From: Macrostomum lignano
Lineage: Eukaryota
Direction of reading: 5' to 3'
Length of the DNA: 64,000 nt
Assembly: GCA_002269645.1 (NCBI GenBank)
Contig: NIVC01000184.1
Coordinates: 1 to 64,000, forward strand
The notes beneath the pieces are model-generated. The model worked only from the letters and a program-made list of their open reading frames with translations. It did not search any database and was not told the DNA's origin. Below, piece by piece: positions 1-64,000 of the stretch. Numbering within the stretch: the first letter of the stretch is position 1; each line of letters starts with the position of its first letter. The position numbers were made by a program, and so were the translations under genes.

Positions 1-1984
1 TGTCGGCGCCACCTCAAACTGACAAACGTCACAGAAGTAAAATTTTTGAAAACTGCTGCATCACATTGTAGCTGCTCTTTCACATTTAATTGTTACATAT
101 AGTAACTAACATAGAAATGGATAAATAATAGATAAAAAATATATTCATAAGCCAATGATTCAAGCTGTAAGTGATATTTGTATATTTTAAGGCAATTGCA
201 GTACATACATGTCATACATACTATCGTAACGAATTATGTTGATAGGATATAAAATTAAGATATAACTGTAAAATCATAATTTTATAAACGAAAAGATATA
301 TTACTATCAATTGAGCTATAAGAAAGGCAAGTCATATCAAAGTATGAAAGACTAGGTCTCAAATATTCCGGAACGCTAAGATATACGCTACAGGGTCTAA
401 AGCAAGTTTATAAATTTTTGTATTTTTTAGTTTTATTTTATTGTCAAAAATAAAATAAAACTATAGAAATAACCTTTTTAGATTTTTTTAAACTTTAAAT
501 ATAGCAAATTTTGTTAAAAGTACTTAAGGTTATATTTTGAGCTGGCTATTTTATAGGAAATGCTTTACGCTCAAATAAACTAACGTCAGTCGTCAAGTCA
601 AGTCAAAAATATATCAATCGATTGTGTAGTTACTTGGTGAAGCAAATGATTCAAGCAAGAAAGAAAAGTATGTTGCTTTTATTTCCGTTTTAATTATAAA
701 TTGTATTTTTTACTATTTTTATTTTTTACCGATCGAAACATGTATACTATATATCTAGGAGTATCCAAGTCTAGATGTAGGCCTAGCACATTTAATTTAA
801 TAAAAAATGTTTTTAAATTTACAAAATCATTGCAGAAGGCAGACTTAATAGTAGAAATTTCAGTAGGATTGCTGAATAGCTATAATTTGAGCTTTATTAG
901 TTACTTAAAAACTCGCAGGTGGGAAGACAATAAACAATATTTTTACCTTTAAGTTAGGTCTATACTATAAAAATAAGACAAGTAATATCAACCATTAATC
1001 TCTAATTTATGTTGTGATTGTTTTTAAAACAAAACGAATTTTTTTTGTCCCTTAAAAGAAAGAAAATCATTTTACTAAAAGCATTTATTGGACTTCTCCA
1101 AGTTTAGATAAAGGACTATAAAAACTGCTACTAATTTATTAACCTTAACTTGCCATAGTCCAGATCACGGCAGGTGTATGCCAGAATAAAGATTCTAGTT
1201 TTTAAAATTCAATGCCAAAGTTCTATATAAATAAAAAAATTATGACAAGCATGAAGTTGCTTATATGCCAACTTTATTTAGAAAGTATCTTTTTTATAAA
1301 TAAGAGTTTTTCTAAACTAAAAAACATTTGTTCTTTGCTAGAACCTGGTATTCTTTGTTTTACTATTGTTTTCCTTCTAAGTTTTGTTATTATTTTCCAT
1401 TTTTTTCTGATTATTTAAAAAACCTCTTTGATTGATTTTAACTATATTATAGATACTTAGCCTAACAATGAACAAATTGCCTATTTTTGTATGCAAAATA
1501 TATAAACTAATGTTGAATCTGAAAATTATATATGCAAATGTACACCAAGATTGTCAGCAAGGATAAAACATGCTGGAAAATTCCAGCATAAAGGCTACCT
1601 TCTGGACTATGGTCTCTAACTAGATCTTTAGTTGGGAAAATAGCCTTCTTCATAGAAAATTCTGGCACAAAAAGGGTTAACCATATGTTGCACCAGTGCA
1701 TTCTAATGCAACAGCAAGCAGGGAGAAAAAATCTGGCACAATATAGCACAAAAATGGTACAATTTGGTACAAAACAAAGAAAAATGATTTGACAATATTT
1801 TTACTAACAAAGTTAGTGCCTTTTTGTTTGCTAGTATATTGATAGCTTTTTTAATTAAACTAAGTCAACATTGTAGTTTCTATGAAACATATTTAAATAA
1901 AATCTATCAATATTTTTTATTTGAAAAGTATTGATGACTTTAGGCTTCTATATAATAAAAATGATTTGTTAGTAGGTAGGGCCT

Positions 1985-2155
1985 ATCTAGATATATGATC
2001 AATTTAAAAAAAATGGCTCAAACCAATTTTCTTCAAACTTGCACCATTCAATTAGACATTTTTCTATGACGGTATATGCCTCGTGGCTAAGAAATTGCTT
2101 GATGCTAAAGGAATTATATATTTGAAAAACATGCTTTTTTGCTAAGGTCAAGCAA
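1985..2155 (+). repeat. Dispersed repeat copy A (CpG-decayed; possibly Helitron/Helentron-derived non-autonomous element)
   Basis: Aligns by eye with 29615-29760 (aaaaYggctcaa.ccRattttcttcRaacttgcac...gtggctaagaaattgctYgatgctaaag). The family assignment is only a resemblance. Confidence 0.6.
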
Positions 2156-2570
2156 AGTTTTCAACTTGAAATGCATTGTAAGAATGCTAGAGAAAAACCT
2201 AACTGGTTGAATTCTGATTCTAAAATAGATTGTAGCACACTAGGCTTTTTATTTATCCAGTCTTTGTGTACTAGCTATGTTGAAAATGCAGCATGAAAGC
2301 ATAGCACAAGACTTGATTTATAGTGTGTAACCCTATTTTGCTAACTTTAATAGCAACTAGTTTTGACTTGCCTGAATAATTGATTATGTCATCATTGCTC
2401 TGTGTGACATTAACTGATTTGGTGTGAGTATTACATTATATAAGGCTACAAATTCATTTTATAAATTTGATGAGAGTTAGCCTAGAGGTGAACAGACTAA
2501 ACTTCTAATGCAGAAACCTAGGTTCAAGTCTTAGTGGTATAAAATAATTTTTTATTGAAAGATAAATCAA

Positions 2571-2790
2571 GGATTTTTGCACTTATTAAGCCAAGGATTA
2601 TTGTACTTGATAAACCAAGGATTATTGCATTTGAAAGCCAGGGATTATTGCACTTGATAAACCAAGGATTACTGCATTTGATAAACCCATGATTATTGAA
2701 CTTGATAAACCAAGGATTATTGCATTTGATAAACCAAAGATCATTGCACTTGATAAACCAAGGATCATTGCACTTAATAAACCAAGGATT
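2571..2790 (+). repeat. 24-bp minisatellite (attattgcacttgataaaccaagg), about 9 copies
   Basis: Tandem units are visible; the same unit recurs at 3665-3890. Confidence 0.85.
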
Positions 2791-3664
2791 ATGTTATGCT
2801 CCTTCCCAAGTTCTATTAGTTGTACCTAAAATAAACTTGCTGCTCCAGAAGTTGTTAGATTGTACCTCTGTACTACCTATCAATTTGCCTAAAAGAAACC
2901 TTAAACATTAGCCTTAGACTTGGTAGGGTTGCTGCCACCTTGGTTTGTACACTAAACTTGTCAGATGAGTTATCTATCTATAACCTAAAATAAAATATTA
3001 AAGTTTCTCAAAGCAAAGCAAATCTGAAAATGTCTCAACAGTTAATTGGCAAAGTTCCTAAAATTGTTGCTCAAACCTGAAAACTTGTAAGCCTGAAATG
3101 AGAGAAGGGGAGCTCCTTGCAAGTGGAGGCAGAGAGGAGATTCTGGTCTTCTAAGGAACACCTCTGAGGAAAAATAGCTCCCAGGTGCTCCATATTTATA
3201 GCCAAGCAGACCCCCAAAAGTCACATGAGTTTCATGCAGTGAGCACATGAACTTCCTTATTTGGGCCTCAGAGTCATGTTAAAAAGGTATGCTTCAAGGC
3301 CAACTTCCAAATAAGGTAATCATGCCAGGCAACATTGGCGTGACTCAAGGTCAGATGCCACACACCATACTGTATGTGTATGCAGTCACATGCTTTAGTG
3401 TGCTAAAAATATATTTGGGGGGATGAGTCTTCTGTTTACTCCCTTCAAGCAACTATTACACTCCATGCATCGGTGGGAAAAACATTGTGTGTAGCTACCT
3501 GCATACCAGCTTAGGCGATGAGTCATTAGGCAATAAACACTTAGGCCTAGCACAAGGTATCTCTCCTTAGATCAGGCAGACTAAACTGCTGTGCAGCAGA
3601 ACACAGAGCACCTAGGAAAAGCTAGTGAATGCTGCTAAAAAGCCTGTTTGTAGCCAGTCAGTAC

Positions 3665-3890
3665 AATTATTGCACTTGATAAAACAATGATCATTGAACT
3701 TTGTAAAACAAAGATTATTGCACTTGACAAGCCAAAGATTATTGCACTTGATAAGCCAAGGATTATTGCACTTGATAAGCCAAGGATTATTGCACTTGAT
3801 AAACCAAGAATTATTGTACTTGATAAGCCAAGGAATATTGCACTTGATAAACCAGGGATCATTCCACATTAAACCAAAGAATTATTGCAA
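3665..3890 (+). repeat. 24-bp minisatellite, second array of the same unit in the same orientation
   Basis: Tandem units; explains the 8-aa periodic ORF (IIALDKPR). Confidence 0.85.
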
Positions 3891-4943
3891 TGGCTTTGAA
3901 AGGGACTTTTGAACTAGCTGAGATATCAATTTTTGCAATCTTTGCAATCTAGTGAAAGTTTAAAAAATAATTTAAGTATTTTATTTTATCCTGTCTAAAC
4001 TTGAAGAAGTCATTTGAAAAGTTTTTGGTAAAAAAGACTTAGGGCCTAAAAAGTTTTATATATAATAAATAGAAGAATATTTTATTTAATAGGTCCAACT
4101 TAGGTCCAACAAGTATTCAAAAAATGAAATATTAATTTTATAATTATACTTTTATATTAACAGCTATTTCCTATTGTAGACTCAATACTTTTTTAATATA
4201 ATAAGTAAGTCCATGATCTATAGCCATTAGCCCATTTTTCCCACTTTTTATATCATATTTAGGTTTAATAATTTATTAAGCTATTGCAATTTTCTATACC
4301 TATCCTATTTAGATATGCCTAAAACTTTATTAGACCTATCTTAGCCTTAAGCCTATTTTTTTAGCCTAGCTAAACCATATTTATAACCAGTAAGTATGTG
4401 CTTAAATAATTTTTATTATATTTTATGTGATGATTTTAAATGCATTACATCAAAAAACATAGCATGTGCCAAATTGTTGCTAGTCAATGTCATATATTAG
4501 GCTTATATTGAATTTAGACTTACTGCTAAACTATGGCTTATCATAAATTACATATATCTAGTATTTTAAAATATTGTTTTATTTTATTATTGATAACTAA
4601 TAAAACTATAAGAGACTATTTATATTGAGATAAGATAGGATATGCTATAAAATTATCAATATAAATTTAGTTTGGCAATTTAAGTTGGCAAAGTTGTTAT
4701 AATATTTTTATTGACAGTATAATTTTTATAAGAAATCATTAAAATACTTTGTGTAAATTGATATTAATTTTTTGAATCATCCATTTTTTGTTTTGGCATA
4801 TCTGGGCTTTGGCTGCTAATTCCTAGGTCTTGTTTGTCAATAATCAGATTAATTTAGCATTTGCTATTTTTATAGTACTTGAATATTTTTAATTGAAAGT
4901 TGTGCCTTCGAATAATGCATAAACTATTTTCTATTTCGCACAG

Positions 4944-5101
4944 AGCTCACTGAAAATGGCCCAATCCACGAGCAGCACTTGCAGTCAGGTATTCAATTCT
5001 TAGTGAAGTACAGTGGCTCCCAGCTTATTGAAGATATTCGCCCTGGTCAGCAGTTCTCCGCCACTGCTGTGTCAGCTGCCATTCAAACTCTGCTGGACTT
5101 T
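4944..5101 (+). CDS. PTB/PID-domain adaptor (LDLRAP1/ARH-like), internal exon; upstream exon(s) not identified
   Basis: cgcacag|AG acceptor and TTT|gtaagc donor. Encodes (E)LTENGPIHEQHLQSGIQFLVKYSGSQLIEDIRPGQQFSATAVSAAIQTLLDF, matching the PTB start pattern G-x-x-F-x-x-K-Y-x-G. Confidence 0.8.
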
Positions 5102-5154
5102 GTAAGCTGTGTTCATAACAGTAGTTTGTACTTTATACTTTATAACTCTTATTA

Positions 5155-5435
5155 CCATTTATCTCCCATATCTTCTCCCATCCCATCTCCCATACCATTT
5201 CCCATCCCATCTCCCATATCTTCTCCGATACCATCTCCCATCCCATCTCGCATCCCATCTCCTATCCCATCTCCCATACCATTTGCCATCCCATATCCCA
5301 TATCTTCTCCCATACCATCTCCCATCCCATCTCCCATCCCATCTCGCATTCCATCTCCTATCCCATCTCCTATCCCATCTCCTATCCCATCTCGCATACC
5401 ATCTCCTATCCCATCTTCCATCCCTCCTCCCATTC
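5155..5435 (+). repeat. Intronic 12-bp minisatellite (ccatctccYatc)
   Basis: Tandem units; source of the PSPI-repeat ORFs. Confidence 0.85.
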
Positions 5436-5535
5436 ATTCTCCCACCCTCTTTATCCCTTCCCATCCCTTCTCCTACTCCTTCATCAATATAAAATTGCAC
5501 CGCTAGCAGCCCTCAACCCCACCTGGACCAATCAG

Positions 5536-5790
5536 AATCGCAAAGCTCGTCACCGGTCTACGCCGGCCGTCCTGACCCTGTCCATCCGGGGCATCGAGCT
5601 ACGGAGCGTCGCTCCCCAGCCGGACCCCGCGGCCACAGACTCTCACTCTGTGTTAGTGAAGTCCGGCATCGAGCGGATTGCCTACTGCACAGCCGATAAG
5701 CGAAATAATCGAGTGTTTGGCTTTGTTGCAAGAAATCAGATCAACGAAACTGTGGAACTGCATGTCTGCAAATGCGCCAACCAGAAAGAG
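5536..5790 (+). CDS. PTB/PID-domain adaptor (LDLRAP1/ARH-like), internal exon
   Basis: ccaatcag|AAT is a phase-0 acceptor; GAG|gttcga donor. Encodes NRKARHRSTPAVLTLSIRGIEL...IERIAYCTADKRNNRVFGFVARNQINETVELHVCKCANQKE, which resembles ARH ISYCTADKMHDKVFAYIAQ..LECH as recalled. Confidence 0.85.
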
Positions 5791-5842
5791 GTTCGACGAT
5801 TTTACATGGCTTGTTATAGGCGGGTAGATGGATCCCGGCCCC

Positions 5843-7050
5843 GGTAGATTGTAGATAAAGGCGGTAGATTGTAAATAGAGACTGTAGATTGTAGATAGAT
5901 ATGGTAGATTGTAGATAGAGACGGTAGATTGTAGATAGGGACGGTAGATTATAGATAGAGGTGGTAGATTGTAGATAGAGGTGGTAGATTGTAGATAGAT
6001 AGAGACGGTAGATTGTAGATAGAGATGGTAGATTGTAGATAGAGATGGAAGATTGTAGATAGAGGTGCTAGATTGTAGATAGGGACAATAGATTATAGAT
6101 AGAGATGGTAGATTATAGATAGAGATGGTAGATTGTAGATAGAGATGCTAGATTATAGATAGAGATGGTAGATTATAGATAGAGATGGTAGATTGTAGAT
6201 AGAGATGCTAGATTATAGATAGAGATGGAAGATTGTAGATAGAGGTGCTAGATTGTAGATAGGGACAATAGATTATAGATAGAGATGGTAGATTATAGAT
6301 AGAGATGCTAGATTGTAGATAGAGATGCTAGATTGTAGATAGAGATGCTAGATTGTAGATAGAGATGCTAGATTGTAGATAGAGATGCTAGATTGTAGAT
6401 AGAGATGCTAGATTGTAGATAGAGATGATAGATTCTAGATAGAGACGGTAGATTGTAGATAGAGATTGTAGATTGTAGATAGAGATGGTAGATTGTAGAT
6501 AGAGATGGTAGATTGTAGATAGAGATGGTAGATTGTAGATAGAGATGGTAGATTGTAGATAGAGATGCTAGATTGTAGATAGAGATGCTAGATTGTAGAT
6601 AGAGATGCTAGATTGTAGATAGAGATGCTAGATTGTAGATAGAGATGCTAGATTGTAGATAGAGATGCTAGATTGTAGATAGAGATGATAGATTCTAGAT
6701 AGAGACGGTAGATTGTAGATAGAGATTGTAGATTGTAGATAGAGATGGTAGATTGTAGATAGAGATGGTAGATTGTAGATAGAGATGGTAGATTGTAGAT
6801 AGAGATGGTAGATTGTAGATAGAGATGGTAGATTGTAGATAGAGATGGTAGATTGTAGATAGGGACGGTAGATTGTATTGTAGATAGGGACGGTAGATTG
6901 TAGATAGGGACGGTAGATTGTAGATAGGGACGGTAGATTGTAGATAGGGACGGTAGATTGTAGATAGGGACGGCAGATTGTAGATAGGGACGGCAGATTG
7001 TAGATAGGGACGGCAGATTGTAGATAGGGACGGCAGATTGTAGGCAGAGA
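5843..7050 (+). repeat. Intronic 20-bp minisatellite (gtagattgtagatagagatg), about 60 copies
   Basis: Tandem units fill almost the whole 5791-7116 intron. Confidence 0.95.
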
Positions 7051-7116
7051 TGCAGAGTAGATCATACAGATGGCATAGTGGAGTCACCAGCCGCAGAATC
7101 TCCGACGCCCCCGCAG

Positions 7117-7332
7117 CCAGTTCAGCTGGCCTATTCACTGAACGAAGCGTTCAAAGTTGCCGCAAGAAATCTAGCGGAGCAGCAACGGCAGCAACCGCAC
7201 GGCCTCGCGGCTGCGAGCATAGATGAGCAGCCGTTGGTTTGGTGCGAGGCCCAGGCTCGAACCCTGTCCGCTTCACGGGCCGACTCTTCAGCCTCGGAGC
7301 TTCAGAGCGGTTGGGTTCAGTTTTCAGCTTGA
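7117..7332 (+). CDS. PTB/PID-domain adaptor, terminal exon
   Basis: ccccgcag|CCA phase-0 acceptor. PVQLAYSLNEAFKVA completes the PTB C-terminal helix (ARH AQAVTLTVAQAFKVA). Ends ...SGWVQFSA*. Confidence 0.85.
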   Translation, partial: PVQLAYSLNEAFKVAARNLAEQQRQQPHGLAAASIDEQPLVWCEAQARTLSASRADSSASELQSGWVQFSA

Positions 7333-7393
7333 TTTTTTATTAAAATGTAAATGGGATTTTGTTTTGTTTGTTGGCATGTAATTGGAATTACAC

Positions 7394-7720
7394 AGTGGTC
7401 ATAGATGATCAAACGAATTCCACATTGGTCATAGATGGTCAAACGAATTCAAAATTGGTCATAGATGATCAAACGAAATCGAAATTGGTCATAGTTGGTC
7501 AAACAAATTCCACATTGGTCATAGATGGATGGTCAAATGAATTCGAAATAGGTCATTGATGATCAAACGGATTCCATATTGGTCATAGGTGATCAAACAG
7601 ATTCCTCATTGGTCATAGATAGTTGGTCAAACGAATTCCACATTGGTCATAGATTATTAAACGAATTCAAAATTGGTCATAGATGATCAAACGAATTCGA
7701 AATTTGGTCATAAATTGACA
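7394..7720 (+). repeat. 30-bp minisatellite (attggtcatagatgatcaaacgaattccac), about 11 copies, just 3' of the PTB gene stop
   Basis: Tandem units are visible. Confidence 0.85.
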
Positions 7721-9077
7721 AACTGGCGAATATTTACTCGGCCTTAATTTAAAAATTCATTGAAATGTTTTATCGGTGATATGAGTATTTATAATTTTTT
7801 ATTGAAATTTGCAACATTTGATTTGCCTTCTTATTCTTTGTCGACAAAACTTGTTTTAAACGCAGCTGCTCTGCTTTTGAGGGCATTATTGAGAATGCGA
7901 AATATTTGTTAAACAGAGCAGATCAATATAAAGTTCCCTCCCTGCTAATTAGTTTACTCTTTTGTATAAGCTTTTTATTATTATTTAGCTTTTTTATCTG
8001 CTCTGCCTTTGCAGATAGTTCACACATTTAATTTATTTGTTACTTGCACCTGTAAGGCCATTTTTACTGAGCATCCTGTCAGATGCTCGTCTCGAGCTGT
8101 CTTAATCTCTGTGCTATTTGGTTAGTTGAGTGCTAATTAATAAAACACGCACTATGTAAATTTCAAGATAAATTCCGTAAATTACGATGGAAACCTTTAT
8201 CGTTGTTTTCGCAATTCTTCTTTTTGTTTTATTCGTAGAATTATCTTAAAAAACATTTTAAGAACTACTTTTGGTATGTAGTAGTATAGTGAAAATTGTG
8301 TTGTAGTTGACGGGTGAAATTTTGCGCTTTGATTTGCATCTGTATCAAAAGATCCCTGCGAACTTTTTATTTCTAGTGTAGCTGGGTGGACTAAGGCTTC
8401 AGATAGCTGAATTAAATTCCTTTTAAAAAGTTTCTTAGGCTTCTTGCTGCCCGATTTCGAGTTCGAGTTAGGAAAAATATGATTAAAGCTGCTACTTGAT
8501 CTGTGCTTCAGTGATGATAGCGTCTAAGAACTTTCTGCCAAGCTCTACGAACGCTCGTAATGACGCACTACAATGATCATCTGGCACATCTGGGTAATCT
8601 GAAACTGTACAGTAATTATCTGACGCATCTATCAGTGACCTTCAGTGATATTATTGGCTGCAGGAGGGCTATGGGCACCCTGACACAGCGCCTTCATGGG
8701 TCAGGGTGGAAGAGTTGTAAAATTCCATTTCGTCTCTTGAGCAATCTCGTATAATGTATACTGCAGGTGATGCGTTTACCTTTAATTACATGTAACCCTT
8801 ATCCGCCGTGTCGTCGGATCCTTTTTACAAAGAATTTCGATTTGCTTCCACATGTATTTGGTGCAATTTATTAATTCCAGCATAACTGATGACTGACCTG
8901 TTTGATAAGCAGTGTCCTCATTTATCAAAGTTTATAATTTATGCTCGCTCACGGTTGCTTTGCGGCAGTTTAATTAATGCATACTGGAACGTCCATGTCG
9001 CATACAACTTTGTCGGAAAAGTCAAGGGTAGGGATTCATGTCACGGGATTAATTACTCCCTTTACTCGATTAGCTAA

Positions 9078-9470
9078 TTAATCTCCCACAAGGGCCGCTT
9101 CCGATGAAAGAATGTCTTCTTGTGTCGTGTTACAACAGCATGATGATGGTCGATCAGCTGCTGTGGAACCCGACTGGTCCGCAGGACGAATGACACGGCA
9201 AAGCGCGAGGATCAGGGTCACTGTACCGCGTTGCGGCCGGAACCGGTAACGGGAGGGAAGGTACGGGTCCAGTTGCACCGACTGCAGACCGTCGAGCAGC
9301 AGCCAATTAAAAAGGTTCGCGGTGCAGGACATCAGCGAGATCCCCTGGTTGTCTTCTTTCCTCGTCGTCCTGGTCTTCTTTGGAATTGGCACGATTCGCT
9401 GTGTACAACTCGTGAGCGCGTCGTTCGTCATCACGCTTGCAACTTGGGAAGCCAAATAGCAAAGCTGCAA
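9078..9470 (-). mobile_element. Degenerate non-LTR (RTE-like) reverse transcriptase fragment; remnant may extend about 8560-9950
   Basis: IVPIPKK...NQGISLMSCTANLFNWLLLDGL...LDPYL..RYRFRPQRGTVTLILALCRVI matches the LINE RT domains 0-2 pattern (IIPIPK...NYRGISL...LNR...LDP.L...Q.GFRP.RST..QILALRRII). Truncated. Confidence 0.8.
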
Positions 9471-11754
9471 AACTTCGACCGGGACTTCCTTCGGCCCTAG
9501 CGCCTTGCCGCCAGGTGTTTTACGAGCGAAAAACCCCGCGTCTTTTGTGGTAATTGGGCTGGTGCAGAAGTTCTCAGCAGGCGCGTTTAATGCATATACT
9601 CTGGTCTACTTCACTTTACTTTAGAAAAAAAATTAAGATGTCGCGCAATTTCATTCCTGCGCTCCTCCGCGCAGCCACGTGCGTTTTTCACCCAGTCAAG
9701 GTCGGCTGCAGTGATGGATCGGATGGCGTCCTCGACAGCAGCCTTCTGCAGCTCATCCAGTCGACGCGTAAAAGGCCTCAGTTTCTCTTAAGGCGTTCGA
9801 TTTGAGCTGCGTCTGTCTGATGGCTGGGTCGCTCCTCTGTCAGTTGCTCACGACGATGCTGGTGTCTGCATACAAGCGCGCCAGCGAAGGCATCCGCAAA
9901 CTGTGCTTTTTGTGCAGGAGTCCAGCAGAGTGCGGTACTAGAGCTGGTCTTTGAGTCGACATTCTAATAATTCGCAAAACATTCCATCTACATTCCTTTT
10001 TAGCGCTATCGACTTTTCACTTCAATGGACAAGCCTTCCAGGTCTCTGTATTTCGACTCTGGATTTTCTTATTAATAATTCTTTTTTTGTCACCCATGTG
10101 TTTCTTCTGAGCCCAAAAGCGCCATGCCAGAATAAAGCCGACCAAAAAAATGATCACAAACTATTTAATGGTTCTTGCTTTCATCTTAGCATGCTTGACA
10201 GGATATACAGGATAAGCATTGCTTTCACAGCTAAGATGCTCCAATATTTCAATGCTCGTCACGAAACTGACAGGAGCAGCTCACAGTGCTACTCAGCGCC
10301 TTTACAGCCGCTTGGATCCGGCAGAAAGAAACGCATTATTTAAATCGAAAAGTTAAGACTGAGGGAATCGGCACGAATTTGTAAATTCTCAAGTCGCGAT
10401 TGTTATTCGACATGCTAACAAATTAAACAAATAACACAATGCCACATTTTATCAAGTGTGTTTCCTGTGCTTACCAACCATATACCAGAGTGCTTTCTAC
10501 AAGTTGTTGCGTTAGCACTGAATTGGCCAACGAAATCGAAACGAACACTTTGTCCTTCCAGGTCTGCGTGCTCGACTACATCAAGGATGCGGGGCGTTGA
10601 AGGACAGCCGATGAAAACTCCAGTTCGTTTAACTTGGCGGTCTAGTTCCCGACAGTTCAAACGAAGGTATATGGCATTTTCCTGGCCTGGACTGTCTTTT
10701 GTTCCGTGAAGGCAGCGACGGCGACTCCAGCTGGCAGGCCGCACCATCCATGCCGGTGCGCAGGCAGGCAAAAATAGGCACGTGCGGTTTTCACATAGCA
10801 GCTTCCTGATTCTCAGGTGTGTTCATGGACCCCTCTTTAGATGCCCTAATTAATTGCCTTTATCAGTTCTTATAGAGTAAACTGATTAGACATTCTGTAT
10901 CAAGATTACGCTTGCCAATTGGGCATAGTTATTAGATTAGCTAAATTTTTATTAGTTCCTAGAAAGGCATGGGTTAATCGAATTCCACAGTTAATTGGTT
11001 TAGCATTGGTCTCCTCAGCAGTAGCATGGCCTAAATCAAAATTTAATAAGTGGGCCTGCAAAGATCGCATATGGCAGACCTAAAAACCGAGAAATCCTGG
11101 AAAATTTGCCTGCAGATGGTATTAAGATGCTAATGAATATTGAGGCTCGGTTGAAAAAAGGAAGCTTCTAGCAACAATTGGATTCAAAAGCCCTGCACAG
11201 ACACCTTGAGGAATTATTCACTTGTAGCCAGAGTGATTTTAATACTTTGCCTGTTTGCTATATAGCTAGGTTTTTATATGGTTTTTACTGCGCAAAAACT
11301 GAAATCAACGGATCAATTTGGTTTATCAAGCGAACATAAATCTCCAAACCTATATGCTTTCGCTATCCTCTATCTGTCCACCAGACTGATTTTAGCTTAT
11401 GGTCCTCTGTGTCATTATTTTACTTTAGCCATGCCTTCAGCTACCTCAGGACCAAACCTCTGCTACATGTACCACGCTGACACGTCAGACCAAAAACACA
11501 AGGAATATTGCTATAATAAATTGTTCAATCCAATCTCCTTCCTCCATCACCACTTCCATAGACTTTGATATAAAGATAATATAATACCCCCATCAGAATT
11601 GTTTCTTGTTCTAAAGGATTGGTTTCGGATTGCTTCTCCATAGGCCATAGCCATAATCAGCTCATGGACTACTTCACCTTTTTCAATTCAATTTTCATCA
11701 AAGTCATATTTAACTTAGTATAGCGGACATTAATCTCACAGTTCTATAGATACA

Positions 11755-12023
11755 GTGTATCTTAGTGGCCAGAGTGTCAGCCTCACAACTGAAATGTCGG
11801 GGTTCGATTCTCGACCCACTCGGAACAATTCGTGTCATTGAGTAAGACACTTAACTCTGCATTGCTTCAGTTCACCCAGCTGTAAAATGGGTGCCAGCAT
11901 TAGCTGGGGTAATCGAGGGTGTGTGTGTGCGACCCCCAGTCCTTGGACTGAACAGCCGTACGCAGCCTTTAGATGCGCCGCGCCAATACCCATTAAAGCA
12001 GGTGTAATAAAATATTAATTATT
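11755..12023 (+). mobile_element. tRNA-derived SINE with CORE-like central domain, copy 1
   Basis: A-box-like tagtggccagagtg and B-box ggttcgattctc. Central gagtaagacacttaac...cttcagttcacccagctgtaaaatggg; tail gcaggtgtaat plus ATT-rich end. Further copies at 30343, 31110 and 56038. Confidence 0.85.
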
Positions 12024-13659
12024 CCACTTAATAGCTGAAAGGAGAGCGCTTTATATAGACGACGTTACATGCCAAAGTATCCAAATTGAGTGTCACTGTC
12101 GAATTTGAACGCAGGTTTTTTAATGTGAATTCTGGTTTAATAAGATAAATATAGAACTTTGAAAGTGAATGGCTGTTTTTTTATAAATTGAAAACAACTT
12201 TGATTGAAACTGAACTGAAAAAGGTGTAGAAAGTCGCATTTATTGCTTTCTGGCGAGTCCAGTTCAGCATAGAAGAAGAGGGTTTGCTTTCCAATCTTGG
12301 CAACTTGGAGCCTTCAAATATGGAGATTTCTCCGGATCTACATGTACTTGACTTGTTGATGCAAACTGCTTCAGCAAAAACAGCAGCCGATTCCAGACAC
12401 TGACAGAAGAAGACGTTTAGCGAGAGATCGATAGGGAGCTGATCCTTTGCATGCCAACAAGAAGAAAGTCAAAATATAAGGCTATAAATCTTTCCAGTAG
12501 CCAGAGACTCGTCAACTGGAGAGAAGGCTGTAGAATCGCACAGCGAGCTTCCAGAGCAGAATGCGAGTCTCTAGTTTTCAATAAAAAATAAGACGCGAAT
12601 TACAGTCAACACTGCAGTTGCTTATTTCTAATTTGACTGACCTAGTTTCTCGACTAGAAATGTTTTTTTTGCTGGTTACATTGCTGATTCGGATTAACTG
12701 AAATGTTTAACTCCATTTAAGCAAGTTTTCTCATGTTTGAACTACGAGTGGTTACTTGATGAATTGCATGTCCTGCTGGCCCGGGTCATATAGTTTAGCC
12801 TGCATAAGTTTGGACCATCAACTAATTGAAATGTGAAGCCATAAAAAATGCTAGCTAGTAGCTCTGACAGTTGGCTATAGTATACACGATCGAAACAGCG
12901 GACAGGCAAGTAGCTGCAGAATTTGCTATTAGCTAGCCGATACTATGTGAATTTAGAAATTATGAATCTACTCGTATGTATGCGTGTATTTGGCTTTCTA
13001 AGTCACTGTATTGCGTGTATATCTAGTGCGGCTATAGCTTATTATAATACTGTCTAGAATGTGGTAAATTATGTAACACGATAGGACATGCAGTGCTGCG
13101 ACCAGACTCGGAGAGGGAGAGAGAGAGAAGGTTGAGGAAAATGGTTAAGACGAATCCACTCTATGCAGCCTTCTGTCTTCCCAAGTTCTTGCTTTGAAGA
13201 AGAGTTTCCTGCAGCTGTCAACAAGTTGCGGTTCTGTTTGGCTCCGGGTGGTTTAGTGCAGGGTTGGCCCACTCGATCTGTTTTGCTGATTGCACATGCT
13301 GCAACCATGCAGCATTGACTATCAGCAATGGGTTAGCTAGTGCTGAAGTCTGATGCATTTGAGGGAGAAAAGCTTTCCAACCAGTCAAGCTAAATTGCCA
13401 TTTTAAAAGTCACTGATCTTGGTTGATAGGTAACTAAACGTTTTCCCCATGCACTGGTGCACGGCTTTGTTGAAATTTTTCCACCTGTGTGATAAGTACA
13501 TGCTTACTAGCAATTGACAATTCGACCATCATTGTGGAATTAGCAGAACGTCGATATGGGGTAATTCTGCCTTTTTAAGGCAGATTAAATAGTTGGAGAC
13601 CAACTTTAGAATGAAAAACTGTCTGCAAGCAACATGAGTTGATGGCTATGCTATTTAGG

Positions 13660-13880
13660 ACTTCTGGTTGTACAATGTGCTTCAGGACTTCTGGTTTCAC
13701 AGTGTGGTTCAAGATTTCTGGTTGCACAGGGGGGGGGGTTCAGGACCTTTGGATGCACAATGGGGTTCAGGACTTCTGGTTGCACAATGGGTTTCAGGAC
13801 TTCTGCTTGCACAATGGGGTTCAGGACTTCTGGTTGCACAAGGGGTTTCAGGACTTCTGGGTGCACAATGGGGTGCAGGG
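13660..13880 (+). repeat. 27-bp minisatellite (gttcaggacttctggttgcacaatggg), about 8 copies
   Basis: Tandem units; 9-aa periodic ORFs. Confidence 0.8.
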
Positions 13881-14879
13881 CTCCATGACTTTTACGCTTT
13901 TATCCTGATCCTAATCCTTGGGATGACATGCTCGTAAAATTTTTACGAGCATATTGCAAATTGTCACGATATGTCCAGGTAATCAGCAGGCATCCCTCTT
14001 AAAGGGATGAGAGGCTGCTCAAAAGACCTCATCAAGAGCACGATTTGGCCAGTCCCTCTCTCCGGACTCCTAATCATCTTATACTTAACGCCAGTTCTCT
14101 CAGTCAGTCAAAGTACGAGTAACTCAAGCACTCAGCACGAAAAGCTTCCGTTGTTAAATCCAAAAGACCAAATTCTTCCAGAACTAATCTCCATTCCAAT
14201 CAGTAATTTCGTAACTTAATTATCTTTATTTTCCCAATAGGCTGGAACGGGTCTGAAAGTCCCATAATTTGCCCGAGAGGGACAAGTCCTCCAATATCAG
14301 TGTTGGCCAAGAGGGAAAAATTGCCACGCAGCTGAGGGGATTCATAATCCATTATTGGGCGCAATCAGGAAGGTTGGCTGGTTCTAATTTTGTCTCCCAG
14401 GAGTCATCCTCGCCAGTCTTGTGTGCGCGCGGGAGGGCGAGCCGCTATTGAAGCTTTTAAAACCTGTTGCTGAGAGAGAGGGGGGCCTTTACGTGAAAAA
14501 AAATACATTGACACTTCAAACTCGTCTTGCCTTTCGCGCTACAGTCCCACTGCTTGTCTGCTGACTGACGCTGAGAAAGATCACGGATGATCTGTGGGGG
14601 GAGAGGCGCTTTCACGAGATCCAACTTTCGCATCGCCTTAAATTTCAGAAGCGAATTTTTTGTTTAATTAATTAAGTAGCTAAGATTTTCATAAACTATG
14701 CCTAAACTGGCGAAGTTTAGGCGTATGCGAGAGGTTGCTTAACTTTAGTGAATGTTATTAAATTTAGGTCTTGTGAAACTTAAGTCTTAAGACTCGTTTA
14801 CACTGCTATTATATGAGGCAAGAGAAATTTTAGTCGCCAATCTTTCTGAGTCATCAATGCTTTCTCATTGCGTAGAGCG

Positions 14880-15290
14880 AACTTATTGTCGCCTAAATTT
14901 ATCGCTGTAGTGTGCTTGAGCCCCCTCCAGGGAAAAATCCGTAGTGAGGAATTCCCTTTTTGCCTCTCCGGTGTCGAAAATGCAGAGCACTTCATCTGTG
15001 AATGCTCCACCTTTACTCAGGACAGGCTCACGTACCTCGGCACAAATTCAGACTTTTCCTGTGTTTTTATGATCGATGAATCTCTGCTAGCTCGTCCGCC
15101 ACCTAAGGGCTAATCGGGCGAGCGATCATCCACCTGCATGGACTCTCCGGAGGGACACGTACTGGCACCACGGCGGATCTCCCTGCCAGGGGTTAGCGGA
15201 ATGGGCGTCAACGCCTTCCCGCCCGCTGTATCCGGATGCCCGGAACCCCCTGCAGCTGAGTCAAGTCAGACCAAGTGCTTGAGCTCCTAA
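14880..15290 (+). mobile_element. LINE 3'-end remnant (ORF2 C-terminal zinc-knuckle region plus 3' UTR), copy 1
   Basis: FPFCLSGVENAEHFICECSTFTQDRLTYLG is the CxxC...E..EH...C...R motif typical of I/LOA/R1-group LINEs. The 3' part is shared with 23510-23880. Confidence 0.7.
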
Positions 15291-15956
15291 GGGAATCGAA
15301 GCCGCAATATGCGGGTTCACCGTGATTCTGGATTTATCCAAGAACCCATGAAATGGTCTGGCAGATACTGCGAACTTCAAGAACGAATATCCATTATCAA
15401 AATAGGCCAGAGCTAGCTTGCTTTCCTATTGAATTATTTATTAAAACCAACTTTGGCAACTGAATTTCATATTTCAAATTGCTAACTGTAGTTCTGTATA
15501 TATTTCGGCCGGTTCACACTAATTTTATATTGCTCAAATCAATTTAAGATGGGTCTGAAACAACTGTACATTTATTTGAGCAATCTTTGACCCACGGAAC
15601 TACATTTACTAGCGTTAATGTGAACCGGCCTTATGCTGCCAAGCGCTCTCGAATCTCATCTTTGAATTTTTTAGAGACAGGGGCCGCGAGCACCCTGGCG
15701 CACTTTAAGCGAACTTGTCACACAACTGGTGAGAGGCATAAAACTGCCCATTCCTCCGAATCCCCTGAGCCGACACACAAGCGCGCGGATACGTACATGT
15801 ACGCAGTCATACACACAGGCACACACTCACACAGAATATACACACTTTATTTTTATCGTTAGGCATGTACACTTCACAGCGCCTTGGGGGTTGGCCCTCA
15901 AGCCCGTAAATTGCACGAGCAGAGCCAAGCCTTGATTCCAATTTAGCCGAAAATAA

Positions 15957-16031
15957 TGCGACTGCACTTGGAATCGAGCCTGGGCCGCTGGCACATCAGA
16001 TCGCCGCGCCAGACCACTGGACTACGGCCGC
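15957..16031 (-). pseudogene. tRNA-like sequence (degenerate tRNA or SINE head)
   Basis: 75 nt; 6/7 acceptor-stem pairs (GCGGCCG/CAGTCGC+A); A box TAGTCCAGTGG and B box GGCTCGATTCC; followed by TTATTTT. D, anticodon and T stems are broken. Confidence 0.5.
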
Positions 16032-17547
16032 CGCATCTCTTTAATCAGCGAGTGCTTCTATTTTCAAAGAATTGTTATGCACCTGACGTACTCTAAAAGT
16101 CTCTGGTATAAGCTGCATGCTAGCTCTTATAGTTCACTTGTTGAATCTAGCATTCTCCGTAGCTCCCTTGTCACTTACTTATTTCCCTTCTCCCTCCGCA
16201 GCACACCGGACGAGGACCTGTCCTGGATGTCGTGTTTGGTCTGAAAACAACCGGAGAGAAAGCAGGCTGAGAACCCACTAGAGAGCAGGGGAGGAGGACA
16301 ACTGGATGAGAAATGGACGCCCGCACTCCAAATTCAGGGTTTGGTTTGGTACGGCGGGAGGAGCTCGCTGGCCACTTAATGATTGGGGTTGCTGACTTTG
16401 GAAGATGAAGGACGAGAGAGTCGGATTTTTACGTATAGCTGAGTGTATATTTGAGCTGCAATAGTTGTAGGCCCCACTAAAATCCCTTCTAAAGCGCAGC
16501 CTTTAGTTGCTAAGCAAACTGGTTGGTTAGCTTGTCCCAAACTTCTGCAAACGGCTGTCAATGGGTGAGGCATTCCGTTAGTGTTACCTGAACAGCGGCT
16601 CTCATGGGTCATAATGAAATCTGATGCTGCACTGACTGATTCGTCTAATAAAAGTGCTTCAGCTTTCTGCTTTTCTTTGCGCAGTTTTTTGTCGAAAATC
16701 ACTTCATTACCCAGACTCTACAGACGTACATGAAATAGCGTCAATCGACATAAAAAGAGATGCGACGTCTTTTTGAGCGATGCAATTGCAATAATTTTCT
16801 ATGCAAACAGAATATTGTGTCCCTGATTCGGAACTAAGTTAATATAAACGAGCGCTGCTAAATGACTTTCTCTAAAATTGGTGGTAGAAAAAAGCCAACG
16901 CTACGTCACAAAGCTGATCTCGTCATACATGTAGTTTCTGTCCGCCAGTTGCCATGCGGAAGAGTTTTTTTCCTGGCAGATCATTCCCATCAGCCATTGA
17001 ACATTTCCAGACCTTTCGCCGCAGTCATTATTAGAAATTTCAGCATCCGGCAGAACAGATCAGAACAGTTCGTGGCCGGCACCACCCTATAAAACCAACC
17101 GATTAAGGCCGAAAATCGCACTGTTTTATGCTTACGATCGTATAATAATTTTCTATTCCGTTAAACACAGCGACTATAGATTTCGTTTGTTGTTAAAAAA
17201 ACCGTCGCGGGAAGTAGGCTAAAAAACTATCGTCTGTAGATCGAACCATAAGAGAACATAAGAGCGATACAAATGTGGTACTCATGATACCTTTACATAT
17301 CCAACTATAGCTTGAATTGAACAACATCAAAACTATAGATTTACTGCTTATAGAATGTTTGTTGCTATTCAAATATTGTGCAGTTTGAATACAGAACACG
17401 ACATTACGGAGTTTGCTGGGATTTACGGGTCTGTGGAGTGCATAGTTCTGATAGTGGATAGATATTGCGGTGCATTATCGATTGGTATTATATAGATATA
17501 CTGTTGCTCCGTTTCAGTGTTCGACGTCATCGTCATGCCAGCTCGAA

Positions 17548-18861
17548 TCAAGCAGTTGTAGTGACGATGTCCGCGGCTGCAGCCGGCGTGTTGACGCTGC
17601 GCAGAGCCACCGTCTCGTCCTGTTGCCGTGTTGGCTGGCGACCGCACTGGCGACCGCACAGTTCCGTGACTCGATCCAGCTTGACTAGGCGCGATAGATC
17701 CTGGCGAAACTTGCGATTCGAGATGCTGTAGATGAATATATTGATGAAGCTGTCAAATAGTGTGGCAAACTTCGACATGTGGACGATGATGGCGTCGATA
17801 TTTCTGTCGGGTATGCGGTCCTCGAGGATTTTGCTGACAAACAAAGGAAATTCCAGGACGAGAAAGGTGACGCACAGTACGATCACAAGCAGATTGCCTC
17901 TTGAGGCCTGCTGCTCCGCTGCAGACTGCTGCTGCTGGCCCCCGTGACTCGCCGATATTGTTGCCGGGTTTGCTTTCTGCTTCTTCAAAGCTTGCTTTAG
18001 CCGCCTGTGCCTGCGCAGGCCAAGCATGATGCAGCAGCTGAAGATGCAGACAGTCAGGATGGGCCCGCCAGTCTGGAACACCAGCAGAGTGGCGATCTGG
18101 TAGGCAACTTTAAACCCGCTGTAGTGCTGCCTGCGAAGTCGGAACTCCAGCGAGTCGAGCGAATAGATCGCAGCGTTGCGATCGCAGGCGACGCAGCTGA
18201 AGTGGATGACCCGCGGCAGGGAGATCAGGAAAGAAGCGGCCACAACTGCCACAATGATGGCGTGGACCCTAGCCACACTAGTGAAGACCTTCACTGGGTT
18301 CATAGCTCGGCACACCGCCTCGTAGCGAAACGTCGAGATGACCACGATAATCCAGTTGCGAGCAATATGGAAGCAAGTCTGCAACACAATCAACAGGTTG
18401 ATGGCCAGACAAAAGAAGATGCTTGGTCCCAAGCCGGGGAATGAGATGGCCGAGCTAAACAGGCAATACTCAGTGATGTGGTACATCAGGAAGAAAAAAT
18501 GAAATAATATCTCAATTAGTGACAGCGACTTCAGCAACAGAACCACAATGCGCTGCGTTAGAGCCGCTCCACGCTCCTGCTTCCTGAAAATAATAAACGA
18601 AAGCGTGTTGTTGACTATGTTCAGTGCGTTAACGATGCAGAACAATGTCGAATAGGGACGGATGCTGTTGGCGAAATAACAGTTCCGCTGCTGAATCTCG
18701 GAGCAGAAATCCTTGGTGCCAAGGCAGAGCAGCGGGTTGAGCCAGCCGGGCCAGAAAAGCCAGCTGTGCCGGCTCTGCAGTGAGGACTGGTTGCCCGAGC
18801 AATAAGCGGCGCTTGAGTTGCCAGGTGGTCCCTGGCTGATATTCAGAACTGGGCACGCCAT
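17548..18861 (-). CDS. Class A (rhodopsin-like) orphan GPCR, 437 aa, uninterrupted ORF; PROF1/Rho-L-like
   Basis: Seven hydrophobic segments and N-terminal N-x-S sites. TM3 RNWIIVVISTFRY, TM4 SLPR, TM5 GGP, TM6 LVIVLCVTFLVLEFP, TM7 DSFINIFIYSISNRKFR. Confidence 0.92.
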   Translation of the reverse strand: MACPVLNISQGPPGNSSAAYCSGNQSSLQSRHSWLFWPGWLNPLLCLGTKDFCSEIQQRNCYFANSIRPYSTLFCIVNALNIVNNTLSFIIFRKQERGAALTQRIVVLLLKSLSLIEILFHFFFLMYHITEYCLFSSAISFPGLGPSIFFCLAINLLIVLQTCFHIARNWIIVVISTFRYEAVCRAMNPVKVFTSVARVHAIIVAVVAASFLISLPRVIHFSCVACDRNAAIYSLDSLEFRLRRQHYSGFKVAYQIATLLVFQTGGPILTVCIFSCCIMLGLRRHRRLKQALKKQKANPATISASHGGQQQQSAAEQQASRGNLLVIVLCVTFLVLEFPLFVSKILEDRIPDRNIDAIIVHMSKFATLFDSFINIFIYSISNRKFRQDLSRLVKLDRVTELCGRQCGRQPTRQQDETVALRSVNTPAAAADIVTTTA

Positions 18862-20895
18862 GCAGCTGTTTTTGTCACTTGGTCATTGATGAAGATTCGA
18901 ACCGGTCACTTGTCAAGCACTGGGCTGTAGCAGATATCCAACTTTTTATAGACATCTCCGCTCCGTTTCCCTCTGGCCAATTTATCACACGCAATCGATG
19001 CTTTGGCTCAACGTCCGCGCCCGTCAATAGGATTGAGCGGAATGAGCCCGTTCAGCCAATGGCGATTGACGGCCTAGCCCTAAGCTCCAATTGCCTGCGC
19101 TTTGCTAGTTTCGAAGCCATATGTAGCTCGAAGATAGGTTAATTTTTACTACTACTACTAATAGTAGTGTTTGGCGCGATATAAACTATTATTAACCCTG
19201 ATCAAAATATTTAATTGCAACTACGACAAATATCTACGTTATCTACGACAAATACAATTTTTTATGAGTACATTCCTACATTGAATACATCAATGGCATT
19301 GATACATCAGAGTGCAGCAGGCGGAGACCTGAAAGTAGAGCATGAATAACTCGCTCAGACTCAATTTTGAAGCTTTAATTAATTTTGCCATTTTTATCGT
19401 CGCTTTTTGCAAAAATTTAGAAAAGGAGGATTTTAAATTTATTTTAATTGGATAGCATTATTCAATACATTTAAATTCTAGCATTCGATTGATTTTTAGA
19501 CATAATTGCAAATGCACCCCCTCTGCGTTGCCTACCTCTCGAGCCATATTCATTTTAGTGGACTATTCTTGTTAAATCTGAGAAGTAGCATCTGCAGTGT
19601 TAGAAATTGCCAGGTGCAGATAAATAAGCTCTGCGCTAATGAATAATAGATTATTTCGCCGATTCAGATTTAAAGTACTTTTAAATCTTGTGTGTGCGAG
19701 GCAATTAGGTGCTTGGGACTGGTGCATGATTTATTACTTGTTATTATTAGCTTTATTAGTTCACTAAATGTAATCTCAGCAGCTATAGCTTCATCCAATC
19801 AGCACCCGATTCTCCGAACCAAGCCGCACAGCTTATCCGTCTATGTGCTTTAACGAGTGAGGCTTTAAAAATCTAAATATCGAAGATTAATTTATGCCAT
19901 TTACATCATCATAAAACTGCACTTTTGGTCTTCCGAAAAAACCGACGAGCTATAATTGCTTCGAAGAATATTTTTCTGCATACTGGGAAATTTGTCTATC
20001 CGCCGATATTTGGTGGCTATAAATAAGGTTGTGCTCAAATCCGTGGTGTATTTTATTTTTTGTTTTAATTACGATAAGTGAGAAACAAATTGAATAATTT
20101 TTAGCGTTCAAAGATAAATTCATTTTTTTCAATTAATAGGCCAAGTATTATAATTATTTAATTACTTTGTTAATCTGCTTTCTACATACATTATGTGTGT
20201 ACTGTTTTACTGTCTAGTAGCCATAGTTTACAGTTTTGTTCCAGGAAAACATCCTTCATACGCTCGTAAAGTCTACCATTCTTATTGGCTGCATATATGA
20301 ACATAAAATAATGCTAATAGGACTAACTAGATGGATTTAACTAATGTTTAGCTCGTATAATGCCTTTTTATTTCATTGATGCACCCCATATATTTCTATA
20401 TACTGCTATAGATCCGATTTTTTCCGTAAAAAACCGAGCATCGTAGCTAGATTTGCTCAAAAGGTCCACTTTAATTTCCTACTTTTTCATGTTTCTTCAC
20501 ACCAAAATTTGCCAAAAGAAGAAAAACCACGATTTTTAAAACCTGTATGTCTGTCGACCGATTCTTAATAATCATTCACCTTTAAAAATCGAGTTTTATA
20601 TGTATTCTTTCTGTTTCACAATTATATACCTGGAGTCGCTGCAATTTGTTACTTTATCGCAGTTTTGCCTTTACAGTTCAATTTAAACTCATAGAAAAAT
20701 TTGACAAATTTATTGCAATGTCATTTTGGAAAGATTGTATTTTTTCAGGATATCGACCGCGCATTATATTTTATTAATTTTAAGACGGCTAAAAAGTACA
20801 TGTAGCGATCCCACTACTATATCTCATCGCATATGGACTCAGCTATATCTCAGATAGTATACTATAACTTATAAGACAGAAGCTTATAAGACGAA

Positions 20896-21137
20896 GATAT
20901 ATTTCGTAAATAAAGGTAAATATCAACATGAAGTATTATTTGAGTTGCCGATGCATTTCGTCCATTTGCATTAGGACATCGTCATAATGCATGCCTGACA
21001 TGCCTGACATGCCTGACGATGTCCTAATGCAAATGGACGAAATGCATCGGCAACTCAAATAATACTTCATGTTGATATTTACCTTTATTTATCTACTCTT
21101 CATCAAGCGAGCCACTTTACCTGATATATTTCGTAAA
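20896..21137. mobile_element. PLE-derived inverted pLTR-like insertion: perfect 78-bp inverted arms bounded by a 15-bp direct repeat
   Basis: 20907-20984 is the exact reverse complement of 21014-21091. The loop holds atgcctgac x3 (20991-21017). gatatatttcgtaaa occurs at 20896-20910 and 21123-21137. Confidence 0.75.
21009..21052 (+). ncRNA. Minimal type I hammerhead ribozyme motif (PLE-type)
   Basis: CTGACGA (21013-19), T, stem II GTCC/taatgcaaat/GGAC, GAAA, palindromic stem III TGCA, TC cleavage site, then GGC. Stem I is imperfect. Confidence 0.75.
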
Positions 21138-23509
21138 ATACTGCCTATCTTAACGAAGACAGCTAGCTGCGGCTACATATTCGATGAGTTATATATGTAA
21201 TATCCTTTCAGAACATGCGATGCGACCTGCAATGGGCTGCTTAAGGAGGTGCAATTTTGTCCCTCTTGGACTCGTCGACGGGCATTAAATTATTCATACA
21301 GGCCCTGTGTATTAACCCGCTTCTTCGACGGTACGATCTGCGGGTACTCACTTCATATAGCTATAATTCGTGATTTTACGTCACAGGAAACGTGTAATTC
21401 GCAGGAGCGCATTTGATGCTGCCCCAAATCGATGCGTCGGTCGAACCGCAGCAAGCAATGCGTGGAAAAGTAAATAGTTCTATAGCACATCATGAATGAG
21501 TACGAATTGGTATACATGCTCACACATGGTGTTCAGTAGCTCCGACTTGCTCATCGTTAGGCAAGTCGGTACATGCACGCACTGGTGTACCGTTAGCATA
21601 CCGATATAACAAACCTAAATTTTAAATTATCTCGGACACGAATCGTGCATGACTAAATTCCAGACCAGGCCCATATGAATTTAGTCACACTGTCAAAAGA
21701 GACAGACACATATGGAGCGTACATTGCAAATAATGATCACTGGAAGCCGCGGATTTTATAGCTGCGAAATGAACTAATCGTTTTTCTATTCTGCTCGGCG
21801 GTTCGTCGACTGCCTGCTGGCTGACGCCAGCGATATCCGTATTCGGTCGTCGGCGTGGCCAATTCGTTCGCAACCTGGCCTAGACGCTTGCCTTCGAAGT
21901 ACTCTGACAGTATTTCCGTAGATAAACTGGTGAACCAACTGGTATCTGCATGGCTGACTAGAGGCTTGACACCTGAGCGTCGTTCTTGTGCCGAACGGCT
22001 TCAAATAGATTAACAATTTTACAAATTTCATGACGAGACGAACAGCTGGCGAGATCAAACACGAATACGTCTGCTTTTAATTGATTATACAAGGTCTGTA
22101 AATCATGATGGTTATAAGTTGCATAAACTGTTTTGAGGGAGCTTTGCCCCGACCTGTAACGAGAATCCGCCATCTACCTCCCGATAGTATATGCACCGTA
22201 GTGGCCGTCTCTGAGGCCACTTTTTTGTTTCATAATTAATGCATTTCTCTCAACCGAATGTCAGATACATGTAGATGTCTCAGACGGGAAGTGTCGAAGC
22301 GTGTGCTCAGTACAAGCCGGACTGTCTGCCTGTCCCGCCCAGACTAGTGCTTTTATATAGCCTCGATATATTTTGAGCGAAATGCTTCACCGTGTGCATG
22401 CGGTATAGTGAACTCTATAATGGAGAATGTAGCAGACATATAAATATCGAAAAAAGACTGGAGTTAAGGGTTATGTATAGCTTGAGCCATGTGAACGTCA
22501 AATTTTGTTACATCATGAAAAGTACTAAACGATGAACAGATGACACCAATTTAAAGTGCTCCGTCCCTCGATGACGTCATAGTCTTTGTTCAGCCTTAAG
22601 AAATTCTTTCTTTTGTCAACCTTGGCTAGACACCGACAGTGGGACACGAGCGACCTAGGTTTTAGATACTAGTCTTTATTGTTGATTGATGCATTCATTT
22701 CTGTATTTTGTACCGAGTGGAGCAATGCTAGCACATAAAAGTTCCTTTAATTTGTCAGAATATTCCAGAGATGCAACGAAACTTTGTTGTCATGGTGATT
22801 TTTCATTACAAAATAAAGAGCAGTAAACCAAATCAAACACAATATTTTATTTAGTGCATAGTTTTGTAGACTTATATTTTGGCAATAAATCGTATGAGTC
22901 TTCAGGGCAAATAGTGCAATTACAGTTACGACCTGCTCTAAGCACCAGTGCTCAGAGCAGTTATCATGCAGACTCTTTATGGCTTTCATTTGCAGGTCTA
23001 AAGGGTCCTAAAGGGATGACGCGGCTAAGGGACCATACCAGCTATACAGCTCGACTGAGCAGGACACTGCCCGGCAGGAAAATAAATTCATTTTTATTGC
23101 ATCGAAGTGAATTCTATAGCTATTTGTCAGGCTAGTTCACCCCAGTTGAATACAGCTCCTAAGTGGCATATAAAAGCAGGAGTTATATATTTACCCTCTA
23201 AAATCTGAATAATTTATGACTTCAGTGAAGGCGAATGGACCAGCCGTAGAAAATTCGAATTAATTAAAAAGCTACCGTCAGGGGGGATCAAATAGGTTCA
23301 GTATATCATCGTACGACGAAAATGAGAGACAAAGACAATTCATTCAATTTTCTAATTGACGATAGATTTCTGGATTTAATTAGTTAAAGATGGATTGCCA
23401 GCAATTAAAATCAATATTTCGTTATGTTTGATTTCTATACATGTAGTCAGCAGTAAGTCTATTCTAGGGGGGGGGGGCATCAAGGCTCTGACCGTGGCCC
23501 TCTCGGGTC

Positions 23510-23880
23510 ATGACTGTTTTGCCAGGCACCGTCACCTAATCCGCAACGAGGAACCGTCTGTCCTCTCCGGCCTCTCCGGTGTCGAGAATGCTCACTACAC
23601 AACAGGCTCACTTACCTTGGCCCAAACCGTACCTCTCCGACGTTTTCAGGTCTGAAAATCTCTGTCAGCTCGTCCGCTACCTATAAGGCCTACAGGGAAA
23701 GCGACCATCTACCTCCTGGACTCTCCGACCGTGCTGCGAACATCGGCACCACCGGATCTCCCTGCGCGACAGCGAAATACCAGCTGCCCGCGGTCGCCAG
23801 CTGGGTTTAGCGGAATGGGCAGCAACGCCTCCTCGCTGCATCAGGATGCCCCCTGCAGCTGAGTCAAGTAAATCAAGGGA
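23510..23880 (+). mobile_element. LINE 3'-end remnant, copy 2 (more degenerate)
   Basis: Shares ctctccggtgtcgaRaatgc, acaggctcac, ggatctccctgc, ttagcggaatgggc and ccccctgcagctgagtcaagt with 14880-15290. Confidence 0.7.
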
Positions 23881-24108
23881 ATAGCTTGCAGAATACGCAA
23901 ATGAAAAGTATCTCAGCCGACATACCCTCGTATCGCATGGTAACAACACGACGTATACTTGTAATCACACGGCTTGGAAAGTATAGACAATTTGGGAAAG
24001 TTAAAAATTTGAATCAAGTTCGGAATTGATTTTTAGTTGTTTTTTGCTAGTTCAATAAAGTTAAAGAATCTTCTCTTTTCTTTTGGTTTCATTCGTCTTT
24101 TTGAACAT

Positions 24109-25304
24109 TCACACCTCTTCGGTTATATCTGACGTTTCTCTTCGCGTGTTACCAATTCTAACGCTTGCAAGAGGTACCAAATCAGCAGCTTCATGAGCCT
24201 CAGCAGGCATCTCTGGGACAGCTGCTCTTCCATCAGTATCTGGAGTCCGGTTCCGCCCTCGATCAGCCGATCTGCCTCTCAGCCAACACGGTAGTCGACG
24301 TCTTATGACGCGCTTAAACTCCCGGTTGCTCAGGTAGTACACAAGGATGTTGAAGGTGGAGTCAACGCAGGTTAGCAGGTTGGTTGTGTAGCCAAGCAGG
24401 TGCAGTCGAGTCCTCATTGGGTCGATCACTTTCAGTAGAGTCGGTATCTCACACGTGAGAAACACAGCGCACAGTACAATAACCAGCCTAGTGCCAGACT
24501 GATGCCTGTGCCGACCTTCGAAACCTTCGCCGCGTTCGCGGCAGTTTCGATCGCGGCTCTGCATCGACTTGCGCGACCGTCTCTGTCTGTAGAGAATATG
24601 GCACAGGCAGATGCTAAACACTAGGAGCAGCATCACCGGCCAACATTCTGAGCCAGGAAGAGAATAAGTCCCAGGTAGAGTATCCGATAGAGCTGCGTGT
24701 CACTCAGGTTGCTGTCAATATGAGTCACCTGTTTCTCAAACGAGCAAACCACTATGCTGAACTCCAGGCTGCGAGGCAGGGCAACCATTAGGCAGACAGC
24801 TACCAGGCAGCAACTTTTCAAACGCAGATGACCAGAAAAAAGGCAGGAGCGAACGCTCGGGACAGATGCAGAGCAGTATCGATAGTAGCTGATAATGACA
24901 ACCATCCAGTTGCGAATCAGGTGACAGGCCGTCAGCAGCACGATTGACACCACAATGCTGGCCGCGACTATCCGAGCTTCTAGAAGAGTTCTCATTTCCA
25001 GGCGGTTGGTCTCCATCAGAAGGAAAAGCAACTGATGCGAGGCGAACATCAGCTGAAAAAGGACCTCCGCAACGGATAGATACATGAGGATGCGGTTGAA
25101 CTGATTGTTCGGCTTCATCCAACGAAACACTGAACAGCACAGGCTGTTCAACACGCAGTTGAGCATTGGTAAGCAGATCATGAATATCTTGTAGGCCTTC
25201 AAACCAAACAGGTCGTTCAGGTGTGACGTATTCGATCTGGTGGCATTTTCGCACTCGTGCGACGAGTTTGACAGTAGAATGATGCGCTTCGTAGCGGCAA
25301 GCAT
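24109..25304 (-). CDS. Class A orphan GPCR, paralogue of 17548-18861; about 398 aa after correcting a 1-nt frameshift at 24638-24639
   Basis: ATG at 25304 (MLAATKR..). RNWMVVIISYYRY, ALPR, LVIVLCAVFLTCEIP, DSTFNILVYYLSNREFK. The two track ORFs join as ...AQNVG[P]VMLLLVFS if one C is restored. Confidence 0.88.
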
Positions 25305-26214
25305 GAGTTTAGGATGTCGAGTAAGGTATGGCAGAATCAATGAGTCCAAAGGCAAATCTCTTAGGAAATAATGTATTATTATATTGAGAAGCGCGGAGCA
25401 CGTCTCTTCGAAACTCTTTTTCCCAATCGAAATAAATCAAATTGGAGAAGTACCGAATTAAGGCTTAGGAGAGCTGATATCAAATGTTAGCCAAGACCGT
25501 CCCTGTTTGCTTCTCCAGCTCTTGTTTTTAGCCCCGCCCAGTTTTCCTTGGGGCTTTTGCCAATTCTTTCCACGAAACGAATCAAAGCCGGATGGAGAGG
25601 CAGGAAATTTGCCTAAGCAAAGCCAATGAGAGGGCGCGCTCAGCGGGGATCTGGCCGGGTCTGTATGGATGGGATGGTGAAGCATGACTTGCCCCCATCA
25701 TCGGTCTGCCGCTCTCTCCACTGCTTCAGCACTGTTGGCTTTGCTATTTACCATCTCTATAGAGTCCTGACAATGAGAGATGTAGAAGGACATGGCAACA
25801 AGCAAAAAGTAGAGCCCATATTTTTTATATTAGCGAAGTGCTATGAAATGATTTTCTTTTAAGTTAGAAAACTGAGTTGCTTGAAAGAAAAACTGAAAGT
25901 GCTCAAGAAGCAACAGATACCAGTAAGACGTTAATATGTTATTACATCAGGTTGTCACTTATGATACAGAAGGTAGATAACGAAATGATCGTAATATTTT
26001 AATCTGAAAGCGCTTGATTTTTTTGTAATTGCGTGCAAAATAAGCATGGCTGTTGGGTTCACAGATACGAGCGTACATCTTACTGGAGAAAAGTCTCTTG
26101 GACTTATTGGTTTCGCCATGCCAAGCATGCTTGGAGCCAACGCATACAGAATCTTGTAATATCATATCATGCAATATACTGAAGGAAGCCTGCCTATCCG
26201 CACTTACCTATACC

Positions 26215-26945
<731 letters not shown>

Positions 26946-27689
26946 ATGTATCTATCCTTGGGCTTAGGAATGAGTGGTCAAAATATGATAACCAATAGCT
27001 TCGTCGTTTTAATTCAGTTGACGAAATTTTATTGAACCAAATAATCCATCAGTGAAAGTACAGTCCAAGCTGCGCGAGGAGCTGCTAGCTCCTGATCAGT
27101 TCCCCAAGGGAGATAAATGTCGAGGCAATGAAGCGTGCCCCGGGCCAAAAACACACCCCAATGCAGCCGACTTTGTTCTAGCGGTTTGCCTTTTCAATTT
27201 TGCCTTAATGCAGAAAGCGCTTATATAGTGGTGGCCATACTCGTACGAGGAGTGAAAGAGTGACTTCAAGAGAGCAGCGTAGATCGCGGATGCGCTTTAC
27301 GGTGCAAGGGAAGAGAGTGTAAAACGGAGATAGCTAGGGGTCACCGGATCTTTTCTGGCTATGCATATCTCGCTTACTTTCTATCAGAGCTATATATATA
27401 TATATGAACATACAGAGGAAGACTGAGGGAGTAAGGGGCTAGACCTACTTGTTATCCCTTCAAACAAGTGCGCGGCCGAGGAACTTCGGGCACGAGGCAA
27501 ATTTTTATTGGTGCTTCGGCTGGAAGCACTTCACGACTATAGTAAGTCAGGAAGTTGTAACTATGCCTCTCACTGCCTTGGCCTGCACATGCTTAGGGTA
27601 TCAGGTATCCTGTCCTATCCTTGTACCATTTTTTTATGGCTGGGATCACTTTTTGTACAGATTTAGTTTGCCGGGAGGACTGTTGGTGC

Positions 27690-28269
27690 CAGGGGCGTCG
27701 CCATGGATTTTATGGTGGGGGGGGGACAAAGCCAAGAATTCACCATGTACATGTACATAACTAAATTTCTAAATTTCCATTATTTTGAGAATCGTGTTGT
27801 CAGCGCTCATTTTAGCGCCGCAGGCACTCATTTTAGCGCCGCAGGCACTCATTTTAGCGCCGCAGGTACTCATGTTAGCGCCGCAGGCACTCATGTTAGC
27901 GCCGAAGGCACTCATTTTAGCTCAGAAGGCACTCATTTTAGCGCCGAAGGCACTCATTTTAGCGCCGCAGGTACTCATTTTAGCTCAGAAGGCACTCATT
28001 TTAGCGCCGCAGGCACTCATTTTAGCGCCGCAGGTACTCATTTTAGCGCTGCAGGCACTCATTTTAGCGCCGCAGGCACTCATTTTAGCGCCGCAGGCAC
28101 TCATTTAGCGCAGAAGGCGCTGTATTTTGCCGCCCTGAAAAAAATTATTGATTACCACAACGAGACACAAGATGGGGTGGGGGGACAAAGTATTGGCATG
28201 TCCCCCCCATAACTTTTACTGGGGTAGGGGACATTTCCCCCCTGTCTCCCCCCGGTGGCGACGCGCCTA
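27690..28269 (+). mobile_element. Non-autonomous hAT-type element (MITE) with an internal 21-bp array of about 15 copies
   Basis: 14-bp TIRs CAGGGGCGTCGCCA / TGGCGACGCGCCTA (12/14 match). 8-bp TSD gttggtgc (27682-89) and gttggcgc (28270-77). Internal unit gcgccgcaggcactcatttta. Confidence 0.85.
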
Positions 28270-28279
28270 GTTGGCGCGT

Positions 28280-28600
28280 TGCAAGCCGAAATTCCGGCTA
28301 GTTGCTATCGTGCGGCAAAGTCGTCCGCAGCGGGGTCCCCCTTCGGATAGGTGAGCCTGTCCTAAGTAAAGGCTAGGCATTCACAGATAACGTTCTTTGC
28401 ATTCTCAACACCGGAGAGGCAGAATGGGCAATCCTCTATGCGGATTTTCTTTCGGGGTTCCACCTTAGAGACACCCTTGTTAGAGCCGTCTAAGCAGTTG
28501 TGATGCCTGATGCAGCAGACACTTTCATATATGCATAGCCGCTTGACTGTCAGAGTGGAGGATGATCCCACAGACCAGGACCAGTCGGACCCTTAGCTAG
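28280..28600 (-). mobile_element. LINE 3'-end remnant, copy 3
   Basis: RIEDCPFCLSGVENAKNVICECLAFT*DRLTYP; same motif as copy 1 with the CPFC intact. Confidence 0.7.
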
Positions 28601-29614
28601 CTGGGATTCAATTAATTAAGAACTCTGAGCACCCGTATGCTCAGAGCCAGATCAATTCTCCGTAAAGTACAATGTAACTGAAATTATCTGAGACATCAAA
28701 CGGTCTGCTTGCCAGCCGTCCTGTCTATTAATTTGAGTTACACGTTTCTCTAATTAGGAATGCCTTTAAAAGCAAAAATTCTACATTCCCATTGCCCTTG
28801 TAGAACGCTTTTTGAACTCTGGAGTGTGTTTGAGTATGCCCAGAGCATTTCGCCGTGTCACTCGCATCCGTCTTGAAGAAGGAAATTTCTGTTGCAAAGT
28901 GACCTTTATTACTTCTTCAAAAAATGTTACAAGCCAGCTGAAGCAGCGTGAGCTTGATCAAAATTAATTCTTGAAGATTTTTGAATATTTTATATTCTAA
29001 GACGGTGTGCGTGTCATGAAAGCGCTTGATTTTACGACTCAGAGTCATGGACAACTGAAGTAAGACATTGGGTTTTCTTAGAAATGAGCTAGACCCCGGT
29101 AGAGAACTTTTATTTGTCGTATGGCTAGTGTATATTTGGATAATTCTTGCAAGAAAGGAAGCTTTCACGTGTCATCCACGTATATTGTTGGTCTAAGGTT
29201 AAATCAAAGATTTACCCGACCGAAAATTTATTGAAGATTCAAGATTGGCAATACATAAAAATACAGTCTGCCTTTTTTACATTGCGTTATTGAATAGAGT
29301 TTGCCATAGACAAACTTGGTCGATAGATAAAATGCTTGCAAGTCTAGAAAACCTATTTACAACTAGCAATCAGCGTCCCAACAATCTCAGACATGTCGGC
29401 AATTCTCCCTAAAACGCTTCTATTATGTTTGAAATGACGTCTTTTTATTTTTTACATGACGCTTTTTATGTTTTACGTGAAGCTTCGACACGTGTATACC
29501 GTCACGGGAGTATTTCCGATCGAAGGGTGCAAAAGGTTTGAATTTGATGAGAATCTGATGAGCCATATTTTTTTTCTATACTGAAAATGGTCTGTCGGTA
29601 CTCGGTAGGTGTGT

Positions 29615-29760
29615 GGGTATGTGATCGATTTTAGCAAAAACGGCTCAACCGATTTTCTTCGAACTTGCACTGTTCGATCAGAATTTTTTCAGTGAATGTA
29701 CATGCATCGTGGCTAAGAAATTGCTCGATGCTAAAGGGCTTTTTTGCAAAGGTCAAGCAG
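29615..29760 (+). repeat. Dispersed repeat copy B (CpG-retaining homologue of 1985-2155)
   Basis: By-eye alignment with copy A. Confidence 0.6.
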
Positions 29761-30342
29761 CTCTTTCGATTTGAATTTTTTTTTCTAAAATCGATCATAC
29801 CTATGATACCTATAGAGATGGACGAACCATTTTTAGTATAGTGGATACCCACAGTAAAGCAGTAGGTATCTTTTTTTTACAGTCACGAAGAAATCTACGC
29901 ACAGCACAGTGCGTGAGAGCGGTTTGCTTGTTCGCAGGTGTTACGAAGAAATTCAAGTACACTAGCAAAGGCATCAAATTGTGTACGAGTTATTCAGCAG
30001 CAGTGGCATCAGCCATGCGGCCGGGTTTTGCGCATCTCTTGAGCCGCTGCACCTGCTTGTCTGCATCATTTCGGCAATGACGCAAGAAGCTTGATACAAT
30101 AATTTTAGCTCAAAAACAGCTAGGAGCCCCCAATTCAATCAGCAGATGTTTTTGCACATCAATTGCCACTCTTGAAAGAATGAATAAAATGAACCAAAAT
30201 ACATGTAAAACGGAGCATCAAAAAACTTTTTTATTGCTAACTTTATCGTCTTTTGATGGAGCACATGTTTTTGGCTATTCGAAGATTGAAAATTGTACAA
30301 ATTCGTTTCATGCAGTGAAGCTTTGTTTGTTAAAATGGATAG

Positions 30343-30632
30343 TAATGATTGATTACACCTGCCCTTAATGGGCCAGATGTGCAACCGACAGCTCAGCTGC
30401 AGCTATTGCGCGGCGCATCTGAAGGCTGCGTACGGCTGTTCAGTCCAAGGACTGGGGGTCGCCACACACAGCCTCAATTACCCCAGCTAATGCTGGCACC
30501 CATTTTACAGCTGGCTGAACTGAAGCAATGCAGAGTTAAGTGTCTTGCTCAAGGACACAAATTATTCTGAGTGGTCGAGAATCGAACCCCCGACTTTTCA
30601 GTCGTGAGTCGACGCTGTAACCACATAAGCTT
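30343..30632 (-). mobile_element. CORE-like tRNA-SINE, copy 2 (most complete)
   Basis: The reverse complement has B box ggttcgattctc, gtgtccttgagcaagacacttaac, ccagctgtaaaatgggtgccagc and the tail gcaggtgtaatc. Confidence 0.85.
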
Positions 30633-31109
30633 CAATCCCTATGGATCCCTACTATAGATATTATATACCTAGTACTGTATACTACAGTATATTCCCAATT
30701 GAATGGGAAGTTATATATGGGAAAAAATCGAGCAGTTGTTTTTCTACACTCAATATCGCACGAGTGCCCACAACAGGCATTCACACTCGCACATTTGCAA
30801 GCTGCGCGTAGAATCCGGAAGTGGCTTATATAAATCAACTCTGTCGCAGACCTGGCAGCCTTCTTTTTCTGTCAGTTAATTTGTTTTAGTTAAAAGTGCA
30901 ACTTTAGCCTTCTGTCCCCACAGTGTATAACCAGTAGTTAAACTGCAGCTCACTGATCGCTCAGCTGTTTTTGCCGAGCGTTAAGTTTGGCTCTCACGCG
31001 TTGGCTCTTCCGGGAAATTTTACAGCATGTGGCTTTTCAGTTATTGATAAATAATTGCAATATCATCAACAGAACTCTTGACTCGCATTTATTATAACTT
31101 AGCTAGATT

Positions 31110-31368
31110 TTTAGCCTCCGCATAGCTACAGAGACTGAAGGGTTGGGGGTTCGCACTCGGAAGAATTTTTGTACTTGAGCAAGAGTTCACCCAGCTGCAA
31201 AATGTGTGCCAGCATTAGCTAGGGTACTTGAGGATTTGTGTACGTCGACCCCCCAGTCCTTGGACTGAAAGCCCATACGCAGCCTTCAGATGCGCCGCGC
31301 AATAGCTGCGGCTGACGAGCTGTCGGTTACACATCTGTCCGTGGGCAGGTGTAATCAATTATTATTAG
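31110..31368 (+). mobile_element. CORE-like tRNA-SINE, copy 3 (internal deletions), head-to-head with copy 2
   Basis: gttcacccagctgcaaaatgtgtgccagcattagct...ccagtccttggactgaa...gcaggtgtaatcaatttattatt. Confidence 0.8.
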
Positions 31369-33849
31369 TACTTTAGCCACTGAGTTGTCTTTTGCATCTT
31401 CCGATGTCGCTCGTCTGTCCACGATTCCGAAGCCCAAACGCGATGTCGATAGACGCCGATCATGCAATTGATGTGCGTCGCTGATATATAGTTATGTTTG
31501 GATTACGCCGATGGCCGGATAACGATCGAAGTCGTAAGTCGGCTTAATGTCGTTACAATAAAAATTAGCTCATTTTCCAGCGACGCCCGTGCATAGACGT
31601 CGAAAACGTCGGATTGCTGTATGTGGGGCAGAAGTACATGTGCATGCAGGCTAGCTTGTTCAAATCGATTGGTTTAATGTTTCCCGATGTGACATGTACA
31701 TGTTTACATGTCTATGTATTCACGTTTGATATGCTGCCCGCAGTTTTTTTAATGTTCCTTAACATAATCAAACATTAGTCTGCGTTGATAAAACATTTTT
31801 AATTCATGCACATATAAAAATGCTAATTGACTAAAAAATTGAATTTTTCGTTGTATACTATTATAAACAGCATAGCAAATTAAAACATTTGATTGTCACT
31901 ATTTGAAAGCCGACTATTTTACTATTTGATCGACGTACAGTTCAATCAATTGCATGTCGTCAAATGAAACACGACCGATTTATACGACCTATAGCGCTAC
32001 TAGCTGCTTTGTAGATGTGTAGCGCATAATACATGTAAATGTAATTTTCACAACAGGTGAAAGTTTTTAGGCTAGATCGAAGTCCTTGCAAGCTTAGGCT
32101 AAAACAAAGGACCACCAACTCTACACGTAGCTGAGATATTCGTGAGAATTTGCCTTTTCAATGGCTGCGCTACTTTAAAATCATAAGAGCTGTTAGAGTA
32201 AAAATTTATTTGTATTCTTAGGTTGAAATGTGCAGAATATCAACTACATGCCTACAAATTATAAGATACAACATGGACATGCAGTGTATGTAGTGTACGC
32301 GAACGTACATGTACATGATAAGTATAAATTTACATGAATCTATAAAAATTCACATATGAATAAAGCAGATCCTTTTTCATAGCTGTAATAGGGTAATGCT
32401 AGGGGATGAAGATGTGAGAATTTGTCATTTAGCTATATGGTTACGCTTTGCCTTGAGCGTGCGTGACTGAATATTTGAATTAAAAAAATTCTAAATGAAG
32501 ATCAGCTAGGCTTTAAAAGAACGTGTATGGCGAGAGTATTAAGTAAAAATAATCTGAAAATAAAGTTACAGTAGTTGTGCAGAATATAAAGTTAAAATTA
32601 TGATACTATTTGTTTAGCTATTAAACGTTTCTTAGAATCGTTAATTTAAGTGGCGCTAATTTGACTGATTATTTTAATCATCGCGGACTTAATTTGTCGT
32701 ACATGTCAGCAAACATTTTAATCCTTGACCGCAAAGTTGGAAATTCTCGATAAAAAAGTAATTAAAATATTTATCAGTTAATAATATTAATAAAATCATT
32801 TCTTTTTTTCCAAACTTTCTAAGAAAAACAGGCATAAAATTTAGTCTTTAGTAGTGTTATGTTGAAGCTTTAACTTATTAATCTAGGAATATAAAGCCTA
32901 AATTTTCATAGTTGTAATAATATTTGACTGAAAGAATTATCATTTATCAGATTTATTCAAGCTTCGTCATCATGAAATAATGCTCCTTACAAAATTTGTT
33001 TTAAATTTAAAATAGCTAATATTTATATTTTGTCTTCTAGTATATAATTAAACAAGAAATTACGCCTTAAACTCAGCGACTGTTTTTCTACCAGCGTATT
33101 GATGAACTTAATGTTTTTTATATTTTTCAGTCTGACCTCCTCTGTTTGCATATATGTAAATAGCAAATGTAAATAAAATCTACATTGTAATAAAACATAT
33201 ACTTTATATATTTTGAGAAAAAATACATCAACTTTTTCTTAATTTCATTTCAGATTTTACCATATGTGTCAAGATATTAATTATTATAAGATAAAACCCT
33301 TAAATTTTTTTATAGTTGGCGTATGTTTCTTTTCCTTTATCTAACTATTGCTAACTACATTGTTAACTATTCTAGCATTAAGGTTTTAAGTTAGCTAGTA
33401 TCTGAAAAACAAAATCTTTATAGTCATTTTTTTATTTGAAGAAACTGTTTTTGAACCCACTATTTACTCCTATTATGAGACTAAATAATATTTGTTTACT
33501 TTTAAGCTTTATTAATATCTATTTGTCTAAATAGTGTCATATATCTATTTATAACAAATATTTCTAGCATGTGTTGTTAAGTGGCTTCATTTTTATAAAC
33601 AGTGTCTAATATGTCTCAAATCTTTGTTTAACCATAATCATTGAATATTTTTTAATGGCAACATTGTCCAAATGTGGCTTTACCAAGTTTGAGATAGCAA
33701 AGAGCTATTTTATGTCGTGAAAAAATATAGGTCAATTTTCTCTATACCTACGGTATTTATCAGTTGCGTTTTTGTTCAAATTGAAAGTGCACCACTAGTT
33801 TTTTTGTGATGATTTCTTAGAAAAAGGAGAGGATATGACATTATGCAGA

Positions 33850-34918
33850 GATTTGGCAGGAACCGAAAAGATTTCAGCAAACAAACGTCAAGTCAGACGA
33901 GAGAGAGAGAGAGAGAGAGAGAGCCAGCCAGAGACAGCTTGGTAGAAAGAGACTGGAATGCAATTTACTTCCCAGAGCCTATTGGACTAGTATTTCAGAT
34001 TCTGGGAAAGTGAAAATAGAAAGAGGGAATCTAAGAGAATCTCCGGCGCAGTTGGAAGGTTAAGGAAAACAGCAGGGGGCGGGAGGACGCGAACTCCTCC
34101 TGCTGCCAAGTTCCTTGCTTGGCACTTGGCCGCCCGGGCTTCTTGGCTGCTGCCCGCGCTGACTTGGGTTGCTATTGGCTGTTTCAAAAAGACCGAATGC
34201 GCACATTAGTTTTTTCTTCTCCTGCCAAGAAATAGCCAAGACTTAAAGAAAGAGGGAGAGAGAGAGAGGTGGGGTCGAGGCAAATGGGAATACGTGGCTC
34301 CTGCTACACGCGCAGTTTGATCAGGCGTGCCTCGGTACACTCACTGTCTCCACCATTGCGGCACGGCAACTGCTGACTGGAGACTCTTGTATCTGGGGCT
34401 GGTCACTTGGTAATCTTGGAGACAAGACTGCGGCTCTCGTCTCCCGCCAGTTCTTGCACACAACTCTCTCCCCTTGTGTGTGTGTGTGTTTGAAGGGGAT
34501 ATGCCAAGGGTGCTAGCCGTCATCTTTTTTTGGGTTGGGGAAGAATTTCCTCTGAGGAAAGGAAGCGATATAGACTGACTGACTGAGAGGGAGGGGAGGG
34601 ACGAAGGGAAAGCGTGTTGGTTTTGGGGTTTTGGTGGGTTGGCTGGGCCGGTCGGGATGGGGTTTGTCAGTTCTCCCTCTCTCTCCCCCTCTCTCTCTCT
34701 CTCATATTTTTTCCTCGCCGCCTACCCTTTGGAAATCCCCTGAAGCCGCCTTTGGTTTTTCGCTGCCATTCGCCGTTGCTCGTCTTTCGGCTCGGTCGTC
34801 TCTGTCGGCCCAACCCCGCCTCCCCACTCTCTCCCTCCCTCACCAACCCCGCAACCGGCTCGTTGGGATTTTCCCGGCCGTTCCCTCACAGGAGTAAAGA
34901 GACAAGAGCAGAGAGAAA
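33850..34918 (+). promoter_or_regulatory. Putative promoter and non-coding first exon of the FERM gene
   Basis: GC/CpG-rich island with (GA)n tracts after AT-rich DNA. Strong donor AAA|gtaagt at 34919 and acceptor ctgtcag| at 35112 upstream of ATG 35221. TSS not determined. Confidence 0.45.
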
Positions 34919-35220
34919 GTAAGTACCAGCTACTAAGCCTTTTGTATGCTTTTAAATAGAAAACCTACTATCAGGTTCTGCTAATAATTAATTGGCTAAT
35001 TAAGAAGCAATACGAAATTAATTTCAGCTGCCAGTGAAACTGTCAAAATAATAAATATAAGAAACTTCAATAAGAAGCATTCGGTGGCTTACCCACCTTG
35101 TCAAGCTGTCAGGCATGACCTGCTAGAAGCCCTCACGAGACCAGACCGAACTACGGACTGCAGGGTCTTCCGAATATACAGCAATCTGAGTCTGACAGAA
35201 AACTGTCGAGCATTTTGAAA

Positions 35221-35346
35221 ATGTCGGAGAGTCGTAAAACTCCGCCAACTTCGCCGAGACGCGGCGGAGGCGGCAGCGGCGGCGGGAAGACACTCACCGT
35301 CAAAGTGGTGATGCTGGATGACACCGTGAATTCGTTTCAAGTTCCG
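35221..35346 (+). CDS. FARP: FERM-domain protein, FARP/Cdep-like, coding exon 1
   Basis: MSESRKTPPTSPRRGGGGSGGGKTLTVKVVMLDDTVNSFQVP|gtaaga; compare FARP1 IKIQMLDDTQEAFEVP as recalled. Confidence 0.85.
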
Positions 35347-35479
35347 GTAAGACTTGATGCTTCTCAATTTTCATTTTTTTGGTTCTAGAATCTATTTGGA
35401 ACTTGAAACTATTGACTCATTGATTAATTGTTTAAAAACGATGATTCAGGGACTGAACTCAAATAATTCAAAATCTTTA

Positions 35480-35985
35480 TTGAATGATTTCGAACCTGGA
35501 TTTGATGATTCAGGATCTGGATTTGATGATTCAGGATCTAGATTTGATGATCCAGGATCTGGATTGATGGTTCAGGATCTGCATTTGACGATTCAGGATC
35601 TGGATTGATGATTCAGGATCTAGATTTGACGATTCAGGATCTGGATTTGACTATTCAGGATCTGGATTTGACGATTCAGTATCTGGATTTGACGATTCAG
35701 GATCTGGATTTGACGATTCAGGATCTGGATTTGATTCTTCAGGATCTGGATTTGATGATTCAGGATCTGGATTTGACGATTCAGGATCTGGATTTGACGA
35801 TTCAGGATCTGGATTTGATGATTCAGGATCTGGATTTGATGATTTCGAATCTGGATTTGGTGATTTCGAATCTGGATTTGATGATTTCGAATCTGGATTT
35901 GATGATTTCGAATCTGGATTTGATGATTTCGAATCTGGATTTGGTGATTTCGAATCTGGATTTGGTGATTCAGGAATTGAACTCG
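35480..35985 (+). repeat. Intronic 21-bp minisatellite (ttcaggatctggatttgaYga), about 24 copies; variant tcgaatctgg in the 3' third
   Basis: Tandem units. Confidence 0.92.
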
Positions 35986-37227
35986 AAGATTCACTGTATT
36001 TGTTCAATGATTCACAATCTGAATTTGATGATTCACAATCCGGATTTGTTAATTCCAGTTTTGGATTTGATGAATCCGGATCTGAACTTAGGGATTAAGG
36101 CTATTAAATTGATTAATCAGGCTCCAGAATCTGTGCTTTGAGGACTAAATAAGTACATACGTTTGAAGTTCTGAATGATATTGCTTGAGTTCAAAATACA
36201 ACGATTCATTATCCGAATTCAGTGGCAAGATTGCGCAGTCTAAATAAGCTGTGCACCGCAAATTTACAAGGTTAGCAAATTTGTATTGCCCTATACTTGA
36301 GTAAATCGTATAAAAAAACATCAGTTCCTAGTGCTTAGCATCAGGTACTTGATGCATTTCTATATATGCATATATGACTGCATGCCCTATTCCTAATCCT
36401 ATCTTTAAGGAAGGAGAGAAAGGGGAGAGAGGGAGGCCCACTTTATAAGCCGAAGCAGCTCCTAAAGACGTCTTGTTGTGGCGGGAGGGCAGTTAGGAGG
36501 GGAGCGTCGACCATCGATTGATGTTGGTTAGTTGAGCTATCTTCTCTGCCTCAACTCCGAGGCCTGTAGACGCATTGGGTTGTTCCCCATCCTCTCTACT
36601 CCCTCTCCCCCTCTCTCTCTACTTTCTCTCCCCTCTCTCCAGTCGCTTTGGCCACTTTACTTTTCTGCTTAATTGAATTCTTTCCAGTTCAGTTCAGCCA
36701 GCGTTGGGCCAGGTTTTTTATATATGTATATATAGCTATGTCTTGTAGCTGGGGGACTGGAGCCGCTCACTTAGGCCTTTACTGTAGCAACTGCTAAGTC
36801 TAGGTAAGTCGTAAGGCCAACATTTTTATGCTTGCCAGGGGAGTTGAAGCCAGCTGAGGGGGGGGCGTTTAACCGATCTACTGAGGGGCTAAACATTTTT
36901 TTAGGATCAAAGATTCTTTGAAAGCTTGAGAATTGGCGCCATCGTTCCAGATTGATCGATTCGACAACTGGGTGGCGGGGGCTTATAGCTGGGCCTGTCT
37001 GTCCGGTTTCTGTCCGAGCGCATGCTCTTTTGTCAATATGTCTGTCTGCGTCTGACCGGCTGTGTGCTGTCCGGGCTTCCAGTTTCGATTCTGTCCAACC
37101 GCTGTAGGACCAGAGTTGCCACTTTGTCAATCAATATATTGTCGTTCGATCGATACCAATGCTTGGATTAGTCCTTTTGAGAGTGCTCTTCTGAACCTGT
37201 CAATCAATTCGTCAATCAATCAACCCA

Positions 37228-37645
<418 letters not shown>

Positions 37646-38164
37646 ATAAACGCATGCTATGACTACAAAGCAAGTGCCAATTCTCAGCCGCCTGTTCCAG
37701 ATCTCATTAGAATTTCTCTAGCTTTCTTCCTTCACCGATCCAAGCGCCCCAACCCCCTGATTTATGCCCGCCCTCCAGTCGAGAAGTCGCTGCAAGCTTG
37801 AATGTGTCACTAAATAATTGGCAGTTGTTAAGAGTAGAAAATGTCAGCCAATGTCACTAAGAGGAGCTTTCGGCTTCTGCAACTGCCGGAGAAGGACTTT
37901 TGCCGCATTCTTGGCATTTCTTGCTTCTATTGAAAGATTTCTGCCGTGTAGACACGAGTATATTTTACATAGTTATAAATGAATATTTTAGTGATGTATA
38001 TAATATTTATCTAAAAGTTTTACCGACACAACTGTTAATCATTCGTTAGGCACTTCGCCTACCACCTACACCCGTTCAAAATTTGGCGTATCGCATACTT
38101 GAATGAAGAAAATCAATATGGCATATAGTTTGATGCTGGCGCCCCTTGATGCCGGCGCCCCATA

Positions 38165-38500
38165 GTAACCCAAGATGGCAACCCCAAGATGGCAACCCCA
38201 AGATGGCAACCCCAAGATGACAACCCCCAAGATATCAACACCCAAGATGGCAACCCTCAGGATGGCAACCCCCAAGATGGCAACCCCCAAAATGGCAACC
38301 CCAAGATGGCAATCCCCAAGATGGCAACCCCCAAAATGGCAACCCCAAGATGGCAACCCTCAAGATGGCAACCCTCAAAATAGCAACACTCAAGATGGCA
38401 ACCCTCAAGATGACAACCCCCAAGATGACAACCCTAAGATGACATACAAAGATAGCATAGCAACCCCAAGATGGCAACCCCCGAGATGGCAACCCCCAAG
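38165..38500 (+). repeat. 14/15-bp minisatellite (ccccaagatggcaac)
   Basis: Tandem units; source of the MATPK/VAILG ORFs. Confidence 0.85.
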
Positions 38501-39024
38501 ATTGTGGCCTCACATTGGCGCCCCTTAAAGACGCGGCCACCCAGTTAAAGTTAAAGTTAAAGTCCCATAGCTACGCCCATGGTGAGTTGCCGCTATTTCA
38601 GTTAGGTCAGATCACCTTCGATCTCTGGGCAAACAGTCTTGTGTGCACTGTACACGCGTGAGACAAGATTTCCATTTTTTAATTTAATATCTAACTTTCC
38701 CTGGTTTTAAGCGCAGCCAATGCAAATGAATTGCTTGCTTTTCATTGCGTCTTCCTTTTTCCTCAACTTGCCTCTGCTACGGACTGTTGTAATCAGATCC
38801 TGCCAATTTCTTATTGGGCTAGGAAGTCTACTCGGCAGTAGAAATTGTTTTCAATGTTACCCTTTGGCCTAGCAACTGGTGTAGCGATGCCTGTCAAGTG
38901 TTTTCTTTCTAGTTGGCTACCTTTTGCGTGTTTCCTTGGCTTGGGGGGATTGGTCTCGGTTGGACTGGCTGGGCGAGACTGACTGCTTTCTGGGCTGGGA
39001 GATTTCTCCCATTTTGCTTTTTAC

Positions 39025-39063
<39 letters not shown>

Positions 39064-39088
39064 GTGTCTGTGTGTCTGTGTGTCTGTG

Positions 39089-39137
<49 letters not shown>

Positions 39138-39224
39138 GCCTGTCTGCCTGTCTGCCTGTCTGTCTGTCTGTCTTAGTGTCTGTCTGACTTTCTGTCTGTC
39201 TGTCTGCCTGTCTGTCTGTCTGAC

Positions 39225-39279
<55 letters not shown>

Positions 39280-39280
39280 A
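39025..39280 (+). repeat. (TGTC)n microsatellite
   Basis: Direct reading. Confidence 0.95.
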
Positions 39281-39622
39281 GTATATCACCATATGTAAAC
39301 GCCATAAGCCTACATACAGTTCTTCCTGGCCTAACAATTGCAATAACGACAAGTCAGTGTTATTAAATAAAAGTGCAAGTTCATCCAGGCAGATTCGTGC
39401 AGTTTTGAATGCGGCTCTGGCATCGGGGCCGGTCCCGCCCTCTGCTCAGCCATTATGAAGATTTTGTCACGCACGGCCAATTATCTCAGATATTTGTGAC
39501 CGATTGAGCAATCTATTGTTTGATTATTTCAATTCTGGCAGTAAAATTTCGCGGTATTCTCGGGCAAAAAAATAATCCTATTTCATTTGCGCATCAGTCC
39601 TTCTGCTTTTTTAATTCGGCAG

Positions 39623-39727
39623 TCTCGAGTTGCTGGCCAGGAACTTTTCAACGCTGTTGTTAAGAAGCTCAAACTGCTCGAGATCGACTATTTCGACTTG
39701 GAGTTCCTCTCTAAAGAAGGTCGCCAG
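39623..39727 (+). CDS. FARP: FARP/Cdep-like FERM gene, coding exon 2
   Basis: cggcag|SRVAGQELFNAVVKKLKLLEIDYFDLEFLSKEGRQ|gtaagt; phase 0/0; FERM-N YFxLEF motif. Confidence 0.92.
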
Positions 39728-39759
39728 GTAAGTGATACCACACCTACTTTTGCTTAGAG

Positions 39760-42700
39760 AGTAGGAGAGGGTAGGGAGAGAGAAGTTGAGTGGATAGAGA
39801 GAGTGTGAGAGTAGAGCGGAAGAAGTAGAGTGGATAGAGAAGGAGAGTACAGAGAGAGAGAGAAGTAGAGTGGATAGAGAGGAGGAGAGGGTAGTGAAAG
39901 AGAAGTAGAGTGGATAGAAAGGGAGAGAGTAGAGATAGAGACAGAGAGAGAAGTAGCATGGATAGAAAGGGAGAGAGTAGAGATAGAGACAGAGAGAGAA
40001 GTAGCATGGATAGAAAGGGAGAGAGTAGAGATAGAGACAGAGAGAGAAGTAGCATGGATAGAAAGGGAGAGAGTAGAGATAGAGACAGAGAGAGAAGTAG
40101 CATGGATAGAAAGGGAGAGAGTAGAGATAGAGACAGAGAGAGAAGTAGCATGGATAGAAAGGGAGAGAGTAGAGATAGAGACAGAGAGAGAAGTAGCATG
40201 GATAGAAAGGGAGAGAGTAGAGATAGAGACAGAGAGAGAAGTAGCATGGATAGAAAGGGAGAGAGTAGAGATAGAGACAGAGAGAGAAGTAGCATGGATA
40301 GAAAGGGAGAGAGTAGAGATAGAGACAGAGAGAGAAGTAGCATGGATAGAAAGGGAGAGAGTAGAGATAGAGACAGAGAGAGAAGTAGCATGGATAGAAA
40401 GGGAGAGAGTAGAGATAGAGACAGAGAGAGAAGTAGCATGGATAGAAAGGGAGAGAGTAGAGATAGAGACAGAGAGAGAAGTAGCATGTATAGAGAGGGA
40501 GAGAGTAGAGATAGAGACAGAGAGAGAAGTAGCATGGCTAGAAAGGGAGAGAGTAGAGATAGAGACAGAGAGAGAAGTAGCATGTATAGAGAGGGAGAGA
40601 GTAGAGATAGAGACAGAGAGAGAAGTAGCATGTATAGAGAGGGAGAGAGTAGAGATAGAGACAGAGAGAGAAGTAGCATGGATAGAAAGGGAGAGAGTAG
40701 AGATAGAGACAGAGAGAGAAGTAGCATGGATAGAAAGGGAGAGAGTAGAGATAGAGACAGAGAGAGAAGTAGCATGGATAGAAAGGGAGAGAGTAGAGAT
40801 AGAGACAGAGAGAGAAGTAGCATGGATATAAAGGGAGAGAGTAGAGATAGAGACAGAGAGAGAAGTAGCATGGATAGAAAGGGAGAGAGTAGAGATAGAG
40901 ACAGAGAGAGAAGTAGCATGGCTAGAAAGGGAGAGAGTAGAGATAGAGACAGAGAGAGAAGTAGCATGGATAGAAAGGGAGAGAGTAGAGATAGAGACAG
41001 AGAGAGAAGTAGCATGTATAGAGAGGGAGAGAGTAGAGATAGAGACAGAGAGAGAAGTAGCATGGCTAGAAAGGGAGAGAGTAGAGATAGAGACAGAGAG
41101 AGAAGTAGCATGTATAGAGAGGGAGAGAGTAGAGATAGAGACAGAGAGAGAAGTAGCATGTATAGAGAGGGAGAGAGTAGAGATAGAGACAGAGAGAGAA
41201 GTAGCATGGATAGAAAGGGAGAGAGTAGAGATAGAGACAGAGAAGTAGCATGGATAGAAAGGGAGAGAGTAGAGATAGAGACCGAGAGAGAAGTAGCATG
41301 GATAGAAAGGGAGAGAGTAGAGATAGAGACAGAGAGAGAAGTAGCATGGATAGAAAGGGAGAGAGTAGAGATAGAGACAGAGAGAGAAATAGCATGGATA
41401 GAAAGGGAGAGAGTAGAGATAGAGACAGAGAGAGAAGTAGCATGGATAGAAAGGGAGAGAGTAGAGATAGAGACAAAGAGAGATGTAGCATGGATAGAAA
41501 GGGAGAGAGTAGAGATAGAGACAAAGAGAGATGTAGCATGGATAGAAAGGGAGAGAGTAGAGATAGAGACAGAGAGAGAAGTAGCATGGCTAGAAAGGGA
41601 GAGAGTAGAGATAGAGACAGAGAGAGAAGTAGCATGGATAGAAAGGGAGAGAGTAGAGATAGAGACAGAGAGAGAAGTAGCATGGATAGAAAGGGAGAGA
41701 GTAGAGATAGAGACAGAGAGAGAAGTAGCATGGATAGAAAGGGAGAGAGTAGAGATAGAGACAGAGAGAGAAGTAGCATGGATAGAAAGGGAGAGAGTAG
41801 AGATAGAGACAGAGAGAGAAGTAGCATGGCTAGAAAGGGAGAGAGTAGAGATAGAGACAGAGAGAGAAGTAGCATGTATAGAGAGGGAGAGAGTAGAGAT
41901 AGAGACAGAGAGAGAAGTAGCATGTATAGAGAGGGAGAGAGTAGAGATAGAGACAGAGAGAGAAGTAGCATGGATAGAAAGGGAGAGAGTAGAGATAGAG
42001 ACAGAGAAGTAGCATGGATAGAAAGGGAGAGAGTAGAGATAGAGACAGAGAGAGAAGTAGCATGGATAGAAAGGGAGAGAGTAGAGATAGAGACAGAGAG
42101 AGAAGTAGCATGGATAGAAAGGGAGAGAGTAGAGATAGAGACAGAGAGAGAAGTAGCATGGCTAGAAAGGGAGAGAGTAGAGATAGAGACAGAGAGAGAA
42201 GTAGCATGGCTAGAAAGGGAGAGAGTAGAGATAGAGACAGAGAGAGAAGTAGCATGGATAGAAAGGGAGAGAGTAGAGATAGAGACAGAGAGAGAAGTAG
42301 CATGTATAGAGAGGGAGAGAGTAGAGATAGAGACAGAGAGAGAAGTAGCATGGCTAGAAAGGGAGAGAGTAGAGATAGAGACAGAGAGAGAAGTAGCATG
42401 TATAGAGAGGGAGAGAGTAGAGATAGAGACAGAGAGAGAAGTAGCATGGATAGAAAGGGAGAGAGTAGAGATAGAGACAGAGAGAGAAGTAGCATGGATA
42501 GAAAGGGAGAGAGTAGAGATAGAGACAGAGAGAGAAGTAGCATGGATAGAAAGGGAGAGAGTAGAGATAGAGACAGAGAGAGAAGTAGCATGGCTAGAAA
42601 GGGAGAGAGTAGAGATAGAGACAGAGAGAGAAGTAGCATGTATAGAGAGGGAGAGAGTAGAGATAGAGACAGAGAGAGAAGTAGCATGTATAGAGAGGGA

Positions 42701-43190
42701 GAGAGTAGAGATAGAGACAGAGAGAGAAGTAGCATGGATAGAAAGGGAGAGAGTAGAGATAGAGACAGAGAAGTAGCATGGATAGAAAGGGAGAGAGTAG
42801 AGATAGAGACAGAGAGAGAAGTAGCATGGATAGAAAGGGAGAGAGTAGAGATAGAGACAGAGAGAGAAGTAGCATGGATAGAAAGGGAGAGAGTAGAGAT
42901 AGAGACAGAGAGAGAAGTAGCATGGATAGAAAGGGAGAGAGTAGAGATAGAGACAGAGAGAGAAGTAGCATGTATAGAAAGGGAGAGAGTAGAGATAGAG
43001 ACAGAGAGAGAAGTAGCATGGATAGAAAGGGAGAGAGTAGAGATAGAGACAGAGAGAGAAGTAGCATGGATAGAAAGGGAGAGAGTAGAGATAGAGACAG
43101 AGAGAGAAGTAGCATGGATAGAAAGGGAGAGAGTAGAGATAGAGACAGAGAGAGAAGTAGCATGGATAGAGAGGGAGAAACAAGAAGAGA
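39760..43190 (+). repeat. Intronic 48-bp purine-rich satellite, about 70 copies
   Basis: Unit atggatagaaagggagagagtagagatagagacagagagagaagtagc; 44-bp variants near 41237, 42001 and 42765. Confidence 0.97.
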
Positions 43191-43307
43191 GGGAGAGTAA
43201 ATAAACAATTGCTGAGAGTAAAAGCTAAAAGTAAATTTTTTTAAAAGCAGTGCAGTAAGTAGGAAAATAAACGTCAACAAAAACATAAAAATAAAATTTT
43301 CTTTCTA

Positions 43308-43345
43308 GCCAACGCGTTTCGTCAAACACAAGACGTCGTTAGGGC
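43308..43345 (-). ncRNA. Hammerhead-like motif (PLE-type) with a G5-to-A core change
   Basis: GCC-CTAACGA-C-GTC/ttgtgttt/GAC-GAAA-CGCG-TT-GGC. Stems I, II and palindromic III are all complementary. Confidence 0.6.
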
Positions 43346-43437
43346 AAATTCAACTAACCTTAATTCACAACACCAATATATTCAAGCAAAACAAACTGTA
43401 CAGTCCAAATGCGGGTCAAAACAGTCCCGGTAGAATT

Positions 43438-43611
43438 TCAGAAGTGCCAAGCAAGCTGCACATTCAAGTTGGGTTTGTGCATTCTGATATAAGAAGCTTC
43501 AATAATCTTAAGCTTATGGTCAAATTTGCACCCATCCAGCACTTTAAAGAGCTGAATCGGTTCACTGTCAAAACATTTTTTACAAACAAGCAGATGGTCA
43601 TTAATCGCAGA
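43438..43611 (-). pseudogene. PLE GIY-YIG endonuclease C-terminal fragment
   Basis: SAINDHLLVCKKCFDSEPIQLFKVLDGCKFDHKLKIIEASYIRMHKPNLNVQLAWHF* matches the PLE pattern SAI..H...C....F..L......L.I.EA..I...KP.LN.Q. No start codon, so absent from the ORF track. Confidence 0.85.
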
Positions 43612-43698
43612 CTGATATACTGTTTTGACCCGCCTTTGGACTGTTTTGTTTGTTTTGCTTAAATATATTGGTGTTGTGAATTAAGGTTAGTTGAATTT

Positions 43699-43736
43699 GC
43701 CCTAACGACGTCTTGTGTTTGACGAAACGCATTAGC
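43699..43736 (+). ncRNA. Second, more degenerate hammerhead-like motif in the inverted arm
   Basis: GCC-CTAACGA-C-GTC/ttgtgttt/GAC-GAAA-CGCA-TT-AGC; two further G-to-A changes disrupt stems III and I. Confidence 0.5.
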
Positions 43737-44411
43737 TAGAAAGAAAATTTTATTTTTATGACTTTGTTGACGTTTATTTTCCTACTGGTAGAGCATCAGA
43801 GGAGGAGGGAGTTAATGCACATCTACTAGTATTGTTGCCCATTCTTACACTCGTATCTGTCCAGGCAAATCGTCAGATTAATGATATGGTATGCAATTTT
43901 CTATTTGAAAGTTCATCAGAAATTTGAGCTAAATGTAGTCAAATACTGTATCGTCATAGTCTGTTCTGTTACGTTGTTATTAATAACGTTATATAGATAT
44001 GATCTATCTATTAAAAGTATGATTTTATCCGAGCCAATATAGCAGCAGGTTAGACACCTCATAATTCTCTATGCCTATGCGGTGCGCCCAGATGACAGAT
44101 GATAGCCACTTGCATGGTTGGCTAGTCATAAATAATCCACAATCCAAGCCCCAGCGGGCAGATCCGCTTCTGGTTCTTATCAGGCACCACCCGGGCTCCC
44201 TCCCACTGTGGCATAATCAATTAATACAATATCTTAGATATTTGAAGGGGAGAGTGATTGTTCGAGTGTGTGTGTGTGCGCTAGATGCATTCTCTGTACT
44301 ATATATCTGTGGCACTTATATTATTGTGCTTATTGTTAGTTGGATAGTAAACATACTGTTGCTGAATAGTCTGTTTTGTGTCTTGTTTCATTTTTATGTG
44401 CATCAATAGGT

Positions 44412-44640
44412 ACAGAGTGGCAGGGTTACAGACTGGCAGGGTTACAGACTGGCAGGGTTACAGACTGACAGGGTTACAGACTGACAGGGTTACATACTGA
44501 CAGGGTTACAGACTGACAGGGGTTACAGACTGACAGGGTTACAGACTGACAGGGTTACAGACTGACAGGGTTACAGACTGACAGGGTTACAGACTGACAG
44601 GGTTACAGACTGACAGGGTTACAGACTGACAGGGTTATAT
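44412..44640 (+). repeat. 16-bp minisatellite (acagggttacagactg), about 14 copies
   Basis: Tandem units. Confidence 0.9.
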
Positions 44641-44939
44641 ATAGATTGATAGGGTTACACACTGTCAGGTTTACAGGAGGACATGGTTACAGAATGTTAG
44701 ATTACAGAAAAACGTCTTGTTTGGACTGTCAGACTATAGACAGGTCTACGTGTTACAGACAAAAAGGTTTACTGACTAATTGGTTTACAGACAGGTAGAG
44801 AAAATGCTATGCAATAATTAGTGCTTACCTTGGCCATTAAATTTCAATTAGTTTACATATTCAATTTTGTCTACGCTAGTAATACAATACATATATCCAT
44901 TAGTGAAGCCAATTCAATTTAACCTTCGCACCCCCTCAG

Positions 44940-45061
44940 TGCTGGCTAGATCACGAGAAAACGCTTCCAAAACAGTGCCCAGCCACCATCGAGTTGATCT
45001 TCTACTTCTCCGTCAAGTTCTATCCACCAGATCCGCACCTGTTGGAGGACGAATACACCAG
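44940..45061 (+). CDS. FARP: FARP/Cdep-like FERM gene, coding exon 3
   Basis: ccctcag|CWLDHEKTLPKQCPATIELIFYFSVKFYPPDPHLLEDEYTR|gtgagt; phase 0/2. Confidence 0.92.
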
Positions 45062-45138
45062 GTGAGTACGGCTAGTGCGGAGTTTCTTCAGTTGCAAAGG
45101 CCTCTGTTTGAAAAATTCTTGTCGTGTGTTTCTTTTAG

Positions 45139-45236
45139 ATTTCTGTTCGCTCTGCAAATCAAACGCGATTTGGTCAACGGCTTGTTGCCCTGCGCTGAGA
45201 ACACTATGGCTCTGCTGGCCTCGTATTTGGTGCAGG
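45139..45236 (+). CDS. FARP: FARP/Cdep-like FERM gene, coding exon 4
   Basis: ttttag|(R)FLFALQIKRDLVNGLLPCAENTMALLASYLVQ|gtgagc; phase 2/1. Confidence 0.92.
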
Positions 45237-45264
45237 GTGAGCGATAACTGTCTTTTGGCTTTGA

Positions 45265-46445
45265 GTGGGGCACTTAGGGTTGGCTAAATGGCATTAGGGA
45301 TTTCTGAGAATGGCACTTAGGCTTGGATAAATGGCATTAGGGATTTCTGAGAATAGTACTTCAGGCTTGGATAAATGGCATTAGGGATTTCTGAGAATGG
45401 CACTTAGGCTTGGATAAATGGCATTAGGGATTTCTGAGAATGGCACTTAGGCTTGGATAAATGGCATTAGGGATTTCTGAGAATGGCACTTAGGGTTGGA
45501 TAAATGGCATTAGGGATTTCTGAGAATGGCACTTAGGCTTGGATAAATGGCATTAGGGATTTCTGAGAATGGCCTTTTCGGTTGTAAAAATGGCATTTGG
45601 GATTTTTTTGAGAATAGCACTTTCGCTTGTTAAAAAAAGCATTAGGGATTTTTGAGAATGGCACTTACGGTTGGATGAATGGCATTAGGGATTTTTGAGA
45701 ATGGCACTTAGGCTTGGCTAAATGGCATTAGGGATTTCTGAGAATGGCACTTAGGGTTGGATAAATGGCATTAGGGATTTCTGAGAATAGCACTTAGGGT
45801 TGGATAAATGGCATTAGGGATTTCTGAGAATGGCACTTAGGGTTGGATAAATGGCATTAGGGATTTCTGAGAATGGCACTTATGATTGGATAAATGGCAT
45901 TAGGGATTTTTGAGAATGACACTTGCGGTTGAATAAATGGCATTAAGGATTTCTGAGAATGGCACTTAGGCTTGGATAAATGGCATTAGGGATTTCTGAG
46001 AATGGCACTTATGATTGGATAAATGGCATTAAGGATTTCTGAGAATGGCACTTAGGCTTGGATAAATGGCATTAGGGATTTCTGAGAATGGCACTTACGG
46101 TTGGATACATGGCATTAGGGATTTCTGAGAATGGCACTTAGGCTTGGATACATGGCATTAGGGATTTCTGAGAATGGCACTTAGGCTTGGATAAATGGCA
46201 TTAGGGATTTCTGAGAATGGCACTTAGGCTTGGATAAATGGCATTAGGGATTTCTGAGAATGGCACTTAGGCTTGGATAAATGGCATTAGGGATTTCTGA
46301 GAATGGCACTTACTGTCGGATGAATGGCATTAGGGATTTCTGAGAATAGTACTTACGGTTGGATAAATGGCATTTGGGATTTTTTTGAGTATAGCACTTT
46401 CGCTTGTTAAAAAAGCATTAGGGATTTCTGAGAATGGCACTTACG
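45265..46445 (+). repeat. 43-bp minisatellite (ttggataaatggcattagggatttctgagaatggcacttaggc), about 27 copies
   Basis: Tandem units starting about 30 nt after the exon-4 donor. Confidence 0.95.
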
Positions 46446-47086
46446 AGATAATTGGCATCCCACCTTGACTTGACAAACTATACAGACAGGATCTACAGGC
46501 GCTACACAGACTAAATGAGAATCTGGCTTGGTATATTGGCTGCTCAGGTTTTAGGCTTGAGCAAAAGTTCAAACAGATCGAGTCGAAATATGCTGGAAGA
46601 GATGAGGGGAGAGGAAGGGGAAGTGGGAGAGACTGGGCTGAGTTGGGGAGAGGAGAGGAATAGAAAGTGAACTGATGAGGCGGGAGAAAGCCCAGCCAGC
46701 TTTATACTGCAGAGCTGCCAAGGACCAGCGCAATTAACATGCGCGCAATTATACATGAGGGATTTCGGCCTGGGGAGTTGGGAATATGCAGTGCTGGATT
46801 CTTTGCAACTGGGGTTTACTTGCATCTCTCTTCTCGCAAGCTGCTGAGCCAAGCTCCTCGCGTGTCCAAGCCCCGGGGCTGCTTGGGCCCGCCATTATTT
46901 CCGCTGTTAAGTTTCTTCACCTTGAGCTGGCATCTACGCCTTGATTGTAGAAATTTCGAATCGTAATACACGCAATAATATATTACAAAAGTTGTTAAGG
47001 TCACGCGCACGGTTGGGTCACATCAGTTTGAAGAGAATTTGGGAGCTCTTTGAGTGATAAAAGATGATTTCAGCTTCTGCCCATTC

Positions 47087-48882
47087 CAGAAGCGTCGCCA
47101 TGGATTTTATGGTGGGGAGGGGGAGAAAGCCAAGAAAATTCCTACATGTACATGACTAAATTCCTATATGTCCATTTTTTGCGAATTAGTGTTTTCAGCG
47201 CTCATTTTAGCGCCGCAGGCACTCATGTTAGCGCCGCAGACACTCATTTTAGCGCCGCAGGCACTCATGTTAGCGCCGCAGGCACTCATTTTAGCGCCGC
47301 AGGCACTCATTTTAGCGCTGCAGGCACTCATGTTAGCGCTGCAGGCACTCATTTTAGCGCCGCAGGCACTCATTTTAGCGTCGCAGGCACTCATGTTAGC
47401 GCCGCAGGCACTCATTTTAGCGCCGCAGGCACTCATTTTAGCGCCGCAGGCACTCATGTTAGCGCCGCAGGCACTCATTTTAGCGCCGCAGGCAGTCATG
47501 TTAGCGCCGCAGGCACTCATTTTAGCGCCGCAGACACTCATTTTAGCGCCGCAGGCAGTCATTTTAGCGCCGCAGGCACTCATGTTAGCGCCGCAGGCAC
47601 TCATGTTAGCGCCGCAGGCACTCATGTTAGCGCCGCAGGCACTCATGTTAGCGCCGCAGGCACTCATGTTAGCGCCGCAGGCACTCATGTTAGCGCCGCA
47701 GGCACTCATGTTAGCGCCGCAGGCACTCATGTTAGCGCCGCAGGCACTCATGTTAGCGCCGCAGGCACTCATGTTAGCGCCGCAGGCACTCATGTTAGCG
47801 CCGCAGGCACTCATGTTAGCGCCGCAGGCACTCATTTTAGCGCCGCAGGCATTCATGTTAGCGCCGCAGGCATTCATGTTAGCGCCGCAGGCACTCATGT
47901 TAGCGCCGCAGGCACTCATGTTAGCGCCGCAGGCACTCATGTTAGCGCCGCAGGCACTCATGTTAGCGCCGCAGGCACTCATGTTAGCGCCGCAGACACT
48001 CATGTTAGCGCCGCAGACACTCATTTTAGCGCCGCAGGCACTCATGTTAGCGCCGCAGGCATTCATGTTAGCGCCGCAGACACTCATGTTAGCGCCGCAG
48101 GCACTCATGTTAGCGCCGCAGGCACTCATGTTAGCGCCGCAGACACTCATGTTAGCGCCGCAGACACTCATGTTAGCGCCGCAGACACTCATGTTAGCGC
48201 CGCAGGCACTCATGTTAGCGCCGCAGGCACTCATGTTAGCGCCGCAGACACTCATGTTAGCGCCGCAGGCACTCATGTTAGCGCCGCAGGCACTCATGTT
48301 AGCGCCGCAGACACTCATGTTAGCGCCGCAGGCACTCATGTTAGCGCCGCAGGCACTCATGTTAGCGCCGCAGGCACTCATGTTAGCGCCGCAGACACTC
48401 ATGTTAGCGCCGCAGGCACTCATGTTAGCGCCGCAGACACTCATGTTAGCGCCGCAGACACTCATGTTAGCGCCGCAGGCACTCATGTTAGCGCCGCAGG
48501 CATTCATGTTAGCGCCGCAGACACTCATGTTAGCGCCGCAGGCACTCATGTTAGCGCCGCAGGCACTCATGTTAGCGCCGCAGACACTCATGTTAGCGCC
48601 GCAGACACTCATGTTAGCGCCGCAGACACTCATGTTAGCGCCGCAGGCACTCATGTTAGCGCCGCAGGCACTCATGTTAGCGCCGCAGACACTCATGTTA
48701 GCGCCGCAGGCACTCATGTTAGCGCCGCAGGCACTCATGTTAGCGCCGCAGACACTCATGTTAGCGCCGCAGGCACTCATGTTAGCGCCGCAGGCACTCA
48801 TGTTAGCGCCGCAGGCACTCATGTTAGCGCCGCAGACACTCATGTTAGCGCCGCAGGCACTCATGTTAGCGCCGCAGGCACT
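47087..48882 (+). mobile_element. Second copy of the hAT-type MITE; right end missing; 21-bp array expanded to about 80 copies
   Basis: The left end CAGAAGCGTCGCCATGGATTTTATGGTGGGG...aaagccaagaa...tacatgtacat matches 27690 onwards. Array 47197-48882. Confidence 0.85.
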
Positions 48883-49479
48883 AGAACCCAGTGGTCGCGG
48901 AGCGAGAGTTTCTGGTTATCTGTTTCTATTTGAAGAATTTTCTACAGCTGCTAAGTCAGCAAGATTAGCTGCGGCAGAGAGTTGGCCTGAGTCCGATGCC
49001 GCTGTAGATGAAGCTGGCTAATCCCCTCCGGAATGGATCGGGAGATGTGGGAAGATGGGATTTCAGATGGGCTCGCGCACATTCTGTGCCTTCAGTCCTA
49101 TAGTGCAACCCAAAGTCCAACAGTGGAATTTATCCCGATTCTCGAATTCGTTTAATCTCAGCTGTTTAGTTCCTGTGCTGGATTTGCATAAGCCTACTGT
49201 ACTTGTGAAATTTTTTGAGCATATACCGATATGTATAGAAAAAAGAGTTTTACAGCGTGCTGAAGTGTTATAATATTTTGCTAAAACTAACGCTTAGAAA
49301 CTATTTTTTTATAATAAATTTGGGAAGACTTGAAAGTGCATATTTTTGAATACTTGAACTTAGGTTTGCTGTGCAATATACGCTCGCAGTTGCCTAAAAT
49401 TTCATGCCAGCACAAACTGAAATAAAAAACTGACTGATTGAAATTTTGCCTAGCATTTACAATAGATGTACTTTTTTCA

Positions 49480-50500
49480 TTGGGTCATCTAAGTGGACAT
49501 GTAGGTTGGGTCATCTGAAGGGACAGGTAGATTGGGTCATCTGAGGACAGGTAGATTGGGTCATCTGAGGACCGGTAGATTGGGTCATCTGAAGGGTCAG
49601 GTAGATTGGGTTATCTGAAGGGACAGGTAGATTAGGTCATCTGAGGACAGGTAGATTGGGTCTTCTGAGGACAGGTAGATTAGGTCATCTGAGGACCGGT
49701 AGATTGGGTCATCTGAAGGGTCAAGTAGATTGGGTTATCTGAAGGGATAGGTAGATTGGGTCATCTGAAGGGTCAGGTAGATTGGGTCATCTGAAGGGTC
49801 AGGTAGATTGGGTCATCTGAAGGGTCAAGTAGATTGGGTTATCTGAAGGGATAGGTAGATTGGGTCATCTGAGGACAGGTTGATCGGGTCATCTGAGGAC
49901 AGGTAGATTGGGTCATCTAAGGACAGGTAGATTGGGTCATCTGAGGACAGGTAGATTGGGTCATCTGAGGACCGGTAGATTGGGTCATCTGAAGGGTCAG
50001 GTAGATTGGGTCATCTGAGGACAAGTTGATCGGTCATCTGAGGACAGGTAGATTGGGTCATCTAAGGACAGGTTGATTGGGTCATCTGAGGACATGTAGA
50101 TTGGGTCATGTGAAGACATGTAGATTGGGTCATCTGAGGACATGTAGATTGGGTCATCTGAAGGCTTGTAGATTGGGTCATCTGAAGGGACATGTAGATT
50201 GGCGTCATCTGAGGACATGTAGATTGGGTCATCTGAGACATGTAGATTGGGTCATCTGAAGGCATGTAGATTGGGTCATCTGAAGGGACATGTAGATTGG
50301 GTCATCTGAGGACATGTAGATTGGGTCATCTGAGGACATGTAGATTGGGTCATCTGAAGGCATGTAGATTGGGTCATCTGAAGGGACATGTAGATTGGTC
50401 ATCTGAGGACATGTAGATTGGGTCATCTGAGGACATGTAGATTAGGTCATCTGAGGACATGCTAGATTAGGTCATCTGATAACAGGTATATTGGGTTACC
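49480..50500 (+). repeat. 24-27-bp minisatellite (gtagattgggtcatctgaggacag), about 40 copies
   Basis: Tandem units ending about 130 nt before the exon-5 acceptor. Confidence 0.92.
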
Positions 50501-50631
50501 CGCGGTCATTAATTTTCTGAGGACACGTGCTAAGAAGTTATGTATGTATTTTTTGTCATATCCTGCAAATCTATCAAGCCTCTAGAAGAAGTGCACATTC
50601 TGTTTATTTATCTAAAACTACTTTATTCTAG

Positions 50632-50757
50632 CGGAAATCGGCGACTTCCTAGAAGAGGAATACCTGGACACTCTGTACCTGACCCAGCTGAAGTTCTGCC
50701 GCAGCCGTACACGGAGGATCTGCTAAAGAAGGTCATGGAGTATCACAAGGCGCACAT
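50632..50757 (+). CDS. FARP: FARP/Cdep-like FERM gene, coding exon 5 (contains a 1-nt frameshift at about 50694-50696)
   Basis: attctag|(A)EIGDFLEEEYLDTLYLTQLKF then, one frame over, LPQPYTEDLLKKVMEYHKAH(I)|gtgcag. Both splice phases only fit if one base is restored. Confidence 0.85.
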
Positions 50758-50959
50758 GTGCAGGGCTTTTATTACCCATACAGGCCACTTGTCTACCAAG
50801 ATTTGATTGGCACACGCATTCGATGTCTAATCTATCTCTCTTTAAGTACTTTTATCCATAAGTTAAGAAAACCTCCACTTCTCAATGTCAATCTTCTGTA
50901 GATGTGTATAAGCTATATAAAGGTTGCCCTGAGGAGACGTTCGGAGAGCGTTGCAGTGA

Positions 50960-51705
50960 ATACGTGAATGGCTGAGATGGAGACGTGAAGAGTTAGATGG
51001 AGAGTGAAGGGTGAGATCGAGGAGTGAAAGAGTGAGACAGAGAATGAAGGGTGAGATGGAGAGTGAAGGGTGAGCATGGGAGAGTGAAGGGTGAGATCGA
51101 GGAGTGAAGAGTGAGACAGAGAATGAAGGGTGAGATGGAGAGTGAAGGGTGAGATGGAGAGTGAAGGCGAGAGATGGAGATTGAAGGGTGAATGGAGAGT
51201 GAAGGGTGAGATGGAGGGTGAAGGTGAGATGGAGAGTTAAGGGTGAGATGGAGAGTGAAGGGTGAGATGGAGAGTGAAGGGTGAGATGAGAGTTAAGGGT
51301 GAGATGGAGAGTGAAGCGGTGAGATGAAGAGTTGAAGGTTAAGATGGAGGCGTAAAGAGTGAGATGGAGAGTTAAGCGGGTGAGATGAATAGTGAAGGGT
51401 GAGATGGAGAGTGAAGGGTGAGATGGAGAGTGAAGGGTGAATGAATAGCAAGGTTAAGATTAGAGAGTAAGGGTGAGATGGAGTGGAGCGTGTGAAGGGT
51501 GAGATGAATAGTGAAGGGTTAAAGATGGAGAGTTAAGGGTGAGATGGAGAGTGAAGGGTGAGATGGAGAGTGAAGGGTGAGATGAAGAGTGAAGGTTAAG
51601 ATGGAGAGTGAAGGGTGAGATGGAGAGTGAAGAGTGAGATCGAGAGTAAAGGATAAGATGGAGAGTGTAGGGTGAGATGGAGAGTAAAGGGTGAGATAAA
51701 GACGG
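50960..51705 (+). repeat. 19-bp minisatellite (gagagtgaagggtgagatg), left arm of an inverted pair
   Basis: Degenerate tandem units. Confidence 0.88.
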
Positions 51706-52319
51706 AAGGAGACGTAAATTGTGGGACTGCCAGTACTAGTATGATATTTCATTTTCACATTTTGAAGGCCATGCTGGATGTGCCGTATAGGTAATAAAGA
51801 ATCCGAAATCTTCCCCCTAAAAGCATGAATCGCTTCCATTTGCAAGGTTTCCCCCGGCCTTCCATCCCTCTATCTCTGTTCCTTGGTCTTAGGCAGAGGA
51901 ACTGCGGCTGAAACTGCTAATTAAAATTTCCCTAAAAACCCTCACTTAGCAGTCTTTGCCCCACAGACAAGAGTCATGTCTTGTGCCTTCTATCTTTTAC
52001 CTCTGTCTCCTTACCTTCACAGTTCTTTTTGAATTCTTACCGTCTTTTACTGGGGATCAAGCTAATTGCGACCAGTTCCTTAGTCTCTCTCTCTCTCTCT
52101 CTTAGGCTGGCCTTAGTCGTTAGAAAGAAATGAACTGAAAATTTTTATTTGCTTGGTTGGTGCGTCTGTAATAAAAAAGCGCCTATAGTGATGAATGCAT
52201 ATTCTTACAGCGGAATCATTATTGTACGAGTGCAATTTTTTTTATTTTGTTCCCTGCTATCATTGCTCTACGATGTCACAGTGTACTTCCTTGCTTTCTA
52301 TTGTTCTCCAGTCTCTCAT

Positions 52320-52990
52320 CATTCACTCCCCATCTCACCCTTTACCATCCATCTTAAACCTTCACTCTTCATCTCACCCTTCACTATCCATCTCACCCTT
52401 TACCCTCCATCTTAACCTTCACTCTTCATCTCACCCTTCACTCTCCATCTCACCCTTCACTCTCCATCTCACCCTTCACTCTCCATCTCACCCTTCACTC
52501 TCCATCTCACCCTTCACTCTCAATCTCACCATTCACTCCCAATCTCACCCTTTACTCTCCATCTCACCCTACACTTTCCATCTCACCCTTTACCATCCAT
52601 CTTAAACCTTCACTCTTCATCTCACCCTTCACTATCCATCTCACCCTTTACCCTCTATCTCACCCTTCACTCTTCATCTCACCCTTCACTCTTCATCTCA
52701 CCCTTCACTCTCCATCTCACCTTCACTCTCCATCTCACCCTTCATTCTCCATCTCACCCTTCATTCTCCATCTCACCTTCACTCTCCATCTCACCCTTCA
52801 TTCTCCATCTCACCTTCACTCTCCATCTCACCCTTCATTCTCCGTCTTACTCTTCCCTCCTTGATCTCACCATTTACCCTCCATCTGACCCTTCACTCTC
52901 CATCTCACCCTTCACTCTCCATCTTACACTTCACTCTCTATCTTACCCTTCACCCTCTATCTCATCCTTCACTCCCTCACCTTTCACTCT
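52320..52990 (-). repeat. Same 19-bp minisatellite in reverse orientation (catctcacccttcactctc), right arm
   Basis: Reverse complement of the left-arm unit; shares rare variants with it. Confidence 0.88.
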
Positions 52991-53080
52991 CTACACTTTT
53001 TTATCGTCATGCATCTCCACAAACGAATAGATGAAGTATTCAGTTGTTAATAGTTTAAAAATGAGCCAATAAATTTTCAG

Positions 53081-53324
53081 CGGCCTAACGCCAGAAGACT
53101 CTGAGTACAGTCTGTTGGACACGGCTCGGAAAGTGGAACTGTACGGCATCCGGCTGCACCCGGCCAAGGATCACGAAAACTTGCCATTGAATTTGGCAGT
53201 TGCGCACGCCGGCGTGCTGGTGTTTCAAAATACCAGTCGTATCAATACGTTCAGTTGGGCCAAAGTTCGAAAGCTCAGCTTTAAAAGGAAAAAGTTTCTA
53301 GTGAAACTGCATCCGGAGGGTTAC
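53081..53324 (+). CDS. FARP: FARP/Cdep-like FERM gene, coding exon 6
   Basis: ttttcag|(I)GLTPEDSEYSLLDTARKVELYGIRLHPAKDHENLPLNLAVAHAGVLVFQNTSRINTFSWAKVRKLSFKRKKFLVKLHPEGY|gtgagt; phase 2/0; near-diagnostic FARP/Cdep FERM-C sequence. Confidence 0.96.
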
Positions 53325-53369
53325 GTGAGTTACTGTGGTTTCATTGTCGTATAGAGGGCTTATGGGAAT

Positions 53370-54050
53370 GTATAGACAATGAGAGTGTGGATAGAGATGA
53401 TAAGAGTATGGATATAAATGATAAGAGATAATAAGAATGTGTATAGAGGTGATAAGAGATGATAAATGTGTGGATAGAGGTTATAAGAGATGCTGAGAAT
53501 GTGGATAGAGATGCTAAGAGTGTGAATAGAGATTATAAGAGTGTGTATAGAGATGCTAAGAGTGTGAATAGAGATGCTAAGAGTGTGGATAGAGATGCTA
53601 AGAGTGTGGATAGAGATGATAAGAGTGAGGATAGAGATGATAAGAGGGAGGATAGAGATGATAAGAGTGAGGATAGAGATGATAAGAGTGAGGATAGAGA
53701 TGATAAGAGTGTGGATAGAGATGATAAGAGTGAGGATAGAGATGCTAAGAGATGATAAGAGGGAGGATAGAGATGATAAGAGATGATAAGAGGGAGGATA
53801 GAGATGATAAGAGTGAGGATAGAGATGATAAGAGATGATAAGAGGGAGGATAGAGATGATAAGAGTGTGGATAGAGATGATAAGAGTGTGGATAGAGATG
53901 CAAATAGTGTGGATAGAGATGATAAGAGTGAGGATAGAGGTGATAACAGTGTGGATAGAGATGATAAGAGATGATAAGAGTGAGGATAGAGATGATAAGA
54001 GTGTGGATAGAGCTGATAAGAGTGTGGATAGATATGCTGGCAGATATGTG
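53370..54050 (+). repeat. 21-bp purine-rich minisatellite (gatagagatgataagagtgtg) with 12-bp sub-variants
   Basis: Tandem units starting about 45 nt after the exon-6 donor. Confidence 0.9.
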
Positions 54051-54711
54051 GGTAGATAGGGCGTAAATACTTGCATTCAGTTCGTAACAAACACATGTTT
54101 CTCAACATGTATTGTATTGCCTAATAGAAAAGTGAACTGCAAAAGGAGTACAATTTCACTAAATTCATATTTCATACTCAATCAATAGAAGCTTTCAAGA
54201 GCTACAGCTTATTCTAATGCAATATCCGTATTTTTCCTTCCCACTTCATTTCCTTTCCCCTTTCTTCTGCCCTGCCAGGAAACAGTTTGCGACCTGCAAT
54301 GCACTTAACAGGCGAATTATTATCGCTTGTAGTATAGCGGATTCCTGTTTGAATATGAATGCCATATATGCTCGCTAGTAACTGCTAGAGCTCTTAATTA
54401 GTTCGCTCTGTTAGCTACGTCTCTCTCTCTCTCCTCTCCTCTCTCACTCTCGCAAAAGACGGATGAGCGAGTCTGAAGTTCTACGAAGTGAAAAAGATTT
54501 AAACTTAAAAAGTCCCCTATGCATAAGCATTTTGCGCAGTATATATGTACTTTCGTATAAGCTCGTTCCAGTTTAAATAAAGTCCCTTCCTTCTAGTCCC
54601 TGAAAAACCGATTTCTCATGCGTTTTAAGCTGTCAGACAGTCAGTTGAAGACAAGAATTCTCCGGGAAAGCTGGGAAACTAGCAGTTGGTCTTTTGGGTC
54701 TTTTCCCTGCA

Positions 54712-56040
54712 GTGAAGTCTGTAGTCTGTAGTCTGTTCCCTGCATCTCTACTGTCTTTCCTGCATCTGTGGTCTGTTCCCTGCATCTCTACTGTCTTCCC
54801 TGCATCTGTGGTCTGTTCCCTGCATCTCTACTGTCTTCCCTGCATCTGTAGTCTGTTCCCTGCATCTCTACTGTCTTCCCTGCATCTGTAGTCTGTTCCC
54901 TGCATCTCTACTGTCTTCCCTGCATCTGTAGTCTGTTCCCTGCATCTCTACTGTCTTCCCTGCATCTGTAGTCTGTTCCCTGCATCTCTACTGTCTTCCC
55001 TGCATCTGTGGTCTGTTCCCTGCATCTCTACTGTCTTCCCTGCATCTGTGGTCTGTTCCCTGCATCTCTACTGTCTTCCCTGCATCTGTAGTCTGTTCCC
55101 TGCATCTCTACTGTCTTCACTGCATCTGTAGTCTGTTCCCTGCATCTCTACTGTCTTCCCTGCATCTCTACTGTCTTCCCTGCATCTGTAGTCTGTTCCC
55201 TGCATCTCTACTGTCTTCCCTGCATCTGTAGTCTGTTCCCTGCATCTCTACTGTCTTCCCTGCATCTGTGGTCTGTTCCCTGCATCTCTACTGTCTTCCC
55301 TGCATCTGTGGTCTGTTCCCTGCATCTCTACTGTCTTCCCTGCATCTGTAGCCTGTTACCTGCATCTCTACTATCTTCCCTGCATCTGTAGTCTGTTCCC
55401 TGCATCTCTACTGTCTTCCCTGCATCTTTAGTCTGTTCCCTGCATCTCTACTGTCTTCCCTGCATCTGTAGTCTGTTCCCTGCATCTCTACTGTCTTCCC
55501 TGCATCTGTAGTCTGTTCCCTGCATCTCTACTGTCTTCCCTGCATCTGTAGTCTGTTCCCTGCATCTCTACTGTCTTCCCTGCATCTGTAGTCTGTTCCC
55601 TGCATCTCTACTGTCTTCCCTGCATCTGTCGTCTGTTCCCTGCATCTCTACTGTCTTCCCTGCATCTGTAGTCTGTTCCCTGCATCTCTACTGTCTTCCC
55701 TGCATCTGTAGTCTGTTCCCTGCATCTCTACTGTCTTCCCTGCATCTCTACTGTCTTCCCTGAATCTGTAGTCTGTTCCCTGCATCTCTACTGTCTTCCC
55801 TGCATCTGTAGTCTGTTCCCTGCATCTCTACTGTCTTCCCTGCATCTGTAGCCTGTTACCTGCATCTCTACTATCTTCCCTGCATCTCTAGCCTGTCTCT
55901 TCCCTGCATCTCTAGCCTGTCACCTGCATCTGTAGTCTGTTCCCTGCATCTCCTGTCTCTTCCCTGCATCTCCTGTCTCTTCCCTGCATCTCTAGCCTGT
56001 CTCTTCCTGCATCTCTAGTCTTTTCCCTGCATCTGTTCCC
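54712..56040 (+). repeat. 40-bp minisatellite built from two 20-bp subunits, each ending ttccctgcat
   Basis: ctgtagtctgttccctgcat + ctctactgtcttccctgcat, about 33 dimers. Confidence 0.95.
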
Positions 56041-56102
56041 TGCAGCTCAGCGGTCGGTTGCACATCTGGCCATTGGGGCAGGTGTAATCAACTATTATTA
56101 TC
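56038..56102 (+). mobile_element. 3' tail fragment of the CORE-like SINE
   Basis: ctgcagctcagcggtcggttgcacatctggcccattggggcaggtgtaatcaactattatt matches the 3' ends of SINE copies 2 and 3. Confidence 0.75.
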
Positions 56103-56649
56103 ATACGAAACTCAAAAGGTACGCACAGAAATGCATAACAAGAGTATTAAACGAGTAATTTTGATGTCGAAGGACAGAATCTTTCACGAATAAAATTGTG
56201 TATGCATGCACAGCACTGCATCTGCAATTGATGGATTTTATAGATAATTCATTTTTCGTCTCTCCTCGAGAGGACCTGCGGAGAGACGGCCAGGCCAAGA
56301 GAGAGCTAAACAAACTGGCGCATAAAGCCTGCTCTTTTAACAGTGTAGAGAGAATCTAAAAAAGTCACGAAGAATTCCTTTGGTAACAACAATATTTTCA
56401 CATTTTCTCTGTTCATTCTAGCCTGAAATGCGCCCAGTCTCTGTTGGTATATGAGGATGCATACTACTGGCTATTCCCAGTCGGAAAGATGAAAATCAAC
56501 TGCAACCCTCAGTGCGTTTTCATCGATAAAGATTTGGGACGATTGACAATTGGAATGTGTTGTGCCTAAGATGTTCCTGCTTTATGTCTGCACTAACCTG
56601 CCGCTTACCGCATTACTTCTTCATGTGGCAGCTGGCACTGTCACTTCTA

Positions 56650-59600
56650 ATCTCTCTGTCTCCCTCTCATTCCCATTCTAATCTCTGTCTCCCTCTCATT
56701 CCCATTCTAATCTCTCTCTATCTCCCTCTCATTGCCATTCTAATCTCTGTCTCCCTCTCATTCCCATTCTAATCTCTCTCTGTCTCCCTCTCATTCCCAT
56801 TCTAATCTCTGTCTCCCTCTCATTCCCATTCTAATCTCTCTCTGTCTCCCTCTCATTCCCATTCTAATCTCTCTCTGTCTCCCTCTCATTCCCATTCTAA
56901 TCTCTCTCTATCTCCCTCTTATTGCCATTCTAACCTCTCTCTGTCTCCCTCTCATTGCCATTCTAATCTCTCTCTGTCTCCCTCTCATTGCCATTCTAAT
57001 CTCTCTCTGTCTCCCTCTCATTGCCATTCTAACCTCTCTCTGTCTCCCTCTCATTCCCATTCTAATCTCTCTCTGTCTCCCTCTCATTCCCATTCTAACC
57101 TCTCTCTATCTCCCTCTTATTGCCATTCTAACCTCTCTCTGTCTCCCTCTCATTCCCATTCTAATCTCTCTCTGTCTCCCTCTCATTCCCATTCTAACCT
57201 CTCTCTGTCTCCCTCTCATTCCCATTCTAATCTCTCTCTGTCTCCCTCTCATTCCCATTCTAATCTCTCTCTGTCTCCCTCTCATTCCCATTCTAATCTC
57301 TCCCTGTCTCCCTCTCATTCCCATTCTAACCTCTCTCTGTCTCCCTCTCATTGCCATTCTAATCTCTCTCTGTCTCCCTCTCATTGCCATTCTAATCTCT
57401 CTCTGTCTCCCTCTCATTGCCATTCTAATCTCTCTCTGTCTCCCTCTCATTGCCATTCTAATCTCTCTCTGTCTCCCTCTCATTCCCATTCTAACCTCTC
57501 TTTGTCTCCCTCTCATTCCCATTCTAACCTCTCTCTGTCTCCCTCTCATTCCCATTCTAATCTCTCTCTGTCTCCCTCTCATTCCCATTCTAACCTCTCT
57601 CTGTCTCCCTCTCATTCCCATTCTAATCTCTCTCTGTCTCCCTCTCATTCCCATTCTAATCTCTCTCTGTCTCCCTCTCATTCCCATTCTAATCTCTCCC
57701 TGTCTCCCTCTCATTCCCATTCTAACCTCTCTCTGTCTCCCTCTCATTGCCATTCTAATCTCTCTCTGTCTCCCTCTCATTGCCATTCTAATCTCTCTCT
57801 GTCTCCCTCTCATTGCCATTCTAATCTCTCTCTGTCTCCCTCTCATTGCCATTCTAATCTCTCTCTGTCTCCCTCTCATTCCCATTCTAACCTCTCTTTG
57901 TCTCCCTCTCATTCCCATTCTAACCTCTCTCTGTCTCCCTCTCATTCCCATTCTAATCTCTCTCTCTGTCTCCCTCTCATTGCCATTCTAATCTCTCTCT
58001 GTCTCCCTCTCATTGCCATTCTAATCTCTCTCTGTCTCCCTCTCATTCCCATTCTAATCTCTCTCTGTCTCCCTCTCACCCCCATTCTAACCTCTCTCTG
58101 TCTCCCTCTCACCCCCATTCTAACCTCTCTCTGTCTCCCTCTCATTGCCATTCTAATCTCTCCCTGTCTCCCTCTCATTGCCATTCTAATCTCTCTCTGT
58201 CTCCCTCTCATTGCCATTCTAACCTCTCTCTGTCTCCCTCTCATTCCCATTCTAATCTCTCTCTGTCTCCCTCTCATTGCCATTCTAACCTCTCTCTGTC
58301 TCCCTCTCATTCCCATTCTAATCTCTCTCTGTCTCCCTCTCATTCCCATTCTAACCTCTCTCTGTCTCCCTCTCATTCCCATTCTAACCTCTCTCTGTCT
58401 CCCTCTCATTCCCATTCTAACCTCTCTCTGTCTCCCTCTCACCCCCATTCTAACCTCTCTCTGTCTCCCTCTCATTCCCATTCTAACCTCTCTCTGTCTC
58501 CCTCTTACCCCCATTCTAACCTCTCTCTGTCTCCCTCTCACCCCCATTCTAACCTCTCTCTGTCTCCCTCTCATTCCCATTCTAACCTCTCTCTGTCTCC
58601 CTCTCATTCCCATTCTAATCTCTCTCTGTCTCCCTCTCATTCCCATTCTAACCTCTCTCTGTCTCCCTCTCATTCCCATTCTAATCTCTCTCTGTCTCCC
58701 TCTCATTCCCATTCTAATCTCTCTCTGTCTCCCTCTCATTCCCATTCTAATCTCTCCCTGTCTCCCTCTCATTCCCATTCTAACCTCTCTCTGTCTCCCT
58801 CTCATTGCCATTCTAATCTCTCTCTGTCTCCCTCTCATTGCCATTCTAATCTCTCTCTGTCTCCCTCTCATTGCCATTCTAATCTCTCTCTGTCTCCCTC
58901 TCATTGCCATTCTAATCTCTCTCTGTCTCCCTCTCATTCCCATTCTAACCTCTCTTTGTCTCCCTCTCATTCCCATTCTAACCTCTCTCTGTCTCCCTCT
59001 CATTCCCATTCTAATCTCTCTCTGTCTCCCTCTCATTCCCATTCTAACCTCTCTCTGTCTCCCTCTCATTCCCATTCTAATCTCTCTCTGTCTCCCTCTC
59101 ATTCCCATTCTAATCTCTCTCTGTCTCCCTCTCATTCCCATTCTAATCTCTCCCTGTCTCCCTCTCATTCCCATTCTAACCTCTCTCTGTCTCCCTCTCA
59201 TTGCCATTCTAATCTCTCTCTGTCTCCCTCTCATTGCCATTCTAATCTCTCTCTGTCTCCCTCTCATTCCCATTCTAATCTCTCTCTGTCTCCCTCTCAT
59301 TGCCATTCTAATCTCTCTCTGTCTCCCTCTCATTCCCATTCTAACCTCTCTTTGTCTCCCTCTCATTCCCATTCTAACCTCTCTCTGTCTCCCTCTCATT
59401 CCCATTCTAATCTCTCTCTCTGTCTCCCTCTCATTGCCATTCTAATCTCTCTCTGTCTCCCTCTCATTGCCATTCTAATCTCTCTCTGTCTCCCTCTCAT
59501 TCCCATTCTAATCTCTCTCTGTCTCCCTCTCACCCCCATTCTAACCTCTCTCTGTCTCCCTCTCACCCCCATTCTAACCTCTCTCTGTCTCCCTCTCATT

Positions 59601-60368
59601 GCCATTCTAATCTCTCCCTGTCTCCCTCTCATTGCCATTCTAATCTCTCTCTGTCTCCCTCTCATTGCCATTCTAACCTCTCTCTGTCTCCCTCTCATTC
59701 CCATTCTAATCTCTCTCTGTCTCCCTCTCATTGCCATTCTAACCTCTCTCTGTCTCCCTCTCATTCCCATTCTAATCTCTCTCTGTCTCCCTCTCATTCC
59801 CATTCTAACCTCTCTCTGTCTCCCTCTCATTCCCATTCTAACCTCTCTCTGTCTCCCTCTCATTCCCATTCTAACCTCTCTCTGTCTCCCTCTCACCCCC
59901 ATTCTAACCTCTCTCTGTCTCCCTCTCATTCCCATTCTAACCTCTCTCTGTCTCCCTCTTACCCCCATTCTAACCTCTCTCTGTCTCCCTCTCATTCCCA
60001 TTCTAACCTCTCTCTGTCTCCCTCTCATTCCCATTCTAACCTCTCTCTGTGTCCCTCTCATTGCCATTCTAATCTCTCTCTGTCTCCCTCTCATTCCCAT
60101 TCTAACCTCTCTCTGTCTCCCTCTCATTCCCATTCTAATCTCTCTCTGTCTCCCTCTCATTGCCATTCTAACCTCTCTCTGTCTCCCTCTCATTCCCATT
60201 CTAATCTCTCTCTGTCTCCCTCTCATTCCCATTCTAACCTCTCTCTGTCTCCCTCTCATTGCCATTCTAATCTCTCTCTGTCTCCCTCTCATTCCCATTC
60301 TAATCTCTCTCTGTCTCCCTCTCATTGCCATTCTAACCTCTCTCTGTCTCCCTCTCACCCCCATTCTA
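56650..60368 (+). repeat. 33-bp pyrimidine-rich satellite (ctctctctgtctccctctcattcccattctaaY), about 112 copies
   Basis: Tandem units; 11-aa periodic ORFs. Confidence 0.97.
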
Positions 60369-61307
60369 TCCGTCCGTCTATATTTCTTGCAACCAAGCGT
60401 GTCCATCTGCATTCGAGCTTCACTGTTGACTCTACTTGGCTAAATCTGCAAAAGTCAGCTCCCGAGCTAAAAGCTGCACAGTCTCTCTTCCTGCCCTTGT
60501 TATCATCTAGCATCGCAATAGTTTTGACCAGGTTAATTACGAGCTAGAAACTCGTCAGACCTGTAATGGAGATCCAGCTGCATGTAGCCTAACAAAAATT
60601 GGCAGTGTTGGTTCCTTCCGCTTGCTTCTCCAAGCTGGGGACTAGCTCATACAGATGAGAGTCACCGCCCCCCCCCGCTGCCCCGCGGAATTAACTTCCT
60701 TTCGTGTAGGCTGTTTTTTGTTATTTTCTTCCCCAGCCACGATTGAATCAACACAGAGCTTGCGAACTGAGCTGTTCCTGATATGCTGCTGTCCAGAGCA
60801 AATTTGAGACGTGCACGGGATGAGATAACTGAGGAATGACTGCGGCGAGCGGGCTGCCTTAGGGGGGAGGGGGACCGCTGGGGAATCTGCTTTGACTGCA
60901 GCCTGCCTGTGTCCCTGCTGCTTGCTGCTGCTGCTGTGTTTTTTTGCCTTCTTCGAAAAAGAAATTAGAGACGGGCCGGAACAGAGATGGGCCTCCACCG
61001 TCCCCCCCCCCGGTACCGCCGCCGCTGCCACCGCAGTTGATCTCCGCTCCTCAGATGAGAGGGCGTGACAGGGGGTGTTAGGCGAGAGAGGGCCGGCCCC
61101 CTCCGTGTCTTCATCCTTCTACTCCCTCATCCTCCTCGCAACTGCGGAATTAGTAGCTTAAGCAGTCCGTATGCAGGGAAGCCGGCACGTGTGTGCTCGG
61201 TCGGACTTCTCTAGTCCTTCTTAATCCTGTCTGACCTCCCGCTATTCTGGTTGTCGGCAAAAGGCTTTACTTTGAGTTGCTTTTAGGAGTGGGCTCCGTG
61301 TAAGCCT

Positions 61308-62035
61308 TTCCTCTCCTCTCCTCTCCTCTCCTCTCATATCCTCTCCTCTCCTCTCCTCTCCTCTCCTCTCCTCTCCTCTTCTCTCCTCTCCTCTCCTCTC
61401 CTCTCATCTCATCTCCTCTCCTCTCATATCCTCTCCTCTCCTCTCCTCTCCTCTCCTCTCCTCCTCTCTCATCTCCTCTCCTCTCCTCTCCTCTCCTCTC
61501 CTCTCCTCTCCTCTCCTCTCCTCTCCTCTCCTCTCCTCTCCTCTCCTCTCCACTCCTCTCCTCTCCTCTCCTCTCCTCTCCTCTCCTCTCCTCTCCTCTC
61601 CTCTCCTCTCCTCTCCTCTCCTCTCCTCTCCTCTCCTCTCATCTCATCTCCTCTCATATCCTCTCCTCTCCTCTCCTCTCCTCTCCTCTCCTCTCATATC
61701 CTCTCCTCTCCTCTCATCTCCTCTCCTCTCCTCTCATCTCCTCTCCTCTCCTCTCCTCTCCTCTCCTCTCCTCTCCTCTCCTCTCCTCTCCTCTCCTCTC
61801 CTCTCCTCTCCTCTCCTCTCCTCTCCTCTCCTCTCCTCTCCTCTCCTCTCCTCTCCTCTCCTCTTCTCTCCTCTCCTCTCCTCTCCTCTCCTCTCCTCTC
61901 CTCTCTCTCTCCTCTCCTCTCCTCTCCTCTCCTCTCCTCTCCTCTCCTCTCCTCTCCTCTCCTCTCCTCTCCTCTCCTCTTCTCTCCTCTCCTCTCCTCT
62001 CCTCTCCTCTCCTCTCCTCTTCTCTCCTCTTCTCT
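61308..62035 (+). repeat. (CTCTC)n pentanucleotide microsatellite
   Basis: Direct reading. Confidence 0.97.
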
Positions 62036-63559
62036 CCTTTCCTTACTGTAAGACTATCAGCAATCAGTATCAGTATCAGTGGCATTGCGATGGTTTTTCA
62101 CACATAACATTTGAATGAAATGACCAACATACACGCGACTGAATTCATTGGAAAGAAGAGATGTGCCGCTTTAAAATCACACCAAAGTTGTACTTGCAGC
62201 TGCTACTGTTTTTGTTCTTAGCGGTTGGTCCTCATAGGTGTTAATCACCCAGCAGCTCATGCTTAATCGAACCAGGGTTTGTGGCGCGAGAGTCGGTCTA
62301 AAGGTTTATTACAAAAATTAGTATTGAATAAAACCAGGTGTTGATTTCGTCCTTGAACTTTACGTTATGATCGCAATATTTCAAAAAAAGAAATACAAGC
62401 AACAGACATGTGGTTAAACACGCATTTCTACTTAGACGAGAGTGAAGGACTATCGACTAGATGCAACACGACTCTGCACTCAACTTCCTATTGATTGCTT
62501 CAAAAAGCGAATTCAAATTGCATGTAGATCGAGAATCGTTTTCTTCTATTCTACATATAGTTTTAGTTGAGCACATTTCTTAGACCACTTTATAACGATA
62601 GGCATGCAGTTATCATTTAATCAGCTCAAATGAATGCGACCCGACTCATGGATTTGAACCAGGGGTCTCTTGCCTAATGAAACAATAATTTTTTTATTCA
62701 GCTGCCGAAAGACACCTGCTGCGTTATTGGTTGAAAAAATGAATTACAGAGAACTGCTTGTTTAAGAATCGTCTCTTCATATGTGCATTTGCAAGAGTGA
62801 ACTCCTCTCTTTTCTACTCGTATAGTGGTTCCCCAATTTGCTGATTCTTTCCACTTATACTCGGGCACAGGGCACTCCAGAAGGCTCACAGGCATGTAGC
62901 TTGTGTGTTGAGTTGAGCGGCTTAACAGCATAGGGTGGGAAAGATTGAGAATCCATGCTACGTCTGAGAGCCTCTATGCCGAAGTAATTTGACTTTGAAT
63001 GAACATATCGCATTACTCTCCCGCCTCGCCTATCGCCTCTCGCCTTTCCCACCGGCCTGGGAACGCTAAGCTAAGCTATTCACGTCATTAACAAGGCCGA
63101 CTAGCACCTCCCTGCGGGTGTGGGCTGGGAAGTAAGTGGGTTTTCGAGGGGGCATGCGGAGGTTAGCGGGCCTAGATTAGGCGAGAGGGGGAGCGTGAGG
63201 AAGGCGAGAACTCACTTTAGAAAAATAAGAAGTGTACTCGGTTTCTGGCGACTACTTACTCCCCGTGTCTGTCGCTCGCTCCTCTCTTCCATCCTCCTTC
63301 GTTCTCCATATTCGTGCCTCGCTTCGCAACTAACGGATTGACCGGGCTTACGTGAAAGTGAGGACCCCCGTATATAGCGTAGTAGAAGAAATTCAATTAG
63401 TGCGGCTTCGAGATGGCGAGCCTGTGCGAGAGTATTGAAAGTGGGTGAGGCCTGTGGACAATGGGATGGATTATAGAGGAATATAGACATGTCAGCAGAC
63501 TGATGGACACTAAGATACCAAGAAGTAAAAGCGCAACGCCACTAAGGCAAGAAGACAAA

Positions 63560-63790
63560 CGAGCAGACAGACAGACACTAAGACAGACAGACAGACAGAC
63601 AGACAGACACATAGACAGACAGACACATAGACAGACAGGCAAGCAGGCAGGCAGGCAGACACTAAGACACTAAGACAGACACACAGACAGACAGGCAGAC
63701 AAAAAAGCAGTAAGACAGACATACATGTAGACGCTAGGACACTAAGACAGGGACTATGACAGGGACTAAGACAAACAGTAAGACAGGCAG
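63560..63790 (+). repeat. Degenerate (GACA)n microsatellite
   Basis: Direct reading. Confidence 0.85.
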
Positions 63791-63886
63791 ACCGGAAGGC
63801 ACATAAAATATACAATGTACATTATATCTAGGTATCAAAATGATCATTAGTTAATCCTGAGCCACCTCCACTTCATCAATTATCAG

Positions 63887-64000
63887 GGCTATTACAAAGA
63901 CACGGTCGAGTTCTACTTCGACTCGCGCGACGAGTGCAAGCACTTTTGGAAGAAGTGCATCGAGCATCACACGTTCTTCCGTTGTCAAGCGGTTAAGCTA
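63887..64000 (+). CDS. FARP: FARP/Cdep-like FERM gene, coding exon 7 (continues beyond the window)
   Basis: tatcag|[38 protein letters not shown]; phase 0; joins PEGY|GYYKDTVEF as in Cdep. DH/PH domains are not in the window, so an FRMD7-like protein cannot be excluded. Confidence 0.93.

What the first reader, a model, noticed from the sequence alone, without database searches (positions are those of the whole stretch)
20896..21137. Perfect 78-bp hairpin insertion that encodes an intact-core hammerhead ribozyme
Seen: zero-mismatch 78-bp arms, a 15-bp flanking direct repeat (TSD-like), and a loop with atgcctgac x3 whose third copy supplies the core. The right arm reads C-CTGACGA-T-GTCC(taatgcaaat)GGAC-GAAA-TGCA-TC-GGC. 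The left arm carries the antisense copy lacking C3. No ORF. Known: minimal type I hammerheads with an extra base after A9 and a short palindromic stem III (dimer-active) are characteristic of Penelope-like pLTRs and retrozymes, and PLEs often give inverted 5' duplications. Inference: a very young, about 230-bp, protein-free PLE-mobilised ribozyme element between two GPCR genes. Its own antisense arm could sequester the ribozyme or make a long dsRNA/siRNA precursor. Predicted cleavage is after C21048 (AUC). Caveat: stem I pairs only with a bulge (ATGC/GGCA), or needs one more C.
Basis: partly seen in the sequence, partly recalled or inferred. Interest (0 to 1): 0.8.

Follow-up and report, generated by a model that had tools for sequence, protein, structure and literature searches.

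The report
Truncated Penelope-like retroelement insertion with hammerhead
A 227-bp insertion in a flatworm genome looks like a dead, head-to-head double copy of the tail end of a Penelope-like retrotransposon; it carries a recognisable but probably crippled hammerhead ribozyme motif, so it is an ordinary kind of thing preserved unusually cleanly.

Summary
There are two 78-nt arms with 100% complementarity, a 29-nt spacer and a perfect 15-bp flanking direct repeat, and no ORF.

The hammerhead reading is largely right at the level of the motif:
- All core boxes are present (CUGACGA, GAAA, U-C17).
- Three hallmarks that the literature lists for Penelope-like-element (PLE) minimal hammerheads are also present: an extra U after A9, a G10.1-C11.1 pair, and a palindromic AUGCAU helix III.
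- A relaxed descriptor hits only this site in the window and nothing in 400 simulated windows.

Against it, no Rfam hammerhead model matches, and helix I is defective. The mirror copy lacks C3. A read-through RNA would fold into a -141 kcal/mol hairpin that buries the motif.

The right arm carries a 31-nt extension before the direct repeat. This matches the published PLE 'tail' (30-40 bp, at one end only) next to a head-to-head inverted, 5'-truncated copy with a target-site duplication.

Best reading: a young PLE-machinery insertion that was dead on arrival, not a self-standing 230-bp mobile ribozyme element. No second copy and no PLE ORF could be found with the data available. It is a new member of a known kind, of modest interest.

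The parts
20896..20910 (.). Left copy of the 15-bp target-site duplication GATATATTTCGTAAA (12/15 A+T). Its last 4 nt (TAAA) are also the first 4 nt of the left arm, which is microhomology at the junction.
20907..20984 (-). Inverted, tail-less, 5'-truncated copy. Read on the minus strand it is identical to 21014-21091. Its hammerhead-like motif (20984 down to about 20946) starts at U4 and is preceded by A instead of C3, so its core is incomplete.
20985..21013 (+). 29-nt asymmetric spacer and junction: TAATGC + (ATGCCTGAC)x2 + ATGCC. It contains the palindromes ATGCAT (20987-20992) and GCATGC (20989-20994). Its last base, C21013, supplies C3 of the plus-strand hammerhead.
21014..21091 (+). Direct copy (right arm), 78 nt.
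21010..21052 (+). Hammerhead-like motif. Helix I 5' strand is 21010-21012. C3 is 21013 and U4-A9 are 21014-21019. The extra U is 21020. Helix II is 21021-21024 paired with 21035-21038, with a 10-nt loop. GAAA is 21039-21042. The palindromic helix III ATGCAT is 21042-21047. C17 is 21048, with predicted cleavage 3' of it. Helix I 3' strand is 21049-21052.
   Evidence: features compared with PMC4209133 and with the Poseidon_Ac HHR
21092..21122 (+). 31-nt extension found only on the direct copy (TCTACTCTTCATCAAGCGAGCCACTTTACCT). I interpret it as the PLE 'tail', the stretch between two reverse-transcription start sites.
   Evidence: literature: 30-40 bp tail at one end (PMC8557442), 31-bp tail (PMC3846280), tail = sequence between two RT start sites (PMC11167929)
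21123..21137 (.). Right copy of the 15-bp target-site duplication.

Best explanation
The unit 20911-21122 is a recent retrotransposition product that was dead on arrival. [quoted passage not shown] That RNA was either an autonomous PLE pseudo-LTR end or a non-autonomous derivative, and it carried a type I minimal hammerhead (HHR) about 40-75 nt from its 3' end.

Inferred mechanism:
1. The GIY-YIG endonuclease made staggered cuts 15 bp apart in an AT-rich target. This accounts for the 15-bp target-site duplication (TSD).
2. Both exposed 3' ends primed reverse transcription.
3. The bottom strand started at the outer start site, giving the direct copy with its 31-nt tail.
4. The top strand started at the inner start site, helped by 4 nt of TAAA/UUUA microhomology, giving the inverted copy without a tail.
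5. Both cDNAs stopped within or just upstream of the hammerhead core. They were joined head-to-head across a short junction that holds small palindromes and a slipped 9-nt repeat.

What is shown: the anatomy, the motif, and their non-random nature. What is inferred: the order of events and the identity of the enzyme.

In this copy the hammerhead is most likely inactive:
- Helix I is reduced to one contiguous pair.
- There is no second intact copy on the same strand to form the dimer that the palindromic helix III implies.
- Any read-through transcript would fold into a 78-bp perfect duplex. Such a transcript is more likely to be a substrate for small-RNA pathways than a ribozyme.
For: (1) Motif:
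- Complete CUGANGA, GAAA and U-H boxes; a 4-bp helix II closed by G10.1-C11.1; an extra U between A9 and G10.1; a palindromic AUGCAU at helix III.
- The last three are the features PMC4209133 names as emerging independently of the search descriptor in PLE min-HHRs.
- That paper also reports dual min-HHRs 100-700 bp apart on opposite strands in a flatworm.

(2) Non-randomness:
- The relaxed descriptor gives 1 hit in 128 kb of window sequence and 0 in 400 simulated windows.
- The same descriptor recovers the experimentally studied Poseidon_Ac HHR. That HHR shares the extra U (A9-U-G10.1 = AUG), a palindromic helix III, C17 and a short (3-bp) helix I.

(3) Architecture:
- A head-to-head inverted 5'-truncated copy, a 31-nt extension at one end only, and a TSD.
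[quoted passage not shown] (4) Mechanism precedent (PMC11167929): purified Poseidon protein cleaves and extends both DNA strands, prefers AT-rich targets, and starts reverse transcription at two sites whose interval is the tail.

(5) Youth: 0 mismatches in 78 + 15 compared positions.

(6) Host: the neighbouring GPCR is closest to one from the flatworm Macrostomum lignano. PLEs and PLE hammerheads are documented in flatworms.
Against: - No Rfam hammerhead covariance model matches, even at E<=10 on a 91-nt query.
- Helix I has 1 contiguous pair, against 4-5 bp in typical min-HHRs.
- Helix II is 4 bp, not the 6-8 bp of PLE min-HHRs.
- The drawn double-hammerhead scores only -9.1 kcal/mol against an MFE of -32.5. 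Poseidon_Ac scores -17.7 against -33.6.
- No PLE RT/GIY-YIG coding remnant was found in the 64-kb window or in the one M. lignano locus fetched, by tblastn with Poseidon_Ac.
- No second copy of the arm was found in the window or in the metagenome, viral or prokaryotic collections, which are unlikely to hold this animal.
- The 18-codon open frame ATG21069-21122 has no relative.
- The case therefore rests on one locus plus published descriptions. The family itself was not seen.
Confidence: 0.65

Rival explanations
1. The whole ~212-227-bp hairpin-plus-tail unit is itself a small, non-coding, PLE-mobilised element (retrozyme or SINE-like). It is copied as a unit, and the hairpin is part of the master copy.
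For: It has a TSD, no ORF and a hammerhead motif of the PLE/retrozyme type. Non-autonomous PLE derivatives and retrozymes exist (PMC7229834; bioRxiv 10.64898/2026.07.22.740005).
Against: - No second copy in 64 kb.
- No tandem arrangement, which defines non-LTR retrozymes (one search lists no array here).
- An RNA with a -141 kcal/mol perfect duplex is a poor template for reverse transcription and cannot fold its ribozyme.
- Perfect arm identity and the one-sided tail are what formation at integration predicts.
- The inverted copy breaks off inside the ribozyme core (it lacks C3), as expected for truncation rather than design.
Confidence: 0.12
2. A local DNA repair or replication event, such as snap-back synthesis or template switching, produced an inverted duplication of pre-existing local sequence. 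No mobile element is involved, and the hammerhead resemblance is chance.
For: There is 4-nt microhomology (TAAA) at the left junction, and the spacer holds small palindromes and a slipped 9-nt repeat. These are features of template-switch repair. There is no other copy and no PLE ORF nearby.
Against: - It does not explain a 15-bp direct duplication 227 bp apart that brackets the structure.
- It does not explain a 31-nt offset that falls in the published tail range.
- It does not explain a complete hammerhead core with three PLE-specific extras, when chance expectation is below 0.01 per 64-kb window and roughly 4e-5 for this 242-bp interval (my arithmetic).
Confidence: 0.08
3. Assembly or sequencing artefact, such as a fold-back chimeric read or a polishing error.
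For: Perfect palindromes are a known artefact class, and PLE structures are known to trouble assemblies (PMC8557442). Raw reads could not be inspected.
Against: - The palindrome is small (185 bp) and internal to unique sequence that is contiguous on both sides.
- Its spacer is asymmetric.
- It has a one-sided 31-nt extension and an exact 15-bp flanking duplication. Fold-back chimeras do not produce any of these.
Confidence: 0.05
4. A foldback or MITE-type DNA transposon with 78-bp terminal inverted repeats, or a hairpin-RNA/miRNA gene.
For: It has perfect inverted repeats flanked by a direct repeat. There are Rfam hits to several miRNA precursor models (MIR7723, mir-3927, mir-7883, mir-1791).
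Against: - The right direct repeat does not abut the right arm (31-nt gap).
- 15 bp is longer than DNA-transposon TSDs (2-10 bp, general knowledge).
- All miRNA hits are below their gathering scores (72.9 vs 200, 44.3 vs 90, 42.8 vs 50, 36.7 vs 75). They align only generic stem pairs of unrelated taxa, and mir-7883 hits both strands equally.
Confidence: 0.04

Closest known systems
Minimal type I hammerheads of Penelope-like elements (min-HHR; Cervera & de la Pena 2014, PMC4209133)
   Same: CUGANGA/GAAA/UH core; an unpaired nucleotide between A9 and G10.1; a conserved G10.1-C11.1 pair; a palindromic helix III implying action as a dimer; weak helix I; occurrence in a flatworm; occurrence as two motifs on opposite strands a short distance apart.
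   Different: Helix II is 4 bp with a 10-nt loop, where typical min-HHRs have 6-8 bp. Helix I has 1 contiguous pair, where typical min-HHRs have 4-5, D. virilis has 2 and Poseidon_Ac has 3. No family of covarying copies was seen. No Rfam model matches.
Poseidon_Ac (Anolis) PLE hammerhead and insertion mechanism (PMC11167929)
   Same: An extra U after A9, so that A9-U-G10.1 spells AUG; a palindromic helix III (ACGU there, AUGCAU here); C17; the HHR lies a short way upstream of the RT start sites; an AT-rich target; a tail equal to the interval between two start sites; both DNA strands used as primers.
   Different: In Poseidon_Ac the AUG opens the 846-aa ORF. Here it is followed by a stop after two codons (ATG TCC TAA). 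The distance from cut site to start sites is 43 and 74 nt here, against roughly 85-92 nt to the main site there. There is no sequence similarity outside the core.
Inverted-pLTR PLE insertions of Adineta vaga and other animals (PMC3846280, PMC8557442)
   Same: A head-to-head inverted 5'-truncated copy; a 31-bp tail on one of the inverted repeats only; a short TSD; small palindromes at the inverted junction.
   Different: Those insertions usually enclose an ORF or at least a full pLTR of about 200 bp. This one is truncated to 78 nt per arm and encloses nothing. The TSD is 15 bp against 8-10 bp.
Metazoan non-LTR retrozymes and the Schistosoma Sm-alpha hammerhead
   Same: A type I hammerhead with a 4-bp GUCC/GGAC helix II, a CAAAU-containing loop 2 and a 1-bp helix III capped by a palindromic tetraloop. 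The Sm-alpha sequence is from memory. The general description is in PMC4209133.
   Different: Retrozymes are tandem arrays with an HHR in every unit and a 6-bp helix I with loop-loop contacts. Here there is no tandem array and no proper helix I.

Membership tests
Hammerhead ribozyme (any type) | Conserved core: C3-U4-G5-A6-N7-G8-A9, G12-A13-A14, A15.1-U16.1, H17 not G | tested here: met
   CUGACGA 21013-21019, GAAA 21039-21042, U21047, C21048
Hammerhead ribozyme (any type) | Helix II closed by a G10.1-C11.1 pair | tested here: met
   GUCC 21021-21024 pairs with GGAC 21035-21038
Hammerhead ribozyme (any type) | Helix I formed by the strands 5' of C3 and 3' of H17 | tested here: not met
   Only C21012-G21049 is contiguous. 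Two more pairs need G21050 bulged. One extra C before C3 would give 4 bp.
Hammerhead ribozyme (any type) | Match to a curated hammerhead covariance model (Rfam clan) | tested here: not met
   No hammerhead family matched at gathering score on the window, or at E<=10 on 801 nt or 91 nt. I could not run a known PLE min-HHR through the same models as a control, so how well they detect this subtype is unknown.
Hammerhead ribozyme (any type) | Site-specific self-cleavage | not testable with these tools
   Needs in vitro transcription or 5'/3' end mapping.
PLE-type minimal hammerhead (PMC4209133) | [quoted passage not shown] | tested here: met
   U21020
PLE-type minimal hammerhead (PMC4209133) | Palindromic positions 15.2-16.2 / loop 3 (helix III able to form between two copies) | tested here: met
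   ATGCAT 21042-21047 is its own reverse complement.
PLE-type minimal hammerhead (PMC4209133) | Long helix II (6-8 bp) and helix I of 4-5 bp | tested here: not met
   Helix II is 4 bp with a 10-nt loop. Helix I has 1 contiguous bp.
PLE-type minimal hammerhead (PMC4209133) | Belongs to a genomic family of many copies with covariation | not testable with these tools
   The source genome is not available. There is no copy in the window or in the collections searched.
Penelope-like element insertion | 5'-truncated copy with an adjacent inverted 5'-truncated copy (head-to-head) | tested here: met
   Arms 20907-20984 and 21014-21091; definition in PMC8557442.
Penelope-like element insertion | [quoted passage not shown] | tested here: met
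   31 nt, 21092-21122, present only beyond the right arm; PMC8557442, PMC3846280, PMC11167929.
Penelope-like element insertion | Target-site duplication of variable length in an AT-rich target | tested here: met
   15-bp exact duplication, 12/15 A+T; PMC8557442, PMC11167929.
Penelope-like element insertion | Sequence continuity with an element encoding a PLE reverse transcriptase and GIY-YIG endonuclease | tested here: inconclusive
   tblastn with Poseidon_Ac finds nothing in the window or in L001. The insertion is truncated far short of any ORF, and the source genome could not be searched.
Non-LTR retrozyme | Tandem repeats, each unit with a type I hammerhead | tested here: not met
   No tandem array at 20.9-21.1 kb. 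There is one intact core on the plus strand and none on the minus strand.
MITE / foldback DNA transposon | TSD directly abutting both terminal inverted repeats | tested here: not met
   The right direct repeat is 31 nt beyond the right arm.
miRNA precursor families hit by Rfam | Score at or above the family gathering threshold | tested here: not met
   72.9 vs 200, 44.3 vs 90, 42.8 vs 50, 36.7 vs 75 bits.

The most novel reading that the evidence does not exclude
This may be a minimal natural record of the PLE integration reaction seen so far only in vitro. Both target strands prime, one from each of the two reverse-transcription start sites, and the product is frozen as a 212-bp insert. If so, loci like it across the genome would allow the two start sites, the stagger of the endonuclease cuts and the head-to-head joining rule to be read directly from sequence. 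A more speculative addition is that such perfect PLE-derived hairpins are transcribed and serve the host as hairpin-RNA sources of small RNAs against the parent element.
Probability: 0.12. Interest if true: 0.6.

Novelty: new member of a known kind. Interest (0 to 1): 0.35.

Why it matters
PLE hammerheads and PLE inverted/tailed insertions are already described, so this adds no new category. Its value is as a very clean example. Because nothing has mutated, every junction can be read to the base: TSD, inner and outer 3' ends 31 nt apart, 4-nt microhomology, and the head-to-head joint. The picture agrees with the both-strand priming and dual start sites reported for a purified lizard PLE in 2024, but in a flatworm. 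It also indicates that a PLE lineage was active recently in this macrostomid genome. I found no paper in the searched library linking hammerheads to Macrostomum.

Tried and rejected
- Rfam scans at gathering score and at E<=10 on 64 kb, 801 nt and 91 nt gave no hammerhead. They gave only sub-threshold generic miRNA-hairpin hits, which I rejected as a property of any long perfect stem.
- A search for further copies in the window by pattern and by short-word blastn found none.
- Exact-pattern scans found none. I ran two against metagenome contigs, one with a degenerate HHR pattern and one with arm sequence. I ran one each against viral and prokaryotic genome contigs. These collections are unlikely to contain a flatworm.
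- I tried to identify the source through the neighbouring GPCR. There was no exact record. The one homologue is from Macrostomum lignano at 64% identity.
- Its contig (L001) has no arm-related sequence. A 14-nt match at L001 12362-12375 has no core boxes around it and I take it as chance. No orthologous empty site could be aligned.
- I tested whether ATG21069 to the end of the tail is the start of a PLE ORF, as in A. vaga where the pLTR plus tail encodes the first 22 aa. It is 18 open codons, which is not significant alone. A protein search with the 43-aa ORF found nothing.
- I tried to sample more M. lignano DNA through a retroelement-like ORF of L001. There were no hits.
- Pfam on ten window ORFs found no reverse transcriptase or endonuclease, only a weak 7tm_1 match on the second GPCR.
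- tblastn with the published Poseidon_Ac protein against the window and L001 found nothing.
- My first drawing of the dimer had intramolecular helix I and was a pseudoknot, so it could not be scored. I redrew it as the domain-swapped double hammerhead.

Full report
**1. The observation**

- Arms 20907-20984 and 21014-21091 are 78 nt long and 100% complementary, 29 nt apart.
- GATATATTTCGTAAA occurs at 20896-20910 and again at 21123-21137. It is the only direct repeat of at least 12 nt in the surrounding kilobase.
- The bases just outside the two copies differ, so the repeat is exactly 15 bp.
- The spacer is TAATGC + ATGCCTGAC + ATGCCTGAC + ATGCC. With the first four bases of the right arm it makes three tandem ATGCCTGAC units.
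- The longest ORF touching the unit is 44 aa.
- As RNA, the 242 nt fold at -141 kcal/mol. Shuffles average -44 +/- 4.4, so z = -22.

The left direct repeat overlaps the left arm by 4 nt (TAAA). On the right, 31 nt (21092-21122, TCTACTCTTCATCAAGCGAGCCACTTTACCT) lie between the arm and the direct repeat.

**2. Where the window comes from**

- The window is eukaryotic and full of mini- and microsatellites.
- The intronless 437-aa ORF at 17548-18861 (minus strand) has a single database relative. It is a protein from the flatworm Macrostomum lignano that UniRef names a G-protein coupled receptor, at 64% identity.
- The ORFs at 24109-25355 (minus strand) give a weak 7tm_1 match.
- A SINE-like repeat is shared with the M. 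lignano contig at 83-87% identity.

So the window is from a macrostomid flatworm, probably not the sequenced M. lignano strain. The element does lie between two GPCR-like genes.

**3. Is the hammerhead real?**

On the plus strand the motif reads as follows:

| Part | Sequence | Coordinates |
|---|---|---|
| Helix I, 5' strand | AUG | 21010-21012 |
| C3 | C | 21013 |
| U4-A9 | UGACGA | 21014-21019 |
| Extra nucleotide | U | 21020 |
| Helix II, 5' strand | GUCC | 21021-21024 |
| Loop 2 | UAAUGCAAAU | 21025-21034 |
| Helix II, 3' strand | GGAC | 21035-21038 |
| G12 to A15.1 | GAAA | 21039-21042 |
| Helix III interior | UGCA | 21043-21046 |
| U16.1 | U | 21047 |
| C17 | C | 21048 |
| Helix I, 3' strand | GGCA | 21049-21052 |

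Every invariant core position is present.

I wrote a relaxed descriptor: CUGANGA, 0-1 extra nt, helix II of at least 4 bp closed by G-C with a 3-14-nt loop, GAAA, 0-6 nt, then U and a non-G base. Nothing was asked of helix I or of palindromy.
- It hits only this site on the two strands of the window.
- It hits nothing in 400 simulated 64-kb windows with the same dinucleotide make-up. My arithmetic gives about 0.01 expected per window.
- As a positive control, it recovers the hammerhead of Poseidon_Ac. I took that sequence from the supplementary GenBank file of PMC11167929. Its cut site falls 26 nt after the start codon, as that paper states.

Cervera & de la Pena list four features that emerged among PLE minimal hammerheads without being in their descriptor (PMC4209133):
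- consensus families with covariation;
- the G10.1-C11.1 pair;
- palindromic 15.2-16.2 / loop 3.

The last three are all present here. The first cannot be tested on one copy.

Poseidon_Ac shares the extra U (in both, A9-U-G10.1 spells AUG), a palindromic helix III, C17 and a short helix I of 3 bp. I conclude that the motif derives from a genuine PLE/retrozyme-type hammerhead and is not a chance look-alike.

**4. What speaks against an active ribozyme here**

- No Rfam hammerhead model matches, at gathering score or at E<=10, even when only 91 nt are searched. I could not run a known min-HHR through those models, so their sensitivity to this subtype is unknown.
- Helix I has one contiguous pair (C21012-G21049). 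Two more pairs need G21050 bulged.
- The drawn double-hammerhead dimer scores -9.1 kcal/mol against an MFE of -32.5. Poseidon_Ac scores -17.7 against -33.6, and it cleaves only when its protein is added.
- The palindromic helix III implies a dimer, but the plus strand has only one intact core. The minus-strand copy reads A-UGACGA and lacks C3. PMC11167929 reports that single mutations at C3 or G8 abolish cleavage.
- Any transcript crossing both arms will form the 78-bp duplex.

**5. What the whole structure is**

The published anatomy of PLE insertions matches the unit feature by feature.
- PMC8557442: copies are heavily 5'-truncated. [quoted passage not shown]' [quoted passage not shown] TSD length varies, and HHR motifs lie near the 3' ends.
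- PMC11167929: purified Poseidon protein cleaves and extends both strands of an AT-rich target. [quoted passage not shown]

Here the direct copy ends 31 nt beyond the point where the inverted copy ends, and the target is 12/15 A+T. The primer end TAAA can pair with UUUA at the inner site. The joint carries ATGCAT and GCATGC palindromes. The hammerhead cut site lies 43 and 74 nt from the two 3' ends.

The simplest account has three steps:
1. One staggered cut is made 15 bp apart.
2. Both 3' ends prime on PLE-type RNA, one at each start site.
3. Both cDNAs abort in or just upstream of the hammerhead and are joined head-to-head.

The anatomy is observed. The sequence of events is inferred from the in vitro work.

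**6. Why not a self-standing 230-bp element**

- There is no second copy in the window.
- There is no tandem array, which defines non-LTR retrozymes.
- A perfect-duplex RNA is a poor template for reverse transcription.
- The inverted copy stops inside the ribozyme core.
- Perfect arm identity together with a one-sided tail is what formation at the moment of integration predicts.

Whether the template was an autonomous PLE or a non-autonomous derivative cannot be told from 110-140 nt. The AUG formed by A9-U-G10.1 opens the ORF in Poseidon_Ac. Here it is followed by UCC UAA in both arms, so the template did not start its ORF there. ATG21069 opens 18 codons to the end of the tail, but that is not significant, and a protein search found no relative.

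**7. Other rivals**

- Template-switch repair could explain the microhomology and the junction. It does not explain the bracketing 15-bp duplication, the 31-nt offset or the hammerhead.
- An assembly artefact cannot be excluded without reads. However, fold-back chimeras do not create an internal 185-bp palindrome with an asymmetric spacer, a one-sided extension and a TSD.
- A MITE is excluded by the 31-nt gap between the right arm and the right direct repeat.
- The miRNA hits are all below threshold and are generic stem matches.

**8. Limits**

- tblastn with Poseidon_Ac found no PLE coding remnant in the window or in L001.
- The public collections that can be scanned by DNA pattern hold no match.

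The family itself has therefore not been seen. The conclusion rests on one locus plus published descriptions, hence confidence 0.65.

**9. Verdict**

It is best read as a young, truncated, head-to-head insertion with a probably inactive ribozyme, and not as a new small mobile ribozyme element. It is a new member of a known kind. Its interest is modest, resting mainly on how cleanly it preserves the junctions predicted by the 2024 in vitro mechanism.

Noticed in passing
window 21078-21084 and 21116-21122: The 7-mer TTTACCT occurs just upstream of both putative reverse-transcription start sites. It lies 7 nt before the inner end at 21091 and exactly at the outer end at 21122. It could be a start-site signal or chance.
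   Followed up: no
window 21019-21027, compared with Poseidon_Ac: In both hammerheads A9, the extra U and G10.1 spell AUG. In Poseidon_Ac this is the ORF start codon. Here it is followed by TCC TAA. The conserved 'extra nucleotide' of PLE hammerheads may be tied to a start codon in some lineages.
   Followed up: partly
window 30456-30635 (+), 11756-11935 (-), 31184-31251 (-); L001 12482-12665: A ~180-bp repeat with a tRNA-like segment (…GAATCGAACCC…) is shared between the window and the Macrostomum lignano contig at 83-87% identity. It is probably a tRNA-derived SINE.
   Followed up: partly
window 43258-43786: A ~530-bp unit with 168-nt inverted arms at 95% complementarity and a 193-nt centre sits directly after the large 48-bp minisatellite. 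It looks like a foldback or MITE-like element. It is unrelated in sequence to the finding.
   Followed up: no
window 39899-43178, 47201-48882, 56651-60368, 27806-28118: There are very large minisatellite arrays: 48 bp x 69 copies, 21 bp x 80 and 33 bp x 113. The 21-bp unit CTCATGTTAGCGCCGCAGGCA recurs 19 kb away as CTCATTTTAGCGCCGCAGGCA (15 copies). These arrays produce the long spurious ORFs and the strong strand skews in the composition profile.
   Followed up: no
window 50964-51697 and 52314-52974: Two arrays of the same 19-bp unit lie in opposite orientation about 600 bp apart, forming a large imperfect inverted repeat.
   Followed up: no
window 24109-25355 (-): The second GPCR-like gene is split into two overlapping ORFs (24633-25355 and 24109-24636). 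This suggests a frameshift, a short intron or a pseudogene. Only the C-terminal half gives a (weak) 7tm_1 match.
   Followed up: no
window 14850-15110 (+) and 28365-28592 (-): Short ORFs ending in CPFCLS…EHFICEC-like cysteine/histidine patterns resemble the C-terminal zinc knuckle of LINE ORF2 proteins. Pfam gave no hit, so this remains an impression.
   Followed up: partly
L001 11118-11821: A tandem repeat in the M. lignano contig contains CTGAGGATCTGGGAGGCTGGCCCAGAAA, which matches a loose CUGANGA…GAAA regex. It lacks G10.1-C11.1 and a proper GAAA box, so it is not a hammerhead. It shows that box-only searches give false positives.
   Followed up: partly
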